Origin: a phage
Reading direction: 5' to 3' (one strand)
Sequence record: PX092659.1
DNA: 64,000 nt
Part shown: piece by piece, positions 1 through 64,000 of the stretch
Layout: each line of letters begins with the position of its first letter
How positions within the stretch are numbered: the first letter of the stretch is position 1
Position numbers and translations under genes: made by a program
Notes under the pieces: model-generated
The model's input: only the letters and a program-made list of their open reading frames with translations
What the model was told of the DNA's origin: nothing
Databases searched by the model: none

Positions 1-628
1 TTTAGGACTATTCAGAAAGAATAGAACAACTGTTACTGTCAATTTCTCAACAAATTAATTGCAAATACTGAAGTGGGGTGGCAACTTCCACTTTCACGCT
101 GCGCTGCTGCCTCATTATACCGCACAAATCCTTGAGGATGGCCGCTAAGCCAGATTTGCTCACCTAATGCTTCATATACTAGCTCATACTAGATGCAATA
201 TAACTTACAGAATCACGTCTCGGTAGTTTTTCACTCCTCCCATCTCACTTCACAACCACCTCATACTAGGTTGCTTCGAGGCCTTACCAGGGTTCCTATG
301 GGACGCAGATCGCTAAGTATTCTATTAACTATTTGCTTAAAAACTAACACGTAACAGTTAAAACAACCCTTAATGGGGCAGCCTAACTGTTCCGTATCGC
401 GGATTGTAAACAAGAAAAAACTTTTTCGTAAAGCTCTAGCAACGTACCTTATGCAGCTATTTACGGGTCATCGATTCCTCTCGCCGTAAATCTCTTGTCA
501 GCTTCACTAAGAAAAATTAGTAAAAGATCAATTTTTACTAATGTCTCTCAATTCAATATAAATATTATAGCAAGATTTTGAGCATCATGCAAGTAGATTT
601 TTAAAGAGAATGCTATCAGTGTCTTTGA

Positions 629-661
629 GCACAGAGAAAACCGAGCCAAAATGACTCGGTT
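629..661 (-). terminator. intrinsic terminator closing minus-strand operon
   Basis: On minus strand: hairpin aaccgag/ctcggtt (9-nt loop) followed by TTTTCTCTG, just downstream of the stop of ORF 669..863. Confidence 0.5.
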
Positions 662-668
662 ATACGGA

Positions 669-863
669 TTAATCATAAAAAAGACCACGAATAGTATTAG
701 CAAATTTAAGTATAATAGCGCGGTTTGAGCTACTTAACTTTTTAATATCGAAAGTGGGATCAGTCAAATATCTCGCCATAAATTTTACTTGTTTAGCTGA
801 AAGTTGACCCTTATTCCACTTTTTAATTTTACCATAACATACCCAATATTCTTTATTCATCAT
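669..863 (-). CDS. hypothetical protein (64 aa)
   Basis: ORF in co-directional minus-strand array, start overlaps upstream gene stop. Confidence 0.4.
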   Translation of the reverse strand: MMNKEYWVCYGKIKKWNKGQLSAKQVKFMARYLTDPTFDIKKLSSSNRAIILKFANTIRGLFYD

Positions 864-1245
864 TTAGTCCCGGAACATAGATCCCAACACGATTTAATTG
901 TTCTTTAGCTTCTTTGAGAATATCTGGAGTGTACTCCCAAATATCATCTTCCACCTGTAAAAGATGTGGCGAACAACCGTCATCAGGCACACGACATATG
1001 GCCAAACCACGTGGATGGAACAAAGAGAAATTTAGGGCAACAATCAAGCCCATAGCAGACAATTCATTCCAATCCAATTCCCATTCCCTGGCATATCCAG
1101 ACAGGAAAATGCCAATGCATGGATCATCTATTTGCTGCTCCGGAAAAGTGAAGGAGGCTTGTCTTACCCCCAACCAACGTTGTAGCAGCTTCTCCGCACG
1201 CTTCACCAAACTAGGATCAATCTGACGCCAGTATACTTGTTCCAT
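853..1245 (-). CDS. hypothetical protein, paralog of 1255..1683
   Basis: 130 aa; shares motifs D(D/E)xPCIG, ELxxMGLxxALN, GWxYxP, PGL with adjacent ORF (tandem paralogs). Confidence 0.5.
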   Translation of the reverse strand: MEQVYWRQIDPSLVKRAEKLLQRWLGVRQASFTFPEQQIDDPCIGIFLSGYAREWELDWNELSAMGLIVALNFSLFHPRGLAICRVPDDGCSPHLLQVEDDIWEYTPDILKEAKEQLNRVGIYVPGLNDE

Positions 1246-1254
1246 TATGCCTCC

Positions 1255-1683
1255 TTAGGCAGTTAAACCCGGAATTTGATAACCAAAACGGCGAAGTTTT
1301 TGGATACCATCATTTACTTCTTCCGGTGAGTAAGACCAACCATAACGTTCATTAACCTGAAAACCAGGAGATTCACTAGTTTTATAGTTAACAACGAGGC
1401 GATGCTTAGCAGGCATAAACAGCTTATAGTTTAACGCAAAAACTAAGCCCATTTCATCTAACTCTTTCCAGCCGACAATTTCTTCAAGACCATCCTCTAC
1501 CTGCACAATTAAACCAATACAGGGAGCCTCATCAATATCATCTTTAAAAGCAAAGGAGATTTCGTTATTCTCACACCATATTTTCAAAGAGTTAATAGCC
1601 TCATTATACAGGCTAGCTGGGAGAGTACGCCAAAAGTTAACCAAAATTGGGTTAGCTTCTTTAGAGAGTACATTATTGAACAT
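1255..1683 (-). CDS. hypothetical protein, paralog of 853..1245
   Basis: 142 aa; same conserved motifs as downstream paralog. Confidence 0.5.
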   Translation of the reverse strand: MFNNVLSKEANPILVNFWRTLPASLYNEAINSLKIWCENNEISFAFKDDIDEAPCIGLIVQVEDGLEEIVGWKELDEMGLVFALNYKLFMPAKHRLVVNYKTSESPGFQVNERYGWSYSPEEVNDGIQKLRRFGYQIPGLTA

Positions 1684-1685
1684 AT

Positions 1686-2192
1686 TTACACCTTAAATTG
1701 TTGTAAGGATTTACACATTTCAAGATCTGGGCTAAATTCTAGCATATAGCTAACAGCTTTTAAATCTTGAAGATTTATCCCAGTCCTACCGTTGACTATA
1801 ACTGTTGGATACTGATACATCATAGCACCCGCATCATCAAGTACACACCAATGTTTGAGCTTATACTTTTCAACGAAACGAAGAACAGAATTACCCCTAG
1901 ATAATCCACCTCCAGTAAAATCCGTTGTACCAAGAAAACGATCGATAAGACCTAATCTGGTCATAATCTGAACGTTCTCCATCTCATTTCTAACAGAGAA
2001 CCAAGATGATACTCCAACAATCATTATCGGAGAAGGACGAATAAAGTCCTGAAAAGCCTTGAGAAGCGGTTTGAAAACCCAGTCACTTCCAAAGAAAATC
2101 TTTTCATCATCAGGTGCATGATGGTGGGAGATGCTCGAATTGAGCACCCCATCAATGTCTAGAAAAATAATCGGAGTATTACTTATTTCCAC
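1686..2192 (-). CDS. HAD-superfamily hydrolase-like protein
   Basis: N-terminal HAD motif I FLDIDGVLN; 168 aa. Confidence 0.55.
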   Translation of the reverse strand: MEISNTPIIFLDIDGVLNSSISHHHAPDDEKIFFGSDWVFKPLLKAFQDFIRPSPIMIVGVSSWFSVRNEMENVQIMTRLGLIDRFLGTTDFTGGGLSRGNSVLRFVEKYKLKHWCVLDDAGAMMYQYPTVIVNGRTGINLQDLKAVSYMLEFSPDLEMCKSLQQFKV

Positions 2193-2361
2193 TTTTGTCC
2201 CTTTCTAAGAACGTATCATACTCAACCGTATCAACATATATGACACCATAGTCATCGGATTTATAGTCCATTTCCCACAGCTCACAGCGATAGCACCAAC
2301 TACCGTCCGCCCATACAAATATATCATCAGGGTGTGCATACACAGATTTAATTATGGACAT
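2179..2361 (-). CDS. small hypothetical protein (60 aa)
   Basis: ORF overlapping neighbours by a few codons in operon. Confidence 0.35.
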   Translation of the reverse strand: MSIIKSVYAHPDDIFVWADGSWCYRCELWEMDYKSDDYGVIYVDTVEYDTFLERDKSGNK

Positions 2362-3175
2362 ATTTGTTCCCCGGCATATAAGGCCTACCCTCTAGATGAG
2401 CTTCTACACGAGCAATAAAATCAGGGTCACTGAAGGCATCTACAGCCCCTTTACCCCAGTAAGGGATACCGCGTTCTTCCAACTGGTACATCTCACTACG
2501 AGTCATGCCTTGATAGCCAGGTTCCGCTGCTAGGGCATTATCATAGTAGTTAACAACCATTAGCTTGGCAGCAGTAAGGTTAAGAATAGGAAATAATTCC
2601 CAGTAGAAGTTAATTACTTGGTTAGAGCAACCAACCACAATGATCATATCTTGACTGGTAATACCATCAAAAACATTGTACATTTCTGTATATGCTGGAG
2701 CATGCTCACCAAAGAAGATGACATTAGGTTTAACCCATTTATAGTCATCTGGGTCAATAGAGTTATACCCAACATCAATAATTCGTTTATTACTACTATT
2801 GTAGCTATCAGCTACAACAACCTCCTTTAAGTATCCATGAATGTGGAGAATATCATTATGGGGAACACCAGCACGCTCAATAAGGTCATCAACGTTAGTA
2901 GTCAAATTTACTACTTGACCTGGGTATTGTTTATACCACTCACCAATACGAAGATGCGCAAGGTTAGGTTCAACAGTTTTTAGCTCTTCACGACGCTTGT
3001 TGTAAAACATATGGGTTTTATGATAAAAATTACCACGAAAGGCATGAATATTACATACTTCTTCTAGATCATAATCATCCCACAATGCTTTACCACTAGC
3101 AGTATCAGTACGAAAGGCTCGTACACCACTTTCAACGCTCAAACCCGCACCGCTAATAATAATTAATCTACGCAT
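2348..3175 (-). CDS. Sir2-like NAD-dependent protein (no zinc-ribbon cysteines)
   Basis: Motifs GAGLSVESGVRAFR, TTNVDDL, HIHG, KPNVIFFGE match the Sir2 catalytic core; no CxxC...CxxC Zn module seen. Confidence 0.7.
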   Translation of the reverse strand: MRRLIIISGAGLSVESGVRAFRTDTASGKALWDDYDLEEVCNIHAFRGNFYHKTHMFYNKRREELKTVEPNLAHLRIGEWYKQYPGQVVNLTTNVDDLIERAGVPHNDILHIHGYLKEVVVADSYNSSNKRIIDVGYNSIDPDDYKWVKPNVIFFGEHAPAYTEMYNVFDGITSQDMIIVVGCSNQVINFYWELFPILNLTAAKLMVVNYYDNALAAEPGYQGMTRSEMYQLEERGIPYWGKGAVDAFSDPDFIARVEAHLEGRPYMPGNKYVHN

Positions 3176-3389
3176 TTTTCACCTGTTCTCTGAAGTTTTG
3201 CCCAATACTGTCTAATAGCTCAGCTAATTCTTTATTGCCTTTCTCCATTAAGGTATTAGCAATAACTTCTAGCATAGTAGCGCAGGATTCAACACCATCC
3301 TTATAGCCAGTTTCCCAGTGCTGCATTAATGCGTTTTCCAAAGCGGCGTTTAAACCCTTATCTGGTAGTATCGGCTTCAAGAATGCCAT
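3168..3389 (-). CDS. hypothetical protein (73 aa)
   Basis: ORF in minus-strand array. Confidence 0.4.
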   Translation of the reverse strand: MAFLKPILPDKGLNAALENALMQHWETGYKDGVESCATMLEVIANTLMEKGNKELAELLDSIGQNFREQVKNA

Positions 3390-3561
3390 AAAGTTTCTCC
3401 TCTAATTCCATAACACGATTTTCATAAGAGGCACGCAACTTTTCAATTGCCAGTGCACGCACCGTAACCTCATTAGAATTAATAGCTAATTGGGCCAGAT
3501 CTTCTGTTTCCATACGTCCGTTGTAAATTAAGCGATATTTAAGATGTTTTACGTTTTTCAT
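3358..3561 (-). CDS. hypothetical protein (67 aa)
   Basis: ORF in minus-strand array. Confidence 0.4.
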   Translation of the reverse strand: MKNVKHLKYRLIYNGRMETEDLAQLAINSNEVTVRALAIEKLRASYENRVMELEEKLYGILEADTTR

Positions 3562-3570
3562 TCTTGTTCC

Positions 3571-3852
3571 TTAGTTCTGTACTGTAAATTCATTCTTATC
3601 ACAGTGAGCATAATAATACCCATACATACGATAAATCTTCACAGCCTTAGTAGACCCCTTCGATTCTTCGTAATCAATCCAGAGCCACTTGTCTTTACCT
3701 ACATAATGTACCCGAAACTTCTTAACTTTCTTATCATTCCATGTTGCAACAACACGACGATAATCAAATCCGCCCAACCAATCCAGAGCTTTACGTTCTT
3801 CACTAGGCTCTCCAAGATGGGAGACATCTACTTTAGGAAGCAACTCGCTCAT
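3571..3852 (-). CDS. hypothetical protein (93 aa)
   Basis: ORF in minus-strand array. Confidence 0.45.
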   Translation of the reverse strand: MSELLPKVDVSHLGEPSEERKALDWLGGFDYRRVVATWNDKKVKKFRVHYVGKDKWLWIDYEESKGSTKAVKIYRMYGYYYAHCDKNEFTVQN

Positions 3853-3951
3853 AACTTTCTCCTCTCAAATTTATAAATCTATTATATATAAATTTTTGGC
3901 TGAAAGCAAATAAAATAAAAGCCAGGTCGACTAGCAACCCGGCTGATTAGC

Positions 3952-5778
3952 TTACTTAAGATTTAAGTGTTTTACTCTACCAAGAACTTCTTTTTGTTTC
4001 CCAGAATTGAAAGGCCTACTGCCAGGAGATCCCAGGTACCCGCAAACCCTACGTGTAACCTCTATTTCTTCAGACCCACAACTCGGACATACAAACCCAC
4101 GTTCAGAGGCAACAGATTCACCCATATACCCACAGTTGAAGCACTCATCAATTGGTATATTAACACCAATATAATGGCTACATTCTAGCCCCTTATCCAC
4201 CACATACTCAAGAGCTTTGTGGAACTTTTTCATTTGAGGTAGTTCCACAAATGATATATTACCACCATTAGCTATTTTGGTAAAATGAGCCTCGTACTCA
4301 AATTTAGTATCTGGAGCTACCTTCTCTCTTACGTCCAAATGGTGACTATTAGTAAGATAGCCTTTGTCTGTTAACCAAGAATACTCTGGGAATCTACGTT
4401 CTAGTAATTTATTAAAACGATTACATAGAGACTCACTAGGAGTAGCATACAAGCTAAACCCAAGATTAGTCTCATTAGCTTTAACTTCGCAACGATTTTT
4501 TAGGTGAGTGAGAACTTCCTCTGTAAATTCAATACAGTCCCTATGGGTCTGTGGTAAACTAAACATTATTTGGCACATCTCATAGACCCCAATATACCCA
4601 AGAGATACAGAGGATCTACCCTCAAAAATAGGCCATACATATTCTTCCCCTTCTAAACGTGCACCAAACCCACCGTGCATATAAAGAATAGGGGCTTGTT
4701 TAGCCTTAACTTTCTTCAGTCTGTTTAAGAAGAAGTCATGCGCTTCAAAAGCCTCATCCACATATTTGTCTAGAATACCCCAGAAATCTTCAAAAACTCC
4801 ATCTGCCTCAGCAGCAACCATAGGTAGATTGATAGACACAACACCTAAATTATTACGTCCTGCAATTTCTCCAGAGGGGATAGCAGATAAAAAACTACGA
4901 CAACCCATAGGGGCTTTAAAATCACCAGTAACAGCTACAACTCTCTCGTAACTTAAATAGTCTGGATACATACGAGTAGCAGAACACTCAAGTGCTAGCT
5001 GTTTTATATCATAGTTAGGATCACCTGGGTTTTTATTTAACCCTTCTTTAACTGAGAATACTAGTTTAGGGAAGATAGGGGTTGACTCAGCAGCACCTAA
5101 ACCTTTAATGCGATTTTGGAGGATGGCTTTCTGAATCATCCTTTCCTCCCACTCCTGCCCTAATCCAAAGCCAAGCGTAACAAAAGGGGTCTGCCCATTA
5201 GAGTTAAATAATGAATTAGTTTCATACTCTAGAGCTTGGAATGCATCATAACACTCTTTTTCAGTAAGCTCAGTAGCATACACAGCAGCTTTTCTTTCAT
5301 CCTTGAGCCAACGTAGCCCACGACCCAGATGTTTATTGTAAGACTTTCTGACATACGGGGCTAGAACCTCGTCGATACGATCAATAGAGGTGCCACCATA
5401 CTGAGCACCAGATACTTGGGCAATAATCTGAGCAGTGATTGCACATGCAGTAGTTATGGATTTAGGAGTTTCAATATTTGCATTACCAATTTTAGTACCA
5501 TTCTTCAGCATGCCACCAAGGTCTACTAAGCAACAGTTAGTGTACCCCTGCGCCCTGTAATCCATATCATGAATGTGTATCTTACCTAGATTATGTGCGT
5601 CTAATAGATGTTTGGGTAATTCCTGCGATACTAAATACTTGTTGATTTCTCCGGCTAATAAGTCTCTTTGAGTATGGAACATCTCACTAGGCTTATTAGC
5701 ATTATTATGTTGTAAGTCCTTGTCAGCAGTTAGAGTGAGCAGGCCTTTGCAATTCTCAATTAATTCATTCTCTGTCAT
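3952..5778 (-). CDS. nrdD: anaerobic ribonucleoside-triphosphate reductase (class III)
   Basis: 608 aa; C-terminal zinc-ribbon cysteines and glycyl-radical motif RRVCGYLG. Confidence 0.85.
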   Translation of the reverse strand: MTENELIENCKGLLTLTADKDLQHNNANKPSEMFHTQRDLLAGEINKYLVSQELPKHLLDAHNLGKIHIHDMDYRAQGYTNCCLVDLGGMLKNGTKIGNANIETPKSITTACAITAQIIAQVSGAQYGGTSIDRIDEVLAPYVRKSYNKHLGRGLRWLKDERKAAVYATELTEKECYDAFQALEYETNSLFNSNGQTPFVTLGFGLGQEWEERMIQKAILQNRIKGLGAAESTPIFPKLVFSVKEGLNKNPGDPNYDIKQLALECSATRMYPDYLSYERVVAVTGDFKAPMGCRSFLSAIPSGEIAGRNNLGVVSINLPMVAAEADGVFEDFWGILDKYVDEAFEAHDFFLNRLKKVKAKQAPILYMHGGFGARLEGEEYVWPIFEGRSSVSLGYIGVYEMCQIMFSLPQTHRDCIEFTEEVLTHLKNRCEVKANETNLGFSLYATPSESLCNRFNKLLERRFPEYSWLTDKGYLTNSHHLDVREKVAPDTKFEYEAHFTKIANGGNISFVELPQMKKFHKALEYVVDKGLECSHYIGVNIPIDECFNCGYMGESVASERGFVCPSCGSEEIEVTRRVCGYLGSPGSRPFNSGKQKEVLGRVKHLNLK

Positions 5779-6628
5779 TGATTATTTCCTCGATAAACTT
5801 TATAGCTACTTTTGGTTCAATATTGAAGAATTCCGTAGCGCCATCAAAATCTTTGTAATGGCAATTCTGTTCTTTAAAGTAGTTATGAGCTAATTTTTCG
5901 ATTCGAACTGCACTACTATATTCGCCAATTTCAAATACTTTAAGTATTTCCAAATCAATAAGGTGGCCACTAGATTTAATATGTAGAAGCCTACGCTCTG
6001 GATTGTTAGACCTACCTATTTTAACTCCATGTGTGGGGCTATGCATAACATATATCTTAGTACTTTCTAAATCTCTATAGCTACAGTAAGGACAACCGTT
6101 CCCTCTTAATACAGATCCTGGAGTAGCTCCCCACCTATGCCCTGCGCCACAGAGAAAGGTAGTCTTAGTATTCGCATTAACATATTCACCTACTATTCTG
6201 ATATTTCTGGCAGTAAGACGATCATTTATAACACTAATACTAAGTTTCTGCTTATTAATAGCACAAGACGGACAGCCACTCCCCCTATTAATTATGCTAT
6301 TAAGCGTAGTAGTCCACTCATGACCACAAATACACCTAAATTTAGTGTTTATATCAACACTATTTTTATATCCCCCCAACAATGTAATACCTCTGTCCTG
6401 TAATACAGAACTAATTTTATCAATATCTAGTTTACGGCTATTAGTAGAGCAAGTAGGACAATTGGTCTTTCCATTCCTAATAGCGTCAAATTTAGCTGTC
6501 CATTGATGGCCATATTCACACTGATACGTATGCCTATACCTAGAATTTTGATACGGCTTATCCACCATAGTAAAACCACGCTCGGCTAGGCATTTATCTA
6601 CTTCTTCTTGGGTTAATTTTTTCGGCAT
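5765..6628 (-). CDS. zinc-finger repeat protein with T5orf172/GIY-YIG-like domain (putative homing endonuclease)
   Basis: Repeated CPxC motifs; C-terminal YVMHSPTHGVKIGRSNNPERR matches the T5orf172 signature; start moved to internal Met MPKK with GGAG-type RBS. Confidence 0.55.
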   Translation of the reverse strand: MPKKLTQEEVDKCLAERGFTMVDKPYQNSRYRHTYQCEYGHQWTAKFDAIRNGKTNCPTCSTNSRKLDIDKISSVLQDRGITLLGGYKNSVDINTKFRCICGHEWTTTLNSIINRGSGCPSCAINKQKLSISVINDRLTARNIRIVGEYVNANTKTTFLCGAGHRWGATPGSVLRGNGCPYCSYRDLESTKIYVMHSPTHGVKIGRSNNPERRLLHIKSSGHLIDLEILKVFEIGEYSSAVRIEKLAHNYFKEQNCHYKDFDGATEFFNIEPKVAIKFIEEIINDRE

Positions 6629-6822
6629 TACTCTTCTCCATAGAATTTTTACATTTATTATACTAAACATTATCCACCATGTCAATTAAAATTTTCTTTC
6701 GCCATCTAATACTGTAATATTTCGCGTATAAATAGTTGAGTATCTAGTATCACACATCCCACGTTAAAAGCAAGCAAATTTTTTATTTAAATGCAATATC
6801 ATAGGCTTATTTAAAATTGTAG

Positions 6823-6851
6823 TTGCTTTTTACTGTATATATTGGTATAAT
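6823..6851 (+). promoter_or_regulatory. T5-type sigma70 promoter
   Basis: TTGCTT-17 nt-TATAAT in divergent intergenic region upstream of phoH. Confidence 0.6.
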
Positions 6852-6924
6852 ATATTTGTAAGTTGATAAACAAGATCTTTTTGTTGATCCTCTGTTAGCG
6901 AAGTACACTATAGGAGTGTTATTT

Positions 6925-7677
6925 ATGGGAAAAGCACGTCAAAAAAGAGAGAACCGCAACGGTTCAAGAAAGCGTGGCAACAAATATGAGAATAACGTAA
7001 TTCAGGCGGATTTTTCTAATGATTACGCTAACCCAGTTGCTAAATCCCTAGTAGGTAAAAACCGCGAGCAAAAATCATATATCAATATGATCAAGAACAA
7101 CACAGTGACTGTGGGTATTGGTGAGCCGGGTACAGGTAAAACCTTTATTCCGTCTGTTCTTGCAGCTCAGGAACTCGTAGACATTCACTCAGATATTGAG
7201 CAAGTGATCCTCGTACGTCCTAATGAACCTCTAGGTAAGTCTCTTGGTATGCTTCCTGGTGATCTAGCGGAAAAGCTAGAGCCTTGGTTGGAGCCAATAG
7301 CTGATGGTATGAAATGGGCCATCGGCGATCATGCGTATAAAGGATATGTCGAACGTCAGAAAATTAAATTTTTGGCTGTCGAACATGCTCGTGGCAGAAC
7401 TTTCAACAACTCCTATGTAATTGTCGATGAAGCTCAGAATATTTCCGTTGAGGCAATGATTTGTCTCCTAACTCGTGTAGGACAAGACTGCCGTTTAATT
7501 ATCTGCGGAGATATAGCTCAGAAAGACATTAAAGGTGACTCAGGTCTAGCACTCCTTATGGAAGTCTATGAGAAATACGAAAATGCCCCATTCTCAATGA
7601 TCGAATTGATTGATAACGTTCGTTCTGTCGAGTCTAAAGCATTCTATGATATTTTTAAAGACATGGGGAAGGTGTAA
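6925..7677 (+). CDS. phoH: PhoH-like ATPase
   Basis: Walker A GEPGTGKT; RBS taggag 6 nt upstream of ATG 6925 (ORF track starts at GTG 6916). Confidence 0.8.
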   Translation: MGKARQKRENRNGSRKRGNKYENNVIQADFSNDYANPVAKSLVGKNREQKSYINMIKNNTVTVGIGEPGTGKTFIPSVLAAQELVDIHSDIEQVILVRPNEPLGKSLGMLPGDLAEKLEPWLEPIADGMKWAIGDHAYKGYVERQKIKFLAVEHARGRTFNNSYVIVDEAQNISVEAMICLLTRVGQDCRLIICGDIAQKDIKGDSGLALLMEVYEKYENAPFSMIELIDNVRSVESKAFYDIFKDMGKV

Positions 7678-7678
7678 T

Positions 7679-7900
7679 ATGGGAAACGTCGTTCATCTGA
7701 GCCGTAAAACTAAAATACATCGTACTTCACTGAGTGCTGCTAATATTATTACACGTAAAGAAGGAGAAGAAAGTCCTAAGACAACCCTAGCGTGGAAAAT
7801 TGTAACCTCAAACCCAAATAAACCCTTCAATTATAACGAGCTGAGCACCTCCATAGATATTCTATTAAAAGAAGTAGCTAGAGCTAAAGTAATTGAATAA
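7679..7900 (+). CDS. hypothetical protein (73 aa)
   Basis: ATG immediately after phoH stop; listed ORF 7610..7900 trimmed to this start. Confidence 0.45.
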   Translation: MGNVVHLSRKTKIHRTSLSAANIITRKEGEESPKTTLAWKIVTSNPNKPFNYNELSTSIDILLKEVARAKVIE

Positions 7901-8042
7901 GCTAAAAAGCTAGACTGGTAATATACAGGGCCTGGGTATGAAAATACTCGGGCCTTTTCTATCAGAAAATTTTATTTGCCTAATGACCAATAATAATGTA
8001 GAATATTCCTTAAATCCTGATAACTATAAAAAGGAAAGCCAA

Positions 8043-10373
8043 ATGAGCCATCGCATTGAAAAAGTAATTAAACGTGACGGTACTGTAGAAGACTTTGCTC
8101 CTGAAAAACTCAATGGTTGGGCAGAGTATGGTTGCAAAACAGTTGATGTAAGTTGGTCAGCCATTACTATGGCTGCTCAAAAAACTCTACCTAAAGGGGT
8201 TGTAGATTCCGACACTCTGATGGACGCATTAATTAAAGCTGCTGAAAGTCTTATCAAAGATAACCCAGCATACGATGTGCCAGCAAAGGAATTACGTCTT
8301 GCGCAAATGCGTAAGCGCCTTTATGACTCTTTCGAACCACCTTCTCTACGTTTCTTCCATGACCATATGGTTAGCGTAGGTGCATGGGAAGACATGAGTG
8401 CATGGATTACCGATGAGCAATTTGAAGCTCTGAATCAGGTTATCGATCATGATCGTGACCGTCTTTTTACTAGTGGTGGACTGAAACAGTTCTTTGATAA
8501 GTATTCCCGTCGTAACATAGCCACTGGTGAAATTTATGAAACCCCGCAGTTTGCCTACATGGGTATGGCAATGGCGATGTTATCTCAACCTAACTGGACA
8601 ATTCTAGATGCAATCGACCTCTACAACGCAATGTCGCTCCACAAAATCAACGTTCCTACGCCGCCACTGGTTGGTCTGCGCTCTAGTGACCGTGGATTTG
8701 CTAGTTGCTGCCTCGTGGATTCCACTGACACGTTGGATTCAATCGACACCGCCGAGCACATCGTCTTCAAAATGGTCGCAGCCAGAGCGGGAATCGGGTA
8801 TCATCTTGAAAGCCGATCAATTGCTGATCCGGTGCGAAATGGGGCATTCCCGCATTCCGGAAAACTGCCATATTATAGACACATTGACCGCTCAGTAAAG
8901 GCCAATACTCAGCAAACTCGTGGGGGTTCTGCCACAGTGTCTTATCCATACTTCGACCCTGAAATCATTCAATTGATGCAGGTTAAGCAACAACGTGCTA
9001 CAGATGAGAATAAAATCGATAAGATGGATTATTCTCTGAGCTTCAACAATCTTTTGTTAAAACGTTATCTGAAAAATGAAGATATTACGCTAATGTCATA
9101 CTTCTATGCTCCAGAAGTTCATGAAGCGTTTTATAGTGATGACGAGGCTAAATTTGAAGAAATCTACGTGGCAGCGGAGAAACGTGTGGCATCTCTTACA
9201 AAGATCGACCACGAAGGAAAAACAGTTCCTGCAGCTCCTAAAGTCTCTGCAAAAGAAATCCTAGATACTTGGCTACGTATCCGAATGGAAACAGGACGTA
9301 TGTATGCTCATCACATCGGGGAATCTAATCGTCACGGTAACTTCCTTGATCCGATCCGTATGACAAACCTTTGTGTTGAGATTACTCAGCCTACGCGCCC
9401 GTTCCATCATATCACAGAACTGTATAAGACAAAAGAGCAGCTTGATCAAATGAAGCCGGAGGATATTGGTGAAGTATCTCTGTGTAACTTAGGTGGTGTT
9501 GTACTTGGGCGCATGGAATCTCTGGCTGAGTGGGAAAAAACTTGCTACATCCTTCTGAAATTCGTTGATACAATTATCGAAATTCAGGATTATCCGTTCC
9601 CAACTATGGAATATACGGCTAAGAAACGTCGTAATGTTGGTATTGGTCTAATGAACGCAGCAGGTGCAATGGCAGCAGAAGGTCTGGCTTATGAAGGTAT
9701 TGAAGCCCGTAACTGGATTCACCGTGAGGCTGAAAAACTGTCTTACTTCCTGCATAAAGCCTCTGTACGCCTAGCTAGAGAACAGGGCGCATGTGAGTGG
9801 TTTGATCGTACTAAACCATCTAAAGGAATTCTGGTAATCGACACGTACAAGAAAACTGTTGATGAACTGGTATCCGTAGGTCTAGAAATGGATTGGGAGT
9901 CTCTGCGTGCAGATATTCTGAAATACGGTATGCGTAACTCTGTTCTGACTGCTCAGATGCCGGGGGAAAGTTCCTCTGTTCTGTTAGGTGTTACTAACTC
10001 TATCGAACCGCCTCGTAAGATTGTATCTATCAAGGGTAGTGCAGTAAATAAAGTAATTGCAATTGCTCCAGGTGCAACCGATTGGGAAACGTTAATGAGC
10101 TATAAATTGGCTTATGATGTAGATCGTATCGAGTGGATCAAATGGGTAGCAACTATGCAGAAATTCTTCAGTCAGTCTATCAGTACGAATATGTACTATG
10201 ACTACACTAAGTTTGAGAATGAAATCATTCCTGGCCCAGTAGTAGTTCGTGATTTCATGACTGCTGTTAAGTATGGGTGGAAAACTTGGTATTATGCTAA
10301 CTTCAATACCGCAAATGGTGGAGGTGCTGGAGAAGAAGCAGCCGGTTGTGCATCAGGTGGTTGTACTATTTAA
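8043..10373 (+). CDS. nrdA: ribonucleoside-diphosphate reductase large subunit (class Ia)
   Basis: ATP-cone start MSHRIEKVIKRDGTVEDF after RBS; motifs NLCVEI and CNLG; C-terminal CASGGC tail. Confidence 0.9.
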   Translation: MSHRIEKVIKRDGTVEDFAPEKLNGWAEYGCKTVDVSWSAITMAAQKTLPKGVVDSDTLMDALIKAAESLIKDNPAYDVPAKELRLAQMRKRLYDSFEPPSLRFFHDHMVSVGAWEDMSAWITDEQFEALNQVIDHDRDRLFTSGGLKQFFDKYSRRNIATGEIYETPQFAYMGMAMAMLSQPNWTILDAIDLYNAMSLHKINVPTPPLVGLRSSDRGFASCCLVDSTDTLDSIDTAEHIVFKMVAARAGIGYHLESRSIADPVRNGAFPHSGKLPYYRHIDRSVKANTQQTRGGSATVSYPYFDPEIIQLMQVKQQRATDENKIDKMDYSLSFNNLLLKRYLKNEDITLMSYFYAPEVHEAFYSDDEAKFEEIYVAAEKRVASLTKIDHEGKTVPAAPKVSAKEILDTWLRIRMETGRMYAHHIGESNRHGNFLDPIRMTNLCVEITQPTRPFHHITELYKTKEQLDQMKPEDIGEVSLCNLGGVVLGRMESLAEWEKTCYILLKFVDTIIEIQDYPFPTMEYTAKKRRNVGIGLMNAAGAMAAEGLAYEGIEARNWIHREAEKLSYFLHKASVRLAREQGACEWFDRTKPSKGILVIDTYKKTVDELVSVGLEMDWESLRADILKYGMRNSVLTAQMPGESSSVLLGVTNSIEPPRKIVSIKGSAVNKVIAIAPGATDWETLMSYKLAYDVDRIEWIKWVATMQKFFSQSISTNMYYDYTKFENEIIPGPVVVRDFMTAVKYGWKTWYYANFNTANGGGAGEEAAGCASGGCTI

Positions 10374-10382
10374 TAAAAACAA

Positions 10383-10410
10383 GGAGATCTTCGGGTCTCC
10401 TTTTTCTTTG
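10383..10410 (+). terminator. intrinsic terminator after nrdA
   Basis: Hairpin ggagatc-ttcg-ggtctcc followed by TTTTTCTTT. Confidence 0.65.
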
Positions 10411-10419
10411 AAATTTTAC

Positions 10420-10448
10420 TTGCTAATCGCTACCAGATTTGCTATAAT
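10420..10448 (+). promoter_or_regulatory. T5-type promoter
   Basis: TTGCTA-17-TATAAT. Confidence 0.65.
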
Positions 10449-10474
10449 ATCTCCATTAGTTAAGGAGATTAGTT

Positions 10475-10990
10475 TTGATAACACAAGATGAATTAAAAAG
10501 GATTCTGGAGTATAATCCAGATGAAGGAACATTTACTTGGTTAAATAACCAAGAAGTACACAATAAAGTAAGAGGATTACCTGCTGGCTGTTTAAAACCA
10601 CACTCAGTAGACCCTAACCGAAAAGACTTAGTGATACAAATCAAGGGCAAGAAGTACCCTGCACAAAATATTGCCTTCCTGTACATGACAGGAAACTTAC
10701 CTAAAGTTATGGTTGACCATATAGATGGAGATTCACTAAACTATAAGTGGACTAATCTAAGAGAAGCAGACTGGCAATTAAATAGTCAAAATAGAAAAAC
10801 CAGTAAAAACAATATATTGGGTACTAAGAATATTCGGAAGAAAGGGTCTGGATTTCAAGTTAGAAAATCCATTAACGGAAAAGAATATGTGAAAACTCTT
10901 CCAACTCTAGAAGAGGCAATAGAGTATCGAGATTCTTTAATCCTCTCTATAACCAAAGATCCAACACTACTTAGAAACACAGATAAATAG
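10475..10990 (+). CDS. HNH homing endonuclease (HNH plus AP2-like DNA-binding region)
   Basis: TTG start after AAGGAG; motifs HIDGDSLN, NLREA, KKGSGFQVRKSINGKEY; sits between nrdA and nrdB. Confidence 0.75.
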   Translation: MITQDELKRILEYNPDEGTFTWLNNQEVHNKVRGLPAGCLKPHSVDPNRKDLVIQIKGKKYPAQNIAFLYMTGNLPKVMVDHIDGDSLNYKWTNLREADWQLNSQNRKTSKNNILGTKNIRKKGSGFQVRKSINGKEYVKTLPTLEEAIEYRDSLILSITKDPTLLRNTDK

Positions 10991-10998
10991 GAGAACTA

Positions 10999-12144
10999 AT
11001 GACAACTTTACTTAACTTAAACTGGGATCATACCAATAAAGATCTATTTCTCGGTGATTCTCTTGGTATTGCAGATTATGTACGAGTAGCCCATCCAGAG
11101 CTGGAAAGGCTGGCGTTATTAGCTCGCTCTCAATTTTGGACTGAAACTGAAATCAGTCTGGAAGCAGATAAGAAACAATGGCCTAATCTCCCACGAGAAA
11201 TTCAGGAAATTACACTCCTGAACTTAGCATGGCAGACTCAAACTGATTCCTTTATCAGTCGTGCCCCTGAAGCAGCTATTATGCCACTTGTAAGTCGTCC
11301 AGAATTGGAAGGTATGCTCAAACAGTGGAGCTATTTTGAAGACTTGCATAGTCGTGCTTATAGCAATATTATTCGTAATGTGCTGACTGATCCAGCAGAA
11401 TTTATTGATTCTGTAACCAAAAACCAAGAAGCATTCGCGCGCATCGCTGATTCTGTTGAACTATTCGATGAACTGTACCAGTTAGGTCAGTATTTCATCG
11501 CAGTACGCGATCATCGTGGCGACAATACATACCCAGAAACGGAGTTTCCTGAAGTTAAACGTGAAACTCAGGCTAAACTATTAGATGCTTACTTTGCTAT
11601 CTATGGTCTGGAAGCAATGCAGTTTTACGCATCCTTTGCATGTACCTTTGCATTAGCAGAGAACGATATTCTGCAAGGTATTGCTAAAAATCTGCAATTA
11701 ATCGCTAAAGATGAAGCTCTGCACACTCAGATGTCCAAAGCAATCATCCAGATTATGTTCCAGCAGTTTGACAAAGACCTAGTAGATGAAGCAGTGGCTA
11801 AAGCACCAGCACAGCTCCTGAAAACCCTGAAAACTGAAATTGAATGGGGTCATTTCATTTTCAAAGGTCGTAGTCTGATTGGCTTGAATGCAGAACTTCT
11901 AGAAGAATATCTGTACTTTGTGGGGCGTAATGCATTTATGCACATCGGTGTAGAATGGCCTAGTCATTTACCAGTAATCACCAAAAACCCTATTCCGTGG
12001 ATTATGAACTGGTTGGATACTACTTCTCTACAGCCTGCTCCACAAGAAATTCAGATTGGTGCAGCCTACCGTGTAGGTCAGGTAACTGAGACCTCTACTG
12101 ATACTCTGAAAGATCTGGGTAATGAATTTGGAGATTTCTTATGA
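10999..12144 (+). CDS. nrdB: ribonucleoside-diphosphate reductase small subunit
   Basis: 381 aa with di-iron ligand pattern typical of NrdB (e.g. EAMQFYASF, DEALHT); follows nrdA. Confidence 0.85.
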   Translation: MTTLLNLNWDHTNKDLFLGDSLGIADYVRVAHPELERLALLARSQFWTETEISLEADKKQWPNLPREIQEITLLNLAWQTQTDSFISRAPEAAIMPLVSRPELEGMLKQWSYFEDLHSRAYSNIIRNVLTDPAEFIDSVTKNQEAFARIADSVELFDELYQLGQYFIAVRDHRGDNTYPETEFPEVKRETQAKLLDAYFAIYGLEAMQFYASFACTFALAENDILQGIAKNLQLIAKDEALHTQMSKAIIQIMFQQFDKDLVDEAVAKAPAQLLKTLKTEIEWGHFIFKGRSLIGLNAELLEEYLYFVGRNAFMHIGVEWPSHLPVITKNPIPWIMNWLDTTSLQPAPQEIQIGAAYRVGQVTETSTDTLKDLGNEFGDFL

Positions 12145-12674
12145 TTACAGCAATGTATGCAGTTGGGCCGAATGGGGAGTTCGGCCTCCGAGGTAAACTT
12201 CCCTGGGGTTCCTTCAAAGAAGAACTAGATGCTTTCTATTCTCAACTGGACGTGTTGAATCCAGATAACATCATCATTGGTGCGGGTACTTATTTAGCTC
12301 TTCCATACGCCGTTAGAGAACGTATGATTGGAGCTTCTGACCTATTTATTCGTGCTGATCGTCCACTGCCAGACGATATTACACATGATATTTACACTCC
12401 AATTTCTAAGATTGGGGATGCTTTACCTACATTTCTGAAAGATCAGCAGACAGTAGTTCTAGGTGGGGCTAACCTTCTTCTAGAAATGTATATTCATGGA
12501 CATATTGAAAGTGCTTTTGTATCTACAATCTTTAGTGATCAAAAACTAGAGGCAGATACACACCTAGATAGTATGATACTGGATTATAACTATGAATCCA
12601 CTCGATTAGTCTATGCAGTTGGCGCAAACAGTGATAACAGCCTGCGATTTGTACAGGAATTGGTTACTTATTAA
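12141..12674 (+). CDS. frd: dihydrofolate reductase
   Basis: N-terminal GPNGEFGLRGKLPW resembles DHFR motif; overlaps nrdB stop and td start (ATGA coupling). Confidence 0.75.
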   Translation: MITAMYAVGPNGEFGLRGKLPWGSFKEELDAFYSQLDVLNPDNIIIGAGTYLALPYAVRERMIGASDLFIRADRPLPDDITHDIYTPISKIGDALPTFLKDQQTVVLGGANLLLEMYIHGHIESAFVSTIFSDQKLEADTHLDSMILDYNYESTRLVYAVGANSDNSLRFVQELVTY

Positions 12675-13513
12675 TGCAACAATACTTAAAAATTTTGACA
12701 GATGTAATTTTACTAGGTGAACCCCGTAATGACCGTACAGGAACAGGCACAGTTTCAATTTTTGATTCTTACGCTAAATTCGATCTACGTGACGGGTTTC
12801 CTGCTGTCACTACCAAACGTCTAGCTTGGAAATCAGTAGTAGGAGAACTTTTATGGTTCTTGTCTGGTTCTACAAATCTTCATGATCTACGTGTATTCAC
12901 ATTTGGTCGTGACGAAGGACAGTGGACCATCTGGACTCCAAATTATGAAGACCAAGCTATAAGTATGGGTTATGATAAGGGTAATCTAGGACCAGTATAT
13001 GGTAAACAGTGGCGTAACTTTGGTGGGCGAGATCAGATTCTAGAACTCATTGAGGGACTCAAAAATAACCCGCATGGCCGTAGACACCTAGTATCTGCAT
13101 GGAACGTAGCTGAACTGGACAAGATGGCATTACCACCATGTCACTATGGTTTCCAATGTTACATAAGTAATGATGGATACTTAGATCTTAAATGGACACA
13201 ACGCTCTGTGGATTGTTTCCTCGGTTTACCTTTCAATATTGCTAGTTATGCTTTATTAACGCATATATTAGCAAAACTGACAGGATTAAAACCTCGTTAT
13301 CTTATCTTTAGTGGCGGTGATACTCATATCTATAATGACCACATGGAACAGGTAGAAGAACAGGTAAAACGTAAACCTCGTCCTTTACCGACTCTAGTAA
13401 TGCCAGAATTTGTAGATCTTTACGACTTACTAGAAAATAATACGGCAGCTTGGTCATTCCATTTAGAGGGGTACGATCCTCATCCAGCTCTTAAAGCTAA
13501 AATGTCCTCTTAA
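12674..13513 (+). CDS. td: thymidylate synthase
   Basis: NDRTGTGT, TTKR, GPVYGKQWR and active-site PPCH motifs; uninterrupted 279 aa. Confidence 0.9.
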   Translation: MQQYLKILTDVILLGEPRNDRTGTGTVSIFDSYAKFDLRDGFPAVTTKRLAWKSVVGELLWFLSGSTNLHDLRVFTFGRDEGQWTIWTPNYEDQAISMGYDKGNLGPVYGKQWRNFGGRDQILELIEGLKNNPHGRRHLVSAWNVAELDKMALPPCHYGFQCYISNDGYLDLKWTQRSVDCFLGLPFNIASYALLTHILAKLTGLKPRYLIFSGGDTHIYNDHMEQVEEQVKRKPRPLPTLVMPEFVDLYDLLENNTAAWSFHLEGYDPHPALKAKMSS

Positions 13514-13518
13514 ATTAA

Positions 13519-13545
13519 ATAGCCCTTCGGGGCTATTATATTTAA
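13519..13545 (+). terminator. intrinsic terminator after td
   Basis: Hairpin atagccc-ttcg-gggctat then TATATTT. Confidence 0.6.
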
Positions 13546-13552
13546 ATTTCAT

Positions 13553-13581
13553 TTGCTTATTTAGTGAAATTTAAATATAAT
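13553..13581 (+). promoter_or_regulatory. T5-type promoter
   Basis: TTGCTT-17-TATAAT. Confidence 0.65.
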
Positions 13582-13606
13582 ATATTTTATAAATTGGAGG
13601 TATACA

Positions 13607-13888
13607 ATGATTTCAGCCAAAGAAGCCCAAGAACTTGCAGGATTAACAGAAGTACCCGCATTTCTAAAGTTTATAGAAGAAAAGATTGTAGAAGCTGCTA
13701 AGTCTGGAAATACAGAAGTAATTATTCGAGATAATCCTTACGCTAGGTGGCTATATAATCCTAGAGAAATGCCAGGAGCCGCTAAATCGGTACTAAAAAC
13801 CTTATCGGATAAGGGGTATCATCACTCACAATACTACCGAGAAGCCGCCTTTGTAGACATGGGTCTTAAAATTAGTTGGGGGGTATAA
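13607..13888 (+). CDS. hypothetical protein (93 aa)
   Basis: ORF after promoter with GGAGG RBS; stop overlaps rnh start. Confidence 0.5.
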   Translation: MISAKEAQELAGLTEVPAFLKFIEEKIVEAAKSGNTEVIIRDNPYARWLYNPREMPGAAKSVLKTLSDKGYHHSQYYREAAFVDMGLKISWGV

Positions 13889-14364
13889 TGTCGGTTTTCC
13901 ACATTTACACAGATGGTGCTTGTAAGTCTAATCCGGGTCCAGGTGCTTGGGGTTTTATTGTCTATGATGATAACGACGATCGTTTAGGTTCTAAATCTGG
14001 TTATAATCCTAAAACTACAAATAATGAGATGGAACTCACAGCTATTGTAGAAGCTCTACGTTGGTCTGTTAAAAAAGATAATAGACCAATTGCTATCTAT
14101 ACTGACTCTGCTTATTGCAAAAATGGTATGGAAAGTTGGATGTTTTCTTGGCAAAGGAAAGGCTGGAAGAAAGCAGATGGTGAAGTTCCTCTTAATCTAG
14201 AACTTTGGCAGGAAGCATTTAAATTAACACAGCAGTATATCAACTTTCATAATACTAACCCTACTTTTATTAAGGTTAAAGGACATTCTGGTATTAGTGG
14301 TAATGAAGCTGTAGACGCCTTATGTAACACAGTTATTACTGAAGCTGAAATGGCTGAGATGTAA
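13888..14364 (+). CDS. rnh: ribonuclease H
   Basis: RNase HI motifs HIYTDGACKSNPGPGAWG, TNNEMEL, YTDS, KGHSG; start set to ATG 13888. Confidence 0.8.
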   Translation: MSVFHIYTDGACKSNPGPGAWGFIVYDDNDDRLGSKSGYNPKTTNNEMELTAIVEALRWSVKKDNRPIAIYTDSAYCKNGMESWMFSWQRKGWKKADGEVPLNLELWQEAFKLTQQYINFHNTNPTFIKVKGHSGISGNEAVDALCNTVITEAEMAEM

Positions 14365-14384
14365 TAAATAAATTAAAAATTCTC

Positions 14385-14413
14385 TTGCTTAAAGCCCTCT
14401 AATTTAGTATAAT
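14385..14413 (+). promoter_or_regulatory. T5-type promoter
   Basis: TTGCTT-17-TATAAT. Confidence 0.65.
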
Positions 14414-14440
14414 ATTCGTATTGAAAGTGAGGAGGGCTTT

Positions 14441-14719
14441 ATGCGGATTTATAACTTAAATTCATTAGGATTTAAACCATTGAGAAAACGTGCACAATCA
14501 CCTCGTCAAATAAGAAAGGCTAATATTGGTGAGCCAGAAACACGTCTTCCACCTCCTCCAGAACAACGTTTAGTTTATCTGGATGAAGAATTAGCCGAAC
14601 GCGAAAGAAAAGCTCAAGAAGAGATTGAGCGTAAGAAAATGTGTACTGCTCCAGCATATAATAAAGGAGCGTATCAATATGTTTCCGATGCAGAACAAGC
14701 CAAGATGGTTGGTAGATAA
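14441..14719 (+). CDS. hypothetical protein (92 aa)
   Basis: ORF after promoter and GGAGG RBS. Confidence 0.45.
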   Translation: MRIYNLNSLGFKPLRKRAQSPRQIRKANIGEPETRLPPPPEQRLVYLDEELAERERKAQEEIERKKMCTAPAYNKGAYQYVSDAEQAKMVGR

Positions 14720-14735
14720 TTTTTAAAAAATTCAT

Positions 14736-14764
14736 TTGCTAAACGCTTCAAATTCTTGTATAAT
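14736..14764 (+). promoter_or_regulatory. T5-type promoter
   Basis: aaaaaattcaTTTGCTA-17-TATAAT, near-consensus copy of the repeated promoter. Confidence 0.7.
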
Positions 14765-14802
14765 ATACTTCATAAATTGATAAACAAAAAGGAAAACAAA
14801 TA

Positions 14803-15318
14803 ATGGCTAAGCAGAAAAACGCAAAAACTCAAGCAGCTACTACAGTTAAAACTTTCCCGCAGACTGAGGCTAACCGCAAAGCTCGTCTGGAACGCCACCT
14901 GCGCAAGCACCCTACTGATGCTCAAGCTGCACAGGCACTGAATCGTCCGGCTCCGATTCGTCAAAAGCCGAAGGCTAAGAACGCTACTCGTTCTGTAGCC
15001 CGCCTTGTGACCTATGTACAAGGTTATGGTCACAAATCTGTCCCAGTAACACTGAGTTTCAATGCTGGAGCAGAATTGTTCCCTCGTAATGGCATGGCCA
15101 TGAAAGATTACGAGAAAGCAGTTAACCAGAAACGCAAACCAACGGCAGATGTACTGCGTGATGCTCGTGGACAGTTTGGTTCTGTTAAGCCAAATATCTT
15201 CGGTGTAGAGTATAGCAAAGATAACGTTCGTGCTCTGTGTTACGGTGTAGGCATTAAGTTCACGGGTGATTCTGCTCGTAAATCTGCTAAACCAGCTCGT
15301 AAACGTAAAGCGAAGTAA
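14803..15318 (+). CDS. basic protein of unknown function (171 aa)
   Basis: K/R-rich; visibly different, GC-richer codon choice than neighbours. Confidence 0.5.
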   Translation: MAKQKNAKTQAATTVKTFPQTEANRKARLERHLRKHPTDAQAAQALNRPAPIRQKPKAKNATRSVARLVTYVQGYGHKSVPVTLSFNAGAELFPRNGMAMKDYEKAVNQKRKPTADVLRDARGQFGSVKPNIFGVEYSKDNVRALCYGVGIKFTGDSARKSAKPARKRKAK

Positions 15319-15325
15319 TAGATAA

Positions 15326-15350
15326 GAGGGGCTTTCGCCCCTCATATTTT
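15326..15350 (+). terminator. intrinsic terminator
   Basis: Hairpin gaggggc-tttc-gcccctc then ATATTTT. Confidence 0.65.
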
Positions 15351-15359
15351 GGAGAAACT

Positions 15360-15596
15360 ATGCGTAATTTTGTAGCAAAGAATGATTTTAACCGTGCTAG
15401 CACCCATAAGTCAGCTAGGGATTATACACGACTTTCTAGTCATGAGGTAATGGATGCCTGTTATGAAGAGCTGGAAGGTAGCTGGAATGAATGGCCCGAC
15501 TTCTCTATGGAAGAAAACTGGGATGTCAGTGAGGATATGCTTCCTGGTTTTAAAGACCCCAAGAAGTGGGAGTCTATTAAAGAGACAGCTCTTTAA
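15360..15596 (+). CDS. hypothetical protein (78 aa)
   Basis: ORF in plus-strand array. Confidence 0.45.
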   Translation: MRNFVAKNDFNRASTHKSARDYTRLSSHEVMDACYEELEGSWNEWPDFSMEENWDVSEDMLPGFKDPKKWESIKETAL

Positions 15597-15624
15597 TAGT
15601 TTTCTACACAATAAAGGATAAGTT

Positions 15625-16326
15625 ATGAAAGTAAAACCATTTGGTATGCTAGATATTGAATCTCTAGGAACTCCAGGAGATTGTGGTACTACTCATATCG
15701 CAATGCCTTCTTTCGCTTTTGTGGCTATGCATGGGATTGACAAAGACCCTGACTTAGTATTTGTTACTTTGGATGTGCAGGATCAGCTTAATTCTGGTGC
15801 CAAAGTTACAGCATCTACTCTAGCATTCTGGATGGATCAAGCTAAAAATAGCCCGTCTGCTATTCACATTATGGAAGCTATGAAGGAACGTAATCCAAAA
15901 CTGATTGCCTTCCAGAATGGTAAACATCATTGCACTAATAAATTAGGCTCAAACTATGCTGCCTTCTCTATGGCACAAAATATTATGGAGTTGGCTCTAG
16001 GCGAAAATGCTTTGTATTATGGCAATGGCCCAGAGTTTGATATGACTATCTACTCTGCAAACACGTTCCATGCTGGAACCAATGAAGAGGTAGTTCCGTG
16101 GAAATTCTGGAATTTGGGTAATGTTCGATCTCTTCGTAATCTCTGGATGCAAGCTGGATACAGTTATAAGGCTCTAGAGACCGAAGCTATTAGCTGGGCA
16201 ATAGCTAAAATGGAGAAGATGGACACCATTCGTTATGGGATCTATCCGGTTAAGCACGACCCAGCATTCGATGCCCTAGTTGAGAGCTATTGTGTTGCAG
16301 CTATGATCGAAAAAATGAAAATTTGA
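15625..16326 (+). CDS. DEDDh-type 3'-5' exonuclease-like protein
   Basis: Exo motif I GMLDIESLG and C-terminal YPVKHDPAFDALVESY (H-x4-D). Confidence 0.55.
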   Translation: MKVKPFGMLDIESLGTPGDCGTTHIAMPSFAFVAMHGIDKDPDLVFVTLDVQDQLNSGAKVTASTLAFWMDQAKNSPSAIHIMEAMKERNPKLIAFQNGKHHCTNKLGSNYAAFSMAQNIMELALGENALYYGNGPEFDMTIYSANTFHAGTNEEVVPWKFWNLGNVRSLRNLWMQAGYSYKALETEAISWAIAKMEKMDTIRYGIYPVKHDPAFDALVESYCVAAMIEKMKI

Positions 16327-16336
16327 TTTGCTTCCG

Positions 16337-16365
16337 GCTCCAAAATTCTGTATAATATATTCATA
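16337..16365 (+). promoter_or_regulatory. T5-type promoter
   Basis: TTGCTT-17-TATAAT. Confidence 0.65.
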
Positions 16366-16396
16366 AATTTGAGAAAACAATAAAAGGAAAACAAAT

Positions 16397-16579
16397 ATGC
16401 CAGTATCTAAAAATGTTCGTAAAAACGGTAAGAAAGCTACTCGTAATCTGGGTATCCGTCGTATGGCTGAACGTCAATCAGGTATCCAGAAAATCTTTGA
16501 TCTGCTAAATCGTGCTAATCCTAAAATTGGTAACAGTAATGATACTGTTCTGCGCACTCTGCTGGCAATTGGTCTGTAA
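16397..16579 (+). CDS. hypothetical basic protein (60 aa)
   Basis: ORF after promoter. Confidence 0.45.
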   Translation: MPVSKNVRKNGKKATRNLGIRRMAERQSGIQKIFDLLNRANPKIGNSNDTVLRTLLAIGL

Positions 16580-16632
16580 TAGACCAAATTTAAACAAATT
16601 CAAATCTCAAACTTCATATAAGGAAGCAAATA

Positions 16633-17271
16633 ATGACTACTCGTATCTCTAAAACTCGCGCTCTGGCAACTATCAAATCTCTGGAAGCTAAAATCCGTAA
16701 AGCTACTGAACAACAGCTTCTGATCGCTGTTGGTGAAGGTAAGGATAAAAATAAGGTTGTAGTTGGCGCTGCAATCGAAGTAGACGATCTGTCTGCTCGT
16801 ATTAAGGCAGATTTCCAATCTCTCCTGGATATGATGTCCCAGCGTGATCGTATCAAAGCTGCTCTTATTAAGAGCAATGCGGAAACAGTGGTTGAGATTG
16901 GTTCTCGTAAGATGACTGTTGCGGAAGCAATTGAAGCTAAGCGTTCTATGGAGCTTAAAGCCCAACTGCTGGCTAACATGCGTAAGCAGTTCCATGCCGC
17001 TACGGTTAAGTTTAATACGCAGAAAGCACAGTTTGATGCTAAATATGAGCGTTTGCAGGATAGCATGGCTACCCGCGATAAGAAAACTTCCGAAGATGAA
17101 GTTAAAATGCAGCTCAACCTGCTGGAACTCAAGAATACTCCATTCTTGATTGATCCGCTGGAACTGGAAAAGCTGATTAAGCAGCACGACGAGGAATATC
17201 AGGACTTTGCAACAAATGTTGACTTTGTTCTGTCCGAGTCTAACGCCTCTACCTTCATTGAAGTAGAGTAA
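16633..17271 (+). CDS. hypothetical protein (212 aa), predicted helical
   Basis: ORF with AGGAAG RBS; antisense ORFs in same interval rejected. Confidence 0.55.
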   Translation: MTTRISKTRALATIKSLEAKIRKATEQQLLIAVGEGKDKNKVVVGAAIEVDDLSARIKADFQSLLDMMSQRDRIKAALIKSNAETVVEIGSRKMTVAEAIEAKRSMELKAQLLANMRKQFHAATVKFNTQKAQFDAKYERLQDSMATRDKKTSEDEVKMQLNLLELKNTPFLIDPLELEKLIKQHDEEYQDFATNVDFVLSESNASTFIEVE

Positions 17272-17654
17272 TAATTTAAAAGCTAGTAAATCGGTAGACG
17301 AAAGCCCAAGCATCTTACCTCGCAGCAGCGGTTGAAATACGAGGTTAAATAAGACCGCTGACCATACTATAAAGTATAATCTATTGGAGATTATGTTTAT
17401 TACACCAGCCTCTTAAGCTGACACGTAAGAACAAAGCGTCGTTGATATTACCGACACAACTTCAAAGATCAACATTTAAGTATGAAAGCTGAAAAGTTTA
17501 AAGAACTCAAACTTCTAAACTTCTAAAGCTAAAAGATGCAAAGTATTCGTTGATGATTCAAACCCTAGATCAAAGGTACATGGCTCGTAAGATATGGCCT
17601 GTGGCGCCTCTAGGCTGTTTATCGGTTTACTAGTTTCACAATTTAAAAATGTAT

Positions 17655-17683
17655 TTGCTAATTTACTAAGTTATCTGTATAAT
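17655..17683 (+). promoter_or_regulatory. T5-type promoter
   Basis: TTGCTA-17-TATAAT. Confidence 0.65.
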
Positions 17684-17713
17684 ATATTTTTAAATTGATG
17701 AAACGAGGCTATT

Positions 17714-18031
17714 ATGACTTTTCATATTTTGATTGATGATGTGCGTAATCTTCACGGAATGGACATTATCATTCGAACCCCAGAAGCCGCTGTAGAGTTT
17801 CTGAATAAAACTGATACCACAGGCCATTTCGTTTATATGGATAATGACTTGGCTGTAGATGGTATGGAAGGTTATCAAATTCTCCGTTTACTCTTAGAAT
17901 TTGGGCAGAGACCAAAGAAAGTGGTACTAGTAACCTCGAACCCAGTAGCTAAGCAAAATATGCGCAATGATTTGCTTGACTTAGGGTATAAAGAAAATCC
18001 CAATCGTGTTGAATATGATTGGCAGGAGTAA
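17714..18031 (+). CDS. hypothetical protein (105 aa), weak receiver-fold-like pattern
   Basis: ILIDDV...YMDNDL...LVTSN pattern; tentative. Confidence 0.45.
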   Translation: MTFHILIDDVRNLHGMDIIIRTPEAAVEFLNKTDTTGHFVYMDNDLAVDGMEGYQILRLLLEFGQRPKKVVLVTSNPVAKQNMRNDLLDLGYKENPNRVEYDWQE

Positions 18032-18036
18032 AAAGA

Positions 18037-18486
18037 ATGAAGGCAGCTTTGCTTTTAGTAGCTGCCCTTACCTTCAGCTTTAGTAGTCAGGCATCGCACG
18101 ATGCAAAAGAAATAGATTGCATTGCTAAAAATATCTATTTCGAAAGTCGTGGTGAGGGCATAAAGGGAATGACGGCGATTGCACATGTTACTAAAAACCG
18201 TGTAAACTCCGGTAAATTCCCAGATTCCTACTGTAAAGTAGTATATCAGTCTAACCAGTTCTCTTGGGTATCTAAGAAACCAAAAGTTGATAAAACTGAT
18301 GAGGCTTGGCAAACCGCTAAGAATTTAGCTAGAGTGATATACTACGTTGATTTACCACAAGATCCTACATATGGAGCACTATACTTCCATAGTGGTAAAG
18401 ATAAACCTTACTGGACAAAGAAGTTTAAGAAAACAACTAAGATTAAGGGACATACGTTTTATAAACCTGTTGTCACTAAAACTTAA
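18037..18486 (+). CDS. secreted SleB-like cell-wall hydrolase
   Basis: Signal peptide MKAALLLVAALTFSFSSQA; motifs NIYFESRGE, AIAHVTKNRV, YCKVVYQSNQFSW typical of the SleB/Hydrolase_2 family. Confidence 0.6.
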   Translation: MKAALLLVAALTFSFSSQASHDAKEIDCIAKNIYFESRGEGIKGMTAIAHVTKNRVNSGKFPDSYCKVVYQSNQFSWVSKKPKVDKTDEAWQTAKNLARVIYYVDLPQDPTYGALYFHSGKDKPYWTKKFKKTTKIKGHTFYKPVVTKT

Positions 18487-18496
18487 AAAAATTTAC

Positions 18497-18525
18497 TTGC
18501 TTAGCTACTTAAATTTCTGTATAAT
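18497..18525 (+). promoter_or_regulatory. T5-type promoter
   Basis: TTGCTT-17-TATAAT. Confidence 0.65.
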
Positions 18526-18556
18526 ACTTTCATAAATTAATGAGAGGAAGCGAAAT

Positions 18557-18727
18557 ATGAAATCAGTTGTAATTATTGGTGTTAACACTCGCGGTATTCG
18601 TACTACGAAAACTGTTAAAACTTCTAACATTGCTGAAATCACTACGAACCCTAAAAAGTTTGATTTCGCCAAAGTCTCAGCAGTTATGACAGAACAATCT
18701 TTTAACCAAGCATTGGGGATGAAATAA
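18557..18727 (+). CDS. small hypothetical protein (56 aa)
   Basis: ATG after GAGGAAG RBS; stop overlaps next start; below the ORF-track length cutoff. Confidence 0.35.
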   Translation: MKSVVIIGVNTRGIRTTKTVKTSNIAEITTNPKKFDFAKVSAVMTEQSFNQALGMK

Positions 18728-19185
18728 TGGGTGAAAATATTCTAATGACCCTTCGTGGACTGCTTAGTCTAGCACGTACTCACGGTGATAAGGAACGGGC
18801 ACTTAATCTTCAGACCATGATTGGTGATCTGCAACGTATTGATAAAGACATTGTTACTCGAACCGAGTTCGTAGCCTATCTGAAAGCTCAGATTAAGGCT
18901 CTAGAAAATGCAAAACAACGCGCTATTAAAGTTGGTACGGAAGTTCCTACCGATGTAGACTATGAGCAACTGCTTTATTCCATGCTGCAAGAGTATCAGC
19001 CAAGTCAACTTACTGAAACTGAAATTCGTGAGTATTTTGCAGAACTGGTTAAATTAAACCCAGGTATTACCAAAGCTCTATTAATGAAAACCATTAAGGC
19101 AGAATTTCCTGGACGTTATGACGGTAAAACAACTGCTTTGATTGCTAGTGAATTTTTTAAAAATTCATTTGCTAAATGCTTATAA
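18727..19185 (+). CDS. hypothetical protein (152 aa)
   Basis: ORF in plus-strand array. Confidence 0.5.
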   Translation: MGENILMTLRGLLSLARTHGDKERALNLQTMIGDLQRIDKDIVTRTEFVAYLKAQIKALENAKQRAIKVGTEVPTDVDYEQLLYSMLQEYQPSQLTETEIREYFAELVKLNPGITKALLMKTIKAEFPGRYDGKTTALIASEFFKNSFAKCL

Positions 19186-19197
19186 ATTCTGTATAAT
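19169..19197 (+). promoter_or_regulatory. T5-type promoter at the start of the tRNA island
   Basis: aaaaattcaTTTGCTA-17-TATAAT; overlaps the 3' end of the upstream CDS. Confidence 0.7.
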
Positions 19198-19435
19198 ATA
19201 TTCATAAATTAGGGAACAGCGAGCCGATTACGCTGAACTTGTCTTAATGTAAGATGCGTCGAGCACTAAGATTCGTTGAATAGAGTCGGTGGGTTAGTTG
19301 TAAAACTAGTACACAGGGGGCGGCAATCCCGGTTAGTGGCTAGAACGTGTAAAATGAGGCGTCTGAAACCTCTCCCCTAAACTCTTCTCTAATTTATAAA
19401 TAGTGGGGTGTGGAAATCACTTATGTAGTAGCACT

Positions 19436-19510
19436 GCCGTCCTAGTATAATTGGTATTATCAAGCCGTAACTGGTGGAAGATGTAGGTTCGAATCTTACG
19501 GTCGGTAAGA
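19436..19510 (+). ncRNA. degenerate tRNA-like element
   Basis: Canonical T-arm gtagg-ttcgaat-cttac and 6/7 acceptor pairing, but no acceptable anticodon stem and no CCA. Confidence 0.25.
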
Positions 19511-20009
19511 ACTGGATAACTGATGCTTTTAACGTAAAAGCTTCCGAGGTTAGTTGCGCACTGCCTAAACCACGCGGTAGTTGGTTCCAGGCTAACCAAC
19601 CAGTCTGCTGAATAGTTTTATTACGATTTAACTATGTCCAGACTAAAGAAGAACTTTAGAAGGTATTCTAGGATAGTGAAGTTCTTTCTCCATATCGGAG
19701 TAGTTTTTCAAGCTATCCACAAAGTGGGAAATGCTGACATGAGAGATGTCACTAATGGTGCACAATAGCACAGGTAATTCGCGATAACTCCTGTTGAGTA
19801 GCAGCAAAAGGCGGGAAGTCATGACCCCAAGCCTAACCGAGTCCTCAATATACCGCAGGACATAACCACTAAGTCACCCTGACTTAAACTGGAAAATAAT
19901 AGACGTTACTGTATTTTGTCTTGAAATACTTAATGAGTGAGACTTATGACTCTCCCGGTATCGTCTGTATTTTTAAGAGTTTTTACGAGAGTTCTTAAAA
20001 ATACTTAAA

Positions 20010-20084
20010 CGGGGTGTAGTCTAAGGGAGAGGCAGGAGTCTTCTAAATTCCTTTATGCAGGTTCGAATCCTGTCACCTCGGCCA
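20010..20084 (+). tRNA. tRNA-Arg (anticodon TCT)
   Basis: Manual cloverleaf: acceptor cggggtg/cacctcg, anticodon loop cttctaa, T-arm gcagg-ttcgaat-cctgt, encoded CCA. Confidence 0.75.
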
Positions 20085-20118
20085 ATTTTATTAACTGTAA
20101 CTAAAACAAAGGAAATAT

Positions 20119-21066
20119 ATGTTTAATACTAAAAATATGAAAGAACTGACTTCTGAGCAGAAAGTAATTCGTACTATTAAACGTTGGGGTATTGGTGCTG
20201 TAGTTGGTTTAGCAGGCTTGATTCTAGCCTTTAATTCATATACTATTGTTTCTGATGGTACGGTTAAAACTCAAACATTTCTGGGTAAAGTAGATCCTAA
20301 CCCAGTATTACCAGGTTTCCATCTTGTAAACCCCTTTGCATCTTTCGACACTTTTAGTACAAAAGATATTGCTGTAAAATTAGATAAACTTCAAGTTCCT
20401 AGTCAGGATAAATTTAAATCCACTGTTGACCTGACTGTTATGTTGCAGTTTGATGGTTCTAAGGCACCGATTAACCGTATTAATGCGGGTACTCAGGATC
20501 AAGCGTTAGACAAATATGTAACTGAAAAATTACTGTCTACTATTCGTGAGTTTGGTAAGTCTGTACCTAAAGCACAAGATTTGTTTGATGCTAAAATTCA
20601 GGCTCAATTGCAAACTGCAATTCAACAGGAAGTTGAAGAGTATGCACGCCCATATGGTTATACAGTTAAGCAGGTATTCCTTCAGGATATTACTTTGCCA
20701 CCGGTAATCATGGAACAGGTACAGAATACCAAAGTTCGTGAAGAACAGGTTAATGCTGCTAAAGCTGAATTAGCTCGTGTTGAACAGGAAGCACAGCAAA
20801 AAGTTAAACAAGCAGAAGCAGATCGCGAAGCTCGTAATAACCAAGCTATTGCCAATGAGCGTGACGCAGATGCCAAACTGTACGCAGCTAAGAAAGAAGC
20901 TGAAGCTAACGCCGCGTTGCAACGTACCATTACTCCTGAGATGATTCGCTGGAAGCAACTGGAAGTTGAAATGATTCGTGCTCAGAAATACCAAGGTGGT
21001 GTACCGCAGACTGTGGTTGGCACTGGCTATGATGGCCAAATGATTATGGATATGCGTAATAAATAA
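20119..21066 (+). CDS. SPFH/band-7 (stomatin/HflC-like) membrane protein
   Basis: N-terminal TM helix, SPFH-like core, C-terminal coiled coil rich in A/E/K/Q (AKAELARVEQEAQQKVKQAEADREA). Confidence 0.65.
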   Translation: MFNTKNMKELTSEQKVIRTIKRWGIGAVVGLAGLILAFNSYTIVSDGTVKTQTFLGKVDPNPVLPGFHLVNPFASFDTFSTKDIAVKLDKLQVPSQDKFKSTVDLTVMLQFDGSKAPINRINAGTQDQALDKYVTEKLLSTIREFGKSVPKAQDLFDAKIQAQLQTAIQQEVEEYARPYGYTVKQVFLQDITLPPVIMEQVQNTKVREEQVNAAKAELARVEQEAQQKVKQAEADREARNNQAIANERDADAKLYAAKKEAEANAALQRTITPEMIRWKQLEVEMIRAQKYQGGVPQTVVGTGYDGQMIMDMRNK

Positions 21067-21090
21067 TACCCGCATGTAACATCTGAAATA

Positions 21091-21126
21091 AGCCCTGCGT
21101 TTCCTGGAGAGCGCAGGGCTTTTCTG
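21091..21126 (+). terminator. intrinsic terminator after SPFH gene
   Basis: 9-bp stem agccctgcg/cgcagggct followed by TTTTCTG. Confidence 0.7.
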
Positions 21127-21141
21127 TATTTAAGATAAAAG

Positions 21142-21180
21142 AAAAGCCCCTAAGTCTTTCGACTAGGGGCTTTATTGTTT
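21142..21180. terminator. bidirectional terminator-like hairpin
   Basis: GC-rich stem gcccctaagtc/gactaggggc flanked by A-run upstream and T-run downstream, between convergent genes. Confidence 0.55.
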
Positions 21181-21390
21181 GGTTCTTTAGAACCATATAC
21201 TCTTGTTACAGCAACCACCCATACGGGAGGCCAATCTTGACTGAAAATCTACTCTAGGGGGCAGGATAAGAGTAGGCTTAAAGGCAAACGGATTGAACGC
21301 CGGTATTTGTGTAAACATTGCTGGAGAGCAACAACGTGCTACAGGCATTGGGCAGCACGAAATAGATTTTCTGCAACACATAATTTCTCC

Positions 21391-21807
21391 TTAGGAGTTA
21401 TTACCACCATTTTGAGCTTTTGCAACTTGGCTTTGGCAGAAGCTATTAAACTTACCCATAAGTGATACAAGCTGTTTCCCATCCTCTGTCTTTGCGAAGT
21501 CTTCGAAAAGGGCTAGTACTGCCTGTCCTTCCGCAGAAACCTGCGGTTGTTGGGTTTGTTGCTGAACTTGCTGCTGAGGCACCTGTTGCTGCATTTGTTG
21601 AGGCATTTGCGACTGCCCGCTCATTTGCTGCATCATTTGCATAGGACTCACACTTCCAGGGTTTTGCTGGAGTTGTTGCTGCATCTGTTGCGCTTCTGCT
21701 AAACGCTGTTGCAATTGTTGTAAGTAGGGGTTATCCAGACCCGGAATGGGCTGCTGGGAGCCCATACTTTGATTAAGTCCGTTATTTACAAAACCATATT
21801 TACTCAT
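21391..21807 (-). CDS. Q-rich low-complexity protein (138 aa)
   Basis: Long Gln/Met-rich stretches; convergent with SPFH gene. Confidence 0.5.
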   Translation of the reverse strand: MSKYGFVNNGLNQSMGSQQPIPGLDNPYLQQLQQRLAEAQQMQQQLQQNPGSVSPMQMMQQMSGQSQMPQQMQQQVPQQQVQQQTQQPQVSAEGQAVLALFEDFAKTEDGKQLVSLMGKFNSFCQSQVAKAQNGGNNS

Positions 21808-21828
21808 AATGGGCTCCTCCCCTTAATA

Positions 21829-22821
21829 TTAAGCCGGCAGTTTAGCCTGCAGACCAGCCAGAGTCTGAGTGATAGCACCAAGACTTACAGCGATTTGATT
21901 AATTACCTGACCGTTAGCACCGTTACCCGCAGCGATTGCTTCACGTAGGCGACATGCATCTAACTCATCCTGAATACGAGCAGTAGTTACACCAGCGATA
22001 GCAGTCTGAAGTTCACAGCAACATTCAGCGATCTGACGTTCCAGAGAGTTCTGGTTAGCACACATCTGAGCCTGAACAGCGGCAAACTGGTTATTAGTTT
22101 GTAAAGTCTGCTGGAAAGCGATCTGTGCAGAATCAAACTTATCTTGTGCACGAGCTATCTGATTAGCTGCGAAAGATTGATCAATCTGGCGAGAAAGATC
22201 GAACTGACCCTGAATAACGTTGCGAGTTTCCTGACAGATCTGATTAGACAGATTAGCACCTGTACCATAGATCGTAGTTAGTACAGACTGAGTATCACGG
22301 CTCTGGTTTTGGGATGTCTGGCTAAACCCATTGTTAACTGCGCTTAAAACAGCTCCAGTACCCTGGTTAGCTTCTGTACGAGTAGTGTTAATAGCTGCTA
22401 GAATACTAGCGGTATCTTGGTTCTGAAGTACTGCATCAACTGCGGTACCATCACCAACTACACCACGTCCACCGAATCCACCGAAACCACCGAATCCGCC
22501 TGTTAATAGAGCACCGATTAGGATAGCTCCGAATAGTCCCATACCTTCACCACCGAAAGCACCTGCGTTTGCTGGGTAACCACCCAGTAGGCCAGGGAAG
22601 CCACTAGTAAATACGTTTACTGGTTCTTGCATTTTATGTTTTCCATATTTATGACAATGTTCATCGTCATCTTCTTCATCATCGTGTTCACGATGTTTTT
22701 CTTCGTAGGCTCTGACCTTCTCCCACTTTTTCTTATCTGATTCCTCGTGACGGTGCAGTTCTGCTGCAACGCTAGCGACGGTCTCAGGACTCTTAGCTAC
22801 TTCTTCTGTCATTTTTGACAC
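21829..22821 (-). CDS. membrane protein with His/acidic N-terminus and glycine-zipper TM segment (330 aa)
   Basis: GAILIGALLTGGFGGFGGFGG segment then Q/N/A/T-rich domain with CCC motif; RBS AGGAGG upstream on minus strand. Confidence 0.55.
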   Translation of the reverse strand: MSKMTEEVAKSPETVASVAAELHRHEESDKKKWEKVRAYEEKHREHDDEEDDDEHCHKYGKHKMQEPVNVFTSGFPGLLGGYPANAGAFGGEGMGLFGAILIGALLTGGFGGFGGFGGRGVVGDGTAVDAVLQNQDTASILAAINTTRTEANQGTGAVLSAVNNGFSQTSQNQSRDTQSVLTTIYGTGANLSNQICQETRNVIQGQFDLSRQIDQSFAANQIARAQDKFDSAQIAFQQTLQTNNQFAAVQAQMCANQNSLERQIAECCCELQTAIAGVTTARIQDELDACRLREAIAAGNGANGQVINQIAVSLGAITQTLAGLQAKLPA

Positions 22822-23018
22822 CTCCTAGTATATAGAAAATGTGTGTCTCTTTGATCACTCATCCATAACATATACTTTACACTACCCCAGCGAAAATGTC
22901 AAGGGGTCTTTAAAAATTGCCCCTGAATTTTTAGTGGGGTCACAAATTTTGGTCCTCACCATTTATCTGCTATCCTTAAGTGCCCTATGATTTTCCTCTA
23001 AAAAGTTAAAAAATTTGA

Positions 23019-23047
23019 TTGCTTGAATGCTAAATTCTCTGTATAAT
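23019..23047 (+). promoter_or_regulatory. T5-type promoter
   Basis: TTGCTT-17-TATAAT. Confidence 0.65.
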
Positions 23048-23077
23048 ATATCTATAAATTTGAAAGAGGAACCAAAT

Positions 23078-23596
23078 ATGAATGTTGATGAGCTAACACA
23101 GCACCTCTTATCTAGAGGATTTGATACAGATAAATATCATTGCTGGTTAAGTCCGGAAGGATGGCTAACAGTCCCGTTGTATGACTTCTCTGGGATGTTG
23201 AGGGGCTATCAAACTTATAATCCTTCTGCTCCAAAAGGTCATGGTAAGTGCCCCTTTGAAGCTAAATACTTTACTTATTCTACTACCCAGTGTGTATGGG
23301 GACTAGAAACTCTCAATGGAGATGAAAAAGTAGTATTGATTGCTGAATCTGTATTTAAGGCAGTTGCGTTACATAATGCTGGTTATCCAGCCCTAGCAAT
23401 GTTGGGTTCTTCTCCAGGAAAAGCGTTATTAAAGCAACTGAAATTACTACCTTTTAAATTGGTAGCTGTCGGAGATAATGATCCTGCGGGTGAAAAATTT
23501 GCTAGAAAATTAAACGGCTTTGTTTCTCCCGTAGATGTGGATGAGATGTCTACCGAAAACTTGAAAAATTTTCTTGCTATGAAGCTAAATTTCTAA
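23078..23596 (+). CDS. small Toprim-domain-like protein
   Basis: Start MNVDELTQ after GAGG RBS; VVLIAESVFKA...LVAVGDNDPAGEKF resembles Toprim E...DxD. Confidence 0.5.
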   Translation: MNVDELTQHLLSRGFDTDKYHCWLSPEGWLTVPLYDFSGMLRGYQTYNPSAPKGHGKCPFEAKYFTYSTTQCVWGLETLNGDEKVVLIAESVFKAVALHNAGYPALAMLGSSPGKALLKQLKLLPFKLVAVGDNDPAGEKFARKLNGFVSPVDVDEMSTENLKNFLAMKLNF

Positions 23597-23602
23597 TATA
23601 AT
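23574..23602 (+). promoter_or_regulatory. T5-type promoter embedded in the 3' end of the upstream CDS
   Basis: TTGCTA-17-TATAAT directly upstream of tRNA-Ser/tRNA-Met. Confidence 0.6.
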
Positions 23603-23617
23603 ATATCTTATAAATTC

Positions 23618-23706
23618 GGAAGAATAGCATAACGGTATTGCAGCAGATTGCTAATCTGTCGGCTTGAAATATAGCCTTGTGGGTTCGATTCCCACTTCTT
23701 CCGCCA
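23618..23706 (+). tRNA. tRNA-Ser (anticodon GCT), class II
   Basis: Acceptor ggaagaa/ttcttcc, anticodon loop ttgctaa, long variable arm, T-arm gtggg-ttcgatt-cccac, CCA. Confidence 0.75.
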
Positions 23707-23712
23707 AACATA

Positions 23713-23787
23713 GGGTCGGTAGCTTAAAGTTAAAGCGGTGGCCTCATAAGCTAACGAGTAGGAGTTAGATTCTCCTCCGACCCACCA
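23713..23787 (+). tRNA. tRNA with CAT anticodon (Met, fMet or Ile-lysidine)
   Basis: Acceptor gggtcgg/ccgaccc, anticodon loop ctcataa, T-loop ttagatt, CCA. Confidence 0.65.
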
Positions 23788-23801
23788 ATTAGGTACTGCG
23801 T

Positions 23802-24203
23802 ATGGAAAAGGTTGAATTTGAGTACTTTGGAGTTATTTTAATTGTACACTTAAATGGTACAATAGAAACTAAAGATAGAATAATAACACAACGAAATCAA
23901 TATGGCGAGTATACTAGAACTATAAAAGGAAAGGTACTGTCTCCACGTTGCAATGGTAAATCTGGGTATTTTCAGGTGAAGATTTGCAATAAGGGATTAG
24001 GTAAAAATGAGTATGTGCACAGACTCGTATGGATGGCTTTCAACGGTGAAATACCGGAAGGCTATGAAATAGAGCACAAAGATGATGATAAGTCTAATAA
24101 TGCTTTACCTAACCTAGAATTATTCACAAGAAAGCAGAATATGGACAAAGTCTTAAATAAGATGACTAGAGATTCTCTAGGTCGTTTTGAAAAACTTAAC
24201 TAG
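23802..24203 (+). CDS. HNH homing endonuclease
   Basis: VHRLVWMAFNGEIPEGYEIEHKDDDKSNN...NLELFTRKQN (HNH_3-type). Confidence 0.7.
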   Translation: MEKVEFEYFGVILIVHLNGTIETKDRIITQRNQYGEYTRTIKGKVLSPRCNGKSGYFQVKICNKGLGKNEYVHRLVWMAFNGEIPEGYEIEHKDDDKSNNALPNLELFTRKQNMDKVLNKMTRDSLGRFEKLN

Positions 24204-24211
24204 GAGACTAT

Positions 24212-24397
24212 ATGTCTAAGTTTCAAGAACTCAAGCAAGAGCTAGAAGAATGTGCCTGCCCTGAGTGTAGAGGAATTGGTGAAAGTTCTGATGCAGAAGC
24301 AGGAGATACTTTTTGCAATATCTGGGTTTGCCCAACTTGCAATGGTACAGGTATTAATCCTAACTGCGGTATTTCCCTAGATATTGAGCGAGGATAA
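24212..24397 (+). CDS. small zinc-ribbon protein (61 aa)
   Basis: CxxC...CxxC (CPEC...CPTC). Confidence 0.45.
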   Translation: MSKFQELKQELEECACPECRGIGESSDAEAGDTFCNIWVCPTCNGTGINPNCGISLDIERG

Positions 24398-24498
24398 TAC
24401 CTGTGAAACTAAAAGATTATTATATTGGTTGGTTTGTGGGACTAGTAGTAGTATTTTCACTAGGCTATAATATGTATCAACTAATAAACTGATTACAT

Positions 24499-24575
24499 GG
24501 GGGTGTAATCGAATTGGCATAGGTACTGGACTTAAAATTCAGGTTTTGTGGGTTCGAATCCCACCACCCCTACCA
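24499..24575 (+). tRNA. tRNA with TAA anticodon (Leu by anticodon) but class I architecture
   Basis: Acceptor gggggtg/cacccct, anticodon arm ctgga-cttaaaa-ttcag, 5-nt variable loop, T-arm gtggg-ttcgaat-cccac, CCA. Confidence 0.55.
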
Positions 24576-24590
24576 AATTAAGGAAATAAG

Positions 24591-24758
24591 ATGTATAGAC
24601 ATCCACCTCCGCCAACACGTCGTTCCAGAGAAGTTATCCTCATGGAGTTGACTAAAAACTTCAAGGCAACTCTTGAAGATAGAGATTTAGGCACGGATGA
24701 AGACATTGATTTTATTTGTAGACTATTAAAGATGAAACTGGAGAAACAACATGGCTAA
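24591..24758 (+). CDS. small hypothetical protein (55 aa)
   Basis: ATG after AAGGAAA; below ORF-track cutoff. Confidence 0.3.
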   Translation: MYRHPPPPTRRSREVILMELTKNFKATLEDRDLGTDEDIDFICRLLKMKLEKQHG

Positions 24759-24957
24759 TCCTGAAATTACCGCACAACGTTTCATGCTTAAAGGCATGAT
24801 TGCTGAAGCAGGTATGACTCAAGAGGTTGCAGACTTTCATAAGCAATTTCTTGATATTATAACTCTAGCTAAAGAGACTGGAGAAAAAGAACACGGAGCA
24901 GCAATTATGGCTATATCTCTTATTAGTCTAGACTTGGCTGAAGAATCTGGAGTTTAG
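24751..24957 (+). CDS. hypothetical protein (68 aa)
   Basis: ORF in plus-strand array. Confidence 0.45.
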   Translation: MANPEITAQRFMLKGMIAEAGMTQEVADFHKQFLDIITLAKETGEKEHGAAIMAISLISLDLAEESGV

Positions 24958-24977
24958 CTCCTCCAAACAGAATTTTT

Positions 24978-25007
24978 AAAAATGTACTTGCCTTTTGCTT
25001 TAAATTT
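24978..25007 (+). promoter_or_regulatory. T5-type promoter
   Basis: TTGCCT-18-TATAAT. Confidence 0.55.
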
Positions 25008-25047
25008 CTGATATAATAGTTATATAAATTGATGAAGGAGTTAACGA

Positions 25048-25323
25048 ATGCAAAATCGTGTTATAGCAGCTGGTATTGAAAGTGCAATCTGTAAATCCTG
25101 GGAAGGCTGGGAAGGTGAGATTGAATGGCTTTATTTCTATGATGTAGAACTTCTGCCGGAAGTTAAAGCTAAATGTGTTGAAGCTGGCATGGCTCCAGAT
25201 GCAAAAGCTGATATTGATATTTCAATGTCTGAACTTAAAGGTCGTGTAATTACTGTTAGTGATGAGGGCGAAGAAGTCTTCGAACTTCCATTCTCCTTAA
25301 TTGTCACTCCTAAGTTCGACTAA
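25048..25323 (+). CDS. hypothetical acidic protein (91 aa)
   Basis: ORF with GGAG RBS. Confidence 0.5.
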   Translation: MQNRVIAAGIESAICKSWEGWEGEIEWLYFYDVELLPEVKAKCVEAGMAPDAKADIDISMSELKGRVITVSDEGEEVFELPFSLIVTPKFD

Positions 25324-25359
25324 CTAATACAGCACTGAGCAAGTTCTTTAAAATTTGAC

Positions 25360-25389
25360 TTGCTCAGTGCTATAAAACTTGATATAATA
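25360..25389 (+). promoter_or_regulatory. T5-type promoter overlapping a terminator-like inverted repeat
   Basis: TTGCTC-18-TATAAT; 13-bp inverted repeat agcactgagcaag/cttgctcagtgct (25331-25370) spans the -35. Confidence 0.55.
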
Positions 25390-25520
25390 GTTATCTAATT
25401 TGGAAAGTTCTTTTTAAGGTAGTTCCTACTTTAGTAGAGTAAATTTTTGGCAGATGGCCCCACCATTTTACCGATAACTCCTAGTCAGTGCGGCAACACT
25501 GGCTACCTTAAAGAGAATTT

Positions 25521-25608
25521 GGGCGTTTATTCCGTAAGTGGTAGCGGAGGGGATTGTAAATCCCTGGTCATTGCGACTCGAGTGGTTCGACTCCATTAAC
25601 GCCCACCA
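25521..25608 (+). tRNA. tRNA-Tyr (anticodon GTA), class II
   Basis: Acceptor gggcgtt/aacgccc, anticodon arm gggga-ttgtaaa-tccct, long variable arm, CCA. Confidence 0.75.
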
Positions 25609-25615
25609 AATTTAA

Positions 25616-25692
25616 GTCCTGTTAGACAAACGGGTAAAGTCACTACCCTTTCAAGGTAGGATTTGCGGGTTCGATCCCCGCACAGGACGCCA
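25616..25692 (+). tRNA. tRNA-Glu (anticodon TTC)
   Basis: Acceptor gtcctgt/acaggac, anticodon arm ctacc-ctttcaa-ggtag, T-arm gcggg-ttcgatc-cccgc, CCA. Confidence 0.75.
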
Positions 25693-25701
25693 ATTTCTGC
25701 A

Positions 25702-25777
25702 TTCCTAGAGTGTTACTGGACAGCATGTCGGTCTCCAAAACCGTACGGTCTAGGTTCGAGTCCTAGTAGGTTTGCCA
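25702..25777 (+). ncRNA. tRNA-like element (anticodon arm compatible with CCA/Trp; acceptor stem defective)
   Basis: T-arm ctagg-ttcgagt-cctag plus encoded GCCA end, but only 3-5 of 7 acceptor pairs. Confidence 0.3.
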
Positions 25778-25783
25778 AAATTT

Positions 25784-25858
25784 GCACCTTTAGCTGAGAT
25801 GGATTAGCGCTTGCCTGAAGAGCTTGAGAGGTTCGTTCGATACGAACAGGGTGCACCA
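25784..25858 (+). tRNA. tRNA with GAA anticodon (Phe?), weak anticodon stem
   Basis: Acceptor gcacctt/agggtgc, T-arm gttcg-ttcgata-cgaac, CCA; anticodon stem has two U-U mismatches. Confidence 0.45.
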
Positions 25859-25875
25859 AATTGAAGGAGCTGCTG

Positions 25876-26148
25876 ATGCATCCTGAAAACTTCTTTATTT
25901 ACTGCGCGGATAAGTCGCTGAAACGTAGAATTAACAAAGTCTATCATTATCGTGCTAGTCAACAGCCTTATGTATATGCTTTTGACGGTGATCACATTCC
26001 ACTAGAACAATTATCTTGTGATTACATGATATTGAAGAACTTTGACGAGACGAAGATCTCAAGCGTTCATAATCGACAGAATCCCTTAACGTGGAAATAT
26101 AAGAAGAAAAAGAAAGGCATCAAATTCTTAAAAAATGTAGTTGCTTAG
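25876..26148 (+). CDS. hypothetical protein (about 90 aa)
   Basis: Listed ORF 25861..26148 trimmed to first ATG; ends inside next promoter. Confidence 0.4.
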   Translation: MHPENFFIYCADKSLKRRINKVYHYRASQQPYVYAFDGDHIPLEQLSCDYMILKNFDETKISSVHNRQNPLTWKYKKKKKGIKFLKNVVA

Positions 26149-26169
26149 TTTCTAAAAGTTCTGTATAAT
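26141..26169 (+). promoter_or_regulatory. T5-type promoter
   Basis: TTGCTT-17-TATAAT. Confidence 0.65.
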
Positions 26170-26217
26170 AATTACATAAATTGAACTGGAGAAGCAACAT
26201 GACAGAACAAGATAAAC

Positions 26218-26293
26218 CGACCGTTGGCTGAATGGCTTAGGCGAAGGATTGCAAATCCTTTTTATGTGAGTTCAAATCTCATGCGGTCGTCCA
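26218..26293 (+). tRNA. tRNA-Cys (anticodon GCA)
   Basis: Acceptor cgaccgt/gcggtcg, anticodon arm aagga-ttgcaaa-tcctt, T-arm gtgag-ttcaaat-ctcat, CCA. Confidence 0.75.
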
Positions 26294-26300
26294 AATTTTA

Positions 26301-26383
26301 GGGTCGTTAGCCAAGCGGTTTGGCGGCGGATTGTTAATCCGTGTCGAAAGACAACGTAGGTTCGAATCCTACACGGCCCGCCA
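26301..26383 (+). tRNA. tRNA with GTT anticodon (Asn by anticodon) and a 13-nt variable arm
   Basis: Acceptor gggtcgt/acggccc, D-stem gcca/tggc, anticodon arm gcgga-ttgttaa-tccgt, variable arm gtcgaaagacaac, CCA. Confidence 0.6.
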
Positions 26384-26485
26384 AATTCTGTGTAGAGTTA
26401 AGTAAACCGGTAGCCAACCAGCTATCATTGCTGACATCGAATTCAGCCACAGATACCATTTTCATTAATAACTGAGGAAACAAGC

Positions 26486-26671
26486 ATGTCCAAGAATGTA
26501 ATTGCGCAGCTAGAAGTTCATCGTGATAGCACTATTAACAATATTGAAGTTGAAAAGAAATACATCGAAGAACTTAAACACGATATACTAGTAAGTCTCA
26601 ATCGTCTTAATGTACGAAAAGAGTTTCTTAAAGAACTTAATGCAGCTATTGAAAAACTCAAAGCTGAGTAA
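26486..26671 (+). CDS. hypothetical protein (61 aa)
   Basis: ORF with GAGGAAA RBS. Confidence 0.45.
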   Translation: MSKNVIAQLEVHRDSTINNIEVEKKYIEELKHDILVSLNRLNVRKEFLKELNAAIEKLKAE

Positions 26672-26680
26672 ATGAATTAT

Positions 26681-26757
26681 GCGACCGGGGCTGGCTTGGT
26701 AATGGTACTCCCCTGTCACGGGAGAGAATGTGGGTTCGAATCCCATCGGTCGCGCCA
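26681..26757 (+). tRNA. tRNA-Asp (anticodon GTC)
   Basis: Acceptor gcgaccg/cggtcgc, anticodon arm ctccc-ctgtcac-gggag, T-arm gtggg-ttcgaat-cccat, CCA. Confidence 0.8.
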
Positions 26758-26774
26758 AATAAGGTAGGTTAGCT

Positions 26775-26927
26775 ATGGAATGTAGGGAGTTTACTCCAGA
26801 AGAGATAGAGCAGATAAAAGAATCTGCTATGAAAAATGCTAGAATATCTCTGTCACTGGAAGGTATCATTATTAGTGATGTAAACTTTGAAAAAATCAAA
26901 GCCATAGCTGATGAACTGGAAAAGTAA
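26775..26927 (+). CDS. small hypothetical protein (50 aa)
   Basis: ATG after AAGGTAGG; below ORF-track cutoff. Confidence 0.3.
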   Translation: MECREFTPEEIEQIKESAMKNARISLSLEGIIISDVNFEKIKAIADELEK

Positions 26928-26933
26928 TTTAAT

Positions 26934-27009
26934 ACATCCATAGCTCAATGGTTAGAGCTACCGCCTCTTAAGCGGAGGGTTCTAGGTTCAAGTCCTAGTG
27001 GGTGTACCA
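26934..27009 (+). tRNA. tRNA-Lys (anticodon CTT)
   Basis: Acceptor acatcca/tgggtgt, D-stem gctc/gagc, anticodon loop ctcttaa (one A-A mismatch at stem base), T-arm ctagg-ttcaagt-cctag, CCA. Confidence 0.55.
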
Positions 27010-27034
27010 AATTAATTTAGTATGAGAATATACT

Positions 27035-27382
27035 ATGCGTAATGCTAAAGAAGAGCTGTTACTCGCCTTAAAAAATACCAATTCTAAAGTTAAGTGTATT
27101 AAAATAGAATTTGGGTATTATGGGGACAAAAAAGTCTGGGTATTACCTTTAGGTTATACAGAAGAAGACATTGAGGGGTTTCTTAATAACCTAGACTTTG
27201 AATATGATTCTGGATACGGTGGACAATTACTTTATGGTAATGTATGGTTTGCCGATGGAACTTGGCTAGAACGTGGGGAATATGATGGTGCTGAGTGGTG
27301 GGAATACAAGGCTACACCAGCAATCCCAGAGGAATGCCGAACAATTAATGGTGAAGTAGATAATACTTTACGGTTAAACTAA
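27035..27382 (+). CDS. hypothetical protein (115 aa)
   Basis: ORF in plus-strand array. Confidence 0.5.
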   Translation: MRNAKEELLLALKNTNSKVKCIKIEFGYYGDKKVWVLPLGYTEEDIEGFLNNLDFEYDSGYGGQLLYGNVWFADGTWLERGEYDGAEWWEYKATPAIPEECRTINGEVDNTLRLN

Positions 27383-27504
27383 TAAAATTTCAGTGCAGAA
27401 CACGGAGCTAGCAATTCGGAAGTGCTGACTCATGATAAGCTGCCTATGTACTTGCAAAGCGGTCGTGTCCAAGACTCGGACTCTTGCACTGAAAACAATC
27501 AAAC

Positions 27505-27623
27505 ATTCTAGCGTGGTTGATGGGGAAACCAGCTTGGCTAGGGCAGAAGCTCGTTCGATTCGAGTGAAAGAATGGTTCTCGTAAGTCCGCACAAGTGATA
27601 GCAGGTTCGAGTCCTGTCTAGAA
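27505..27623 (+). ncRNA. tRNA-like RNA with a ~105-nt body
   Basis: 7-bp acceptor-like helix attctag/ctagaat closing a region that ends with canonical T-arm gcagg-ttcgagt-cctgt. Confidence 0.3.
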
Positions 27624-27774
27624 TGATACTATAAAGTTTACTTATTGAGTAGGTTCCGATAGATCGGCGGGTCTATTCTGGCAGTTAAGAGAGGTCTCGC
27701 AAACTTCTTTGTCAGCCGTGGGGTTGGTAGCCTCCAGGTGGCCTACACAATAAGTAAATTTATTAAAAATTCAT

Positions 27775-27803
27775 TTGCTATTTCGCTTAATTCTCGGTAT
27801 AAT
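27775..27803 (+). promoter_or_regulatory. T5-type promoter
   Basis: aaaaattcaTTTGCTA-17-TATAAT. Confidence 0.7.
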
Positions 27804-27835
27804 ATATCTTATAAAGTGTTGAGAAGGAAAGCAAA

Positions 27836-28033
27836 ATGAAAAAAGTTTTACTGCTGTCTGTATTCCTACTTACTGGTTGTTTTAAACTTGACTCAACCAT
27901 TAATAAAGAGTATGAATTTGCTAAAAATTTCTGTGGCGGAGAGAGTAATATAAAGAATTTCTACATATATAGTACAATTCCTAGTACCGTTTATTGTGTA
28001 GACGGACGAATTATTAATATTCCTCCACAATAA
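27836..28033 (+). CDS. small lipoprotein (65 aa)
   Basis: Signal peptide with lipobox LLTGC. Confidence 0.5.
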   Translation: MKKVLLLSVFLLTGCFKLDSTINKEYEFAKNFCGGESNIKNFYIYSTIPSTVYCVDGRIINIPPQ

Positions 28034-28042
28034 AAGAATTAA

Positions 28043-28118
28043 CAGTGCGTAGCGCAGTTGGTAGCGTGGGAGCCTTGGATGCTTCGGGTCGCAGGTTCGA
28101 GTCCTGCCGCACTGACCA
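28043..28118 (+). tRNA. tRNA-Pro (anticodon TGG)
   Basis: Acceptor cagtgcg/cgcactg, anticodon arm ggagc-cttggat-gcttc, T-arm gcagg-ttcgagt-cctgc, CCA. Confidence 0.8.
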
Positions 28119-28124
28119 AACAAT

Positions 28125-28202
28125 TGCGGGTTAGATCTCTGGTAGAGATCGCTAGTCTCATAAGCTAGAAAGAGGTAGGTTCGATTCCTGCACCCGCTTC
28201 CA
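28125..28202 (+). tRNA. tRNA with CAT anticodon (Met, fMet or Ile-lysidine), U-U mismatch at 1:72
   Basis: Acceptor tgcgggt/acccgct, D-stem gatc/gatc, anticodon arm ctagt-ctcataa-gctag, T-arm gtagg-ttcgatt-cctgc, CCA. Confidence 0.6.
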
Positions 28203-28222
28203 TTTTAATAGAGGGTTTCGAA

Positions 28223-28390
28223 ATGAAAGTATTTCGATTAGTAGTAAGTGACAAACGTTTAGGTAAGAATACCTCAAAATCCTTACTTGCTCATTATGGA
28301 AAAGATGAGAAAGAAGTAATGGCGGAGTTTGGGATTAATCACCCTTACTTGAAAGTTCACTCTATTAAAGAAGTATATAATGGTTACTAA
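28223..28390 (+). CDS. small hypothetical protein (55 aa)
   Basis: ATG after GAGGG; between tRNA genes; below ORF-track cutoff. Confidence 0.3.
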   Translation: MKVFRLVVSDKRLGKNTSKSLLAHYGKDEKEVMAEFGINHPYLKVHSIKEVYNGY

Positions 28391-28391
28391 T

Positions 28392-28470
28392 AGATCGCTA
28401 GCTCAATAGGTTTAGTAGCATCCGACTTTTAATCGGAAGGTTCTGGGTTCGAGTCCCAGGCGATCTACCA
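28392..28470 (+). tRNA. tRNA-Lys (anticodon TTT)
   Basis: Acceptor agatcgc/gcgatct, anticodon arm tccga-cttttaa-tcgga, T-arm ctggg-ttcgagt-cccag, CCA. Confidence 0.75.
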
Positions 28471-28488
28471 ATTTCAAGAAAAACGCAG

Positions 28489-28517
28489 TTGCTTAATGCG
28501 TAATTTCTTGTTACAAT
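28489..28517 (+). promoter_or_regulatory. T5-type promoter
   Basis: TTGCTT-17-TACAAT; drives a non-coding transcript. Confidence 0.6.
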
Positions 28518-28745
28518 ATTTATATAAATTGATGAGGAGAAATCCTCGTCATAGTTCACTAAGGTATTAGCTCGACCTAGGACTGGCTGCCAAAAAGCAC
28601 GATCCCTACGATTCGGGAGAAGTTCTAGATTAGTCCACTAGATTCAGCGGCAACTGAATAGTGTATCGGGTTTGCGAGATGACGCGGTTCCTTCCGCTCG
28701 AAGCGAAGGTGCTGTAGTTACGCCGAGCTAATAGCCTTAGTAAAC

Positions 28746-28820
28746 TAAAGAATTTGGGCGAATAGTGTCAGCGGGAGCACACCAGACTTGCAATCTGGTA
28801 GGGAGGGTTCGAGTCCCTCT
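28746..28820 (+). tRNA. tRNA-Ala (anticodon TGC)
   Basis: Acceptor gggcgaa/tttgtcc (G-U pairs), anticodon arm ccaga-cttgcaa-tctgg, T-arm gaggg-ttcgagt-ccctc, CCA. Confidence 0.75.
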
Positions 28821-28825
28821 TTGTC

Positions 28826-28902
28826 CACCAAATACGCGTGATTGATGGAATTGGCATACATACCGTCCTTAGAAGTCGGGTTTTGAGGGTTCGAATCCCT
28901 TG
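28826..28902 (+). tRNA. tRNA with TAG anticodon (Leu by anticodon) but class I architecture
   Basis: Acceptor gcgtgat/gtcacgc, anticodon arm ccgtc-cttagaa-gtcgg (one mismatch), 5-nt variable loop, T-arm gaggg-ttcgaat-ccctt, CCA. Confidence 0.55.
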
Positions 28903-29014
28903 TCACGCACCAAATTTGATGGTCAGAGTAAATTAAACCTACTATCTCGGTTGAGCTGTTTTAATGGGTTCGAATCCCAGCGAGGCGTAACTGCCTGGCG
29001 TGATAGAGGCATCA

Positions 29015-29105
29015 TCTTATTACTGGAAGAGCAAATCGAATTGGCGACGAAAACCGCTTGGAAAGTGGCTGACTGGTAAAACGGCTTGAGAGTTCAAATC
29101 TCTCC
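29015..29105 (+). tRNA. tRNA-Ser (anticodon GGA), class II
   Basis: Acceptor ggaagag/ctcttcc, anticodon loop ttggaaa, ~18-nt variable arm, T-arm gagag-ttcaaat-ctctc, CCA. Confidence 0.65.
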
Positions 29106-29134
29106 TCTTCCGCCAAACACTTGAGGTAATAATA

Positions 29135-29482
29135 ATGTTAGCAAAAGATAAAGCTCTAGAGTTTTTAGCATCTTTAGATGAAGATAAGATTATAGATGCT
29201 GCTGAAAAAGCTGGAATGCCCGATTTAACATATCTGGAACGTGCTATTATTGCTCGTGATAAACTACAGAAAGAGTTTGCTATTGCCCAGGAGGAGTTTT
29301 ATACTCGCTATAACGCTCTTACTAAGCAAATTGAAAATGAGTGTTCCCATACTTGGGGAGTAACAGAAAACCTAGGTAATGATCACGATGGCTGGTCTAA
29401 AGTAAAAATTACCTACTATCATCGTAGGACTTGTAAAATTTGTGGAAAAGTAGAAGATTTCACTAGTACGAGTGACTATTAG
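29135..29482 (+). CDS. hypothetical protein (115 aa), C-terminal zinc-ribbon-like
   Basis: CSHTW...CKIC motif; RBS TGAGGTAA. Confidence 0.5.
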   Translation: MLAKDKALEFLASLDEDKIIDAAEKAGMPDLTYLERAIIARDKLQKEFAIAQEEFYTRYNALTKQIENECSHTWGVTENLGNDHDGWSKVKITYYHRRTCKICGKVEDFTSTSDY

Positions 29483-29495
29483 TATAATAAATACT

Positions 29496-29585
29496 AGAAG
29501 ATAGGACGTAGTGGTACGTAACTGGTCTTGAAAACCAGCCCGCTGTAGCGATACGGTGATGGTTCGACTCCATTATCTTCTGCCA
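29496..29585 (+). tRNA. tRNA-Ser (anticodon TGA), class II
   Basis: Acceptor agaagat/atcttct, anticodon arm ctggt-cttgaaa-accag, long variable arm, T-arm gatgg-ttcgact-ccatt, CCA. Confidence 0.8.
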
Positions 29586-29605
29586 ATTAACTATAAGGAA
29601 GTCTT

Positions 29606-29779
29606 ATGAGCAAAACAGTTACTGTAACAATGAAGGACGGTAAAAAATTTAAAGCATGTCTTCATGAAACAGATAAGGGGTGGATGGCTTATTTGCCACA
29701 CCTAGATTCCACCGGGTACGGAATGACCCAACGTGAAGCTATTGTTGATGCTTTAAATGAGGCTTCTGCTGGTTTATAA
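29606..29779 (+). CDS. small HicB/UPF0150-like protein (57 aa)
   Basis: GWMAYLPHLDSTGYGMTQREAIVDALNEA resembles HicB-fold antitoxins; RBS AAGGAAG; no HicA partner seen. Confidence 0.4.
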   Translation: MSKTVTVTMKDGKKFKACLHETDKGWMAYLPHLDSTGYGMTQREAIVDALNEASAGL

Positions 29780-30148
29780 AAAATTCTTGAAGTATGCCGG
29801 AATCGGTAGACGGGGCTGCCTAAAAGGTTTATAGGGAACATCCACTCCCTGCAACATACCTCATAAAGCGGCTGAGATAAATGGTCTATCTCGTGAAGGT
29901 TCAAGTCCTTCTGCTTCTTGATACATCTATGGCTCAAAGTGTAACGGTGCTATTTGATGCTCTTGGTAAGACTTCCCCGACATGCGTTCGGGAGTAAGCT
30001 GCTAAGACTAGAGTAGAAGAGTTTCTGAGAGCCGCCACAATTGAAAATTCGTACTCGTCTTGAGCTGCGTGCAATAGGAGATAACTTGATTAGTATTCTA
30101 GAACATGCTAATTGAGGATGGTTTCGCTAACCCTGCGAGTTTTCAATT

Positions 30149-30225
30149 GTGGCTATATCATAATTGGTTAATGATCCTGATTGTGAATCAGGCCTATGTG
30201 GATTCGAATTCCACTAGCCACCCCA
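30149..30225 (+). tRNA. tRNA-His (anticodon GTG)
   Basis: Acceptor gtggcta/tagccac, D-stem tcat/atga, anticodon arm cctga-ttgtgaa-tcagg, T-arm gtgga-ttcgaat-tccac, discriminator C, CCA; position -1 is T not G. Confidence 0.7.
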
Positions 30226-30250
30226 AATTAACTTAAATAGGAAATAAAAT

Positions 30251-30448
30251 ATGGCTGATTTCTGCAAACAATGCTCCATTGATATGTGGGGCAGAGATAC
30301 TGGTGATCTTTCTGGTTTGATTACAGAAGCTGAGGTCAAAGAAGGTTATGGTGCAGTTGTGATTTGCGAAGGATGCGGAGTTATTCGAGTAGATCATGAA
30401 GGCAAACGTTTAAAAGAACCGGAAAACTTAGGAGAAACAAATGAGTAA
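30251..30448 (+). CDS. small zinc-ribbon protein (65 aa)
   Basis: CKQC...CEGC motif. Confidence 0.45.
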   Translation: MADFCKQCSIDMWGRDTGDLSGLITEAEVKEGYGAVVICEGCGVIRVDHEGKRLKEPENLGETNE

Positions 30449-30677
30449 TGCTTTAATTAGTGAAATTATGTTAACACGTCTTGCAGAACTGCAAACTCTT
30501 CGAGATGAATCTCAGAATAACTTAGCCTATCATAAACAGATGGTAGATACTCTTACTACTCGTATTGAAACTTACGAGCGTGATATTGCAGCATTACAGG
30601 CTCTTTTCTCAGTATCAGCACCAGATACTTTAGAGCAGCCTGTTGTATCTCAGCCAGTAGAAACAGCATCTAGTTAA
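30441..30677 (+). CDS. hypothetical protein (78 aa)
   Basis: Start overlaps upstream stop. Confidence 0.45.
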   Translation: MSNALISEIMLTRLAELQTLRDESQNNLAYHKQMVDTLTTRIETYERDIAALQALFSVSAPDTLEQPVVSQPVETASS

Positions 30678-30686
30678 TAGCATTTT

Positions 30687-30762
30687 TGGAGTGTAGATCA
30701 ATTGGCAGATCGTCGGCCTCTGACTCCGAAGGTTCCTGGTTCGATCCCAGGCACTCCAGCCA
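30687..30762 (+). tRNA. tRNA-Gln (anticodon CTG)
   Basis: Acceptor tggagtg/cactcca, anticodon loop ctctgac, T-arm cctgg-ttcgatc-ccagg, CCA. Confidence 0.7.
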
Positions 30763-30768
30763 AATAAT

Positions 30769-30844
30769 TGGAGAGTAGTGTAACGGTTAGCACAACGGCC
30801 TTTGACTCCGTTAATGGTAGGTTCGATTCCTCCTTCTCCAGCCA
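30769..30844 (+). tRNA. tRNA-Gln (anticodon TTG)
   Basis: Acceptor tggagag/ttctcca, anticodon loop ctttgac, T-loop ttcgatt, CCA; near-duplicate of the previous gene. Confidence 0.7.
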
Positions 30845-30852
30845 AGTAATAA

Positions 30853-30928
30853 GCGGTTAAGCACACGGGTTGTGTCGCAGGCCTTCCAAGCCTCGCTGAG
30901 TAGGGTTCGATTCCCTCTAGCCGCTCCA
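30853..30928 (+). tRNA. tRNA-Gly (anticodon TCC)
   Basis: Acceptor gcggtta/tagccgc, D-stem caca/tgtg, anticodon loop cttccaa, T-loop ttcgatt, CCA; some stem mismatches. Confidence 0.6.
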
Positions 30929-30944
30929 ACTTTAAGGAAACGTT

Positions 30945-31196
30945 ATGCACGTTTTTGAGTTTCGTAATAAAAGTACCGATAAACGAGTTATTGTTATTGG
31001 AGAAACATACCGAGCATACGAACAAACTGACGGCTCTGTCATCCTGAATGATGAGAAAGGAGGTTTTAGCTTTTATCCAGAAGAACCTTATGAAGAGTTT
31101 CGAAAACAATTTAACCTAGACTGGAGAAAGCATTTAAACACTGTTGCTTCATCTGTAGTATTGCCAACTACCAGTACTGTACTATCTAATGGCTGA
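30945..31196 (+). CDS. hypothetical protein (83 aa)
   Basis: ORF with AAGGAAA RBS. Confidence 0.45.
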   Translation: MHVFEFRNKSTDKRVIVIGETYRAYEQTDGSVILNDEKGGFSFYPEEPYEEFRKQFNLDWRKHLNTVASSVVLPTTSTVLSNG

Positions 31197-31353
31197 TAAC
31201 CTAAAAGTCAAGATCGACAAACAAAAGAAACGTGTAGAAGTAGAGATTGGTGAAGAACGTGTAGCCTTCACCTTTGAATTCCTACAACAAATGGCAATGG
31301 TAGTTATGACTGATAAGTCTCCTGTTATTGAAAAAGAAATCCCGTTGAAATAA
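31189..31353 (+). CDS. small hypothetical protein (54 aa)
   Basis: ATG overlapping upstream stop; followed by hairpin cccgtt-gaaata-acggg. Confidence 0.35.
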   Translation: MADNLKVKIDKQKKRVEVEIGEERVAFTFEFLQQMAMVVMTDKSPVIEKEIPLK

Positions 31354-31363
31354 CGGGATCATC

Positions 31364-31438
31364 GCTCCTAAAGCATTGCTGGCGATGCAGTTGCCTTGTA
31401 AGCATCTGAACCGGGTTCGATTCCTGGTGGGAGCACCA
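31364..31438 (+). tRNA. tRNA-Thr (anticodon TGT)
   Basis: Acceptor gctccta/tgggagc, D-stem gcat/atgc, anticodon loop cttgtaa, T-arm ccggg-ttcgatt-cctgg, CCA. Confidence 0.65.
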
Positions 31439-31453
31439 AATTTAAAAATTCAT

Positions 31454-31482
31454 TTGCTTTCTCTCTTATTTATTGTTATAAT
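31454..31482 (+). promoter_or_regulatory. T5-type promoter
   Basis: aaaaattcaTTTGCTT-17-TATAAT. Confidence 0.7.
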
Positions 31483-31512
31483 ATTTATATAAATTAATGA
31501 GAGGGAAACCAA

Positions 31513-31803
31513 ATGAAACGTTATCTTTCTGTTGTGTTCCAAACTGGTGGTCAACGCTATACCTATGAATTTCCTAGCTCTTGGAAGATCAAAGAAGGTG
31601 ATCAAGTAGTAGTGTTAACACCGCGAGATGGATATAAAGTAGTAACGGTTAAACAAGTATTCCCAAAAGATCATGAACCAGCTAAAGGCATTCGCTATAA
31701 GATGATTCATGGTGTGGTTCGTCAAGTACCACGAACTGAGGTAGAAGTAGATAAGACTGGAGAAGCTAAATTCCGTTATACTTCTTACCTAGATAGTGTG
31801 TGA
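31513..31803 (+). CDS. hypothetical protein (96 aa)
   Basis: ORF with GAGGGAAA RBS. Confidence 0.5.
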   Translation: MKRYLSVVFQTGGQRYTYEFPSSWKIKEGDQVVVLTPRDGYKVVTVKQVFPKDHEPAKGIRYKMIHGVVRQVPRTEVEVDKTGEAKFRYTSYLDSV

Positions 31804-31818
31804 TGTAAATATTTTAAT

Positions 31819-31895
31819 GCTTCGGTAGCTTAGCGATCTAAAGCACTCGGCTGATAACCGAGAGATCGGGGGTTTAAATCCCTCCCGGAGTACCA
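31819..31895 (+). tRNA. tRNA-Ile (anticodon GAT)
   Basis: Acceptor gcttcgg/ccggagt, D-stem gctt/aagc, anticodon arm ctcgg-ctgataa-ccgag, T-arm ggggg-tttaaat-ccctc, CCA. Confidence 0.8.
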
Positions 31896-31991
31896 AATTT
31901 AGGAATTAAGACTATGCGTCCAGGAAAGTTTAAAAAAGCTAGTTGGTCTAAAGAGTATAAAGAATACTTACTTAGTCTAATAAAACATAAT

Positions 31992-32067
31992 AGTTAGTTG
32001 GCAGAGTGGTTATGCACCTCCTTCATACGGAGCGACTACAGTGGTTCAAATCCACTACTAACTACCA
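31992..32067 (+). tRNA. tRNA with CAT anticodon (third copy; Met, fMet or Ile-lysidine)
   Basis: Acceptor agttagt/actaact, anticodon loop ttcatac, T-arm agtgg-ttcaaat-ccact, CCA. Confidence 0.65.
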
Positions 32068-32090
32068 AATTCTAACATCGGGGAGATCTA

Positions 32091-32459
32091 ATGAAAGCAT
32101 ATCAAAACCTTAAATCTGGCGTAATTAACCTTGTTCATGAAAATCAGATTATTCAGCTATACTCCGACAACGGTGAACTTAAACAGAAAGTTCTAGTTGA
32201 AGATCTAGAAGGTATCACACCACAATTCGATCCTGAATCCTTCCGTGAAGTTAAGGTGGAAGTCGCCCCTCAAATCGAAGGTGGTCAGCACCTAAATGTC
32301 AATGTATTAAGCCGTGATCAGCTTTTGGATGCACAGAAACATCCTGAAAAATATCCTCAGTTGACCATCCGTGTCTCTGGCTACGCTGTTCGATTTAATG
32401 CACTGACTCGTGAACAACAGAACGACGTTATTAGTCGTACATTTACTCAGGCGATGTAA
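32091..32459 (+). CDS. grcA: autonomous glycyl-radical cofactor (GrcA/YfiD-like)
   Basis: C-terminal [10 protein letters not shown]...[37 protein letters not shown] matches the PFL-type glycyl-radical domain (RVSGY). Confidence 0.8.
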
Positions 32460-32540
32460 TGGGGTTTGGGTACGATTTCTCCGAACTACGTGGGGTAGTC
32501 GAGCAAACTCCATTTATCTCCCAAGTTTTAGGAGAAATGT

Positions 32541-32855
32541 GTGGATCGAGCATTAAGACGCCATCACCGGCAACGTGTGAAGAACAACCGCAGGAAGTAT
32601 TGGACAGTCTTCCCACATGAAGAAAGCCCTAAGCGGTTAGGTATTATCACTACTACTCCTTGCATCTGTTCTTGTTGGATGTGTGGGAACCCTCGCAAAT
32701 ACTATAAGAATAGTAAAGCAGGCATGAAAATTTCGGAGATTAGGAAAATGGAAGCAATGATTATGGGCATCTCAAATGATGAATTTGATGACTTTGTAGG
32801 ATTCGGAGAAGGAATCAGCTCAGGCTGTTTCGAAGATGAGCGCCCCGATCTGTAA
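32541..32855 (+). CDS. hypothetical Cys-rich protein (104 aa)
   Basis: GTG start after AGGAG; CxCxxC and CG motifs. Confidence 0.45.
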   Translation: MDRALRRHHRQRVKNNRRKYWTVFPHEESPKRLGIITTTPCICSCWMCGNPRKYYKNSKAGMKISEIRKMEAMIMGISNDEFDDFVGFGEGISSGCFEDERPDL

Positions 32856-32867
32856 TTAATAATAAAC

Positions 32868-32900
32868 CCCAGCTATTGAATAAGTAGTCTGGGGTTTTTC
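32868..32900 (+). terminator. intrinsic terminator
   Basis: Stem ccccag/ctgggg then TTTTTC. Confidence 0.65.
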
Positions 32901-32976
32901 TGTATAAAGGTACATAATATATGTATAACAAAATTCATCCACATTAGGTTAATTTAAAAGACTTAATGGAGGTAAT

Positions 32977-33324
32977 ATGAGCCGTACTTATCGTAAACAA
33001 TCTGGTGATCAGTGGTGGAAGTCTAAAGAACAATTCTCTCAAGAATATTCTTTCTTCAAAGAAAATGGCTACTGGATTCGTGTTATTTATGCTAAATCCT
33101 GGGATGATATAAAACAGGAAATGAAGGAAGCAACCATTCGTAATGAGAAAAAGGATGGTTATAACTGGAATTCTATTAGTAAGAATGTTAAGTGGCATTC
33201 TAATAAAATGGTTCGTCAAGGGAATCGTCAAGAACTCCACCGCGTGATGAAAGATCCAGAAAATTACGACTATAATCGCGATCATGACATGCGTAAGCGT
33301 GGATTATGGTGGTGCTATGACTAA
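32977..33324 (+). CDS. hypothetical protein (115 aa), Trp/Lys-rich
   Basis: ORF with GGAGG RBS. Confidence 0.5.
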   Translation: MSRTYRKQSGDQWWKSKEQFSQEYSFFKENGYWIRVIYAKSWDDIKQEMKEATIRNEKKDGYNWNSISKNVKWHSNKMVRQGNRQELHRVMKDPENYDYNRDHDMRKRGLWWCYD

Positions 33325-33341
33325 ATTCTGAAATAATTCAT

Positions 33342-33370
33342 TTGCTAAACCTCTCTTTTCTTGCTATAAT
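33342..33370 (+). promoter_or_regulatory. T5-type promoter
   Basis: aaataattcaTTTGCTA-17-TATAAT. Confidence 0.7.
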
Positions 33371-33400
33371 ATATTTATAAATTGATGAGAGAGGTTTGAA

Positions 33401-33682
33401 ATGAAAACTCGTCTAGACTGTGCTGTTCATGTTCTTGAACACGATGTTGTGGGAACCTGTATGTCTTACCATGAAGCAGGTCGTTTAATTAAAGAACGTG
33501 TGGCAGATGTGTGCGGATTGAAGATTGCTGCTGAGGAAGCTGATGATCTTTTAGGTCAAGCACTAGAGAAAACCGAAATGTTTCTCTGCGATTCTTGTTC
33601 TTGGTGGTGTGAAGCTCACGAACGTTCTTTCAACGATTATGATGTATGTCGTGATTGTAGTGGGGAGGATGAAGATGAATAA
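33401..33682 (+). CDS. hypothetical Cys-rich acidic-tail protein (93 aa)
   Basis: CDSCSWWC...CRDCSGEDEDE tail; stop overlaps next ATG. Confidence 0.5.
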   Translation: MKTRLDCAVHVLEHDVVGTCMSYHEAGRLIKERVADVCGLKIAAEEADDLLGQALEKTEMFLCDSCSWWCEAHERSFNDYDVCRDCSGEDEDE

Positions 33683-33974
33683 GTTTATTATTGCACTGAT
33701 GATCTCCGCAGTTAGTTTCGGTTCTTTGGCATCTACCAAAGTTTCTATGAAAAATGGTAATGTTAAAGTCCAACAGAACGGCATTATTACCGAGTATGGT
33801 AAAGTTCGTGATGTTAGGGAACGTAATGGTAAAGTAGAAATATATACTAATAAAAACTTCTCTACTCCAGCCGTTACTATTAGCAAACGCGGTGAAATAA
33901 CCACTCAACGTACTAATAGCTCCAGTTCTTTTACTTGTCGTTATGATTGCGACTTTGAAGGTGAAGATGAATAA
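33675..33974 (+). CDS. secreted hypothetical protein
   Basis: Signal peptide MNKFIIALMISAVSFGSLAS; ends ...CRYDCDFEGEDE; listed ORF 33609.. trimmed to this ATG. Confidence 0.5.
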   Translation: MNKFIIALMISAVSFGSLASTKVSMKNGNVKVQQNGIITEYGKVRDVRERNGKVEIYTNKNFSTPAVTISKRGEITTQRTNSSSSFTCRYDCDFEGEDE

Positions 33975-34386
33975 TTTAGACCCTAGAATTAAATTTGCAA
34001 TTACAGAAATCCAAGATCAAATTGACGAGGACTTCACCGTTTGGTCAAGGTCTGGTAATGGGGAATACTGCCAGCTTTACAGCATGAAAATGGGTATCTC
34101 AATTGAGCTTAATATCAACTCTGAAGGTAGAGTAGAAGCCCAACCCATGTTCAGTGTTCCAGGCTTCTCTGGGTTTGTTGCGGGTATGAAATTATGCCTA
34201 CCAAATAACCATCTTCATCGAGTTATTTGTCAGCTAGAGACTATTAAGCATTTCTTGCCAGAAGATAATATCAATGACTACTACCATGAAGTCGTAGCAG
34301 CTCATATGATGAGAGAATGTAAACGTCGGAGAGAAGAACGTGAAAAGACTAAACATCAACAGCACAGTGCAGATTCCAGCAACTAA
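33967..34386 (+). CDS. hypothetical protein (about 139 aa)
   Basis: ATG within GATGAATAA overlap; listed ORF 33943.. trimmed. Confidence 0.5.
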   Translation: MNNLDPRIKFAITEIQDQIDEDFTVWSRSGNGEYCQLYSMKMGISIELNINSEGRVEAQPMFSVPGFSGFVAGMKLCLPNNHLHRVICQLETIKHFLPEDNINDYYHEVVAAHMMRECKRRREEREKTKHQQHSADSSN

Positions 34387-34636
34387 GGATGTTTTAACAT
34401 TCCTACGTAGTGAGAATACCCAGTTTTGGCATGACTATATTCAGGAAAATAAAAATAATCCAGACATAGTTGCTTTTGCCAAAAAACGTATTGGGGAATA
34501 TAAAGATCCAGAGATTAAAGATGGGATGATTACTATGCAGTTATGGATAGCTATGAAAACCTTTGGACCTACTATGAGTTTAGGATTTACTCCACTGTTT
34601 ACTGATATTCTAATTAATGAAAGGGATCTGAAATGA
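34340..34636 (+). CDS. hypothetical protein (98 aa)
   Basis: ORF overlapping upstream gene end. Confidence 0.4.
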   Translation: MKRLNINSTVQIPATKDVLTFLRSENTQFWHDYIQENKNNPDIVAFAKKRIGEYKDPEIKDGMITMQLWIAMKTFGPTMSLGFTPLFTDILINERDLK

Positions 34637-34917
34637 TTATCTCCCCATTTGCTCTTTGGTTCGTCATTGGATCTATAGTTGCTATTTATAGCCTGGTTGA
34701 TGATCTGTATATTTCTAAGAATAAAGATGTAATATTATACGTTATACATAAAACACGTCCACTAGATCTAGCACCTCTTGATGATACAACACTATTAAGA
34801 TGTGGTATGTCTGTGATATTTATTATGGATATTCTGCTAGGACCAGCATCTGTATTTTTCTATTACCGAAAAACTCGTAATATGAAAAAATTTAAAGCAG
34901 AAATGCAGAATAATTAA
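34633..34917 (+). CDS. small membrane protein (94 aa)
   Basis: Two hydrophobic helices. Confidence 0.45.
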   Translation: MIISPFALWFVIGSIVAIYSLVDDLYISKNKDVILYVIHKTRPLDLAPLDDTTLLRCGMSVIFIMDILLGPASVFFYYRKTRNMKKFKAEMQNN

Positions 34918-35026
34918 AGAACTCGCGTAGGACCGAGTTGCGTCACCTGCAACTGTTACGGATAAGGGAGTCGTGCCCCTTAGTGCGGTAAGTGGTGAGT
35001 TGGTCGCTGACCTTAACTGGAGATTA

Positions 35027-35372
35027 TATGACTATAGTACTAATTCTTGTTACCACTTGGTTTTTAATCGGCGCTGGGTATGCAGTAGCTATACTTAGAC
35101 ACTTAGATGAATATTCTGCTGAATGGTTCATTAAACACCTTCGTATAGACAACAAGGAGCACGAGTTTGAAAACGAAAAACAAAGAAAAGCAGTTGAAGA
35201 AATGACAGGCGAAGAATGCTTATTCTATATGCGTGCAATAGGATTCTTAGGATTATTTAGTGCTGGCCCACTAGGTTTTACCATAGCTCCTTATAAAGAA
35301 ACAGTAGACGATATTAAGTTATGGAGAAATGCAGGGGTACTGCACAAAGCTAGAAAAACTAATATTACATAA
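35027..35372 (+). CDS. membrane protein (about 115 aa)
   Basis: Start MTIVLILVTTWFLIGAGYAVAIL; listed ORF 34992.. trimmed. Confidence 0.5.
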
Positions 35373-35416
35373 GATTGACACTAAGTCAGCTTACTAGCAA
35401 AAGCAAATAATGACAA

Positions 35417-35451
35417 AGCCCAGCCTGCAAAGTTGCGACTGGGCTATTTTT
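35417..35451 (+). terminator. intrinsic terminator
   Basis: Stem agcccag/ctgggct then TTTTTAT. Confidence 0.7.
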
Positions 35452-35466
35452 ATAATAAAATTTTAG

Positions 35467-35495
35467 TTGCTTAGATGCCCAAACTTTTGTATAAT
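35467..35495 (+). promoter_or_regulatory. T5-type promoter
   Basis: TTGCTT-17-TATAAT. Confidence 0.65.
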
Positions 35496-35526
35496 ATGTT
35501 TATAGATTGAGGCAAGAGGATTAAAT

Positions 35527-36225
35527 ATGAGGATTATTTCTAAGTTCGCCGATGTTTATGATTTGCAGAACAGTTTGTTCGACCCAGATCGTGTTTGGGA
35601 ACGTAAAACTGAAGAGTTGCTGGTTAAAGTAACCGATGATGCAGAAAAGAACATTGTGCATACTCGCCAGGTATTTCGTGATGGCTCGCTATCTTTTCGT
35701 GGTGATTTCGAATATTTTGTAAACCCACTATTTGTTGCAGGTGAAGTTTACTGGTTGCACGAGCTGTACTGCTGGCATCCGGCATTTAGCTTCAAAACGT
35801 TCAACCTCGACACTATGTTCGATAAAATGGAAGAGATGGGATTGCATGCCCGCTCTTACTTAATGGATAAGAGTCGTGGAGATGTTCGTGAAACAATGCG
35901 TGATTTGCTCATTGAAGCAAAACCTAAAGCAGAACGTATCTTGTCCGAACTGCGTGTACCGATTGCATATGTGAAAGGTATTAAAAAGAACGATAATGAT
36001 GATGTTCGTAACTTCGTGATTCAGACTAACATTCGTTTCCATCAGTCAGGTATTCCGTGGCAGGAAATTGAAAGTAACTTATATCGTTTACACCAGATGA
36101 TCGAGCAATATATCTGGGGCGTGTTAGGAACCGGTGAGCCTGATATGATTACCACTTCCGATAAGGATCGCTTAACCGCACATGGATTTGATACTGTTAC
36201 TTCTTTTAGGAATATGAAAAGATGA
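35527..36225 (+). CDS. hypothetical protein (232 aa)
   Basis: ORF with GAGG RBS. Confidence 0.55.
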   Translation: MRIISKFADVYDLQNSLFDPDRVWERKTEELLVKVTDDAEKNIVHTRQVFRDGSLSFRGDFEYFVNPLFVAGEVYWLHELYCWHPAFSFKTFNLDTMFDKMEEMGLHARSYLMDKSRGDVRETMRDLLIEAKPKAERILSELRVPIAYVKGIKKNDNDDVRNFVIQTNIRFHQSGIPWQEIESNLYRLHQMIEQYIWGVLGTGEPDMITTSDKDRLTAHGFDTVTSFRNMKR

Positions 36226-36719
36226 TCAGTAAGGAAGAGCTAAGAAGAATGTTCGATTACCAAGAAGATGGTAATCTTATCTGGAAACCCAGGGAAGGGG
36301 ACGAACATTTTAATAAGATATTCGCCGGAACAGTAGCAGGATCTAGACAAAGTACAGGGCATAGAGTAGTTGAACTATATAATGGTTCCATAGCTATAGG
36401 GGCACATAGATTAATCTATGCATGGCATACTGGAGAATGGCCTGAAATAGTTGATCACAAGGATAAAGACCCAACTAATGATAGATTTGAGAATCTAAGA
36501 CCTGCTACAAGATCTGATAATGCTTGTAACCAAAAAGTAAGAAGCGATAACCATTTAGGCGTTAAAAATATCCATAGAAAAACAAATGGGACTTACCAAG
36601 TAAGAATTACCAAACACGGTAAGCAAGTTTCGAAAACACTTAAGAGTTTGGAAGAGGCTATAAAATGGCGGGATACCAAACTCAAAGAACTCCACGGTGA
36701 GTTTGCGAGTACAGGCTAA
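36222..36719 (+). CDS. HNH homing endonuclease
   Basis: HRLIYAWHTGEWPEIVDHKDKDPTNDRFENLRPATRSDN...GTYQVRITKHGKQV (HNH_3 plus AP2-like). Confidence 0.75.
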   Translation: MISKEELRRMFDYQEDGNLIWKPREGDEHFNKIFAGTVAGSRQSTGHRVVELYNGSIAIGAHRLIYAWHTGEWPEIVDHKDKDPTNDRFENLRPATRSDNACNQKVRSDNHLGVKNIHRKTNGTYQVRITKHGKQVSKTLKSLEEAIKWRDTKLKELHGEFASTG

Positions 36720-37162
36720 TGCGGAAATGGTTTGTAGACTTAGTTTGGAATAACAAGATATACATCCTGGGAGCAGGTCTAGCGATAGGCATCGGGTTCG
36801 GTGCTTATCACTTAGTAGATAAAGTGGAGACTTTAGCAGGAGATCTTGCGGTAGCTACTAAAAAGATTTCTTCTCTAGAAACCTCCCTTAATAAGGTGAA
36901 AGCTGAAAGCGAACTTCGTGAGACTAGAATGAATCAGTATTTCACGATGAATAATATTTCTCAAGCAGACTTAGATAAGAAAATTGGTCAGCTTGATAAG
37001 GCACTTAGCCGCCAAGATATTATAGCTGCAAAGCCCGGATTGGTAACATTAATTGCTAAAAAGCAGAGTAAAGAGTTCGAGGAAAGATTAGCGTGTTTAA
37101 CTGGAAACTTGGAATACTGCTCGCAGCCGCAATCACAATCACAGGCTGTGCACAAGAAATAG
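36719..37162 (+). CDS. membrane-anchored coiled-coil protein (147 aa)
   Basis: N-terminal TM helix; overlaps next ORF by ~70 nt, so one boundary is uncertain. Confidence 0.45.
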   Translation: MRKWFVDLVWNNKIYILGAGLAIGIGFGAYHLVDKVETLAGDLAVATKKISSLETSLNKVKAESELRETRMNQYFTMNNISQADLDKKIGQLDKALSRQDIIAAKPGLVTLIAKKQSKEFEERLACLTGNLEYCSQPQSQSQAVHKK

Positions 37163-37446
37163 AGTCAGAACCCACACACGAGCTACCAACAGCTCATGTA
37201 GACTGGCCTAAAGGACTTCAACCTTGTAGCTTTGACTTTAAGTTTGAAAAGAAATTAGCTACAAATGGAGAAGATGGCGTAGTAGTTGTTGTACCATATA
37301 AAGATTGGAATGCAAAAGCAAAATGTGAGGAAGCAGTTTACTCTTACATTTCACGACTGACTGGTATGGTTTGCTTCTATCGTCAAGATTTACAAGAAAA
37401 ACGTTGCTTAGTTTACTATCCACCCATTACAAATAGGAAAGATTAA
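37093..37446 (+). CDS. lipoprotein (117 aa)
   Basis: Signal peptide with lipobox ITGC. Confidence 0.45.
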   Translation: MFNWKLGILLAAAITITGCAQEIESEPTHELPTAHVDWPKGLQPCSFDFKFEKKLATNGEDGVVVVVPYKDWNAKAKCEEAVYSYISRLTGMVCFYRQDLQEKRCLVYYPPITNRKD

Positions 37447-38198
37447 TGTCAGTATTAGTCGGTTTACATGGTGAAGCTGGTTCGGGAAAAGATACCGTTG
37501 CAAAATTAATTATCGATTGGTGTAATGACACGTATCCAACGTGTTTATCCCGTCGTTACCGTTTTGCTAAGCCCGTTTATGAACTTGCATCCGTAATCCT
37601 CGGTGTAACTCCAGAGTTTCTAGGAGAGCGCAGAGGAAAAGAGATTGACCAATGGTTTACGGTCACACAATCTCAATTGGAGCGAGCCAGAGATGTGTGG
37701 TTTAAGTACGGTATCGATAAGTTTGAAGACTTCTCGTACGTTTGGCCTATTTTTGAGGAAAAATATCTTAATCCTCAACAACTTATCTCAGAGAATAAAG
37801 AAGACGGACTTTATAGTTTATTTATTTCTCCGAGAAAAATGTTACAGCTCATAGGGACAGAGCTAGGAAGGCAGCTGGTGCATGAACGCATTTGGCTCAT
37901 AATTCTGGAGCAATCCATCGCTAAAGACGACCCAGATGTCGCCGTAATAACAGATGTTAGATTCCCCAATGAAGGAGAGTTACTCAGAGAAACAAACCAT
38001 TTAGATATGGATTCTTTGATAGTAAATGTAGTACCCGCTGAGCAGAAGTTCACTATTAAATCAGATCATCCATCTGAAAGTGGTATTCCTGCAAAATATA
38101 TTACTCACGAATTAGTTAATAAATTCGATGGTATCAATAACCTTAAACTAGAAGTTTATAACTTCTGTGACTTAGAGCTAGAACCACTAGTTGGATAA
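37446..38198 (+). CDS. dnk: P-loop kinase, dNMP-kinase-like
   Basis: Walker A GEAGSGKDT at N-terminus; 250 aa. Confidence 0.65.
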   Translation: MSVLVGLHGEAGSGKDTVAKLIIDWCNDTYPTCLSRRYRFAKPVYELASVILGVTPEFLGERRGKEIDQWFTVTQSQLERARDVWFKYGIDKFEDFSYVWPIFEEKYLNPQQLISENKEDGLYSLFISPRKMLQLIGTELGRQLVHERIWLIILEQSIAKDDPDVAVITDVRFPNEGELLRETNHLDMDSLIVNVVPAEQKFTIKSDHPSESGIPAKYITHELVNKFDGINNLKLEVYNFCDLELEPLVG

Positions 38199-38210
38199 TC
38201 AAGGATCGCT

Positions 38211-38810
38211 ATGACTAATAAAAAAGAAGAAAAGACTAACCTGTTTCACTCCATTCGCCAATCTAATGAGTATACCTTTTTCTTTGATGAAGAATTAGGC
38301 CCGCCGGATGAATACCGTGATTTATCAATGGTACTTATGCAGGCAAATGAGGACGACGAAATTAATCTGATGATTAATGGCCCTGGTGGTTATGTTGATA
38401 CTGCTGCACAGTTATCTAACTTAATTGCTAATTGCCGTGGAACAGTTATAGGACACCTGATTGGTCCTAGTGCTTCTGCTTACTGCACAATTTTCCTATC
38501 CTGTCATGGATGGGTAGTACATCCACATGCTACGCTAATGGGACACACGTTCTCTGGCGGATTCTGTGAGAAGGGTCAAGAAATCAAGAAAGCCTATGAA
38601 TCTTACAACAAGTTCGTAGAAGATATGATGCTAGATGTCTACTATCCGTTCTTCTCAATAGACGAAATCGACGAGATGGTAAAAGACAACAAAAATATCT
38701 ATCTAGATAGCAAAGAAATCCATAAGCGTATTGAAATCTTGGCAAAATATCGATCTGAGCAATATAATAAAGCCCAGTTACCTCAATCCGAGGAGCATAA
38801 CGAAGAGTAA
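38211..38810 (+). CDS. ClpP-like serine protease
   Basis: MINGPGGYV and GPSASAY motifs resemble ClpP INSPGG / catalytic Ser region. Confidence 0.55.
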   Translation: MTNKKEEKTNLFHSIRQSNEYTFFFDEELGPPDEYRDLSMVLMQANEDDEINLMINGPGGYVDTAAQLSNLIANCRGTVIGHLIGPSASAYCTIFLSCHGWVVHPHATLMGHTFSGGFCEKGQEIKKAYESYNKFVEDMMLDVYYPFFSIDEIDEMVKDNKNIYLDSKEIHKRIEILAKYRSEQYNKAQLPQSEEHNEE

Positions 38811-38820
38811 GTAATTTTAA

Positions 38821-38850
38821 GCCAGGGTTTAACGACCCTGGCTTTTCTTT
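38821..38850 (+). terminator. intrinsic terminator
   Basis: Stem gccagggt/accctggc then TTTTCTTTT. Confidence 0.7.
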
Positions 38851-38913
38851 TATCTAAAATTCTTCTTGACAACGACAAAATTTTATGCTCCAGAAGTGAT
38901 CTTTAAAAACACA

Positions 38914-38942
38914 TTGTAATTTTCCTCCAAAATTAGTATAAT
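38914..38942 (+). promoter_or_regulatory. sigma70-type promoter upstream of the lysis genes
   Basis: TTGTAA-17-TATAAT; differs from the TTGCTA early family. Confidence 0.55.
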
Positions 38943-38966
38943 GGTACTGGTTAGAGGAGGTTACAA

Positions 38967-39623
38967 TTGGAAAAGTTCTTACAATTATTAACGGTACTGC
39001 TCCAAGAAGCGAAAGATCCAGCATCGCTTCTTAAACGTCTGCTAACTATCTTAGTTGCTGTCATTATTTTCTTATTTGTTAGTAATACTAGTGAGGTGAT
39101 GTCGTTCTTAAAGACTTTCTCCACGTCTGCGGTTCTACAGGATGTTCAAACTCAAAGGATAAGTAATTTTCCTAACGTAGCTAGAGAAAAGAGCATGGTG
39201 CTTTTTTCCCAAACGGGTGCGGATGCTGTTTTTGTAGTCAAGTATAAACCCGATGCCATTAATGATTATTCTAACATTATTGCATGGGAAAGCAATGCGC
39301 AATTAGATAGGGCTGACTTGGCCGATAAAGCGGTAAATAAGACGTCTGAGCTATATAGACGTCACTTAGACGGCTTTAACTACGCATCGGATTTAAGTGT
39401 AAAAGTAAATAAATACATGGGGTTAAATATACCTGCGTTTAAGAACGTTACTTTTAATTACATATACACTTGTCCGTACTTCAATCTAAACAATATCTAT
39501 GCTGGATATATTGGTATTGCTTGGAAAGATAATCCTGTAGATGCAGCCGATTCTGAGAAATTTAACGAGTATTTAACAAAGCTCTGTTCCCCACAACAGA
39601 GATCTTTAGGTAGATCAATATGA
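38967..39623 (+). CDS. hol: putative holin
   Basis: TTG start after GAGGAGG; single N-terminal TM helix; overlaps endolysin start. Confidence 0.55.
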   Translation: MEKFLQLLTVLLQEAKDPASLLKRLLTILVAVIIFLFVSNTSEVMSFLKTFSTSAVLQDVQTQRISNFPNVAREKSMVLFSQTGADAVFVVKYKPDAINDYSNIIAWESNAQLDRADLADKAVNKTSELYRRHLDGFNYASDLSVKVNKYMGLNIPAFKNVTFNYIYTCPYFNLNNIYAGYIGIAWKDNPVDAADSEKFNEYLTKLCSPQQRSLGRSI

Positions 39624-40033
39624 GTTTTAAATTTGGTAAAAATAGCGAAAAACAATTAGCTACCGTTAAGCCAGAGCTACAAAAAGTAGCTCGTAGAGCT
39701 TTAGAATTATCTCCTTATGATTTCACGATCGTACAGGGTATTCGTACAGTAGCACAAAGTGCCCAGAATATTGCTAATGGTACTTCATTCTTAAAAGATC
39801 CTAGTAAAAGCAAGCATATTACTGGGGATGCTCTTGATTTTGCTCCATACATTAATGGTAAGATTGATTGGAATGATTTAGAAGCATTTTGGGCAGTTAA
39901 AAAGGCTTTTGAACAAGCAGGTAAAGAACTAGGCATTAAACTTCGTTTTGGTGCTGATTGGAATGCTTCTGGAGACTATCACGATGAAATAAAACGTGGT
40001 ACCTATGATGGCGGTCATGTCGAACTAGTTTAA
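39620..40033 (+). CDS. lys: endolysin, zinc-dependent L-alanyl-D-glutamate peptidase (M15-type)
   Basis: 137 aa; zinc ligands in SKHITGDALD and DGGHVEL. Confidence 0.8.
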   Translation: MSFKFGKNSEKQLATVKPELQKVARRALELSPYDFTIVQGIRTVAQSAQNIANGTSFLKDPSKSKHITGDALDFAPYINGKIDWNDLEAFWAVKKAFEQAGKELGIKLRFGADWNASGDYHDEIKRGTYDGGHVELV

Positions 40034-40044
40034 TTAATAACTTA

Positions 40045-40067
40045 GGCGGGAGTATTCCCGCCTTTTT
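40045..40067 (+). terminator. intrinsic terminator after lys
   Basis: Stem ggcggga/tcccgcc then TTTTT. Confidence 0.7.
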
Positions 40068-40110
40068 AGGCAAAGGGGGCTTTAATAATTTTTGAAGATA
40101 GGAGAAAGCC

Positions 40111-40527
40111 ATGTTTGCAGAACTATTCACTATGATGCTGCTAGGTATCTGGAAAATAAGTCTAGTAGTATTCGTTTTAATGATAGTCTTTACTATCATT
40201 GCATTAACTACCAGAAATAGCTTATTAATAAAGGTTATTCACGGACTAGAGTATATAATTATGGGTTCATTCGGCGTTTGTAAATGCAATTGCCATAGAG
40301 ATACGAAATATTGTTGGTTATGGATGGAACTAGAGAATCCCATATCCATAGCTTTGGCTGTTTCATTCGGTATGATTCTTATGGCCCTTACTCTAGCATT
40401 AATACCTTTGATGTTAGCTGGGGGAGTTACAGCGTATTTCACCCTTTTCTCCCCGATACTTATGTACTCAATTTACCCAATAACTATGTATCTAGTTAGG
40501 AAAAGATTTATACATGTAGTAGATTAA
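40111..40527 (+). CDS. polytopic membrane protein (138 aa)
   Basis: Four predicted hydrophobic helices. Confidence 0.5.
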   Translation: MFAELFTMMLLGIWKISLVVFVLMIVFTIIALTTRNSLLIKVIHGLEYIIMGSFGVCKCNCHRDTKYCWLWMELENPISIALAVSFGMILMALTLALIPLMLAGGVTAYFTLFSPILMYSIYPITMYLVRKRFIHVVD

Positions 40528-40540
40528 GATAAAAAAGTAG

Positions 40541-40569
40541 TTGACTTTTAGCCCTAGTTATTATATAAT
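40541..40569 (+). promoter_or_regulatory. T5-type promoter
   Basis: TTGACT-17-TATAAT. Confidence 0.65.
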
Positions 40570-40602
40570 ATATACATAAATTAGTTAAGAGAGGTATATA
40601 TT

Positions 40603-41034
40603 ATGTCTGATCGTTTCTATACTCAAATGGCGGAACATTTTCGTATACCACATTACGAGCTAAACATTGCACTCCGTGATCATGACTCTCCTGAGTACAA
40701 AAAGCTCGAAAAGAAAGCGGAAAAATCTATTGATACAAAGGTAGGTGCATCTATGTCTAAGGGCAAAAAGTTAACTCGTCTTGATCTTAATAAAATTTTA
40801 ACTGAACTTTTGGGTACTGATATTGAAGGTGCTAAATTACCACTTCTTGTACTAGAGACTATGATTAAAAAGGTCAAAAATAAAGAATATAAGAAGGTAG
40901 AAGTCCCGGAAGGCAGATTAAAGGCTCCTTATCAGGAAGCATTAACTGAGTGTTTGGGTGTAAATCTTGATCTGAGCACCGCAACCGTAAAAACTATGAA
41001 AAACTTCTTAGAGGCCATTAATAACTATGAGTAA
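40603..41034 (+). CDS. hypothetical protein (143 aa)
   Basis: ORF with GAGAGG RBS. Confidence 0.5.
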   Translation: MSDRFYTQMAEHFRIPHYELNIALRDHDSPEYKKLEKKAEKSIDTKVGASMSKGKKLTRLDLNKILTELLGTDIEGAKLPLLVLETMIKKVKNKEYKKVEVPEGRLKAPYQEALTECLGVNLDLSTATVKTMKNFLEAINNYE

Positions 41035-41317
41035 ATTAGTATATCTATTAAAAGGTTCCACCTGTAACCCGTGTAAACTTTTCGAGCCAGTATTTGATAA
41101 AGTAGTCAATGACTATAATTTGGAAGTCCATAAAGAGACTGATAATACAGAATTAATGCAGAAATTTGGTGTACGCCAAGTTCCTGTAGTAGTTCTAGCG
41201 GATCGCTTACCTAATGGTCGAGTAGAAGCTAATCATATTTTGATTGGACGTCAGCTTCGTAAAGAAACTATGCACGAAGCTATTAAAAACTTCCTGGAGG
41301 ATAATCCAGAAGATTAA
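41027..41317 (+). CDS. thioredoxin/glutaredoxin-like protein
   Basis: CNPC redox motif near N-terminus. Confidence 0.55.
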   Translation: MSKLVYLLKGSTCNPCKLFEPVFDKVVNDYNLEVHKETDNTELMQKFGVRQVPVVVLADRLPNGRVEANHILIGRQLRKETMHEAIKNFLEDNPED

Positions 41318-41324
41318 TAAACCA

Positions 41325-41356
41325 AGCCTGATCTTAGCGGATCAGGCTTTTATTTT
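41325..41356 (+). terminator. intrinsic terminator
   Basis: Stem agcctgatc/gatcaggct then TTTTATTTT. Confidence 0.7.
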
Positions 41357-41358
41357 AC

Positions 41359-41387
41359 TTGCTTTTTGCTAAAAATTTTGGTATAAT
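41359..41387 (+). promoter_or_regulatory. T5-type promoter
   Basis: TTGCTT-17-TATAAT. Confidence 0.65.
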
Positions 41388-41420
41388 ACTTATATAAATT
41401 GATGAGAAGGCTATCTTCGT

Positions 41421-41855
41421 ATGGGTTCTAGTCATACTAAGGGCTATCTACGCACTACAAGAAATAGGAGTATTCCAATGAACTATGCATATCTTATTAT
41501 TAATAATAACGTAGTTTGTGGTACTCGCGCTGTTGAGATGGGTATTACAGAAGAAAAGTATAAGTCACTTCCAGAAAAGGAACAACAATATTATGTTGAA
41601 GAAGCTGCTTGGGAGTATGCTGAGGTTTATCCCGAAGAACGTGAAGATCGTCTTACTCTTGTTGTGTCTCTGGGTTTGGTTGGCTGTGATACCGAAGTTG
41701 ATACAGACCTAGAGACTTTAGAGGAGTGGGAAGAGTTAGATATTTCAGCTAAAAACTCCTTAATCCGTGAAGCCTTTTGGGAAGCTGTAGATTGCCATGT
41801 AGTATTTGAGCCTAATGATGAAGAGGCTGAAAAACATACTAACCATTGGAGATAA
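41421..41855 (+). CDS. hypothetical acidic protein (144 aa or shorter)
   Basis: ORF; internal Met at MNYAYLI may be the true start. Confidence 0.45.
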   Translation: MGSSHTKGYLRTTRNRSIPMNYAYLIINNNVVCGTRAVEMGITEEKYKSLPEKEQQYYVEEAAWEYAEVYPEEREDRLTLVVSLGLVGCDTEVDTDLETLEEWEELDISAKNSLIREAFWEAVDCHVVFEPNDEEAEKHTNHWR

Positions 41856-41859
41856 TTAA

Positions 41860-42105
41860 ATGTTAGCGGAACAAGCAAAACGTTTAGCTAGAATAAATAG
41901 AGCCGCGTCCCTTAAGAGCCGAAAGAAAACGTATAGATGGGTTAAGCGAAGGATAGTATCTTCTGTCGAGATTGGAGGTTCTTTTGTACAGCTTAATCGT
42001 GACGAAATTAGTTATGAAGCTATAAAAGCCCTCTATAAAGATGGTTATACTCTAAAACTATCAAATAATTATGGTACAACTATTTTAAATGTTATTTGGG
42101 AATAA
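41860..42105 (+). CDS. hypothetical protein (81 aa)
   Basis: ORF in array. Confidence 0.45.
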   Translation: MLAEQAKRLARINRAASLKSRKKTYRWVKRRIVSSVEIGGSFVQLNRDEISYEAIKALYKDGYTLKLSNNYGTTILNVIWE

Positions 42106-42107
42106 TT

Positions 42108-42971
42108 ATGAAAAAAGAATTTAATGTGCATAAAACACTAGTAGTACCTGATGATGTTAACTTATTCTTTGTTGGTGATATTCATGGATGCAACGATTTA
42201 CTAGAAGATGCATTACAATTAGCTGGCTATAACGGCAAGAAAGACTGCGTTGTATGCGTTGGGGATTTAATTGATCGAGGCACGCAGAACCTACAAGTTT
42301 TAGCCAAATTCCTGTATAATCCACGCTTTATCAGTGTCCGTGGTAATCATGACCAATTTATGATTGTGGGAGATTGGGCTAACTGGATGTATAACGGTGG
42401 TATGTGGGCCATGAATGAACTAGATGCAGATACCATTAAAAATATTGCTGAAGACATGGCTGAAAAAATGCCAGTATTTCTGACTGTATTGCATCGTGGT
42501 AAAAAGTATGGTGTTGTTCATGGTGGTGTACCTTTTACGTACAAAGAATGCGGTAACGAAGTAGAAACCCCAGTATGGGATAGCCTTATTGCACAAGTAG
42601 AAGCAGCTAAGGAAGATCCACATGACCATCCTGGATACCATGTTGAGCCATACTTATGGGATCGAGATGTAATCCAAGAAATAGGTTTTCACTTAGCTAA
42701 AAATGGTGAAGAACACTCACATTTCCAGCGTTATGCAGGGTTTAAAGAGAAATACATGGTAGAAGTACCTCCGGTTAATGGAGTAGACTTTGTATTTCAT
42801 GGGCATACCGGAGTACCTTACCCGATTTTATACCAGAACCGTGTTTACCTAGATACCGGCGGTGTTTTCAACGGGCAGTTGACGGTTGCGCAGGTTAACG
42901 ATGAAACTGGCAAAATCACCACATTTACCACAGACAAAAATGATAGCTGCGGTGTACAGAGGATCCTTTAA
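42108..42971 (+). CDS. Ser/Thr protein phosphatase (PPP/lambda-PPase-like)
   Basis: GDIHGC, GDLIDRG, RGNHD metallophosphatase motifs. Confidence 0.8.
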   Translation: MKKEFNVHKTLVVPDDVNLFFVGDIHGCNDLLEDALQLAGYNGKKDCVVCVGDLIDRGTQNLQVLAKFLYNPRFISVRGNHDQFMIVGDWANWMYNGGMWAMNELDADTIKNIAEDMAEKMPVFLTVLHRGKKYGVVHGGVPFTYKECGNEVETPVWDSLIAQVEAAKEDPHDHPGYHVEPYLWDRDVIQEIGFHLAKNGEEHSHFQRYAGFKEKYMVEVPPVNGVDFVFHGHTGVPYPILYQNRVYLDTGGVFNGQLTVAQVNDETGKITTFTTDKNDSCGVQRIL

Positions 42972-43258
42972 TGAATGATAGAATGAAAGAAGTACAAGAA
43001 GAATTACGAGCAATGCGTATTGATGCCCTTCGTTGGAGGGCATTAGTTAATGCTTTCGTCAAAGGAGACACCGGAGTAATATATTCTGGAATAGCAGTCA
43101 ATTTTTGTTTTAATTCTCCTGCTGAAATAGAGATAGAAACAAGGCTTACTACCTACCTTAATGAGGTAGACCTTAAGGAAGGAGAGACTCCCGAGGAGTT
43201 TAAAACTAGAGTATTAACTACCTGGGTTGATAACTTAATACAAAAAAGGAGTAAGTGA
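42971..43258 (+). CDS. hypothetical protein (95 aa)
   Basis: ORF, ATGA overlap. Confidence 0.45.
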   Translation: MNDRMKEVQEELRAMRIDALRWRALVNAFVKGDTGVIYSGIAVNFCFNSPAEIEIETRLTTYLNEVDLKEGETPEEFKTRVLTTWVDNLIQKRSK

Positions 43259-43848
43259 TGAAGGTTAAATTCTGGTCAGACTTGCACTTAGACCACCCTG
43301 GAGCACTACGTTTCCGTCCGTGGTTTAAGAACATGAAAGAGCACGATGAGTATATTCTAGATACTTTGTCCAAGCATATTGGTAAACGAACAAAACTTAT
43401 TTTGCTAGGAGATATTGCAGTAGGTCGTGAAGGTCTGGACAAATTAAAGTCGGTTATCCACAATGTCCCTAATCAACTCATTATGGGTAATCATGATGCG
43501 GAGCGTCAAGGACTGAGTATTAGGGACTTAGCGGAAGTTTATGATGATATTCAGGCTCTAGGTAAACAGACTGGAGGTGGCAAAAAGTTTTGGCTATCTC
43601 ACTGCCCTTTGCATCCCAATGAACTTCGTGGTAAACTAAATATTCACGGACACGTACATACTACTTCTTTACGTGATCCACGTTATATTAATGTCTCATT
43701 TGAAATGAGTAAAATTCCAATTCCGCTAGAGGATATTGTATCTGGTAAGTTTACTAGCTATGATAGGGTAGTTAATTGTACTACCGGCGAGGTATTACAA
43801 ATAGGAGAAGACGTAGCTGCTGTATTACGTGGTGATATAAATGTCTAA
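43255..43848 (+). CDS. calcineurin-like metallophosphoesterase
   Basis: SDLHLD, LGDIAVG, GNHD, GHVH motifs. Confidence 0.7.
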   Translation: MMKVKFWSDLHLDHPGALRFRPWFKNMKEHDEYILDTLSKHIGKRTKLILLGDIAVGREGLDKLKSVIHNVPNQLIMGNHDAERQGLSIRDLAEVYDDIQALGKQTGGGKKFWLSHCPLHPNELRGKLNIHGHVHTTSLRDPRYINVSFEMSKIPIPLEDIVSGKFTSYDRVVNCTTGEVLQIGEDVAAVLRGDINV

Positions 43849-43956
43849 GTATATAGCTGAGGCTATTATTAAACGAATCATACAAGCGATAGCAATACTT
43901 ATAATTATTTGTATTGCTATTGGCACAGGATTAGGCATTTTAACTAAAAGTTTTAT

Positions 43957-43985
43957 TTGCTAAAATGCTTAAGTTTCTGTATAAT
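43957..43985 (+). promoter_or_regulatory. T5-type promoter
   Basis: TTGCTA-17-TATAAT. Confidence 0.65.
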
Positions 43986-44015
43986 TACTTTATAAATTGA
44001 TGAGAAGGAATCAAA

Positions 44016-44447
44016 ATGAACAAAGTTGATAAAGCTCTAGTTTTCGCAGCAGCAGATAAGTTTGAACAAGTTAAGGCAACTTTCCGAACCTTGTTCCAGT
44101 CTTACGTTCAGGATAAGTCTAATCCTATTTCTGAACGCTTGATGGTTTGGGAGTGTCATGCTTGCAATGCCCTGCTAATTGCTGATTACCGTAGTGATAT
44201 AGATAAAGATCTTTGTGAAATCCTTATCCCCGAGGAAGCAGAACGTTATCAGTTAATCTCTTTCCAAGATTTGGCGGAGCATATCATTCCTGATGATCTT
44301 TGGGACAAATATTACGGTGATCCTGAAGATGAAGGAATGACTCCAGAAGCCTGTATTGAGCTGATCTGCAAAGATCATCCTGAAATTGCAGAGAAATTTG
44401 AAAAAGTTTTTGCTTCTGAGTTCTCCGGCGTTGTTAACGATTGGTAA
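44016..44447 (+). CDS. hypothetical protein (143 aa)
   Basis: ORF with AGGAA RBS. Confidence 0.5.
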   Translation: MNKVDKALVFAAADKFEQVKATFRTLFQSYVQDKSNPISERLMVWECHACNALLIADYRSDIDKDLCEILIPEEAERYQLISFQDLAEHIIPDDLWDKYYGDPEDEGMTPEACIELICKDHPEIAEKFEKVFASEFSGVVNDW

Positions 44448-44464
44448 GTAATTAAAAAATTCAG

Positions 44465-44493
44465 TTGCTTTAAGCCTTAAAATTCTGTATAAT
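44465..44493 (+). promoter_or_regulatory. T5-type promoter
   Basis: TTGCTT-17-TATAAT. Confidence 0.65.
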
Positions 44494-44525
44494 AAGTTCA
44501 TAAATTAATGAGAGAGGAAATTCTA

Positions 44526-44804
44526 ATGGAAAACATGACTAAAGACTTCGACGCCTCTAACCTTACCAAGACTGAAATGGCCAATGTATTAGCAATTCTC
44601 CTCGACATGCAAGGATTTGAGGGGCAACTGATGAAAATGTCTATTCCGGCGATGAAGAAGATGTATGATTCTCTTAACAAGAACGCTATGGCCTTTAACT
44701 TAGCAAAACAAGAGGCACGCTTTGCTAAGGAGCATCAAGCAGTGGCAGAACGCCGAGCAGCTAGCTTTGAGCGTGAAGTCAAGCAATTAAAGAAAAAATG
44801 CTAA
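44526..44804 (+). CDS. hypothetical protein (92 aa)
   Basis: Listed ORF 44508.. trimmed to ATG after GAGGAAA. Confidence 0.45.
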   Translation: MENMTKDFDASNLTKTEMANVLAILLDMQGFEGQLMKMSIPAMKKMYDSLNKNAMAFNLAKQEARFAKEHQAVAERRAASFEREVKQLKKKC

Positions 44805-45334
44805 CACAAGAAAGATTAAAAGAGTTATTTGAATACCGCCCGGAAACGGGCGAGTTTATAAGGAAAGTCAGTAGAGGACGAGGTAAAGCAGGTAGTATTG
44901 CTGGTAGTCCTGATAAGGATGGTTATATATTTATTGGGATAAATAGAAGAAGATATGCAGCCCATAGGTTAGCCTTTTTGTACATGGAGGGGTATATTCC
45001 AAATCTAGTACACCACTTAAATAATATAAGAAAAGATAATAGATGGTGTAATTTAAAAGATTGTACGTCCCAAGAAAATAATCGTAGCAAAATCGCTCAA
45101 TCTAATTCGGGGTACTTAGGAGTTACCTGGAAAAAAGATCGACAACAATGGAGAGTCCAGGCCAGAAGCGCCGAAAGCATTACAGTACACGGAGGCTACT
45201 TTAGGTATCTAGATTTAGAGTTGGCAGTTCAAAGAGCTAATGAACTACGTTTAGAACTACATGGGCCTAATGCTGTTATAGAAACTTTTGATCATACAAA
45301 ACCCTTACCTACTTTAGAGGACTTAAATAAATGA
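44798..45334 (+). CDS. HNH homing endonuclease
   Basis: AAHRLAFLYMEGYIPNLVHHLNNIRKDNRWCNL...QEN and AP2-like GVTWKKDRQQWRVQ. Confidence 0.7.
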   Translation: MLTQERLKELFEYRPETGEFIRKVSRGRGKAGSIAGSPDKDGYIFIGINRRRYAAHRLAFLYMEGYIPNLVHHLNNIRKDNRWCNLKDCTSQENNRSKIAQSNSGYLGVTWKKDRQQWRVQARSAESITVHGGYFRYLDLELAVQRANELRLELHGPNAVIETFDHTKPLPTLEDLNK

Positions 45335-45612
45335 TTACAGAAATTCTCATTGGATTGCTAGTGCTTATGACACTAGCAGCGATTGGTGGGATTATTGGTA
45401 TTGTAAGCATACGAAAAAATATGGAGGGTATGATTATTACTAATAGTGGACTTCACTGTCGTTTGATAGAACAAGAACAAGATATTGAACTAGCACAGAG
45501 ACGCTCAGATATTCTAAAAGAAAAACTAAACAATATTGAAGCAATAGCTGGAAATACCAAATTACCTGCCAAAGTAATGCGTGCACAGATAATCACGGAG
45601 ATTAAAAAATGA
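45331..45612 (+). CDS. small membrane protein (93 aa)
   Basis: N-terminal TM helix. Confidence 0.45.
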   Translation: MITEILIGLLVLMTLAAIGGIIGIVSIRKNMEGMIITNSGLHCRLIEQEQDIELAQRRSDILKEKLNNIEAIAGNTKLPAKVMRAQIITEIKK

Positions 45613-45854
45613 TGATGTTTATTCTAGCATTTTATTTGATTGTGGTAGGGGTTCTAGTTACTAAGTACCATACATGGGCACCAAAGAATGTAGGTAAGGT
45701 AGCACTGTTTGTTATCCCAGTTCCACTTATTATACTTTCTATGCTACTGGTGATGTTAATAGGTAAAGTAACAAAAACAGATGTTAAGCGCATTGCTGAC
45801 GAATTGCAACAGTCCTGTGATATGGTTGAGGATATTCTTAAAGATGAAGCTTAA
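45609..45854 (+). CDS. small membrane protein (81 aa)
   Basis: Two hydrophobic helices. Confidence 0.45.
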   Translation: MMMFILAFYLIVVGVLVTKYHTWAPKNVGKVALFVIPVPLIILSMLLVMLIGKVTKTDVKRIADELQQSCDMVEDILKDEA

Positions 45855-46170
45855 TTTTAATGAATTAAATACCTTACATGAGATATTACAGTTTGTGAAT
45901 AATAATATTAGTATTCCAGATGATACACTAGAAGTTCTCAGGGTAATCGAGAAAAAGGTAGGAATTGAAATTGAGGACTCTTGGAAACCACTTTCTGTAT
46001 TAACACCTCTTAATATGAAAGTGATAGTTAAAAATATCGATACTGGTGAAGAATGTAAGATGATTCGTAAAGAACTAGCTGATAGTTATTCACCAAAGTC
46101 TGTAGTAATGTATCATGATGACACACCTAAGATCCTACAGACAGCTAATTACGTATGGCGTCTCCCATGA
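45844..46170 (+). CDS. hypothetical protein (108 aa)
   Basis: Listed ORF 45781.. trimmed to ATG overlapping upstream stop. Confidence 0.45.
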   Translation: MKLNFNELNTLHEILQFVNNNISIPDDTLEVLRVIEKKVGIEIEDSWKPLSVLTPLNMKVIVKNIDTGEECKMIRKELADSYSPKSVVMYHDDTPKILQTANYVWRLP

Positions 46171-46314
46171 TTGATTTAGTACCAATTACTGCGGGGCTAC
46201 TGGCACTATTAGTGCTCGCAGTTTTTATTATTGTGGAGCAGGCCAAAGTAATAAGGAGACTTAAAAACAATGATAAAACGTCTTGTTTATCAGGCACCAA
46301 AGATTGTAACTGAG
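46168..46314 (+). CDS. small membrane protein (48 aa)
   Basis: Plus-strand ATG overlapping upstream stop; preferred over antisense ORF 46145..46354. Confidence 0.3.
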
Positions 46315-46470
46315 TATTTTGTATTACTGCCTCAGATTGTATTTCTAACAGCATTATTTAATATACTTTTTCGACATCTAGGAATAACGGAAAATATTTT
46401 CTACACTTCTGAACTACTTCCTTTTATGTACGAAGGCATCCTCGTGGCAATTAACGGAGTTCGTAAATGA
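46270..46470 (+). CDS. small membrane protein (66 aa)
   Basis: ORF in array. Confidence 0.4.
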   Translation: MIKRLVYQAPKIVTEYFVLLPQIVFLTALFNILFRHLGITENIFYTSELLPFMYEGILVAINGVRK

Positions 46471-46928
46471 CAGCACTACAACAACTACAGAATTACTGGT
46501 TTGATAACCAATTTAACGATCTCTTTATCCAGTTATTTGTCGAAACGAACGGACGCTTCAACTACCGATTCTTTAATAAGTTTCACGAAACAAAATTCTC
46601 GCATACAGAAATTAATGCAGCGATCCAAGACCTAACTGGTTCTAAAGTAATTCAGTATCGTGAAGTAGACTTCACACCGGATTGCTTTGGGTTTAAATTG
46701 TTTAAGAAAGCGTATAAATTTGGTAAGTTTGAAGATGCTCGTCAATGGGTTTACGATTTCTGGTACAACACTGATATTGTTCCTAGTCGTGTACTGATTC
46801 TTAACTGGATTGCTAAACAACATCCACCTAAAGCTCAATCGTCCTTCTTACCAACAGACACAGGAAACCTTTACCATGACAGAAAAGAAAAATCCATTGC
46901 TGGAGCAGATGAAGGAATGGGAGAGTAA
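46467..46928 (+). CDS. hypothetical protein (153 aa)
   Basis: ORF, ATGA overlap. Confidence 0.5.
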   Translation: MTALQQLQNYWFDNQFNDLFIQLFVETNGRFNYRFFNKFHETKFSHTEINAAIQDLTGSKVIQYREVDFTPDCFGFKLFKKAYKFGKFEDARQWVYDFWYNTDIVPSRVLILNWIAKQHPPKAQSSFLPTDTGNLYHDRKEKSIAGADEGMGE

Positions 46929-47247
46929 TATTGAATCTGGCCTAATAGACGGTGAAGATATTGTTAACTCTATGCTAGAAGTAACAATAGATAATATTAA
47001 TCCTATTTTGGCCAGTGAAACCTCAGATCTTATAGGACTTTCTAGTACTTTCGATTCTTTAGCTAAATTAGCTTTAGATAATGAAGAGATAACCAAAGAA
47101 GATCTCGCCTCATCTATGAATATGGCTATTAACGCTTACATCGGCAAACGTACCGATGAACTTGGTAAACAGATCAATAAGCGTGATACTACGCTAGGTC
47201 TTATGGAAACGGCCACTATGTTACGAAGTGGTAAACAACTTCATTAA
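46876..47247 (+). CDS. hypothetical protein (about 123 aa)
   Basis: Listed ORF 46810.. trimmed to internal ATG (MTEKKNP). Confidence 0.45.
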   Translation: MTEKKNPLLEQMKEWESNIESGLIDGEDIVNSMLEVTIDNINPILASETSDLIGLSSTFDSLAKLALDNEEITKEDLASSMNMAINAYIGKRTDELGKQINKRDTTLGLMETATMLRSGKQLH

Positions 47248-47253
47248 TTCTAG

Positions 47254-47284
47254 AGGCCAGGACTTAATTGTTCTGGCCTTTTGT
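47254..47284 (+). terminator. intrinsic terminator
   Basis: Stem aggccag/ctggcct then TTTTGTGTTT. Confidence 0.7.
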
Positions 47285-47302
47285 GTTTCAAGGAACTTCA
47301 AA

Positions 47303-47506
47303 ATGCAAGTATATGTCCTTACCAGAGATATAAATGAGTATAATCAGGATGGTGAGTATTTTGTAAAAGTATTCGCTGAAAAGCCAAGTAAACAACAATT
47401 ATTAGATGCTGGAGTACCGGAAGACCAAGCTAAGTGTTTACTACAAGATAAAGAATTTACTGGAGATGCTTACGAATGTTTCTACCTTAACTGTGAGACT
47501 ATTTAA
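47303..47506 (+). CDS. hypothetical protein (67 aa)
   Basis: Listed ORF 47228.. trimmed to ATG after the terminator. Confidence 0.45.
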   Translation: MQVYVLTRDINEYNQDGEYFVKVFAEKPSKQQLLDAGVPEDQAKCLLQDKEFTGDAYECFYLNCETI

Positions 47507-47507
47507 T

Positions 47508-47948
47508 ATGAGAGAGAAAGTAAATGAATTATTAATCGAGGAAGCTAACAACTTTCCAATAAATAGGTTCATTAAATCGGATGGTTCTATTAATAGAACT
47601 AAGATTAAGCAGCTACATTCCGACTTCCAGCAAGAAGCACTAAACCTTATATTTATCAAGAAAGCCGTTGCAGCTCACGGGGCTTTCTTCGGATATGAGC
47701 GTGTAAATTATAAAACAATGCAACAGCAAGTAGAGATCTATTGTCCAGATCACGATGATTATTACTGGCAAACTGCTAGATCTCATTTAGAAGGGCATGG
47801 TTGTCGACTGTGTGCACACAAGGTTGTGCAGCGTGTCACGGATTATGGAACCTATACCGTACCAGCATGTTATCATAAATTTGTAATTGACGATAACCAT
47901 ATAGTTTGGTATAATAAGTTTTCAAAGTTAAGAATGGAGATAAAATAA
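47508..47948 (+). CDS. hypothetical protein (146 aa), Cys/His cluster
   Basis: Listed ORF 47406.. trimmed to ATG; HGCRLCAH motif. Confidence 0.45.
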   Translation: MREKVNELLIEEANNFPINRFIKSDGSINRTKIKQLHSDFQQEALNLIFIKKAVAAHGAFFGYERVNYKTMQQQVEIYCPDHDDYYWQTARSHLEGHGCRLCAHKVVQRVTDYGTYTVPACYHKFVIDDNHIVWYNKFSKLRMEIK

Positions 47949-48133
47949 TGGAAACTCTTTTTATTTTAATGCTAGTAGGTTCCTTGCTAGTTATACTAGC
48001 ACTTCTATTTATTTGCAATCTTCTTAATAAAGAGAACCTAGAGTTAAAGTGTGAGAACCAAATCCTTAACCGTGAGATTAAACAATATAATCTAGCAGCT
48101 CATAATCTGCTAGACAAACTGGAGAATAAGTAA
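47948..48133 (+). CDS. small membrane protein (61 aa)
   Basis: N-terminal TM helix then coiled coil. Confidence 0.45.
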   Translation: METLFILMLVGSLLVILALLFICNLLNKENLELKCENQILNREIKQYNLAAHNLLDKLENK

Positions 48134-48744
48134 TGACTTTTAATACACAACAATCTATTCAAGTAGTACCAGACCATGAACTGAATACGTGGGATTATAG
48201 CTTTAAAGATTTAACTGCTACTGTACAATTCAAATCTATGAAGCTAACATTTGCACACACTGACCTTAAAGCCTGTAAGGATTTTGAAGGTAAGCTCGGA
48301 GATGCTCGTAAGATCTTTGGCAAGGCTCGTATTCCAGCGGATAACCTTATTAATGCATTAATAGATGCTGGTTATAAACTCATGAAGGCTGAGGTAAACC
48401 GTCCTAGTGCTCCAGTAACTATTCGAAATCCGTGGCCGTCAGGGCCAATTACAGTGCGGAACAGTCCTAAAGTAACGTCGGATTTGCACAATGTTCCGTG
48501 CGGTGGCATTATAGAAAATAGTTCCTCATATCGAGTTGGTGAAGATTACGGCCCTTCTGTACAGCTGAAACATACTCAAGAAGCTTTTGAATCTGATATG
48601 CGAAGCGTAGCACCTGCGGATGCTGGAGTTTCTAGGGATTCTGTTTATACTATTCATTTTAATAATCCTGGTAAGCATGGAAGTCTAAATGATGCAATTA
48701 TGGAGGCACTGGGAGCTGTTATTAACGAAAGTAAAAAGGATTAA
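48133..48744 (+). CDS. hypothetical protein (203 aa)
   Basis: ORF, ATGA overlap. Confidence 0.5.
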   Translation: MTFNTQQSIQVVPDHELNTWDYSFKDLTATVQFKSMKLTFAHTDLKACKDFEGKLGDARKIFGKARIPADNLINALIDAGYKLMKAEVNRPSAPVTIRNPWPSGPITVRNSPKVTSDLHNVPCGGIIENSSSYRVGEDYGPSVQLKHTQEAFESDMRSVAPADAGVSRDSVYTIHFNNPGKHGSLNDAIMEALGAVINESKKD

Positions 48745-48823
48745 TAATTCCTAACACACGAGCCTCTACGGAGGCTCTAAAATAAAAAGAAGGTCATCCA
48801 GACCTTAAAAATGGGAGATAATA

Positions 48824-49708
48824 ATGTATAACTTTAAAGATAAACTAAGACAAAATGCTGGTAAAACAAAACCTAAAGAGAACAATAATATTCCTAATGC
48901 CAAAGTATTACCATTTCCAGAACTATCTCAAGAAGAAAAAGATAAATTAGCATTTATGTTTGATGCCCTTCTAGGGCTAAATGGACGTTTATATTCCTCA
49001 CTCAATATTAATGAGAAACGTTTAGTAGAGATGTTTTGTAAACGTTATCAAGTTACTTCAAAGGGCAATTCTTATAAAGAAGGCGAGAAAGCATTCACAG
49101 TCTTAAAAATCAGTGCATATGCACATCGTTTCTTAGTTTATGGGTTACAGATGGAATACTTCACCATCCCATCATTTAGCTCTTTCCATATCTTTGAAGA
49201 TGAACGAATGAATATTGATGATCTCTATGGGGATACGTACAAATATTCAGGAAGTCCATTCCATGATGCATTAAGAAGCTATCCTACTAGTTATCTGCCA
49301 GTTAGGGCATCACAAGGTAAAGCTAGCGTCTTCGCTGTGTACTCAGGATCTAAAGCATCGGATCTAGAAACTTATATATTTAAAGAGCGTAAATCTGTGC
49401 TTCCAGATGAAGCATTGTATAACAATCCGTTGCTTCCAGAAAAAGAACCAGAAAAAACTGATGTAACCCAACCAATCCCATCTGATTCTCAGTATTTAAT
49501 TTATGAGAAACAAGTTAAGTTATCTCTAGAAATTGGGTTAGTTACACCGCTTGCTGCAGCGTTCATAAATAGATATCTAGAAATTCCTGACGAGTTCCAC
49601 ACACGTTATAATACGAATATTCAGATAACAGATGAACTAATTGCGTTAGCAAAAGATACACCTACAGATACTGAGGCGTATCAAAAAGCATACCAAGAGT
49701 TACTGTAA
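48824..49708 (+). CDS. hypothetical protein (294 aa)
   Basis: ORF with GGAGA RBS; last plus-strand gene before the repeat region. Confidence 0.55.
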   Translation: MYNFKDKLRQNAGKTKPKENNNIPNAKVLPFPELSQEEKDKLAFMFDALLGLNGRLYSSLNINEKRLVEMFCKRYQVTSKGNSYKEGEKAFTVLKISAYAHRFLVYGLQMEYFTIPSFSSFHIFEDERMNIDDLYGDTYKYSGSPFHDALRSYPTSYLPVRASQGKASVFAVYSGSKASDLETYIFKERKSVLPDEALYNNPLLPEKEPEKTDVTQPIPSDSQYLIYEKQVKLSLEIGLVTPLAAAFINRYLEIPDEFHTRYNTNIQITDELIALAKDTPTDTEAYQKAYQELL

Positions 49709-50225
49709 GATCCTGCATGTCTCGGTGCACAATACCTGTACCGAGACAGAAATACAAACTCTCGTTGACAGATAGCTAAATGTATGTTATCATAACTCTA
49801 TGAGTTAATAGAATTAACCATTTAGAGTTGCCACACAGAAGGTGTGGTGGTTCAGTAATTTAAAATTACTAACTTGTAGCGTAGGATACGGAGCGACAGG
49901 ACAAGTTAATAAGTAATTTAATATAAATTGCTAGAAACATCACAAGACCTTCTGGCGGGGGCAAAGCTCTATATGAGAACCCTGGGGGATCTTATATTTA
50001 AAATAAAAGTAAAACTTTTGACCACATAATTTACATTCAAGATGATACACCTGTTGCCGCTCATCTGCTAGGATGGTACAACACTTTCTTCTAGACTCCT
50101 AAGTTTCTAGGGCAGTTTTCATTGTTCCTAGAAACTCCAGCAATAGGCGGTTAATACAGGGCGGTTATAGGGAGGGCGGTTATTTCTAGAAGACATTTTT
50201 TGAAAACACATTTCCAGAAATTACT

Positions 50226-50825
50226 GTCGGATTTGCACATTGTGTTTCTAGAAATTTATGGTCGGATTTGCACAAACGCCTAAGTTTTTAGGAACATATA
50301 ATCTCCTGAAAATAGCAGCATTATTTCGGGCCGAAGGCCCATGATTGCCTGAGTTTTTAGAGCCACAAGAATTTTCACTTGTCAAGCTATTTTGCCCCAT
50401 TTAGCTAATAAAATTTTACTTTTTCTGCACCTATCTCAAATTTCCCCAAATTATCTCAACTCTTCCCCAAAATCCCCGCAAATCAGGTGCTTCGCACCAA
50501 TCCTGCGCCCACATCCTTCTAGCTCCCAAATTTTTCTCGCTCTCTCATCTTCTCCTCAAACCTATACAATCACACACCCTCCAATCGAAGTCACAAAAAT
50601 CTTGTCGGATTCGCACATCTTAATCCTAGAAAAACCGTGTCGGATTTGCACATACCCCACAGGATTCGAACGCAGTTCGTGATTGCTGGAGTTTTTGGGA
50701 AAATTCGTCGTCGGATTCGCACATCACAAAAGTTTTTAGGGTCGGATTTGCACACTACCAAAAATTGTCGGATTCGCACATACACGCCAGCACGTAACCC
50801 TTGGAGCAAATGTCGGATTTGCACA
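50226..50825 (+). repeat. eight direct copies of GTCGGATT(T/C)GCACA
   Basis: Copies at 50226, 50261, 50604, 50639, 50710, 50741, 50767, 50812, all in the same orientation with irregular spacing. Confidence 0.85.
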
Positions 50826-50864
50826 AAAGCGCAGGGCAATTGCCCTGCTCGCCTGAATGCGAAT

Positions 50865-50957
50865 GATAATAAGAATCATTATCATTTAAAAAGCGAAATG
50901 AGAATGATAATAATTCGCATTTAAAAAGTGAAATGCGAATGATAATAATTCGCATTT
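50865..50957. promoter_or_regulatory. cluster of three AT-rich operator-like palindromes (Fur-box-like)
   Basis: 50865-50883 gataataagaatcattatc is 17/19 to GATAATGATAATCATTATC; 50896-50922 and 50931-50957 are 27-bp palindromes aaatg(a/c)gaatgataataattcgcattt. Confidence 0.45.
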
Positions 50958-50967
50958 AAGAATGGAA

Positions 50968-51099
50968 GTGAGAAACACTATTATTTAAGTTATCCACAGA
51001 CTTATTAACAGCACGATTTGACTTGACAGAATCCTAGCCATTTTGAGGCGTTATTAACAGACTTATCCACAGCTTATCCTACTGTATAAATATACAGTA
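50968..51099. repeat. left arm of ~130-bp imperfect inverted repeat carrying DnaA boxes and a LexA box
   Basis: Starts gtgagaaacact; TTATCCACA at 50990-50998 and 51063-51071, TTATTAACA variants at 51003 and 51050; about 80% identical to the reverse complement of 53916-54045. Confidence 0.8.
51080..51099. promoter_or_regulatory. LexA (SOS) box-like site
   Basis: TACTGTATAAATATACAGTA fits CTGT-N8-ACAG with AT spacer and TA flanks. Confidence 0.55.
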
Positions 51100-51293
51100 T
51101 TCCTATGTAGTGAATAATTCTAATATACCGCTAAAACGTCCTAGATCGCATTCTAACGCGTTTAATTTTGGTGGGGATACTAAAACAAGGGCAAAATTGG
51201 AGGAGGCTTAAAAATTAGTTAGCCCGCTAACGATCACACAAGGCGACACGTAACACCCTAATCATTAGCAGGCTAACCATCGCGGGCGCAGTC

Positions 51294-51314
51294 AAATGAG
51301 AATCATTCTCATTT
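51294..51314. promoter_or_regulatory. perfect 21-bp palindrome AAATGAGAATCATTCTCATTT
   Basis: Core TGAGAATCATTCTCA is 13/15 to Fur core TGATAATCATTATCA; same half-site as the palindromes at 50896-50957. Confidence 0.4.
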
Positions 51315-51355
51315 GAGAATTGGGGGTACTCCCTGGTAGTTGCGCCCCGTGATTA

Positions 51356-51550
51356 TTAGTCCGGTAATTGATGCGTGATCTTCTCCTCCTCCCCGTAGGA
51401 ATCGACCAAATGCTGATAATAACCATCGTGATCATAAATCACTTTATCATACTCGCCCCGCTCGACCGCTTGCCGGTTTTCCGGCGTATCGGGCACGTAA
51501 AAAACATCAACCATTGTACTGATTTTGGTTACAACAATTTTATTGCTCAT
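51356..51550 (-). CDS. hypothetical protein (64 aa)
   Basis: Last ORF of the minus-strand cassette. Confidence 0.45.
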   Translation of the reverse strand: MSNKIVVTKISTMVDVFYVPDTPENRQAVERGEYDKVIYDHDGYYQHLVDSYGEEEKITHQLPD

Positions 51551-51891
51551 TGCGCCACCTTTCGAAACGCTGTTTCAATACTATCCGCAGTGGATTGAAT
51601 ATATGCGCCTTTCATTATCAGGCGCTCGGTGCATATCTTGCGGAAAATATTAATAAAATCATCTTCATTTTCTGCAATTAACGCTTCACCCATAACCTGA
51701 ACGTCACAAGATGCAAAGGTCAAAAATTGAAACGCTAGTTCACGGGCAACGACCGCATTGATTTTATAATGCGCCGTGCCCTCATAAATATTAATAACGC
51801 CCTTATAAGCTGGTGAAAGCTGGTTTAAATAGTTTGCTAATAATGCCGGACGGCAATTAGCAACAAAGCGGTTGCCCTCATAAATAACCAT
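51547..51891 (-). CDS. hypothetical protein (about 114 aa)
   Basis: Listed ORF 51547..51930 trimmed to internal ATG (MVIYEGN). Confidence 0.45.
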   Translation of the reverse strand: MVIYEGNRFVANCRPALLANYLNQLSPAYKGVINIYEGTAHYKINAVVARELAFQFLTFASCDVQVMGEALIAENEDDFINIFRKICTERLIMKGAYIQSTADSIETAFRKVAQ

Positions 51892-51892
51892 T

Positions 51893-52105
51893 TTATAACA
51901 CTCCCCGAAACGCAGCGTAAAAGGTGGCAAAGTGTTTAACCGTTTCAGCGATCACGTTGCCGCGCTTGTCGAATTTTTTCTCGGTAACACGAAAGGCATT
52001 TTTGTTACGTGCTACATATTCGATTTTACAATCTTCCCGCTCGAACGTGCTAACATCCACCAGCTTAAAGCCTTTCGAACGAGCAAGAGAAACGTTGCGG
52101 ATCAT
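51893..52105 (-). CDS. hypothetical protein (70 aa)
   Basis: ORF; AGGAG RBS on minus strand. Confidence 0.45.
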   Translation of the reverse strand: MIRNVSLARSKGFKLVDVSTFEREDCKIEYVARNKNAFRVTEKKFDKRGNVIAETVKHFATFYAAFRGVL

Positions 52106-52107
52106 TT

Positions 52108-52257
52108 TTATTCTCCTTTACTAGTCATGCAGCCCAGCAGATAAGAAAATACAGCAATGCCAGCACCAACAATAACGGCGTGAACACCGAAAGCTATTGC
52201 AAACAACGATAAAATAGCGCCCAAGATACCTGCCAGAATAGCTCGAAAAATAACCAT
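52108..52257 (-). CDS. small membrane protein (49 aa)
   Basis: Hand-translated minus-strand ORF MVIFRAILAGILG...; stop abuts next start; below ORF-track cutoff. Confidence 0.3.
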   Translation of the reverse strand: MVIFRAILAGILGAILSLFAIAFGVHAVIVGAGIAVFSYLLGCMTSKGE

Positions 52258-52306
52258 TTGTAATACTCCCCTAGTTAGTGGGGCGAAAGTAACGCCCCGT
52301 TATTAA

Positions 52307-52570
52307 TTACATTAAAACAATTTTTGCCGCTTGTTTTTTGGTACAGTGTTCCGCTTTCAGGGTATCCAGCAAAAAGCCAGCCGTTTGCTGATCAATCTTA
52401 TCAGCGTTATACAATTCTTGGATGGTGTTATAAGTTTTAGCAATGCCGTATTCTTGCACCATTTCGTGAATAATAACGCGATTAGACACCCAGCCTTGAG
52501 CGGTAAACAGATGACTAGCAGAAGAGTATGCAACCATTTTAAGCCTCCAAATTTTTGGGAAAATTTTCAA
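52307..52570 (-). CDS. hypothetical protein (87 aa)
   Basis: ORF in cassette. Confidence 0.45.
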   Translation of the reverse strand: MKIFPKIWRLKMVAYSSASHLFTAQGWVSNRVIIHEMVQEYGIAKTYNTIQELYNADKIDQQTAGFLLDTLKAEHCTKKQAAKIVLM

Positions 52571-52600
52571 CCGTCCTCAAACGGTGTAAAGGCATTATAA

Positions 52601-52629
52601 CAAAAAAGGCCGCTGATTATGGCGGCCTT
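52601..52629 (-). terminator. intrinsic terminator (minus strand)
   Basis: Stem aaggccgc/gcggcctt; on minus strand followed by TTTTTTG; downstream of the 330-aa gene. Confidence 0.65.
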
Positions 52630-52655
52630 TACAAAACTTTACACTAGGTTAATTA

Positions 52656-53648
52656 TTACTCGCTTTCGGTGCTAGTGGTAAAAGTAGAAATATCAATACC
52701 TTTCACCATTTCATCAATCATCTCAGCGATGTTAAAACTTTGCACCATTTCTAACATAGCCGCTTCCATAGCTGCACCCGCTACCGCTTTCGCCTTTTGG
52801 TTAGCAGGGGCGTACTGGTCAACCGCTACGCTCAGCAGGTTGGCAATCACTACTCGACCAATCGGCGTATCAATATAACCTTTGATCATGAATGGTGCTT
52901 TTTTAGCCGCTACTTTCGTGATTTGGGTTAATGCAATTTTACCCGCTTCCAGTTTTGCAGCATTTACAATAGCGGATTTATTAGCGGCAACGATGTTAGC
53001 AATCTTGGTCATGGTGTTTTTTCCTTTGTTTTCAGTAGTTTGAATTTTAACGCTTTGAGTGTTAGAATTTACAGCATGGTTTTCCGTATTGTCAATAGGC
53101 TGATTTTCATCTTTCCAGAAAGTAAAACCGGCTTCCTGTATCAGATCATTATAAACATACGGGTATAACTCCGACGGTAACAAAAAATTACCGTTATCAT
53201 CAAAAGCCATTACAGCCGCAAAACGATACCCGTCATAATCTGATCGATTCCATCCAACTGATAAATAACGCCAAAATGAATCGAGAAAATTTTCTACGTC
53301 ATAAAGATCCTTATCATAAGGCTCATAATTTTCTATCGTGAAAACTTCTAAGCTCGCCCCCGCATCATAGGCTTTTACTGTATTGCCTTTTACTACGATA
53401 AAATCAGTATCTGGCCCTCGACTAGTAAGCAAGTGAGATTCCTGATTATATAAAACAAGCGTTGCCCCTTGCTTATATAACGGTAGAAAACTATTCATAT
53501 TATAAGCATCATAATCATCAAAAAAGTTATGATGAATAGTTTCAATATTGAAAACAAAATGTTTGATGCTGGTTGTTCTGCTACCGTCCAGCAGGTTACG
53601 CAGCGCACCTTTTAAGATGGTTGCGTTATCTGGTTTATATAGCCTCAT
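52656..53648 (-). CDS. hypothetical two-domain protein (330 aa)
   Basis: N-terminal ~180-aa domain, polar linker, Ala/Lys-rich helical C-terminus; first gene of the cassette. Confidence 0.55.
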   Translation of the reverse strand: MRLYKPDNATILKGALRNLLDGSRTTSIKHFVFNIETIHHNFFDDYDAYNMNSFLPLYKQGATLVLYNQESHLLTSRGPDTDFIVVKGNTVKAYDAGASLEVFTIENYEPYDKDLYDVENFLDSFWRYLSVGWNRSDYDGYRFAAVMAFDDNGNFLLPSELYPYVYNDLIQEAGFTFWKDENQPIDNTENHAVNSNTQSVKIQTTENKGKNTMTKIANIVAANKSAIVNAAKLEAGKIALTQITKVAAKKAPFMIKGYIDTPIGRVVIANLLSVAVDQYAPANQKAKAVAGAAMEAAMLEMVQSFNIAEMIDEMVKGIDISTFTTSTESE

Positions 53649-53915
53649 TTGTTCGGCCTCCCTCGTTAATCGGTGAGTGAATGATAAAGGTAATTTTCTA
53701 ACATAGGCAAATATTATTTTACCTTTTTATTTTCCTTGCCTAGCGCCTAGTTTTATGCTAACCGCGCAGCGGTGCAATAAAGAGCAAAACACGGCGAAGC
53801 CACCAGGGCGACGGGTGAAGGCTTTACTTTAATATTGCCCCACCGCATTTAGCTCGTTAGAAAGCGTTTTAGGCCGCTTAAAATTGATTGCAGTTGTTAA
53901 CACTACCTTTCTACC

Positions 53916-54045
53916 CTGTATATTTATACAGTAGGATAACCTGTGGATAAGTCTGTGGATAAGCCCTTATATCGCCGCCTATCGTGTCAAATCAAAAAGT
54001 GCTGTGGATAACGTTGTGGATAACTTAAATAACAGTGTTTCTCAC
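53916..54045. repeat. right arm of inverted repeat carrying a LexA box and four DnaA boxes
   Basis: CTGTATATTTATACAG at 53916-53931; TGTGGATAA (reverse complement of TTATCCACA) at 53942, 53954, 54003, 54015; ends agtgtttctcac. Confidence 0.8.
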
Positions 54046-54213
54046 TAACTAATTTATAAAGTTATTATATCGTAAAACATAGTTAGTTGGCTAATAGGAT
54101 TTTACCGTGATTATGAGTCTGCTAACTAATCCTGAAAAACTCATTAGCTCGCTTGCTAACTATTTTGATATAATATAATAGAGATTAAATTAATAACATA
54201 AGGAAACAATTAG

Positions 54214-54732
54214 ATGCCTAAATATAAAGATATAGATTATGACCTTTTTAATAGTTACTTTTATTATGATGAAACAGCGTTATCATTTTTACGTTGGCGG
54301 GAGGATCACGCCGTCGCAGGTGGTTTAAATGGTAATTATTGGCAAGTTGAATTATTAGACATGGGGCAATTCAAAGTACATAGAATTATCTTTTGTATAA
54401 TGAATGGCGGTATAGATAGCGAGCTAATGATTGACCATATTGATCGTAACACACGTAACAATAACATCTGGAATCTTCGCGCGGTTGATAGTTCGCAGAA
54501 TAATTATAATCGTACTCCTAGTGAGTATGAAAACTGTAAGCGTGCTAATGGTATCCCTAGAAACATTTACGTTAATAAAGTTCGCCCCCGTGATAGTTTC
54601 GGGCGTGATTATTTAACTGCTCAAATTAAGAATCCTATTACTAACAAGCGTGTTAGTAAGCCTGGTTATGATTTACAAGAGTTATTATTATGGCTTGAAG
54701 CTAAAAAAGCTGAATTTGGAATTGTCAATTAA
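54214..54732 (+). CDS. HNH endonuclease
   Basis: VHRIIFCIMNGGIDSELMIDHIDRNTRNNNIWNLRAV...QNN. Confidence 0.65.
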   Translation: MPKYKDIDYDLFNSYFYYDETALSFLRWREDHAVAGGLNGNYWQVELLDMGQFKVHRIIFCIMNGGIDSELMIDHIDRNTRNNNIWNLRAVDSSQNNYNRTPSEYENCKRANGIPRNIYVNKVRPRDSFGRDYLTAQIKNPITNKRVSKPGYDLQELLLWLEAKKAEFGIVN

Positions 54733-55121
54733 TTAATTTTATAAAATAACTCGTTTAGTCTTGATTTTTAAAAGTCAAGACCTTTTTCAACTATTTTTCA
54801 ATTTTGCGGTTGTTAAATATTTGTTAAGTCAAAAATAAGCGGCCTAAAACGCCCTAGAACGCGATGAAAGTTTTAGCCATGCCATTGCATTGCCTACCCT
54901 CGTTTATCGCTACCACGAGCTTTTTAGATTTTGTCAAGTAGGGCAAGGCAAATAAAACTGAAAAAATTACTTGCCAACCTGCTGGGTTTTATGGTATTCG
55001 CGCGCCCGTTTCCTTTAAACTTAGGTGAGCGCCGGACGCGGTGCGGTGAAACTGTGTTAGCCATATTGCTAATAATTTTGGTATAATATAATAACCAAAT
55101 GAAACTAATAGGAGAATATTA

Positions 55122-55463
55122 ATGATTGAGCTAACAAAAGATATTGATTTAGAAACTGTACTAGATAATCTTTACTATGATGAAACTAGTCCCAGTTGCC
55201 TACGGTGGAAAGTATCCCGCCCCGGTTGCGCCCTTCATGGGGTAGCAGGTACTAAAAGAAAGGATGGTTACTGGTCTGTACAGCTCAATAAAGAGCGTTA
55301 CTTAGCGCATCGTATTGTGTGGTTATTATTTAATTATAAAATAGATAGCAAACTAGTAATTGATCATATTGATCGTAACCCTAGTAATAATTTTATTGAT
55401 AACTTACGGTTAGTAACTCAAGCCGAAAACAACCAAAATAAGGGAGGCTATAGAAAGGCGTAA
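55122..55463 (+). CDS. HNH endonuclease-like protein (paralog of 54214..54732)
   Basis: AHRIVWLLFNYKIDSKLVIDHIDRNPSNNFIDNLRLV...ENN. Confidence 0.6.
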   Translation: MIELTKDIDLETVLDNLYYDETSPSCLRWKVSRPGCALHGVAGTKRKDGYWSVQLNKERYLAHRIVWLLFNYKIDSKLVIDHIDRNPSNNFIDNLRLVTQAENNQNKGGYRKA

Positions 55464-55595
55464 AACTTACGTTTCTTTACAAAAATAAGGTTGCGCCATT
55501 TTCGGGAATCTCTTACTATTTATCACGTAGGGCGGCAATGACGAACTACACGGCGGGAAGTTTACCGCCACGCTCTTTAAAAATTGGGTACATCT

Positions 55596-55880
55596 TAAAG
55601 CCTATCGGCGGTAAACTTATTCATTATAAGGAATCGACGATATGAAACAAACTCTTTTGATCACTGGCAAGCCTAGCAAGGCACTAGATAGCAAAACAAA
55701 AAATTTGTTGACAGTAGCGCAAAGATCGATAAAATATCGATTTAAGCAGTACAAGAAAGGCCGCCAGCAAGGTCTAGAAATGATCTGGCGAAATATTATG
55801 ATTGACTTAAAAGAAAATCATAAAAAATTGCAAAAAACCGTTTGACAACCTAGCCGATAGGTTTTAAGATGTACCCAGTT
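55596..55880. repeat. 24-bp inverted repeat pair flanking a 67-aa ORF
   Basis: 55596-55619 gggtacatcttaaagcctatcggc versus 55857-55880 gccgataggttttaagatgtaccc (23/24 complementary). Confidence 0.8.
55642..55845 (+). CDS. small basic hypothetical protein (67 aa)
   Basis: ORF bracketed by the 24-bp inverted repeats. Confidence 0.4.
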   Translation: MKQTLLITGKPSKALDSKTKNLLTVAQRSIKYRFKQYKKGRQQGLEMIWRNIMIDLKENHKKLQKTV

Positions 55881-56076
55881 CGATAAGAGCGATAACTTGA
55901 TAAAATTTGACGGTCGGTGCTTACCATAATGCATCCCGCCCCCTAACTGGGATATAGCGGCCTACGTGGAGTTCTTTAAATCGATTATATTGGCGAGCGG
56001 ATTGTTACTTATTACCTGCTGTTACTTTCTAGCAGGTAATGCGGAACAATCCACCAAATAACTCGGAGTTTATATT

Positions 56077-56328
56077 ATGCAAAACGTTATTACCGCGCCT
56101 AAAATTGGTCAATCCGTCTTCATTCCTTTCGTTACTAAAACGGATGAATTAACCGGAAAGGCCGAACGCATTAAAGGTGCGGCGCTTATGCCGTTCGATA
56201 CAATCGACGCGGTATATGCTGAAACTGAACGCAGTAACAACGGCAAGCCTGTTTTTAGCGTTCGCGTTAAATCCGGTGACGTTGTAAAGGTTGTTCAACG
56301 TAACGAAAAATGGGAAGCTGTTTTATAA
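56077..56328 (+). CDS. hypothetical protein (83 aa)
   Basis: ORF with RBS; followed by hairpin atatccccc/gggggatat. Confidence 0.45.
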   Translation: MQNVITAPKIGQSVFIPFVTKTDELTGKAERIKGAALMPFDTIDAVYAETERSNNGKPVFSVRVKSGDVVKVVQRNEKWEAVL

Positions 56329-56427
56329 TTTAGTGTTAACTTTATATCCCCCTAGTAGTTCGGGGGATATAACGATTAACATTATGTTAATCTTATCCCT
56401 TAAATTAAACTAATAGGAGTTTTTACC

Positions 56428-56835
56428 ATGACTAACGTTAAAACCGCAAAATTTTCTTGGAATGAAGAAAACACCCAGCAGGCTGTTACCATGTATCAGC
56501 AGTTAATTAACGAAAACGGTTTAGATTTCGCAAATAGCGACGGTTTAAAAGAAATTGCGAAAGCAGTTGGCGCGGCTTCTCCCGTGTCCGTTCGCTCAAA
56601 ATTGACCAGTGCAAAAGCGTATCAGAAAAGCGATAAGCCGCGCAAAGTTGGCGGCGGTAGCTCAATCCGCAAAGCGCATTATGTGCGCGTTATTGCAAAA
56701 CATGCCATCGATTCCGGCATTATCAAAGACGCTGACGATCTGGCATCACTGGAAAGCGCAAAATTGGAAACGCTGGACGCCGTGGCGCAACTGTTAGGCG
56801 TTGCCGATGAAGTGAAACAAGCCGCAGGCGAATAA
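56428..56835 (+). CDS. hypothetical protein (135 aa)
   Basis: ORF with AGGAG RBS; followed by palindrome agtggggaatattccccact. Confidence 0.5.
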   Translation: MTNVKTAKFSWNEENTQQAVTMYQQLINENGLDFANSDGLKEIAKAVGAASPVSVRSKLTSAKAYQKSDKPRKVGGGSSIRKAHYVRVIAKHAIDSGIIKDADDLASLESAKLETLDAVAQLLGVADEVKQAAGE

Positions 56836-56891
56836 ATTTAATTAGTGGGGAATATTCCCCACTATAATTTCCCTTTGACTGGAGTTTTAAA

Positions 56892-57089
56892 ATGATCCTT
56901 TACCCCACTGAATCCCTCATTCTAGGCTTATTTATTATGGCGGCCTCATTATTATTCGCTTATTTTCAAAATGATTTAGATTCATATTATTTTAAGCGTA
57001 AATCTAAATTGGCAAAACGTTTAGGCTTACTTTGCTTTATTGCCGCCGTTGTTTGTGGTGTTAGTTCTAGTCTAATGCCGATTAGTTAA
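56892..57089 (+). CDS. small membrane protein (65 aa)
   Basis: Two hydrophobic helices. Confidence 0.4.
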   Translation: MILYPTESLILGLFIMAASLLFAYFQNDLDSYYFKRKSKLAKRLGLLCFIAAVVCGVSSSLMPIS

Positions 57090-57187
57090 ATGTTGCAAAT
57101 TATAACGCTGTAAATAAACGGCGTTATATTTGGCAATATTTGCCAATAACAAACGTTTTTTAATCCCTTTAATGGAGTTTTATTAAT

Positions 57188-58852
57188 ATGATTATTTCCG
57201 CAGAAAAACAAACCGTTATCCTGAAAATGGCCGCTGACTTTAATTTCTATGGTAAACGTCTGCGCGCCACTAAACTGGAGGTCTGCGACGATATATCAAA
57301 AGCGGTCTATGATACTACAAAACACTCGACCGCGATTTGTGATTGGTTGGAAGCAAATAAACCAGCGAAACCAAAAGCGGCGAAAGTAGCAAAAGCCATT
57401 AAAAACGACGAGCGCCCAGAAGCGGCGGGGATTGTTTCTAGTACCGTGGAACAATGGGAAGTAAAACAAGGTAAACGCTTTATTATTACGTCGATTCAGA
57501 ATAATACTTTCCCGCATAAAAACTTTTTAGCCTCGTTGGAGCAATTTGCTAAATATATCGGCGCTGATTTGCTGGTTAGCAAGTATATTTATAATAAAAA
57601 CGGATTCCAAAATGGCGAGGGTGCAGATGGAATAAAATATGATTCCGCGTTCGATAAATATATTTGCAGCAAAAACGTGTTTTTGAATAATCGCCGTTTT
57701 GCTTTCATGGCTGAAATTAACGTTTTGCCCACCGCAGATTATCCGCTTTCTGGATTCGCTGAAACTGCAACCGCGCTTAATCTGGAAGGTCTGGCAATTG
57801 GAGCGGCTAAAATCACCGCCGAAAGCGTGCCAGCTTTAAAAGGTGAAATTGTGCGCCGCATGTATTCAACCGGAACGGCAACGCTCAAAAACTACATTCA
57901 GCAGAAAGCAGGGCAAAAAGCCGAAGCATTGCATAATTACGGTGCGCTTATTGTCGAGTTTGATGAGGACGGTGAATTTTTTGTTCGCCAGCTTGAAACG
58001 ATGGACGAAAGCGGCATGTTTTATGATCTGAATATCTGCGCGACCCCCGCCGGATGTTTTGAAACGTCCGATCATGTTTTAGGCTTGCAATATGGCGATA
58101 TTCACGCCGAAAAATTAGATGATGATTGTGCCGTTGCGTCATGGGCTGGCGAAAATAGCTTGCTTGATATTCTCAAGCCTAAATATCAGTTTATCCATGA
58201 CGTGCATGATTTCACATCACGCAACCATCATAACCGTGCGTCAGGTGTATTCCTAGCGAAACAGTATGCAGCCGGACGTGATAAAGTTCTGGATGATCTT
58301 ATCGATACCGGTCGCGTGCTGGAATCAATGGAACGCGATTTTAGCCAAACAATCATTGTTGAATCGAATCACGATTTGGCGCTATCCCGTTGGCTTGATG
58401 ATCGTAATGCTAACATTAAAGACGATCCAGCCAATGCGGAACTATATCACCGCCTAAATGCTGCGATTTATGGAGCTATTGCAAAGCAGGATGATACTTT
58501 CAACGTGCTAGATTATGCGCTGCGTAAGGTTGCAGGTTGTGAGTTTAACGCCATTTTCCTAACGACTGACCAATCTTTCAAGATTGCAGGCATTGAATGC
58601 GGCGTACACGGTCACAACGGCATAAACGGCAGCCGTGGCAATCCGAAACAGTTTAAGAAATTGGGTAAACTGAACACGGGGCACACTCACACCGCCAGCA
58701 TTTACGGCGGGGTATACACCGCTGGCGTGGCTGGTAGTCTGGATATGGGTTACAACGTTGGCGCGTCAAGCTGGACGCAAACGCATTTAATTACATATGC
58801 AAACGGTCAGCGCACTTTGATCGACTTTAAAAACGGTAAATTCTTTGCCTAA
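57188..58852 (+). CDS. A1: pre-early A1-like protein, predicted metallophosphatase/nuclease
   Basis: 554 aa; GDIH, HDVHD, ESNHD, GVHGHNG, GHTH phosphoesterase motifs; position and size match phage T5 A1. Confidence 0.65.
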   Translation: MIISAEKQTVILKMAADFNFYGKRLRATKLEVCDDISKAVYDTTKHSTAICDWLEANKPAKPKAAKVAKAIKNDERPEAAGIVSSTVEQWEVKQGKRFIITSIQNNTFPHKNFLASLEQFAKYIGADLLVSKYIYNKNGFQNGEGADGIKYDSAFDKYICSKNVFLNNRRFAFMAEINVLPTADYPLSGFAETATALNLEGLAIGAAKITAESVPALKGEIVRRMYSTGTATLKNYIQQKAGQKAEALHNYGALIVEFDEDGEFFVRQLETMDESGMFYDLNICATPAGCFETSDHVLGLQYGDIHAEKLDDDCAVASWAGENSLLDILKPKYQFIHDVHDFTSRNHHNRASGVFLAKQYAAGRDKVLDDLIDTGRVLESMERDFSQTIIVESNHDLALSRWLDDRNANIKDDPANAELYHRLNAAIYGAIAKQDDTFNVLDYALRKVAGCEFNAIFLTTDQSFKIAGIECGVHGHNGINGSRGNPKQFKKLGKLNTGHTHTASIYGGVYTAGVAGSLDMGYNVGASSWTQTHLITYANGQRTLIDFKNGKFFA

Positions 58853-58919
58853 TTAAATTTATAAGCTGGGAATATTCCCAGCTTAAACGCCTTATTAAAT
58901 TAATTGGAGTTATATAAGT

Positions 58920-59312
58920 ATGAAAAAGCAAAATATTCCATTCGATCGCGCTCAATCTTCCATTGTTCTGGTTTATTCTAATGGCGAACGTTACCACGTC
59001 GAGGCGGGGCACGTTATTGATGAGCTATTGGACTTTAACGACGCCTTGCAGGTTACTACCTTTGCATATATGCAAGGTAAACTAACCAGCCATATTAAGG
59101 CAAAAGGCGTTTATGTTGACACGGTGAAACAAGAAACGATTATCATCGACTCCGTAAAATCCGGCCTAGCCTTTGCAGTTGTCGCGCCTTGCCCCGCTTG
59201 CCCCGATGATCAATTGACCAGCGCAAAGGTATATACCTGCGCGGGCATTCGTTCCGGTGTATCTGGTGAAGATATTAGTTTTATTGCTGATGCGTTGGCG
59301 TATGGTCTTTAA
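58920..59312 (+). CDS. A2: pre-early A2-like protein
   Basis: 130 aa immediately downstream of the A1-like gene; assigned by position and size only. Confidence 0.45.
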   Translation: MKKQNIPFDRAQSSIVLVYSNGERYHVEAGHVIDELLDFNDALQVTTFAYMQGKLTSHIKAKGVYVDTVKQETIIIDSVKSGLAFAVVAPCPACPDDQLTSAKVYTCAGIRSGVSGEDISFIADALAYGL

Positions 59313-59392
59313 TAGTTGATTTATTATTGCCCGCTATTTATAAGCGGGCAATGCTGGATAAACTAAATCCCTTAAATGGAGAACGTAACAAA

Positions 59393-60127
59393 ATGAATCA
59401 AGTTAAAACGAATATTACCCGTAATTTCCCGCATATTTCCCGCGTCATGATTTGGGATCTGGACGGCACTATCATTAATTCTTTCCATCGCGTAGCGCCT
59501 TGCTTTGATAGCGAGGGCAATTTAGATTTAAATAAGTATAAAAATGAAGCCTGCAAACATGATTTAATAATGCAAGATACACTATTGCCCCTTGTTACAT
59601 ATATGCGCCAGTGCATGAATGACGCAAATACTTTAAACATTATTTGCACCGCTCGACTAATGAGCAAGTCGGACTATTATTATTTGCGCAAACAAGGCTT
59701 GCGCGGTCGTGGTAATAGTAATATCCGCGTGTTTTCCCGTGATACACTGCATAAATATTTTGAGGCTGATAAAGTTAGCGAGATATACCACAGCAAAGAC
59801 GCAGTTTATAAAAGTTACTATTTTGGGCTATTCAAACAATTATATCCGAACGCTGATTTTACAATGATTGATGATCATAAAGGCGTGCTATCAGCGGCAG
59901 CGTCATACGGATTTAAAACGCTGGACGCGCAAGCCGTTAATGATATTCTATCGATCGGCGTTACATTGATAGGTGAAACCTTTATTGATGAATCTCTTGA
60001 GGATGATAATGATTATCAGTTCCTAGCCGATCGCTTGCAATTATGTTGGGAAAGTATGACCGAAGAAGAACGCGCAGAATATAGTTGCAGCCCGCAACAA
60101 TATATTGAGAAATTAAAAGTTGCGTAA
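59393..60127 (+). CDS. dmp: HAD-family 5'-deoxyribonucleotidase-like protein
   Basis: HAD motif I WDLDGTIIN; 244 aa from ATG 59393 (listed ORF starts further upstream at 59327). Confidence 0.65.
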   Translation: MNQVKTNITRNFPHISRVMIWDLDGTIINSFHRVAPCFDSEGNLDLNKYKNEACKHDLIMQDTLLPLVTYMRQCMNDANTLNIICTARLMSKSDYYYLRKQGLRGRGNSNIRVFSRDTLHKYFEADKVSEIYHSKDAVYKSYYFGLFKQLYPNADFTMIDDHKGVLSAAASYGFKTLDAQAVNDILSIGVTLIGETFIDESLEDDNDYQFLADRLQLCWESMTEEERAEYSCSPQQYIEKLKVA

Positions 60128-60144
60128 TAATTAAAGTTGAAATT

Positions 60145-60181
60145 GTTTCACCCTGCAATTAAAATGGTTGCAGGGTGAAAC
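60145..60181 (+). terminator. strong hairpin (possible terminator) after the dmp-like gene
   Basis: Perfect 14-bp stem gtttcaccctgcaa/ttgcagggtgaaac with 9-nt loop; no clear T-run. Confidence 0.45.
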
Positions 60182-60291
60182 AGTTAGCATGGTAATAGTA
60201 ACGGGGGTGGCGGTTAGCAGACTAAGTATTTTCGCCGGAGGCAGTGAGCACACCCTCATGTGTAATCTTATGAAATTTGGCAAAAGTCAAA

Positions 60292-60537
60292 TTAGCGCAT
60301 AGAAGGGTCATCAAACCTGTGTTCTGGTCTGAACTCACGGAATCTCTTCCGCGACGCCCGAGAACCATCCGACCACTCCCGTTCAAACTCCGCACGTTTC
60401 TCCGAGAATCTCCGCTCTCTTTCCGCAATCTCCCGCGATACTTCCGCAATATATTTACGATGCTTGTTAATAGCCGCAGTCATTCCGAAAACTCCCGCGA
60501 TTATCCCGATAATAAAAGCAACTATAATACTAAACAT
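60292..60537 (-). CDS. small membrane protein (81 aa), last of tandem array
   Basis: N-terminal TM helix MFSIIVAFIIGIIAGVFGM then R/E-rich tail. Confidence 0.45.
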   Translation of the reverse strand: MFSIIVAFIIGIIAGVFGMTAAINKHRKYIAEVSREIAERERRFSEKRAEFEREWSDGSRASRKRFREFRPEHRFDDPSMR

Positions 60538-60724
60538 CTAATTCCCTCTCAATTTGCAGAATACGGGTACTATCACAACGTTGAAGTTCTACTAATTTTT
60601 CTATAGCAAATTGTTGCTGCTTTACCTGGGCCTCTAGAGTTTTTAGACGAACATACGCGGTATAAGAAACAATGAAAATTGCCCAGACTAGTATTACTAT
60701 TAGTGTAGCTGCCACTTCCATCAT
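60530..60724 (-). CDS. small membrane protein (64 aa)
   Basis: N-terminal TM helix then coiled-coil tail; ATG overlaps upstream stop. Confidence 0.45.
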   Translation of the reverse strand: MMEVAATLIVILVWAIFIVSYTAYVRLKTLEAQVKQQQFAIEKLVELQRCDSTRILQIERELDV

Positions 60725-60828
60725 TTACGTTTCTCCAGTAATAAGGTTTCAACTCTAGCTAAGTGATTATCTAAAATACATTGCCCGATAATCACAATCC
60801 CTAGTAATGCAATAATTACCCATTCCAT
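60721..60828 (-). CDS. small membrane protein (35 aa)
   Basis: Hand-translated MEWVIIALLGIVIIGQCILDNHLARVETLLLEKRK; ATG overlaps stop of upstream ORF. Confidence 0.3.
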   Translation of the reverse strand: MEWVIIALLGIVIIGQCILDNHLARVETLLLEKRK

Positions 60829-60983
60829 TATTTACGCTCCTCTAATAAAATTTCAATCCTAGATAATCTGTTACTCAACTGTACTAATTTAACTTCTACT
60901 TGTGTTATAGAGGTATCTATTACACGTAAGCCTACAAAGAGAAGTATCAGTAAGACGAATATGCCAATAATTACCCATTCCAT
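60828..60983 (-). CDS. small membrane protein (51 aa)
   Basis: Listed ORF 60828..61013 trimmed to MEWVIIGIFVLLILLFVGL..., paralogous to 60721..60828. Confidence 0.4.
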   Translation of the reverse strand: MEWVIIGIFVLLILLFVGLRVIDTSITQVEVKLVQLSNRLSRIEILLEERK

Positions 60984-61111
60984 TAAATCCACCCCGCCAT
61001 AGCTGCTAACCAAAAACCTACGAAAATAAAGAATAGGATAGTTCCGAATCCAAAGCTATTAATCCAACTATCGTACACTTCTCCGCGTCTATTCTTTCTT
61101 TTATTTGACAT
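60983..61111 (-). CDS. small membrane protein (42 aa), first of tandem array
   Basis: Hand-translated MSNKRKNRRGEVYDSWINSFGFGTILFFIFVGFWLAAMAGWI; GGAG RBS upstream on minus strand. Confidence 0.3.
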   Translation of the reverse strand: MSNKRKNRRGEVYDSWINSFGFGTILFFIFVGFWLAAMAGWI

Positions 61112-61272
61112 GTCTTTCATACTCCTGTAAATGTTGTATTTGGAATATTCTAGCAATTGCACGAGTCATAACATTTTATCTTATATGGTGTTCTGAATGA
61201 CCTCAATTGCATTGTGAACTAGTTTTGACCTAGGATCCACCCCGGTACACATTCCTGGAAAGATTTTTCCTG

Positions 61273-61506
61273 TTAGAAAGCCCCTTCGCATGTATTTCCT
61301 TCGGTAAAGTAGCTTACCGGAGCCCAGAAAGACCCGTAGGCCATGATTGGTGCCACTAAGAACATATCCCCTTTCCTATCAAAAACATTGGCCTTATATT
61401 TCACATGATCCTGCATATAGTAGGCCTCACATTTAATATCTTTAGGCCCAAAAGTAGAGCAAGCCGAAAGAAGTACCACTGCCAGAGCTAAAAATAATTT
61501 TTTCAT
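61273..61506 (-). CDS. llp: Llp-like lipoprotein (lytic-conversion / receptor-blocking type)
   Basis: 77 aa; signal peptide with lipobox LLSAC; divergent from the adjacent receptor-binding gene, the arrangement known for T5 llp/oad. Confidence 0.65.
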   Translation of the reverse strand: MKKLFLALAVVLLSACSTFGPKDIKCEAYYMQDHVKYKANVFDRKGDMFLVAPIMAYGSFWAPVSYFTEGNTCEGAF

Positions 61507-61585
61507 TTACATTCTCCTCTATTTAATTTATAATACTATTATACAGAATTATGGCAGTATAAGCAACTAAATTTTTGGAGAACTT

Positions 61586-63508
61586 ATGAGTTTTTTCGCT
61601 GGTAAGCTAAATAACAAATCTATACTCTCACTGCGAAGGGGTAGTGGTGGGGATACTAACCAACATATCAACCCTGATTCCCAAACCATCTTTCACTCAG
61701 ATATGCCGCACGTAATTATAACGGAAACTCATTCTACTGGGTTAAGGTTGGATCAGGGTGCTGGTGACTATTACTGGTCTGAGATGCCTAGTAGAATTAC
61801 ACAGCTACATAATAATGACCCCAATAGAGTTGTGCTAACAGAAATTGAGTTTTCTGATGGCTCTAGACATATGTTATCTGGCATGTCTATGGGGGTAGGG
61901 GCTAAAGCGTATGGAATTATAAATCCGCAGGTCATGTCTCAAGGTGGTTTAAAAACACAAATAACAGCTAGTGCTGATCTATCTCTTGATGTGGGCTATT
62001 TTAATAGTGGTACTAGTGGAACTATCCCCCAGAAATTAAGAGACGGTACTGGATGTCAGCATATGTTTGGCGCCTTTAGTGGGCGTAGAGGGTTTGCATC
62101 TAGTGCAATGTATTTAGGGGGTGCCGCTCTTTATAAGTCTGCCTGGGATGGTTCAGGATATGTAGTGCCGGATTCAGGAACTCTAACTATCCCTAGCGAC
62201 TACGTTAGGCATCCCGGAGCTAGAAACTTTGGATTTAACGCCATATATGTTCGTGGTAGGTCTTGTAATAGAGTTCTTTATGGTATGGAAGGGCCCAACT
62301 ACACCACTGCTGGAGCTGTACATGGGGCGTCGAGTTCAGGGGCTCTTAACTTTATGTCTAATCCTAGCAATCCCTCGGCTCCTAAGTACTCTGTAGGTTT
62401 CGCACGTGCTGATCCCACTAACTATGCGTATTGGGAAAGTATGGGTGATCCGAATGATGCTGCTAATGGGCCCATAGGTATATATAGTGAGCACCTCGGT
62501 ATTTATCCATCTAAAATTACCTGGTATGTTACTAACTTAGTGTATAATGGTTCAGGTTATAGTATTGATGCTGGATTATTTACAGGTAATGATATAAAAT
62601 TAAGCCCCACTGAATTTATTATTAAAGGTATTAACGTTAATAATACATCTTGGAAGTTTATCAACTTTGTTGAGAAAAACTTTAATGTAGGGAGCAGAGC
62701 TGATTTTCGTGATGTTGGGTGTAACTTGAGTATGGGTGGCCCCTCTACTGGGATCTCTGGCATAGCAACATTTGGACTACCAACCACAGAAAGCAATAAC
62801 GCACCAAGTATTAAGGGTGGTAACGTTGGTGGTTTAAATACTAATGTAGTTAGTATTTATAACTTTTTACCTTCAGCATCTTGGTATGTTTCTAGTAATC
62901 CTCCAAAAATAGGGAGTAATTATGGGGACGTTTGGAGTGAAAATCTTCTACCTTTAAGACTTCTAGGTGGTAGCGGAAGTACTGTACTATCTGGTAACAT
63001 AGTATTTCAGGGTAATGGTTCCGTGCATGTTGGTACTGTGGGACTAGATCTTAATAGTAGTAGAAATGGTGCAATTGTATGTACTATGGAGTTCCTAGAT
63101 GACACATGGTTGTCTGCAGGAGGTATTGGCTGCTTTAATCCTACGGAAATGCTATCTAAAGGCGCTGAATATGGCGATAGTAGGTTTAGAATGGGTGGCA
63201 ATACTATTGATAAAAAACTTCACCAAATATTGTCCCTACCTGCAGGAGAATATGTACCATTTTTTACTATTAAAGGTACTGTAGTAAATGCTTGTAAATT
63301 ACAGGCTGCTGGGTATACTCCAACTCCGTACTGGGTATCTGGGTTGCCAGGATCCGTAGGTCAAACGGGTTACTATACTCTAACATACTATATGAGAAAT
63401 GATGGAAATAATAATATCTCTATTTGGTTAGAATCCTCTATGAGCAATATAATTGGCATGAAAGCATGCTTACCAAATATTAAACTTATAATTCAACGCC
63501 TTACCTAA
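61586..63508 (+). CDS. oad: receptor-binding tail protein pb5/Oad-like
   Basis: 640 aa, Gly/Ser/Asn-rich, divergent from llp; size and context match T5 pb5. Confidence 0.65.
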
Positions 63509-63518
63509 AGGAGGAAAT

Positions 63519-64000
63519 ATGGCAAATGATGTATTAGTACCAGATCTTATGTCCCCTGAAGGGATGGATGTAATTGAAGCTTATTTACAGTGCGGCAGCG
63601 ATGTGCCTTCTGCCGCACGTAGTCTTGGAATGTCCGAAATTGCTTTCCGAGATATTATGAATCGTAGTGAGGTTAAGAACTACTTAAATGATATTTTTAT
63701 GGAGAGTGGTTTCCGTAATAGGGATCGTTTATTTGGTGTTCTGGATGAAGTTATTAAGCGTAAGCTGGAGGAACTAGAAGAAACTGGCATGGGTTCTGAC
63801 CAGGATATTATGGATATTCTCTGGAAAGCACACAAAATGAAGATGGAAGAAATGAAGATGATGGTGGAGTTAGAAAAAGCTAAAGCTGCCGTCCGTACTC
63901 CAGCTAACCAGACCAACATCCAGAATAATATTATTGCTGGAGCTGGGGATCAAAACTACATGGACTTAATTACTTCCCTAGCTACTGGAGGTAAGAAGTA
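63519..64000 (+). CDS. hypothetical protein, partial (runs off window end)
   Basis: ATG after AGGAGG RBS, open to window end; starts [22 protein letters not shown]. Confidence 0.5.

What the first reader, a model, noticed from the sequence alone, without database searches (positions are those of the whole stretch)
32091..32459. Phage-encoded GrcA-like glycyl-radical spare-part protein
The C-terminal ~70 aa closely match the autonomous glycyl-radical cofactor that can repair oxygen-damaged pyruvate formate-lyase ([10 protein letters not shown]). Together with the class III reductase at 3952-5778 it suggests the phage supports anaerobic metabolism during infection; the gene sits at the distal edge of the tRNA island.
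Basis: partly seen in the sequence, partly recalled or inferred. Interest (0 to 1): 0.55.

Follow-up and report, generated by a model that had tools for sequence, protein, structure and literature searches.

The report
T5-like phage GrcA spare-part protein
This is a real, well-conserved T5-type phage gene for a small stand-alone glycyl-radical protein, a homologue of E. coli GrcA/YfiD and phage T4 Y06I, which repair oxygen-damaged pyruvate formate-lyase; it is a known kind of phage gene, already in databases and often mis-named.

Summary
The ORF at 32091-32459 (+) is real. It encodes 122 aa, has a GGAG ribosome-binding site, and starts 23 nt after the last of 24 tRNA genes. Residues 61-122 form a PFL-type glycyl-radical domain with an invariant [10 protein letters not shown] motif (Gly97). 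They are 74% identical to E. coli GrcA over 74 aa and 79% identical to the PflB C-terminus.

The window is a T5-like phage (Tequintavirus), and the gene is the orthologue of T5.056 (96% identical, same position). It is 52% identical over its full length to T4 Vs.6/Y06I, which was shown biochemically in 2001 to reconstitute oxygen-cleaved PFL. The N-terminal half is a diverged GrcA N-terminus, shown by transitive profile homology.

The gene is under strong purifying selection (dN/dS 0.07) and has phage-like base composition. It is present in about as many T5-like records as a conserved dNMP kinase gene. No PflA- or NrdG-like activase was found in the window or in a complete related genome, so activation must rely on the host.

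The class III reductase at 3952-5778 is real but lies on the minus strand. Its radical motif (RVCGY) is different.

Verdict: observation confirmed and interpretation supported by homology; function in T5-type phages is untested. The finding is already known and of low-to-moderate interest.

The parts
32091..32459 (+). CDS of 122 aa plus stop: GrcA/Y06I-like autonomous glycyl-radical protein, orthologue of T5.056
   Evidence: ORF. phrog_1209 matches over the full length, E=7.9e-48. 96% identical to T5.056. 52% identical over the full length to T4 Vs.6/Y06I. dN/dS 0.068.
32091..32270 (+). N-terminal half (residues 1-60), a diverged GrcA-type N-terminus
   Evidence: It is not aligned by the TIGR04365 model. 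In hhalign of N-terminal halves only, T5-type versus other phage types gives Prob 93.6%, E=2e-7, and other phage types versus bacterial GrcA give Prob 98.2%, E=5e-14. dN/dS 0.11. In YfiD this half is needed for binding cleaved PFL and for activation (PMC8683613).
32271..32456 (+). Glycyl-radical domain (residues 61-122): the PFL beta10-equivalent strand, the Gly loop and the C-terminal helix
   Evidence: Pfam PF01228. Aligns to PFL 698-759 and GrcA 48-126. 40 invariant columns across 33 phage and bacterial homologues. In the AF2 model Gly97 lies between the two predicted strands (residues 92-95 and 98-101), and the Foldseek top hits are 6OWR and 2PFL. dN/dS 0.017.
32370..32399 (+). [10 protein letters not shown] motif; the Gly97 codon is at 32379-32381 (equivalent to PFL Gly734 and GrcA Gly102)
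   Evidence: Read directly from the sequence. Invariant in alignments A1 and A2.
32080..32085 (+). Shine-Dalgarno-like GGGGAG, 5 nt upstream of the ATG
   Evidence: Sequence.
31454..31482 (+). Probable early promoter of the transcription unit (-35 TTGCTT, 17-nt spacer, TG-extended -10 TATAAT), homologous to the annotated T5 promoter P11
   Evidence: The two sequences differ at only 3 positions over the window stretch aligned with the promoter P11 feature annotated in NC_005859. The generic consensus scan did not find it.
31513..31803 (+). First ORF of the unit (96 aa, T5.058 homologue, function unknown)
   Evidence: ORF. phrog_4760 E=1e-55, function unknown.
31819..31895 (+). tRNA-Ile(GAU), in the same transcription unit
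   Evidence: ARAGORN. Rfam tRNA, 64.7 bits.
31992..32067 (+). tRNA-Met(CAU), the last tRNA of the island, 23 nt upstream of the gene
   Evidence: ARAGORN and Rfam. The tRNA-Ile/tRNA-Met-then-gene order is conserved in IMG/VR relatives.
32541..32855 (+). Downstream co-transcribed ORF (104 aa, T5.055 homologue, function unknown, CICSCWMC cysteine motif)
   Evidence: ORF. Motif. phrog_4499 E=1e-40, function unknown, and no Pfam hit.
32867..32899 (+). Probable rho-independent terminator (CCCCAG...CTGGGG followed by TTTTT), homologous to the terminator annotated after T5.055
   Evidence: 97% mean column identity over the aligned stretch that contains the annotated T5 terminator and promoter P10a.
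3952..5778 (-). Context only: phage class III (anaerobic) ribonucleotide reductase NrdD, the other glycyl-radical protein in the window
   Evidence: Pfam NRDD E=5e-157 plus Gly_radical. 52% identical to E. coli NrdD. Its radical motif is TRRVCGYLGSP with a Cys4 ribbon.

Best explanation

Shown by the sequence: it is a stand-alone 122-aa protein. Its C-terminal 62 residues duplicate the C-terminal radical domain of pyruvate formate-lyase, including the RVSGYAV heptapeptide that surrounds the radical glycine. Its N-terminal 60 residues are a diverged GrcA-type N-terminus.

Inferred from the alignment to T5's annotated promoter and terminator: it is transcribed from an early sigma-70-type promoter together with tRNA-Ile and tRNA-Met.

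Inferred from homology to YfiD and Y06I: when the host's PflB has been cleaved by O2 at Gly734, the phage protein binds the damaged enzyme. The N-terminal half helps recognition, and the C-terminal domain inserts in place of the lost segment. Host PflA (the radical-SAM activase) installs a radical on Gly97, and the radical passes to PflB Cys419. [quoted passage not shown]

Why a phage would carry it (inference): T5 shuts off and degrades the host genome early in infection (my own background knowledge). An infected cell therefore cannot induce its own grcA or make new PflB when oxygen fluctuates, as it does in the gut. The phage has no activase of its own, so both this protein and the phage NrdD would depend on pre-existing host PflA and NrdG.
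For: The domain and motif are present: Pfam, NCBIfam, PDB and Foldseek all match. The glycine lies in a block of 40 columns that are invariant across 33 phage and bacterial homologues. The protein is 52% identical over its full length to T4 Vs.6/Y06I and matches phrog_1209 end to end. Y06I and YfiD are the two biochemically validated spare-part proteins (PMC8683613). The N-terminal half is homologous to GrcA N-termini through intermediate phage sequences, and that half is functionally required in YfiD. Purifying selection acts on both halves: dN/dS is 0.11 for codons 1-60 and 0.017 for codons 61-122, and 70 of 92 variable nucleotide sites are third positions. Base composition is phage-like: GC 40.9% against 39.3% for the window, and GC3 33.6%. 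The gene is found at >=80% identity in 436 phage records, against 413 for the conserved dNMP kinase, with nearly identical organism-name counts for the surrounding 2-kb region and the kinase. The position after tRNA-Ile/tRNA-Met is conserved. A promoter and terminator homologous to annotated T5 features bracket the unit. No PflA or NrdG homologue is present in the window or in a complete related 106.6-kb genome.
Against: No experiment exists for any T5-type protein; three literature searches found none. The protein scores below the curated GrcA equivalog cut-off (121.6 against 170 bits), and only residues 50-122 align to that model. However, validated T4 Y06I also falls below the cut-off (151.1 bits). 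The radical domain alone cannot show whether the partner is PflB, TdcE or both: 49, 51 and 48 of 62 residues are identical to PflB, TdcE and GrcA respectively. T5's tRNA region is known to tolerate deletions in the laboratory (my own background knowledge, not checked here), so any benefit is conditional. The activase search used only E. coli PflA and NrdG as tblastn queries, so a very divergent radical-SAM protein could have been missed.
Confidence: 0.75

Rival explanations
1. The protein is a spare part for, or activator of, a different host glycyl-radical enzyme. The main candidate is TdcE (2-ketobutyrate/pyruvate formate-lyase), either instead of PflB or in addition to it.
For: The C-terminal 62 residues are marginally closer to TdcE (51/62 identical) than to PflB (49/62) or GrcA (48/62). 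The tail [17 protein letters not shown] is TdcE-like. Several databases name the protein '2-ketobutyrate formate-lyase'.
Against: Differences of 1-3 residues out of 62 are not discriminating. TdcE and PflB are themselves 52/62 identical in this region. T4 Y06I and YfiD were validated on PflB. Database names are automatic transfers from the C-terminal match.
Confidence: 0.12
2. The protein is a decoy or regulator rather than a repair part. It competes for host PflA, or docks on PflB without supporting catalysis, and so redirects or damps host fermentation during infection.
For: The RVSGYAV motif is intact, so host PflA could plausibly recognise it. The N-terminal half is strongly diverged from bacterial GrcA, which would allow altered partner binding. 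No experimental data on the T5-type protein were found.
Against: The entire radical domain is almost invariant (dN/dS 0.017), including residues beyond the activase-recognition motif such as the beta10-equivalent [10 protein letters not shown] and the C-terminal helix. That is expected if the domain must fit productively into the PFL barrel. The T4 homologue restores activity.
Confidence: 0.08
3. The protein is a spare part for the phage's own class III ribonucleotide reductase NrdD.
For: Both genes occur in the same phage genome, and NrdD is also cleaved at its glycyl radical by O2 (the O2 cleavage is general GRE knowledge).
Against: The NrdD radical segment is TRRVCGYLGSP, preceded by a Cys4 zinc ribbon. 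It bears no resemblance to [10 protein letters not shown]...[10 protein letters not shown]. The protein matches PFL-family models 10-20 orders of magnitude better than other GRE families. NrdD is activated by NrdG, not PflA. The two genes lie 26 kb apart on opposite strands.
Confidence: 0.02
4. The ORF is a non-functional remnant of a captured 3' end of host pflB or grcA.
For: Only the last ~62 codons resemble host genes, at 71-75% nucleotide identity.
Against: All 31 sequences compared (the window plus 30 related loci) have intact ORFs, and dN/dS is 0.07. The gene occurs in ~436 T5-like and ~1000 T4-like records. Its RBS, promoter and terminator are conserved. Its base composition is ameliorated to that of the phage. 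The N-terminal half is itself conserved and GrcA-like.
Confidence: 0.01

Closest known systems
Bacteriophage T4 Vs.6 / Y06I (autonomous glycyl radical cofactor; Wagner et al. 2001, as cited in PMC8683613)
   Same: Both are stand-alone phage proteins of ~120 aa. They are 52% identical over their full length and share the N-terminal MKAYQ start and the same radical domain. Both belong to the same PHROG (phrog_1209). Both score below the TIGR04365 cut-off.
   Different: T4's last 186 nt are 95.7% identical to E. coli grcA, which suggests recent exchange with the host. The T5-type gene is about equally distant (71-75%) from grcA, pflB and tdcE, and has phage-like GC. The T5-type N-terminal half has an extra segment (about residues 9-33) and does not align to the GrcA HMM. 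The genomic context also differs: the vs/regB region in T4, against the end of the tRNA island in T5. T4 encodes its own NrdG (background knowledge), whereas no activase was found in the T5-like genome examined.
E. coli GrcA / YfiD (TIGR04365; PDB 6OWR)
   Same: The size and two-part architecture are the same. Residues 51-122 are 74% identical. The glycine context is identical. The predicted fold of the C-terminal half matches 6OWR (target-normalised TM-score 0.75).
   Different: The N-terminal 50 residues have no direct pairwise similarity; homology is seen only transitively. The score is below the equivalog cut-off. The gene is phage-borne and lies in a unit bracketed by sequences homologous to an annotated T5 promoter and terminator, rather than in the host chromosome.
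Pyruvate formate-lyase PflB and TdcE (formate C-acetyltransferase, TIGR01255)
   Same: The last 62 residues are 79-82% identical to the enzymes' C-terminal glycyl-radical domain.
   Different: The protein lacks the ~700-residue barrel and the catalytic Cys418/Cys419, so it cannot be a formate-lyase. Its TIGR01255 score is 85.8 against a cut-off of 994. The GenBank names 'pyruvate formate-lyase', '2-ketobutyrate formate-lyase' and 'acetyltransferase-related protein' are therefore misnomers.

Membership tests
[quoted passage not shown] | Stand-alone small protein (~120-130 aa) not fused to a GRE barrel | tested here: met
   122-aa ORF with its own RBS, start and stop. The flanking sequence is a tRNA gene upstream and an unrelated ORF downstream.
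[quoted passage not shown] | C-terminal PFL-type glycyl-radical domain with the radical Gly in the RVSGYAV context | tested here: met
   PF01228 scores 66.5 bits against a cut-off of 22.2. [10 protein letters not shown] is invariant in the alignments with GrcA, PflB, TdcE and Y06I.
[quoted passage not shown] | Score at or above the curated equivalog cut-off (170 bits) | tested here: not met
   121.6 bits, with only residues 50-122 aligned. For calibration, E. coli GrcA scores 234 bits, but experimentally validated T4 Y06I scores only 151.1. The cut-off therefore excludes functional phage members.
[quoted passage not shown] | GrcA-type N-terminal half (needed for cleaved-PFL binding and activation in YfiD) | tested here: inconclusive
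   There is no direct match: hhalign of T5-type against bacterial N-termini aligns only 12 columns, Prob 31%. Transitive homology exists through other phage GrcA-like proteins (Prob 93.6% and 98.2%). Q5 and R52 are nearly invariant across all sequences. Functional equivalence is untested.
[quoted passage not shown] | Radical installed by PFL-activating enzyme, and activity restored to O2-cleaved PFL | not testable with these tools
   This needs EPR or an enzymatic assay, or in vivo complementation. Published only for YfiD and T4 Y06I.
Phage Y06I/Vs.6-like proteins (phrog_1209) | Full-length match to the phage family profile and to T4 Y06I | tested here: met
   phrog_1209 E=7.9e-48, residues 1-122 against profile positions 1-121 of 121. 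BLASTP against T4 Vs.6 gives 52% identity over 1-122, E=8e-39.
Orthologue of T5.056 (Tequintavirus) | High identity and conserved synteny (tRNA-Ile, tRNA-Met, this gene, then the T5.055 homologue and a terminator) | tested here: met
   96% identical to T5.056. The gene order matches the NC_005859 annotation and is the same in IMG/VR relatives. The promoter and terminator align at 93-97%.
Formate C-acetyltransferase (PflB/TdcE, TIGR01255) | ~750-aa ten-stranded barrel with the catalytic Cys-Cys pair | tested here: not met
   Only profile positions 683-744 of 744 are matched, and the score is 85.8 bits against a cut-off of 994.2. The protein has 122 aa and no cysteine (sequence).

The most novel reading that the evidence does not exclude
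The T5-type protein may be a long-resident, independently evolving GrcA lineage with a role other than oxygen repair. Its N-terminal half has diverged beyond direct recognition by the bacterial GrcA model. It might instead supply a radical domain to intact but unactivated or otherwise inactive PflB or TdcE in a host whose gene expression has been shut off. Alternatively, it might retune the fermentative flux of pyruvate to formate and acetyl-CoA for phage nucleotide and energy supply. In either case it would be a true phage auxiliary metabolic gene for gut microaerobic niches, working in concert with the activase-less NrdD.
Probability: 0.12. Interest if true: 0.5.

Novelty: already known. Interest (0 to 1): 0.2.

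Why it matters
The gene shows that T5-like coliphages and Salmonella phages, like T4-like phages, keep a tiny repair part for the host's central fermentation enzyme under strong selection. They also keep an anaerobic ribonucleotide reductase but no activase. This points to adaptation to the fluctuating-oxygen gut environment and to dependence on pre-existing host radical-SAM activases.

In practical terms, many GenBank records mis-name the gene as 'pyruvate formate-lyase', '2-ketobutyrate formate-lyase', 'acetyltransferase-related protein' or even 'ribonucleotide reductase subunit'. These should read 'autonomous glycyl radical cofactor (GrcA/Y06I-like)'. Nothing here changes current understanding. 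The open item is an experimental test of the T5-type protein and of its fitness effect.

Tried and rejected
1. Phage-encoded activase. tblastn of E. coli PflA and NrdG against the window and against the complete related genome OQ291057 found nothing at E<=0.1 in the window or E<=1 in OQ291057. The only CxxxCxxC motif in the window is in the 104-aa ORF at 32541-32855, which is too small for a radical-SAM enzyme and has no Pfam hit.

2. Function of neighbouring ORFs. Pfam and PHROGs return only families of unknown function.

3. Hidden RNA elements around the gene. Rfam at E<=0.01 finds only the three tRNAs.

4. Generic promoter and terminator scan. It found nothing beyond shuffled expectation and missed the relevant signals. 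I aligned to the annotated T5 promoter P11 and terminator instead.

5. Deciding from the C-terminal domain whether the gene derives from grcA, pflB or tdcE. This cannot be resolved: 48-51 of 62 residues are identical, and nucleotide identity is 71-75% to all three.

6. A folded N-terminal domain as a point of difference from YfiD. AF2 predicts beta strands with mean pLDDT of about 67-81 across residues 1-60. The same run on an E. coli-type GrcA gives an equally confident beta-rich N-terminus, although NMR shows that region is disordered. I therefore rejected it as evidence of a difference.

7. Literature on T5-type GrcA, T5.056 or expression data. Three searches found nothing specific.

8. NrdD as the partner. 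Rejected on the radical-motif comparison.

Full report
OBSERVATION. The window has an ATG-to-TAA ORF at 32091-32459 on the + strand that encodes 122 aa. GGGGAG lies at 32080-32085, 5 nt before the start codon. [10 protein letters not shown] is residues 94-103 (nt 32370-32399), and Gly97 is the codon at 32379-32381. ARAGORN finds 24 tRNA genes at 20010-32067, all on the + strand. The last one, tRNA-Met(CAU) at 31992-32067, ends 23 nt before the ATG. The ORF at 3952-5778 is a class III ribonucleotide reductase (Pfam NRDD E=5e-157; 52% identical to E. coli NrdD), but it is on the minus strand.

WHAT THE PROTEIN IS. Pfam places a Gly_radical domain at residues 62-103 (66.5 bits, cut-off 22.2). The best NCBIfam models are the three GrcA models, followed by PFL. 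All match only the C-terminal 60-73 residues and all score below their equivalog cut-offs; TIGR04365 gives 121.6 against 170 bits. PHROGs matches phrog_1209 end to end (E=7.9e-48). Against solved structures the best hits are YfiD/GrcA (6OWR, E=1.2e-30) and E. coli PFL (E=5e-27, PFL residues 698-759).

I fetched the real host and phage genes to align them: E. coli K-12 grcA, pflB and tdcE, T5.056, and T4 vs.6. The alignment shows 46 invariant columns, nearly all in the C-terminal half, including [10 protein letters not shown] and [30 protein letters not shown]. A wider alignment of 33 phage and bacterial homologues keeps 40 invariant columns in the same block.

An AlphaFold2 model (mean pLDDT 71) puts Gly97 between two predicted strands (residues 92-95 and 98-101), followed by a C-terminal helix. 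The top Foldseek hits are the YfiD NMR structure (target-normalised TM-score 0.75) and PFL.

WHOSE GENE IT IS. The window is a T5-like phage (Demerecviridae, Tequintavirus). The 2-kb region is 94-97.5% identical to SP15, FFH_1, NBEco001, T5_ev219 and many others. The gene is the orthologue of T5.056: it is 96% identical and has the same order of tRNA-Ile, tRNA-Met, this gene and the T5.055 homologue. An identical protein is already in NCBI (Salmonella phage Kenya-K16 and others, 47 contigs).

tblastn finds the protein in 1585 phage records. About 436 are T5-like at >=80% identity and about 1000 are T4-like at ~52% identity. There are also hits in jumbo phages and in Vibrio and Aeromonas phages. 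A conserved T5-clade gene, the dNMP kinase, is found at >=80% identity in 413 records. The organism-name counts for that gene (Salmonella 271, Escherichia 131) nearly match those for the 2-kb region around the GrcA-like gene (Salmonella 271, Escherichia 132). The gene is therefore near-universal in this clade.

Annotations vary: 'putative acetyltransferase-related protein' (T5), 'pyruvate formate-lyase', '2-ketobutyrate formate-lyase', 'hypothetical protein', and in some records 'autonomous glycyl radical cofactor GrcA'.

RELATION TO THE VALIDATED SPARE PARTS. T4 Vs.6 is Y06I, and RefSeq names it autonomous glycyl radical cofactor. According to PMC8683613, YfiD and Y06I are the only two spare-part proteins validated biochemically. 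Both are activated by PFL-AE and restore activity to O2-cleaved PFL (Wagner et al. 2001). The window protein is 52% identical to Y06I over its whole length, including the N-terminal MKAYQ. Y06I itself scores below the TIGR04365 cut-off (151.1 bits, against 234 for E. coli GrcA). Failing that cut-off therefore does not argue against function.

I removed the radical domain and compared N-terminal halves by profile. T5-type against other phage types gives hhalign probability 93.6% (E=2e-7, 53 columns). Other phage types against bacterial GrcA give 98.2% (E=5e-14, 58 columns). T5-type against bacterial GrcA directly aligns only 12 columns. The whole protein is therefore a diverged GrcA homologue, not an independently truncated pflB. 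This matters because in YfiD the N-terminal 60 residues, although disordered by NMR, are needed for binding cleaved PFL and for efficient radical installation.

IS IT A LIVE GENE? I compared the window gene with 30 T5-like orthologues from IMG/VR: 31 sequences, 29 distinct DNA sequences and 17 distinct proteins, all intact. dN/dS is 0.068 overall, 0.11 for codons 1-60 and 0.017 for codons 61-122. Of 92 variable nucleotide positions, 70 are third codon positions. GC is 40.9% against 39.3% for the window, and GC3 is 33.6%. The 3' ends of the host genes are 49-51% GC.

At the DNA level the last 186 nt are 71-75% identical to grcA, pflB and tdcE alike. By contrast, T4's are 95.7% identical to E. 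coli grcA. The T5-type gene is thus an old, ameliorated resident of the phage lineage, while the T4 gene appears to have exchanged its 3' half with the host recently.

EXPRESSION SIGNALS. The generic consensus scan was uninformative. However, the sequence upstream of ORF 31513-31803 differs at only 3 positions from the aligned part of the promoter P11 annotated in T5. It has -35 TTGCTT at 31454-31459, a 17-nt spacer, and a TG-extended -10 TATAAT at 31477-31482. The sequence after ORF 32541-32855 aligns at 97% with the stretch of T5 that contains its annotated rho-independent terminator (CCCCAG...CTGGGG followed by TTTTT, 32867-32899).

The likely unit is therefore: promoter, 96-aa ORF, tRNA-Ile, 27-aa ORF, tRNA-Met, the GrcA-like gene, 104-aa ORF, terminator. 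This is inferred from homology to annotated features. It has not been shown by transcript data.

MECHANISM.

Shown: the protein has the architecture, motif, fold and selection pattern of a GrcA/Y06I-type protein.

Inferred: host PflA installs the radical on Gly97 once the protein is docked on O2-cleaved PflB. [quoted passage not shown]

No PflA or NrdG homologue is detectable in the window or in a complete related genome (OQ291057, 106.6 kb), although NrdD and the GrcA-like gene are both found there. Both phage glycyl-radical proteins would therefore depend on host activases.

The phage NrdD radical segment (TRRVCGYLGSP after a Cys4 ribbon) is unrelated to the PFL-type segment, so NrdD is not the partner. 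TdcE cannot be excluded as an additional partner: 51 of 62 residues are identical, against 49 of 62 for PflB.

A plausible rationale rests on my background knowledge that T5 shuts off and degrades the host genome early. An infected cell could not induce its own grcA or replace PflB, so the phage supplies the part.

CALIBRATION OF A TEMPTING DIFFERENCE. AF2 predicts a beta-rich N-terminal half (mean pLDDT about 67-81 across residues 1-60), whereas YfiD's N-terminus is disordered by NMR. The same procedure on an E. coli-type GrcA also gives a beta-rich N-terminus, with mean pLDDT 78-86 across its first 60 residues. This is therefore not evidence of a structural difference. In both models the beta10-equivalent strand (residues 60-71 here) has pLDDT below 50, which is consistent with it folding only within the PFL barrel (inference).

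COMPARISON AND NOVELTY. Phage-encoded GrcA-like proteins have been known since 2001 (T4 Y06I). The T5 orthologue has been in GenBank since the T5 genome was annotated, with an InterPro glycine-radical match. Identical proteins are deposited, and several T5-like records already call it GrcA. What remains unknown is experimental: no study of a T5-type protein was found in the searchable library. I therefore rate it 'already known', with modest interest as an auxiliary metabolic gene and as a correction of widespread mis-annotation.

VERDICT. Confidence in the spare-part mechanism is about 0.75. Interest is 0.2.

Noticed in passing
window 32541-32855 (+): The 104-aa ORF immediately downstream of the GrcA-like gene (T5.055 homologue) carries a CICSCWMC (CxCxCxxC) cysteine cluster followed by GNPRK. 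It has no Pfam hit and matches only phrog_4499 and phrog_6828, both of unknown function. It is too small for a radical-SAM enzyme but may bind metal. It appears to be co-transcribed with the GrcA-like gene.
   Followed up: partly
L008:4561-4920 (-) (T4 vs.6, NC_000866 63557-63919): T4 Y06I is a mosaic. Its last 186 nt are 95.7% identical to E. coli grcA (46.8% GC), whereas the 5' part matches at only about 48% of aligned columns and has 34.5% GC. This suggests recent recombination or gene conversion with the host gene. The T5-type gene shows no such signal.
   Followed up: partly
window 3952-5778 (-); complete relative OQ291057 (L044-L046): The phage encodes NrdD, but no NrdG-like activase is detectable in the window or in a complete related genome. 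The phage class III reductase would therefore depend on host NrdG.
   Followed up: partly
window 3561-6723: The NrdD region is mosaic among T5-like phages. It has no megablast match to Kenya-K34 there. The window's NrdD is only 57% identical to T5 NrdD, which lacks a 48-aa internal segment, whereas the GrcA-like protein is 96% identical to T5's. A 306-aa ORF with T5orf172, DUF4379 and CapR domains (5765-6685, minus strand) overlaps the NrdD start by 14 nt.
   Followed up: no
window 10475-10990 (+): An HNH endonuclease ORF sits between nrdA (7938-10373) and nrdB (10999-12144), as does hegH in T5. This is typical homing-endonuclease traffic.
   Followed up: no
window 2348-3175 (-) and 1686-2192 (-): A Sir2-family ORF and an ORF with a HAD domain of the 'Swiss Army Knife RNA repair' type lie downstream of NrdD, as in T5 (T5.102 and T5.105).
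   Followed up: no
window 31914-31997 (+): A 27-aa ORF (MRPGKFKKASWSKEYKEYLLSLIKHNS), the homologue of annotated T5.057, fills the gap between tRNA-Ile and tRNA-Met and overlaps the first 6 nt of tRNA-Met.
   Followed up: no
L001:6606-6800 (T5_ev219); also SP15, FFH_1 and others: Many close relatives have a ~250-bp insertion with a 64-aa hypothetical ORF between tRNA-Met and the GrcA-like gene (two-piece matches; CDS). It is absent from the window and from T5.
   Followed up: no
public records: Naming of this gene is inconsistent and often wrong: 'pyruvate formate-lyase', '2-ketobutyrate formate-lyase', 'acetyltransferase-related protein'. A 67-aa truncated form (P0033) is named 'ribonucleotide reductase subunit'. 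One record (KKP_3822) shows a two-piece match, which suggests a frameshift.
   Followed up: no
P0108 (protein cluster of 900 members, short Logan contigs): This is an E. coli-type GrcA whose last ~20 residues are PflB-like (SLTKEQQQDVITRTFTQSM) rather than GrcA-like. It could be a real grcA/pflB recombinant, or an assembly chimera formed across the nearly identical [10 protein letters not shown]-coding stretch.
   Followed up: no

What the first reader, a model, noticed from the sequence alone, without database searches (positions are those of the whole stretch)
50226..50825. Eight same-orientation copies of a 14-bp motif GTCGGATT(T/C)GCACA
Irregularly spaced direct repeats in a ~600-bp stretch with no convincing coding capacity (the ORFs called here are low-complexity, overlap on both strands and lack RBS). 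Position between the early genes and the pre-early-type genes fits a terminal-repeat boundary or injection-stop region. The motif looks like iterated binding sites for a sequence-specific protein.
Basis: seen in the sequence. Interest (0 to 1): 0.6.

Follow-up and report, generated by a model that had tools for sequence, protein, structure and literature searches.

The report
T5 'direct repeat D' motif array
The eight repeats are real, but they are the already-catalogued "direct repeat D" elements at the terminal-repeat end / injection-stop region of T5-like phages: conserved, same-direction docking sites for a protein that nobody has yet identified.

Summary
Observation confirmed: GTCGGATTYGCACA occurs exactly eight times at the stated coordinates, all on the + strand (0 expected). 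A ninth copy lies at 48477.

The stretch is non-coding and ~92% identical to phage T5's left-terminal-repeat end. GenBank AY587007 already annotates these repeats as "direct repeat D copies 1-10", and AY543070 marks the region as the injection stop signal. The feature is therefore already known. Its function is not: the literature to 2026 assigns none.

What I added:
- The array belongs to a module conserved across Demerecviridae (nine genera or lineages, including Vibrio and Aeromonas phages): same-strand repeats, then a GCGC nick site/hairpin, then AT-rich repeats, then DnaA boxes.
- The motif drifts between lineages while the DnaA boxes stay perfect. This suggests a co-evolving phage-encoded reader rather than DnaA.
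- The terminal-repeat cut (window 50359|50360) and the nick sites have their own sequence signatures. Neither needs the motif.

Best guess (about 0.35): binding sites for the essential pre-early DNA-binding protein A2, acting when DNA transfer restarts. Main rival (about 0.25): a recognition array for the small terminase subunit (SciB). Neither is demonstrated.

The parts
50226..50239 (+). Motif copy (T5 direct repeat D copy 8), outside the terminal repeat
   Evidence: Exact match; corresponds to AY587007 'direct repeat D copy 8'
50261..50274 (+). Motif copy (T5 DRD copy 7), outside the terminal repeat, 99 bp before the cut
50306..50425 (.). Most conserved block of the region. It holds the terminal-repeat boundary (cut inferred at 50359|50360, within GAGTTTTTA|GAGCCACAAGAATTTT), preceded by the hairpin GGGCCgaaGGCCC (50330-50342)
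   Evidence: Highest conservation among 22 arrays; only segment alignable to Klebsiella phages; identical boundary in T5 (two records), phiR2-01, Sw2, EscoHU1 and KpGranit
50432..50470 (+). Two CT-rich direct repeats (T5 'direct repeat A' copies 2-3)
   Evidence: the repeat finder D15; AY587007 annotation
50604..50617 (+). Motif copy (DRD copy 6), first copy inside the terminal repeat
50639..50652 (+). Motif copy (DRD copy 5)
   Evidence: least conserved copy (0.61)
50710..50723 (+). Motif copy (DRD copy 4)
50741..50754 (+). Motif copy (DRD copy 3)
50767..50780 (+). Motif copy (DRD copy 2)
50812..50825 (+). Motif copy (DRD copy 1), 3 nt from the GCGC nick site
50794..50836 (+). Homologue of T5 major nick 1 (7.9%): bipartite signature GTAAC-N30-|GCGCAGGG, with motif copy 1 filling the spacer
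   Evidence: AY587007/AY543070 nick annotation; bipartite pattern search
50831..50848 (-). Palindrome J: GC-rich hairpin, terminator-like on the minus strand (end of the pre-early transcription unit)
   Evidence: AY587007 annotation; terminator scan
50856..50966 (+). AT-rich ~35-bp repeats/palindromes (T5 'direct repeat C')
   Evidence: the repeat finder D1, I1; AY587007 annotation
50989..51073 (+). Paired DnaA-box repeats (T5 'direct repeat B'): TTATCCACA at 50990 and 51063 plus TTATTAACA variants, same strand as the motif
   Evidence: Sequence; the repeat finder D10; scan; Davison preprint
48477..48490 (+). Ninth motif copy (T5 DRD copy 10), inside the early ORF 48133-48744
   Evidence: conserved in T5, phiR2-01, EscoHU1 and (one substitution) Sw2
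56428..56835 (+). Gene A2: candidate reader of the motif (pre-early DNA-binding protein)
63519..64000 (+). Small terminase subunit gene (= sciB of the old T5 maps; stop codon cut by the window end): rival candidate reader
   Evidence: Translation; annotations; P0068 is 100% identical
60250..60251 (.). Far end of the terminal repeat (homologue of T5 position 1). No motif copy nearby and no similarity to the near end
   Evidence: Local BLAST against the T5 RTR junction

Best explanation
The eight copies (nine with 48477) are the 'direct repeat D' (DRD) elements of the T5-type terminal-repeat end. They form an array of asymmetric, co-oriented binding sites for a phage-encoded sequence-specific protein.

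Shown:
- The copies are homologous to T5 DRD copies 1-8 and 10.
- They are part of a module conserved across the Demerecviridae. In window + orientation its order is: early genes, DRD array, GCGC nick site / GC hairpin, AT-rich repeats, DnaA boxes, pre-early genes.
- The motif sequence drifts from lineage to lineage while the DnaA boxes stay at consensus.

Inferred (my preferred mechanism, roughly one chance in three):
- First-step transfer halts at about the nick/hairpin. The array is therefore the first DNA to follow it into the cell.
- A2, made from the already-injected DNA, would bind successive copies as they emerge. Copy 1 is 3 nt past the nick site and the next copies follow at 26-45 bp steps. 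Binding would stop back-sliding and hand the DNA to the A1/A2 machinery, so that second-step transfer restarts.
- Uniform orientation would reflect the directional nature of that process.
For: Identity and homology:
- 92% identity to the T5 LTR end.
- AY587007 annotates the same 14-mers as direct repeat D copies 1-10.
- AY543070 annotates the iss across copies 1-6.

Conservation pattern:
- Every copy is on one strand in all 35 multi-copy IMG/VR loci and in 10 lineage representatives.
- The motif is retained where the flanks no longer align: KpGranit, Chester, phi3, PG07 and D116, AhSzq-1.
- The motif drifts (TCGGATTTGCAC to TCRGTTTTGCAC, TAGAATCCGCAC, TCGAATWWSTAC) while TTATCCACA boxes stay perfect. 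This suggests a co-evolving phage-encoded reader.
- The order of the array relative to the nick/hairpin, AT-rich repeats and DnaA boxes is constant. Its position relative to the terminal-repeat cut is not.

A2 as candidate:
- No array-flanking gene is conserved family-wide; only A2 matched.
- A2 is conserved family-wide.
- It is essential, needed for second-step transfer, DNA-binding, and has no known target (2026 preprint).
- The putative recognition helix SVR(S)KL is nearly invariant across the family. The variable residue differs (G, T, Q) in the three lineages with the most altered motifs.
Against: - No binding data exist. The A2-motif pairing is inference from co-conservation in a handful of lineages.
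- At the pause the array may still be outside the cytoplasm, where A2 cannot reach it.
- The FST end-point (7.9-8.3%) is too imprecise to say which side of the array it lies on.
- Extra copies far from the stop point are not predicted by a restart role, although in entry order they also follow a nick. These are 48477 in an ORF, and a tandem pair in T5 gene D13 ~360 bp from the 64.8% nick.
- The Proteus phage keeps A2 but has only one clear copy.
- The last copy's constant adjacency to a nick site, and the array's proximity to the terminase cut, are equally well or better explained by the terminase rival.
- A2 has been described only as a general DNA-binding protein (my recollection of the 1980s work; not checked here).
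Confidence: 0.35

Rival explanations
1. Recognition array for the small terminase subunit (cosB/pac-like). The small terminase subunit (TerS, the old sciB gene) would oligomerise on the co-oriented repeats at the concatemer junction and position the large subunit. The large subunit would then make the terminal-repeat-end cut in the gap between copies 7 and 6, and the adjacent 7.9%/99.5% nick.
For: - The repeat boundary lies inside the array or within 40 bp of it in every lineage with mapped ends: T5, phiR2-01, Sw2, EscoHU1, KpGranit, phi3 and Chester.
- The last copy abuts the GCGC nick site in 8 of 10 lineages.
- The gene annotated as small terminase is sciB. sciA and sciB are the late genes reported to control nicking (PMC3517423).
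- A perfect motif + 3 nt + GCGC composite has arisen independently at the 64.8% nick position in phiR2-01, and a tandem motif pair lies ~360 bp from that nick in T5 and phiR2-01.
- From established knowledge of lambda cosB and SPP1 pac, a ring oligomer wrapping DNA would see its sites as direct repeats.
Against: - The geometry between the array and the cut is not conserved. In Chester the whole array is outside the repeat, on the far side of the hairpin.
- The cut site has its own conserved sequence.
- Nick sites have their own bipartite signature, and two of the four major nicks lack any motif copy.
- The TerS N-terminal helix-turn-helix segment is poorly conserved between T5 and Chester although both have the TCGGATTTGCAC core.
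- The TerS model is poor (pLDDT 59.5).
- I could not read the original sciB papers.
Confidence: 0.25
2. Iterons of a replication origin. The module of co-oriented repeats, GC-rich element, AT-rich repeats and DnaA boxes is a theta-type origin. The repeats bind a phage initiator, for example the N-terminal part of the origin-binding-protein-like helicase T5.108, or D5.
For: - The architecture matches plasmid and phage origins. Davison notes the resemblance to oriC.
- T5.108 matches Pfam Herpes_ori_bp and solved herpes origin-binding proteins.
- A nick with a 3'-OH pointing into the repeat lies beside copy 1, and the T5 polymerase annotation notes strand displacement from nicks.
Against: - The T5.108 match covers only the helicase core (profile positions 46-197 of 820), not the DNA-binding domain.
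- The spacing is irregular (13-45 bp, plus a 343-bp gap) rather than helically phased.
- No initiator gene is linked to the array.
- The literature places T5 origins near the genome centre (Davison citing electron-microscopy studies).
Confidence: 0.08
3. Host-factor sites that cause the injection stop. Examples are an extended set of low-affinity DnaA boxes (ATTTGCACA is 8/9 of TTWTNCACA and has the same orientation as the true boxes), or sites for another conserved host protein, tethering the entering DNA at the membrane.
For: - The stop needs no phage protein synthesis (literature summarised).
- The 3' half of the motif resembles a DnaA box, and true boxes lie 180-250 bp away on the same strand.
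- Davison's DnaA-tether model.
Against: - The final A of the box is not conserved (GCACC in Chester, GCACT in the 122-kb contig), and the 3' half becomes STAC in the Aeromonas phage. True DnaA boxes stay perfect in the same loci.
- The invariant 5' half TCGG/TCGA has no counterpart in a DnaA box.
- Lineage-specific drift suggests a phage-encoded partner.
Confidence: 0.05
4. No function of their own: repeats left over from local duplication or slippage in a tolerant non-coding region.
For: The 63-bp unit 50218-50280 resembles 50596-50658 at 73% (repeat finder D4), so some copies did arise by segmental duplication.
Against: - Motif columns are more conserved than spacers.
- The motif survives where the flanks are unalignable, across subfamilies, always co-oriented and at the same place in the module.
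Confidence: 0.02

Closest known systems
Direct repeat D (DRD) of phage T5 'Repeat Region 3' / injection-stop-signal region (GenBank AY587007, Wang et al. 2005; Davison preprint 10.1101/866236)
   Same: The 14-mer, strand, order and neighbours are the same (direct repeat A, nick 1, palindrome J, direct repeats C and B). The segment is 92% identical overall. Copies straddle the end of the terminal repeat in the same way.
   Different: The window has 8+1 copies where T5 has 9+1: T5's degenerate copy 9 has no counterpart here. Some spacers differ by indels, for example 35 bp between copies 6 and 5 here against 25 bp in T5. The window record carries a single repeat copy joined to the pb5 side.
Terminase recognition arrays next to a cut site (lambda cosB R-sites; SPP1 pacL/pacR boxes). 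Recalled from established literature, not tested here
   Same: Several short repeats lie within a few hundred bp of a sequence-specific terminase cut, on both sides of it.
   Different: No binding is shown. The distance and side relative to the cut vary between lineages. The cut site carries its own conserved sequence.
Iterons of theta-replicating plasmids and phage origins (P1 oriR, F oriS, RK2 oriV, lambda ori). Recalled from established literature
   Same: Co-oriented direct repeats lie next to an AT-rich segment and DnaA boxes.
   Different: The repeats are shorter (12-14 bp against 17-22 bp) and irregularly spaced. There is no linked initiator gene and no evidence of origin activity.
DnaA boxes (TTWTNCACA)
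   Same: The 3' nine bases of most copies match 8 of 9 positions, in the same orientation as the nearby true boxes.
   Different: The consensus is not met. Conservation extends 5' rather than covering the box. The box-defining final A is lost in other lineages.

Membership tests
T5 direct repeat D (DRD) array | 14-15-bp motif (T)GTCGGATTYGCACA | tested here: met
   Eight exact matches plus one; the T5 annotated copies have the same sequence
T5 direct repeat D (DRD) array | Located between the T5.018 homologue and major nick 1 / palindrome J, straddling the end of the terminal repeat | tested here: met
   92% identity and colinearity with AY587007/AY543070; boundary at 50359|50360
T5 direct repeat D (DRD) array | All copies in one orientation | tested here: met
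Injection stop signal (iss) of T5 | Lies in the segment annotated or mapped as iss | tested here: met
   Copies at 50604-50825 are homologous to AY543070 9140-10149, annotated 'iss'. Copies at 50226 and 50261 lie outside it
Injection stop signal (iss) of T5 | Cis-acting requirement for halting DNA transfer | not testable with these tools
   Needs phage genetics. Davison's candidates for the stop itself are the DnaA-box inverted repeats and the DRE repeats, not DRD
DnaA box | 9/9 match to TTWTNCACA | tested here: not met
   ATTTGCACA matches 8/9 and ATTCGCACA 7/9 (sequence). Family variants lose the final A
Terminase small-subunit recognition site (cosB/pac-like) | Fixed position next to the terminase cut site | tested here: inconclusive
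   Within 40-250 bp of the cut in all lineages with mapped ends, but on different sides and at different distances
Terminase small-subunit recognition site (cosB/pac-like) | Specific binding by TerS | not testable with these tools
   The TerS model is of low confidence. No protein-DNA prediction is available
Replication-origin iterons | Direct repeats adjacent to an AT-rich unwinding element and DnaA boxes | tested here: met
Replication-origin iterons | Linked cognate initiator gene; regular, helically phased spacing | tested here: not met
   No conserved flanking gene; spacings of 26, 31, 35, 45, 71 and 343 bp
T5 nick-site recognition element | Present at all major nick sites | tested here: not met
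   The nick homologues at 21111 (32.6%) and 37628 (18.3%) have no copy. Nick sites instead share GTAAY-N28-31-GCGCRGR

The most novel reading that the evidence does not exclude
The DRD array is the missing cis element of T5's two-step DNA delivery. It would be a family-wide set of co-oriented sites read by one of two conserved phage proteins. One is the essential pre-early protein A2. The other is the small terminase subunit SciB. On this reading the array physically couples the end of the first-step DNA, the adjacent conserved nick and the terminal-repeat end.
Probability: 0.3. Interest if true: 0.65.

Novelty: already known. Interest (0 to 1): 0.3.

Why it matters
How T5 stops and then restarts DNA injection has been an open question since the 1960s. 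The target of the essential DNA-binding protein A2 is still unknown in 2026. The repeats themselves are not a discovery. The comparative evidence assembled here is what adds value:
- They are a deeply conserved element that co-evolves with its reader and sits immediately after the stop point.
- The terminal-repeat cut site and the nick sites each have their own sequence signature, which separates those functions from the repeats.

This turns the repeats into a concrete, cheap test: A2 or TerS band-shift assays on one 600-bp fragment, and one scrambled-motif phage.

Tried and rejected
- **Promoters:** no sigma-70-like site overlaps any copy.
- **Structured RNA:** no Rfam match near a gathering score.
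- **Coding sequence:** rejected by the indel pattern and the absence of PHROG hits.
- **DnaA boxes:** rejected on family-wide variation.
- **General guide for nicking:** rejected, because two verified major-nick homologues lack the motif.
- **Herpes UL9-type origin-binding specificity** (I recalled that its GTTCGCAC site resembles the core): T5.108 matches only the helicase core of that family, so no shared DNA-binding domain is supported.
- **Cognate binding protein encoded next to the array:** no flanking gene is conserved beyond the Klebsiella phages.
- **Second 'motif + GCGC' composite as a general feature:** the IMG/VR scan found it only at the main array, so it is specific to phiR2-01.
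- **DNA-level constraint on the D13 tandem pair:** not resolvable, because the flanks are equally conserved in close relatives and the pair is absent in KpGranit.
- **TerS structure:** model too poor to use.
- **Aeromonas phages as a natural A2-minus control:** they do have an annotated A2.
- **Packaging direction:** I first inferred that the right end is packaged first (last in, first out). PMC3517423 states the left end is packed first, so I do not rely on either.
- **Unavailable papers:** Davison 2015, Rhoades 1984 and Rogers 1979.
- **Uninformative search:** (megablast of the 21-kb nick region) did not list T5.
- **CRISPR-like array:** dismissed by inspection. The repeat is 14 bp and the spacers run from 12 to 329 bp.

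Full report
**1. The observation**

The pattern GTCGGATTYGCACA matches exactly at 50226, 50261, 50604, 50639, 50710, 50741, 50767 and 50812. All eight copies are on the + strand, and dinucleotide-preserving shuffles gave no matches. Allowing two mismatches adds one weak hit in 64 kb.

The stretch is non-coding:
- Among 22 distinct related arrays, 25 of 26 indel events are not multiples of three.
- The five local ORFs match no PHROG family.
- Nothing approaches an Rfam gathering score.

**2. What it is**

The segment 49900-51200 is ~92% identical, in reverse orientation, to the end of the left terminal repeat of phage T5. GenBank AY587007 annotates the very same 14-15-mers as "direct repeat D copy 1-10". 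Copies 1-6 lie inside the repeat next to "major single-stranded nick 1, 7.9%" and palindrome J. Copies 7-9 lie just outside the repeat, and copy 10 lies in ORF019. AY543070 annotates 9140-10149 as "injection stop signal (iss)". Davison's preprint lists "nine DRD repeats" as one of three repeat classes of "Repeat Region 3". It proposes the DnaA-box inverted repeats and the DRE repeats as the iss, and assigns no function to DRD. [quoted passage not shown] The feature is therefore known and named, and its function is open.

**3. Layout in the window**

The window carries one repeat copy, joined on its far side to the pb5/terminase end of the genome. This is the concatemer-junction arrangement. 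The array sits in a 1.8-kb convergent intergenic region, with early genes ending at 49708 on the + strand and pre-early genes from 51547 on the - strand. Reading left to right, the elements are:

| Coordinates | Element |
|---|---|
| 50226, 50261 | motif copies 8 and 7 |
| 50306-50425 | the most conserved block of the region |
| 50432-50470 | direct repeat A |
| 50604-50825 | motif copies 6 to 1 |
| 50829 | GCGCAGGG, the nick-1 homologue |
| 50831-50848 | palindrome J, terminator-like on the - strand |
| 50856-50966 | AT-rich direct repeat C |
| 50990, 51063 | paired DnaA boxes |

**4. The terminal-repeat boundary**

The annotated boundaries of T5 (two records), phiR2-01, Sw2 (PhageTerm), EscoHU1 and KpGranit (PhageTerm) all fall at the same position...GTTTTTA | GAGCCACARGAATTTT.... 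This places the window's boundary at 50359|50360, between copies 7 and 6. This block is also the only part of the region that still aligns to the Klebsiella phages.

The far end of the repeat maps to 60250|60251, which gives a repeat of about 9.9 kb. The far end has no motif copy and no similarity to the near end. These boundaries are inferred by homology and were not measured for this phage.

**5. Family-wide comparison (beyond what I found in the literature)**

An exact-match scan of IMG/VR found arrays of three or more copies only in 96-122-kb contigs. In all 35 such loci every copy is on one strand. Representatives of other genera show the same module with lineage-specific versions of the motif:

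| Lineage | Motif and copies |
|---|---|
| KpGranit (Sugarlandvirus) | RTCGGAWWYGCACA, 10 copies, flanks unalignable |
| 122-kb contig (probably Pectobacterium phage My1, from memory) | RTCGGATTTGCACW, 17/27-bp spacing |
| Chester (Thalassavirus) | T(C/A)G(G/A)ATTTGCAC, 8 copies |
| phi 3 (V. cholerae phage) | TC(A/G)GTTTTGCAC, 12 copies, 17-bp spacing |
| PG07 | TAGAATCCGCAC |
| D116 | T(T/A)G(A/G)(A/T)TTCGCAC |
| Proteus phage | one clear copy, GTCGATTACGCACA |
| AhSzq-1 (Aeromonas phage) | TCGAAT(T/A)(T/A)(C/G)TAC |

In each lineage the array is followed by a GCGCRG site, usually within a GC hairpin. In 8 of 10 lineages that site is 2-14 nt after the last copy. AT-rich or 8-bp tandem repeats come next, and then perfect TTATCCACA boxes. 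The per-lineage patterns were fitted to the observed copies. The informative part is that the same patterns find no copy on the opposite strand.

**6. What the comparison excludes**

- **DnaA boxes.** The 3' half resembles a box (8/9 positions). However, the box-defining final A is lost in Chester and in the 122-kb contig, and the whole 3' half changes in the Aeromonas phage. True boxes in the same loci stay at consensus.
- **Promoters.** No promoter-like site overlaps a copy.
- **A general nick guide.** Window 21111 and 37628 are homologues of T5's annotated nicks 3 (32.6%) and 2 (18.3%), and neither has a copy. All four distinct major nick sites instead share GTAAY about 35 nt upstream of |GCGCRGR. 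That bipartite pattern hits three sites in the window (0.11 expected) and one in T5 58-105 kb, the annotated 64.8% nick. Plain GCGCRGR occurs 17 times in the window. The pattern was derived from these same sites, so only its specificity is informative.
- **A linked cognate gene.** No array-flanking gene is conserved family-wide.
- **A herpes-type origin-binding specificity.** T5.108 matches that family only in the helicase core.

**7. Who reads the motif?**

The motif drifts while the DnaA boxes stay fixed. This suggests a phage-encoded, family-wide, co-evolving protein. Two candidates stand out.

*A2.*
- It is conserved family-wide, essential, required for second-step transfer, and DNA-binding with an unknown target.
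- Its putative recognition helix SVRxKL is nearly invariant. The x residue is S in T5, Chester, D116 and PG07, but G, T and Q in phi 3, Proteus and AhSzq-1, the lineages with the most altered motifs. That is only seven sequences, so it is suggestive and no more.

*TerS.*
- It is the old sciB gene. sciA and sciB are the late genes reported to control nicking.
- The repeat cut always lies in the array or within 40 bp of it.
- T5 has an unannotated tandem pair of near-perfect copies at 78935-78963, inside D13, on the same strand and ~360 bp from the 64.8% nick. The pair is identical in phiR2-01.
- In phiR2-01 the 64.8% nick position itself reads GTCGGATTTGCACA-aga-GCGC. This is the same composite as copy 1 plus nick 1, and the D13 protein is locally rewritten there.
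- Against TerS: the cut and the nicks have their own signatures; the array-to-cut geometry is not conserved, since in Chester the whole array lies outside the repeat; and the TerS helix-turn-helix segment differs strongly between T5 and Chester although they share the motif core.

**8. Most likely mechanism**

Shown: the array's position relative to the nick/hairpin, AT-rich repeats and DnaA boxes is constant, while its position relative to the cut is not.

Inferred: the array belongs functionally to the first-step-end module rather than to the cutting reaction. I favour A2 binding to successive copies as the first DNA beyond the pause point enters, ratcheting or handing the DNA on for second-step transfer (confidence ~0.35). 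The terminase-recognition model is close behind (~0.25). Origin iterons (~0.08), host-factor sites (~0.05) and non-functional repeats (~0.02) follow.

**9. Verdict**

This is a real, highly non-random and correctly located feature, but it is already catalogued (direct repeat D of T5). Its interest lies in the still-unassigned function and in a cheap, decisive experiment, not in novelty of kind.

Noticed in passing
window 21076-21117, 37593-37634, 50794-50835 (all +); T5 locus L136 20568-20608 (-): All four distinct T5-type major nick sites share a second element, GTAAY, about 35 nt upstream of |GCGCRGR. The bipartite pattern finds only these sites (0.11 expected in the window), while plain GCGCRGR occurs 17 times. 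This may be the 'additional sequence' that the literature says nick recognition must need. The pattern was derived from the same sites, so only its specificity is informative.
   Followed up: partly
window 50330-50375; loci L001, L002, L004-L007: The terminal-repeat boundary is at an identical sequence in six independently annotated genomes of three genera: ...GTTTTTA|GAGCCACARGAATTTT. A GC hairpin lies 18-28 nt upstream. Its sequence differs between T5-like phages (GGGCCgaaGGCCC) and KpGranit (CACGGTGtgtCACCGTG), but its position is kept.
   Followed up: partly
window 49364-50739, plus exact copies at 23303(-), 29159, 37614, 41749(-), 48626, 60637: A second motif, GAGTTTYTAG, is enriched (31 matches with up to 1 mismatch, against 12 +/- 4 expected) and clustered around the array. 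One exact copy ends at the terminal-repeat cut, and another lies 4 nt before the 18.3% nick homologue.
   Followed up: partly
T5 AY543070 78935-78963 (locus L136 20936-20964, - strand); phiR2-01 locus L159 6067-6080 and 6425-6453: A tandem pair of near-perfect motif copies lies inside gene D13, ~360 bp from the 64.8% nick. It is not in the T5 repeat annotation. It is present once per contig in about 20 T5-like contigs and absent in KpGranit. In phiR2-01 a perfect copy + 3 nt + GCGC sits exactly at the nick position, with the D13 protein locally rewritten (PAPTDQNE to SALLCKSD).
   Followed up: partly
window 63519-64000; T5 AY587007 108016-108498: The gene now annotated 'terminase small subunit' in T5-like phages is the old genetic locus sciB (single-chain interruption). 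If the old mapping is right, this links terminase to site-specific nicking.
   Followed up: partly
window 50146-50182; AhSzq-1 locus L169 ~8270-8295 (- strand); Proteus locus L131 ~3052: Three GGCGGTTA repeats lie just upstream of the array. Similar GGGCGGTT(T/A) pairs occur at the equivalent place in an Aeromonas phage, and one similar GGGCGGTT occurs there in a Proteus phage. This may be another conserved element of the module.
   Followed up: no
window 49765-49793 (+): A strong sigma-70-like promoter match (TTGACA, 17 nt, TATCAT with an upstream TG) lies just after the last early ORF and points into the non-coding array.
   Followed up: no
Vibrio phage Chester locus L129 6530-6650; AhSzq-1 locus L169 (- strand) ~7300-7540; D116 locus L132 4409-4609: In Vibrio and Aeromonas relatives, the place of T5's 35-bp 'direct repeat C' is taken by long runs of 8-bp-periodic tandem repeats (TCTAGACT/TCTATCCA type). 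This suggests that a structural or periodic property, rather than a specific sequence, is conserved there.
   Followed up: no
window 48477-48490 in ORF 48133-48744: The intragenic ninth copy is kept in T5, phiR2-01 and EscoHU1. In Sw2 it changes to GTCGGATATGCACA, a variant also used in KpGranit's array, at the cost of a Leu-to-Met change. This hints at selection on the DNA site rather than on the protein.
   Followed up: partly

What the first reader, a model, noticed from the sequence alone, without database searches (positions are those of the whole stretch)
50858..51321. Fur-box-like palindromic operators in the non-coding region
Four AT-rich palindromes share the half-site AAATG(A/C)GAAT. 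The first (50865-50883) matches the 19-bp Fur consensus GATAATGATAATCATTATC at 17 of 19 positions by my count. A perfect 21-bp palindrome AAATGAGAATCATTCTCATTT sits at 51294-51314. Iron-responsive control would be notable if the receptor-binding protein in this window targets an iron-regulated outer-membrane receptor as in T5. These could equally be operators for a phage-encoded dimeric regulator.
Basis: partly seen in the sequence, partly recalled or inferred. Interest (0 to 1): 0.6.

Follow-up and report, generated by a model that had tools for sequence, protein, structure and literature searches.

The report
Fur-box arrays in T5 injection-stop region
The palindromes are the known "DRC/palC" repeats of the untranslated injection-stop region of a T5-like phage; they match the binding site of the host iron regulator Fur as well as the best natural E. 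coli sites do, which suggests a testable host factor for T5's unexplained two-step DNA injection.

Summary
The window is a T5-like phage (FhuA-type receptor-binding protein). The finding lies in the 1.65-kb untranslated stretch at the inner end of the terminal repeat. This is the catalogued "Repeat Region 3 / injection stop signal", whose function is unknown.

I built a Fur matrix from 17 E. coli K-12 Fur-controlled promoters. With it, 50865-50883 scores 23.7 bits, the best site in all 64 kb. The aerobactin operator, used as an independent control, scores 23.3. The other three palindromes score 17-19 bits and have flanking sites in 6-bp phase. None of 2000 shuffles and 1 of 2000 column-permuted matrices reach the observed maximum.

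The arrays are present in all 30 distinct enterobacterial T5-like phages examined, including BtuB-dependent BF23. Variation among copies follows Fur's tolerances. The palindrome arms do not covary.

A further perfect 7-1-7 Fur box sits inside dmp and is invariant at synonymous sites. Consensus LexA and DnaA boxes lie alongside the arrays.

The sites sit between convergent transcription units, so they are not classical promoter operators. The link to an iron-regulated receptor is not supported.

Best reading (about 0.5): host Fur binds these arrays at the boundary between first-step and second-step DNA transfer. No paper in the searchable library mentions this. Binding itself is untested.

The parts
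50859..50889 (.). DRC unit 1. Phased hexamer array GCGAAT GATAAT AAGAAT C ATTATC ATTTAA; core 19-mer at 50865-50883.
   Evidence: 23.7 bits and 17 of 19 consensus matches. Flanking sites at 50859 (12.7 bits) and 50871 (12.5 bits) are in 6-bp phase.
50894..50924 (.). DRC unit 2. CGAAAT GAGAAT GATAAT A ATTCGC ATTTAA; core at 50900-50918.
   Evidence: 19.2 bits, with flanking sites of 10.6 and 13.0 bits at -6 and +6 bp.
50929..50959 (.). DRC unit 3. TGAAAT GCGAAT GATAAT A ATTCGC ATTTAA; core at 50935-50953.
   Evidence: 17.1 bits, with flanking sites of 8.2 and 13.0 bits. The arms are a perfect 10-nt inverted repeat with a 7-nt spacer.
51292..51316 (.). palC. 12+1+12 palindrome TCAAATGAGAAT C ATTCTCATTTGA, an F-F-x-R-R hexamer array.
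   Evidence: Two overlapping sites of 17.2 and 14.5 bits, 6 bp apart. Shares the 13-mer AATGAGAATCATT with the aerobactin iucA operator. Starts 40 bp downstream of the stop codon of the last minus-strand pre-early ORF.
59999..60023 (.). Fur-like pair inside the 3' end of dmp. It includes a perfect 7-1-7 box TGATAATGATTATCA at 60004-60018 and lies about 230-250 bp from the left physical end of the genome.
   Evidence: 17.2 and 18.6 bits. Present in every related locus that covers the site, at 15-25 bits. Its four Y-ending codons are invariant in 30 distinct dmp genes, whereas only 5 of 35 other such columns are.
51080..51099 (.).
   Evidence: 19 of 20 matches to the LexA consensus. Conserved in all loci, including Vibrio phage Chester.
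50990..51071 (+). DnaA-box pairs: TTATCCACA at 50990 and 51063, TTATTAACA at 51002 and 51051. These are the IRC'/IRD' elements of the injection-stop region.
   Evidence: Described for T5-like phages in bioRxiv 10.1101/866236.
50831..50848 (-). GC-rich hairpin GCAGGGCAATTGCCCTGC followed by GCTTTTG. Terminator-like on the minus strand, just downstream of the DRC array.
   Evidence: -15.3 kcal/mol.
50226..50825 (+). Eight exact copies of the DRD repeat GTCGGATTYGCACA. They straddle the inner boundary of the terminal repeat (about 50360).

Best explanation
The four palindromes are the DRC repeats and palC of the T5-type 'Repeat Region 3', the untranslated injection-stop region at the inner end of the terminal repeat.

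Their sequence is that of high-affinity arrays of Fur-binding hexamers (F-F-x-R and F-F-x-R-R). I infer that iron-loaded host Fur coats these arrays once the first-step-transfer DNA is in the cytoplasm.

The arrays lie between convergent transcription units, next to consensus LexA and DnaA boxes. In T5 they bracket the 7.9% stop/shear point. So the likely role is a host-protein nucleoprotein block or architectural element at the boundary between first- and second-step transfer, for example stopping RNA polymerase or modulating the pause or restart. Classical promoter repression is unlikely.

Shown: the sequence match, its specificity, its conservation, Fur-like substitution tolerance, and the genomic position. 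Inferred: actual Fur binding and any effect on injection or transcription.
For: 1. Matrix scores of 23.7, 19.2, 17.1 and 17.2 bits. The real E. coli training sites score 10-23 bits (6.7-22 when each is left out of the training set), and the untrained iucA operator scores 23.3.
2. No shuffle reaches the observed maximum, and 1 of 2000 column-permuted matrices does.
3. Sites come in 6-bp phase. Palindrome lengths across phages are 15, 21, 27 and 33 bp, that is, steps of one hexamer.
4. Arrays are present in all 30 distinct enterobacterial T5-like loci, in T5 itself, in BF23 and in a Klebsiella phage whose A1 is 73% identical, despite variable copy number.
5. Among 47 framed units, the observed variants are ones Fur tolerates (+0.11 bits) and the unobserved ones are not (-2.52 bits). 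Mann-Whitney p = 2e-4; 7 of 5000 permuted matrices do as well. The only freely variable core position is the 'x' of the hexamer model.
6. The arms do not covary.
7. A perfect Fur box of different sequence inside dmp is frozen at synonymous sites.
8. All sites of at least 15 bits in the 64 kb are in the terminal repeat.
9. LexA and DnaA consensus sites are co-located and conserved even in a Vibrio T5-like phage. This shows that host-factor sites are a theme of this region.
10. In T5 the sites span 9549-9718, around the 9618 estimate of the first-step boundary.
Against: - No binding data exist.
- The sites do not overlap a convincing promoter.
- Unit flanks (GTGRAATG ... CATTTAARAA) are conserved beyond what Fur explains. 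Short 23-bp units score only 3-11 bits.
- Phage units prefer GCGAAT over the Fur optimum GATAAT.
- Vibrio phage Chester lacks an array at the equivalent end.
- From general knowledge, fur mutants are not reported to be T5-resistant, so any role would be modulatory.
- T5 degrades host DNA early, which makes titration of Fur away from host genes pointless.
- The matrix was seeded from the consensus.
Confidence: 0.5

Rival explanations
1. The sites are binding sites for a phage-encoded protein. A2, a pre-early DNA-binding protein required for second-step transfer, or A1-A2 together, would recognise AAATGMGAAT half-sites. The Fur likeness would then be coincidence or mimicry.
For: - The half-site and unit flanks are conserved beyond the Fur core.
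- The position is at the injection-stop region, where A1 and A2 must act.
- A related motif, GGTAATGAGACTCATTCTC, lies about 20 bp from the left terminus. It is nearly identical in a Vibrio phage whose A1 is only 33% identical. This would suit a conserved phage protein.
- The A2 homologue is annotated as 'DNA binding protein' in a Klebsiella phage.
Against: - Half-site spacing varies by 6, 12 and 18 bp, which a simple dimer should not tolerate.
- The dmp box lacks the AAATGMGAAT half-site yet is constrained.
- No Pfam DNA-binding domain was found in A2 or the other terminal-repeat ORFs tested. A1 itself and several small ORFs were not tested.
- The match to an independently derived host matrix is as good as the best host sites.
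Confidence: 0.22
2. The palindromes act as nucleic-acid structures. One version is an array of weak intrinsic terminators for the minus-strand pre-early transcript, each an AT-rich hairpin followed by a T-run. The other is DNA cruciforms that impede DNA translocation.
For: - On the minus strand each unit is a 10-bp stem followed by CAC-TTTTT. A strong GC hairpin with a T-run closes the array.
- Folds are -7.5 to -11.7 kcal/mol for units 1 and 3 and for palC, well below shuffles.
- The array lies downstream of the last pre-early ORF.
Against: - Arm complementarity at the variable positions is not maintained: 50 of 80 symmetric against 39.5 expected, and 37 of 80 against 37.4 expected.
- Unit 2 folds to only -4.5 kcal/mol.
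- The stems are AT-rich and there is a 3-nt gap before the T-run.
- It does not explain the Fur-like substitution pattern, the conserved unpaired GATAAT loop or the dmp box.
Confidence: 0.12
3. The motifs are packaging or terminus signals. They would be recognised by terminase or another virion-assembly factor that defines the two ends of the terminal repeat.
For: - Fur-like motifs occur near both ends of the repeat. The dmp box is about 240 bp from the left terminus, and many phages have a site about 20 bp from it.
- The terminal motif is conserved in a Vibrio phage.
Against: - The DRC array is about 500 bp inside the right boundary, with the DRD repeats in between.
- The terminal motif is missing from this window and from BF23, which still have defined ends.
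- The copy number of units is highly variable.
Confidence: 0.08
4. The repeats have no specific ligand. They would be an AT-rich tandem repeat kept uniform by slippage and concerted evolution, and the Fur resemblance would be fortuitous.
For: - Copy number varies from 3 to more than 9 units.
- The units share flanks, as expected from recent duplication.
Against: - The shuffle and permuted-matrix controls.
- Conservation in phages whose neighbouring genes are poorly conserved.
- The substitution pattern.
- Synonymous-site constraint at the separate dmp box.
Confidence: 0.05

Closest known systems
T5 / BF23 'Repeat Region 3' (injection stop signal region): DRC repeats, palC-palJ, IRD'/IRC' DnaA boxes, DRD repeats (Davison, bioRxiv 10.1101/866236)
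   Same: It is the same element. It is an untranslated stretch of 1.2-1.6 kb at the inner end of the terminal repeat. The order of elements is the same: palC, palD, DnaA-box inverted repeats, DRC units, DRD units.
   Different: The literature describes these only as repeats and palindromes of unknown function. Davison's text has no occurrence of Fur, LexA or iron, and no paper in the searchable library links Fur or LexA to first-step transfer. This phage has 3 DRC units and an intact palC. T5 and BF23 differ in unit number and lack a high-scoring palC.
Fur operator arrays of E. coli iron-uptake promoters, e.g. the aerobactin iucA operator (GATAATGAGAATCATTATT), fhuF and fepD-entS
   Same: The scores are the same or better (23.7 against 23.3 for iucA). 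The sites overlap in 6-bp phase and have F-F-x-R(-R) hexamer architecture. palC shares an exact 13-mer with the iucA operator.
   Different: They do not overlap a promoter. They are arranged as 3 to more than 9 tandem units separated by A-tracts. They lie on a virulent phage's terminally repeated DNA, between convergent transcription units.
Fur-repressed promoter of stx1 on Shiga-toxin prophages (from general knowledge)
   Same: A Fur box carried on a phage genome.
   Different: There it is a single operator at a promoter of a temperate phage's cargo gene. Here arrays sit in non-promoter DNA of a lytic phage, conserved across the enterobacterial T5-like phages examined.
Clusters of host-factor sites at replication origins (oriC-type DnaA boxes with IHF/Fis sites)
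   Same: Dense clustering of consensus sites for abundant host DNA-binding proteins (DnaA, LexA, Fur-like) in a non-coding region.
   Different: T5 replication origins are reported near the middle of the genome, and first-step DNA is not replicated at this stage.

Membership tests
Fur-binding site (Fur box) | Match to the 19-bp consensus or weight matrix at the level of experimentally established sites | tested here: met
   The four elements score 23.7, 19.2, 17.1 and 17.2 bits. The 17 E. coli training sites score 10-23 bits and the untrained iucA operator scores 23.3.
Fur-binding site (Fur box) | At least three phased GATAAT-like hexamers, with overlapping sites 6 bp apart | tested here: met
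   Hits at -6, 0 and +6 bp in every unit. Palindrome lengths step by 6 bp. The only free core position is the 'x' of F-F-x-R.
Fur-binding site (Fur box) | Metal-dependent binding by Fur (footprint, gel shift, Fur titration assay or ChIP) | not testable with these tools
   No experimental data were found in the library.
Fur-regulated operator | Overlap with the -35/-10 of a promoter whose transcript is iron-regulated | tested here: not met
   Only 9-of-12 promoter-like matches overlap the units. The region lies between convergent genes.
T5-type injection-stop untranslated region (Repeat Region 3) | Untranslated, repeat-rich stretch at the inner end of the long terminal repeat, with paired DnaA boxes and DRD/DRC repeats in conserved order | tested here: met
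T5-type injection-stop untranslated region (Repeat Region 3) | Acts in cis to halt DNA transfer at about 8% of the genome | not testable with these tools
   By position only: the homologous T5 sites at 9549-9718 bracket the 9618 shear estimate.
Rho-independent terminator | Stable GC-containing stem directly followed by a U-tract, with pairing maintained in evolution | tested here: inconclusive
   The units are AT-rich 10-bp stems with a 3-nt gap before TTTTT, fold to -4.5 to -9.3 kcal/mol, and show no arm covariation. The separate hairpin at 50848-50831 does fit.
Zur box | Match to GAAATGTTATAATATAACATTTC | tested here: not met
   No site in the finding reaches 16 of 23.
Known RNA families (Rfam) | Score at or above the family's gathering threshold | tested here: not met
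   The best hits are 25 bits against thresholds of 90-100.

The most novel reading that the evidence does not exclude
Host global DNA-binding proteins (Fur on the DRC/palC arrays, LexA on palD, DnaA on the paired boxes) assemble on the entering DNA and are the missing host component of T5's injection pause or restart. Two-step DNA transfer would then respond to the cell's iron and SOS state.
Probability: 0.1. Interest if true: 0.85.

Novelty: new member of a known kind. Interest (0 to 1): 0.6.

Why it matters
How T5 stops DNA injection after 8% of the genome, and then restarts, has been open for decades. A 2023 paper on BF23 says that experimental studies of this non-coding region are lacking.

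Recognising that its most repeated elements are near-consensus Fur sites, next to consensus LexA and DnaA sites, turns an uninterpretable set of palindromes into a short list of named host proteins. These can be tested with existing mutants, iron chelation and purified proteins.

If Fur binds, this would also be an unusual use of a Fur array away from any promoter on a virulent phage genome.

Tried and rejected
- **Plasmid origin:** no megablast match to 72,556 plasmids, although the iteron-like repeats and DnaA boxes first suggested a replicon.
- **Published Fur site lists:** the supplements of Chen et al. 2007 are not held, so I built the matrix from K-12 promoters instead.
- **Davison's 2015 review:** not held.
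- **Zur box:** no match.
- **Phage-encoded Fur:** no homologue in the window.
- **Pfam on A2 and nine other ORFs (eight in the terminal repeat plus the flanking early ORF 48824-49708):** no DNA-binding domain.
- **Rfam:** only sub-threshold hits.
- **Hairpin covariation:** absent.
- **Fur titration to derepress host iron genes:** rejected on biological grounds, because T5 destroys host DNA during the first-step stage.
- **Tie to an iron-regulated receptor:** rejected, because BtuB-dependent BF23 has the same arrays.
- **Nick site at 7.9%:** the BF23 paper gave no coordinates, so any relation between the arrays and the nick was not resolved.

Full report
**What the window is.** The 1-kb stretch around the finding matches 452 phage records, all T5-like (Demerecviridae). 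The best are Escherichia phage OSYSP and Salmonella phage Kenya-K20 at about 93% identity. It matches no plasmid.

In phage MM-1 the match lies at 9179-10367, at the inner end of an annotated 10,407-bp left terminal repeat and on the opposite strand. So the window runs opposite to the standard T5 map.

The gene layout is as follows:

| Gene | Window coordinates | Strand |
|---|---|---|
| A2 | 56428-56835 | + |
| A1 | 57188-58852 | + |
| dmp | 59327-60127 | + |
| llp | 61273-61506 | - |
| 640-aa receptor-binding protein | 61586-63508 | + |

The receptor-binding protein is 100% identical to that of phage FFH1 and 94.5% identical to T5 pb5, which binds FhuA.

The record carries one collapsed copy of the terminal repeat, from about 50360 to 60249. 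The left end is fixed by comparison with the BF23 terminus.

**The finding is a known region.** The finding sits in a 1.65-kb stretch without credible genes (49709-51355). On one side is an early ORF ending at 49708 on the plus strand. On the other are pre-early ORFs running from 53648 down to 51356 on the minus strand. The region is therefore a zone of convergent transcription, and BF23 has the same arrangement.

This is the "Repeat Region 3 / injection stop signal" of T5. Davison describes it as a nest of repeats: palC, palD, IRD', IRC', DRC copies with palE to palI, nine DRD copies, and paired DnaA boxes. He calls their functions impossible to guess.

Davison's text contains no occurrence of Fur, LexA or iron. 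Four searches linking Fur or LexA to T5 or first-step transfer returned no relevant paper. A 2023 BF23 paper states that experimental studies of this region are lacking.

The sequences and coordinates are as stated. The elements are a 35-bp tandem repeat of three units plus a 12+1+12 palindrome.

**A Fur matrix built from E. coli.** To test the Fur likeness without relying on the consensus alone, I fetched 17 known Fur-controlled promoter regions from E. coli K-12 MG1655:

- fepA-fes, fepD-entS, fepB-entC
- fhuA, fecA, fecI, cirA, tonB, fiu, fhuE, exbB, fhuF
- fur, ryhB, feoA, yncD-yncE, sodA

From these I derived a symmetric 19-column matrix by seeded iteration. It recovers GATAATGATAATCATTATC. 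The real sites score 10-23 bits, or 6.7-22 bits when each is left out of the training set, and match the consensus at 11-17 of 19 positions.

As an independent control I used the aerobactin iucA operator, which was not in the training set. I located it 20 bp upstream of iucA on 791 plasmids. It scores 23.3 bits.

**Scores in the window.** Site 50865-50883 scores 23.7 bits, the highest in all 64 kb. Sites at 50900, 50935 and 51292/51298 score 19.2, 17.1 and 17.2/14.5 bits. Each is flanked by further sites exactly 6 bp away.

The controls are as follows:

- No dinucleotide shuffle of the region (2000 runs) reaches 23.7 bits. There are nine sites of at least 12 bits, against a shuffle mean of 0.1.
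- When the matrix columns are permuted while keeping symmetry, 1 of 2000 permutations reaches the observed maximum. The match is therefore to Fur's column order, not to AT-rich palindromes in general.
- All seven sites of at least 15 bits in the window lie in the terminal repeat, which is 15% of the window. The best score outside it is 14.3.

**Anatomy of the units.** The units read as phased hexamer arrays:

- Unit 1: CTGAAT GCGAAT GATAAT AAGAAT C ATTATC ATTTAA
- Unit 3: TGAAAT GCGAAT GATAAT A ATTCGC ATTTAA
- palC: TCAAAT GAGAAT C ATTCTC ATTTGA

These are the F-F-x-R and F-F-x-R-R layouts. In the oligonucleotide series tabulated by Chen et al. 2007, those layouts bind Fur most tightly (Table 1). 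palC shares the exact 13-mer AATGAGAATCATT with the iucA operator.

**Comparison across phages.** Forty loci anchored on A2 were fetched from IMG/VR, including T5 itself. Every locus that covers the region has Fur-like clusters at the DRC block, and most also have them at palC. A Klebsiella phage whose A1 is 73% identical keeps them. So does BF23, which uses BtuB rather than FhuA.

The block is a variable-number array of 3 to more than 9 units of 23, 29 or 35 bp. The palindromes are 15, 21, 27 or 33 bp long, so they differ in steps of one hexamer.

Three tests bear on what is being selected:

- **No arm covariation.** At the two variable arm positions, the left and right arms are symmetric in 50 of 80 cases (39.5 expected) and 37 of 80 (37.4 expected). 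Base pairing is therefore not what is maintained.
- **Core conservation.** I collected 47 distinct units by their flanks only. Their unconstrained inner heptamer is GATAAT plus one free base. That free position is the 'x' of the hexamer model.
- **Fur-like tolerance.** At unconstrained positions, the variants seen in phages cost Fur +0.11 bits on average, and the variants never seen would cost -2.52 bits. The Mann-Whitney p is 2e-4, and 7 of 5000 permuted matrices do as well.

**A second, sequence-distinct site.** Inside the 3' end of dmp lies a perfect 7-1-7 Fur box, TGATAATGATTATCA (60004-60018, codons D-D-N-D-Y-Q). It scores 17-19 bits here and up to 24.9 in the most divergent phages. It lies about 240 bp from the physical left end.

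Its four consecutive T/C-ending codons are invariant in 30 distinct dmp genes. Only 5 of the 35 other invariant-residue columns of that kind are codon-invariant. This box lacks the AAATGMGAAT half-site. What it shares with the DRC units is the Fur consensus.

Many relatives also carry GGTAATGAGACTCATTCTC (19.5 bits) about 20 bp from the left terminus. The window and BF23 do not. A near-identical copy follows dmp in Vibrio phage Chester, whose A1 is only 33% identical.

**Other host-factor sites.** TACTGTATAAATATACAGTA (51080-51099) matches the LexA consensus at 19 of 20 positions. A second copy (17 of 20) lies at 53914. Both are conserved in all loci, and Chester has two such boxes next to its DnaA boxes. 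The region also holds the published paired DnaA boxes. The injection-stop region is thus a cluster of consensus sites for abundant host DNA-binding proteins. Chester, however, has no Fur-like array at that end.

**Position relative to function.** In T5 the Fur-like sites span 9549-9718. This brackets the 7.9% (9618 bp) estimate of the first-step boundary.

No convincing promoter overlaps the units, only 9-of-12 matches. On the minus strand each unit looks like a weak terminator: an AT-rich 10-bp stem, a 3-nt gap, then TTTTT. A strong GC hairpin with a T-run at 50848-50831 closes the array. The fold energies are modest, and unit 2 barely folds (-4.5 kcal/mol).

**Rivals.**

- **A phage protein such as A2.** This remains possible. 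Arguments for it are the conserved unit flanks, the low Fur scores of the short units and the deep conservation of the terminal motif. Arguments against are the 6-bp-step spacing, the dmp box, and the absence of a recognisable DNA-binding domain in A2 and the other terminal-repeat ORFs tested. The window encodes no Fur homologue.
- **Structural roles** (terminators or cruciforms). These are weakened by the lack of covariation.
- **A packaging signal.** The DRC array lies about 500 bp inside the repeat boundary, which does not fit.
- **Chance.** This is excluded by the controls above.

**What I do not claim.** Fur binding has not been shown. The sites are not promoter operators. Titration of Fur to derepress host genes makes little sense, because T5 destroys host DNA during the pause. 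The link to an iron-regulated receptor fails on BF23. From general knowledge, fur mutants are not reported to be T5-resistant, so any role would be modulatory.

**Verdict.** The Fur-box interpretation is supported at the sequence level, but the 'operator' reading is not. The elements are already catalogued; their identity as near-consensus Fur arrays, next to LexA and DnaA boxes, appears to be undescribed in the searchable library. It gives the two-step injection problem concrete, cheap experiments.

Noticed in passing
window 51080-51099 and 53914-53933: Near-consensus LexA (SOS) boxes: TACTGTATAAATATACAGTA (19 of 20) and CCCTGTATATTTATACAGTA (17 of 20). Both are conserved in every T5-like locus examined and in Vibrio phage Chester. 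Neither is mentioned in the T5 papers I could read.
   Followed up: partly
window 60004-60018 (inside dmp, 59327-60127): A perfect 7-1-7 Fur box, TGATAATGATTATCA, encoded as D-D-N-D-Y-Q. It has no synonymous variation in 30 distinct dmp genes and lies about 240 bp from the genome's left physical end.
   Followed up: yes
L002 about 13785-13803 (near the contig end); L057 7975-7997; absent around window 60190-60249: The motif GGTAATGAGACTCATTCTCATCT lies about 20 bp from the left terminus in many T5-like phages. It is almost identical after dmp in Vibrio phage Chester (A1 33% identical). It is missing from this window and from BF23, which share a different terminal sequence.
   Followed up: partly
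window 50226-50825: Eight exact plus-strand copies of GTCGGATTYGCACA (DRD repeats) straddle the inner boundary of the terminal repeat (about 50360). The core ATTTGCACA matches the relaxed DnaA box TTWTNCACA at 8 of 9 positions. Their position at the repeat boundary could also suit a packaging or cleavage signal.
   Followed up: partly
window 49765-49793 (+): A strong sigma-70-like promoter (TTGACA, 17 nt, TG-TATCAT; 11 of 12) lies just after the early ORF that ends at 49708. It points into the untranslated repeat region. What it transcribes is unknown.
   Followed up: no
window 50822-50966 (-): Sub-threshold Rfam hits to small RNAs: SprD (25 bits) and PrrF (22 bits), against thresholds of 90-100. 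They cover the DRC units plus the GC hairpin terminator and are probably driven by the hairpin-plus-terminator shape.
   Followed up: partly
window 60249/60250 and 61273-63508: The record is assembled with a single collapsed terminal repeat. The left end of the repeat (…GGCAGTGAGC | ACACCC…) abuts the right-hand unique region, which carries llp and the pb5-type receptor-binding protein (100% identical to FFH1, 94.5% to T5).
   Followed up: yes
window 54214-54732 and 55122-55463 (+); also 44798-45334: Three ORFs share an N-terminal YYDET..LRW-type motif and look like homing-endonuclease insertions. A Klebsiella relative annotates an HNH endonuclease at the equivalent place. One of the ORFs holds a 15.3-bit Fur-like hit at 54499, which is probably chance.
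   Followed up: no
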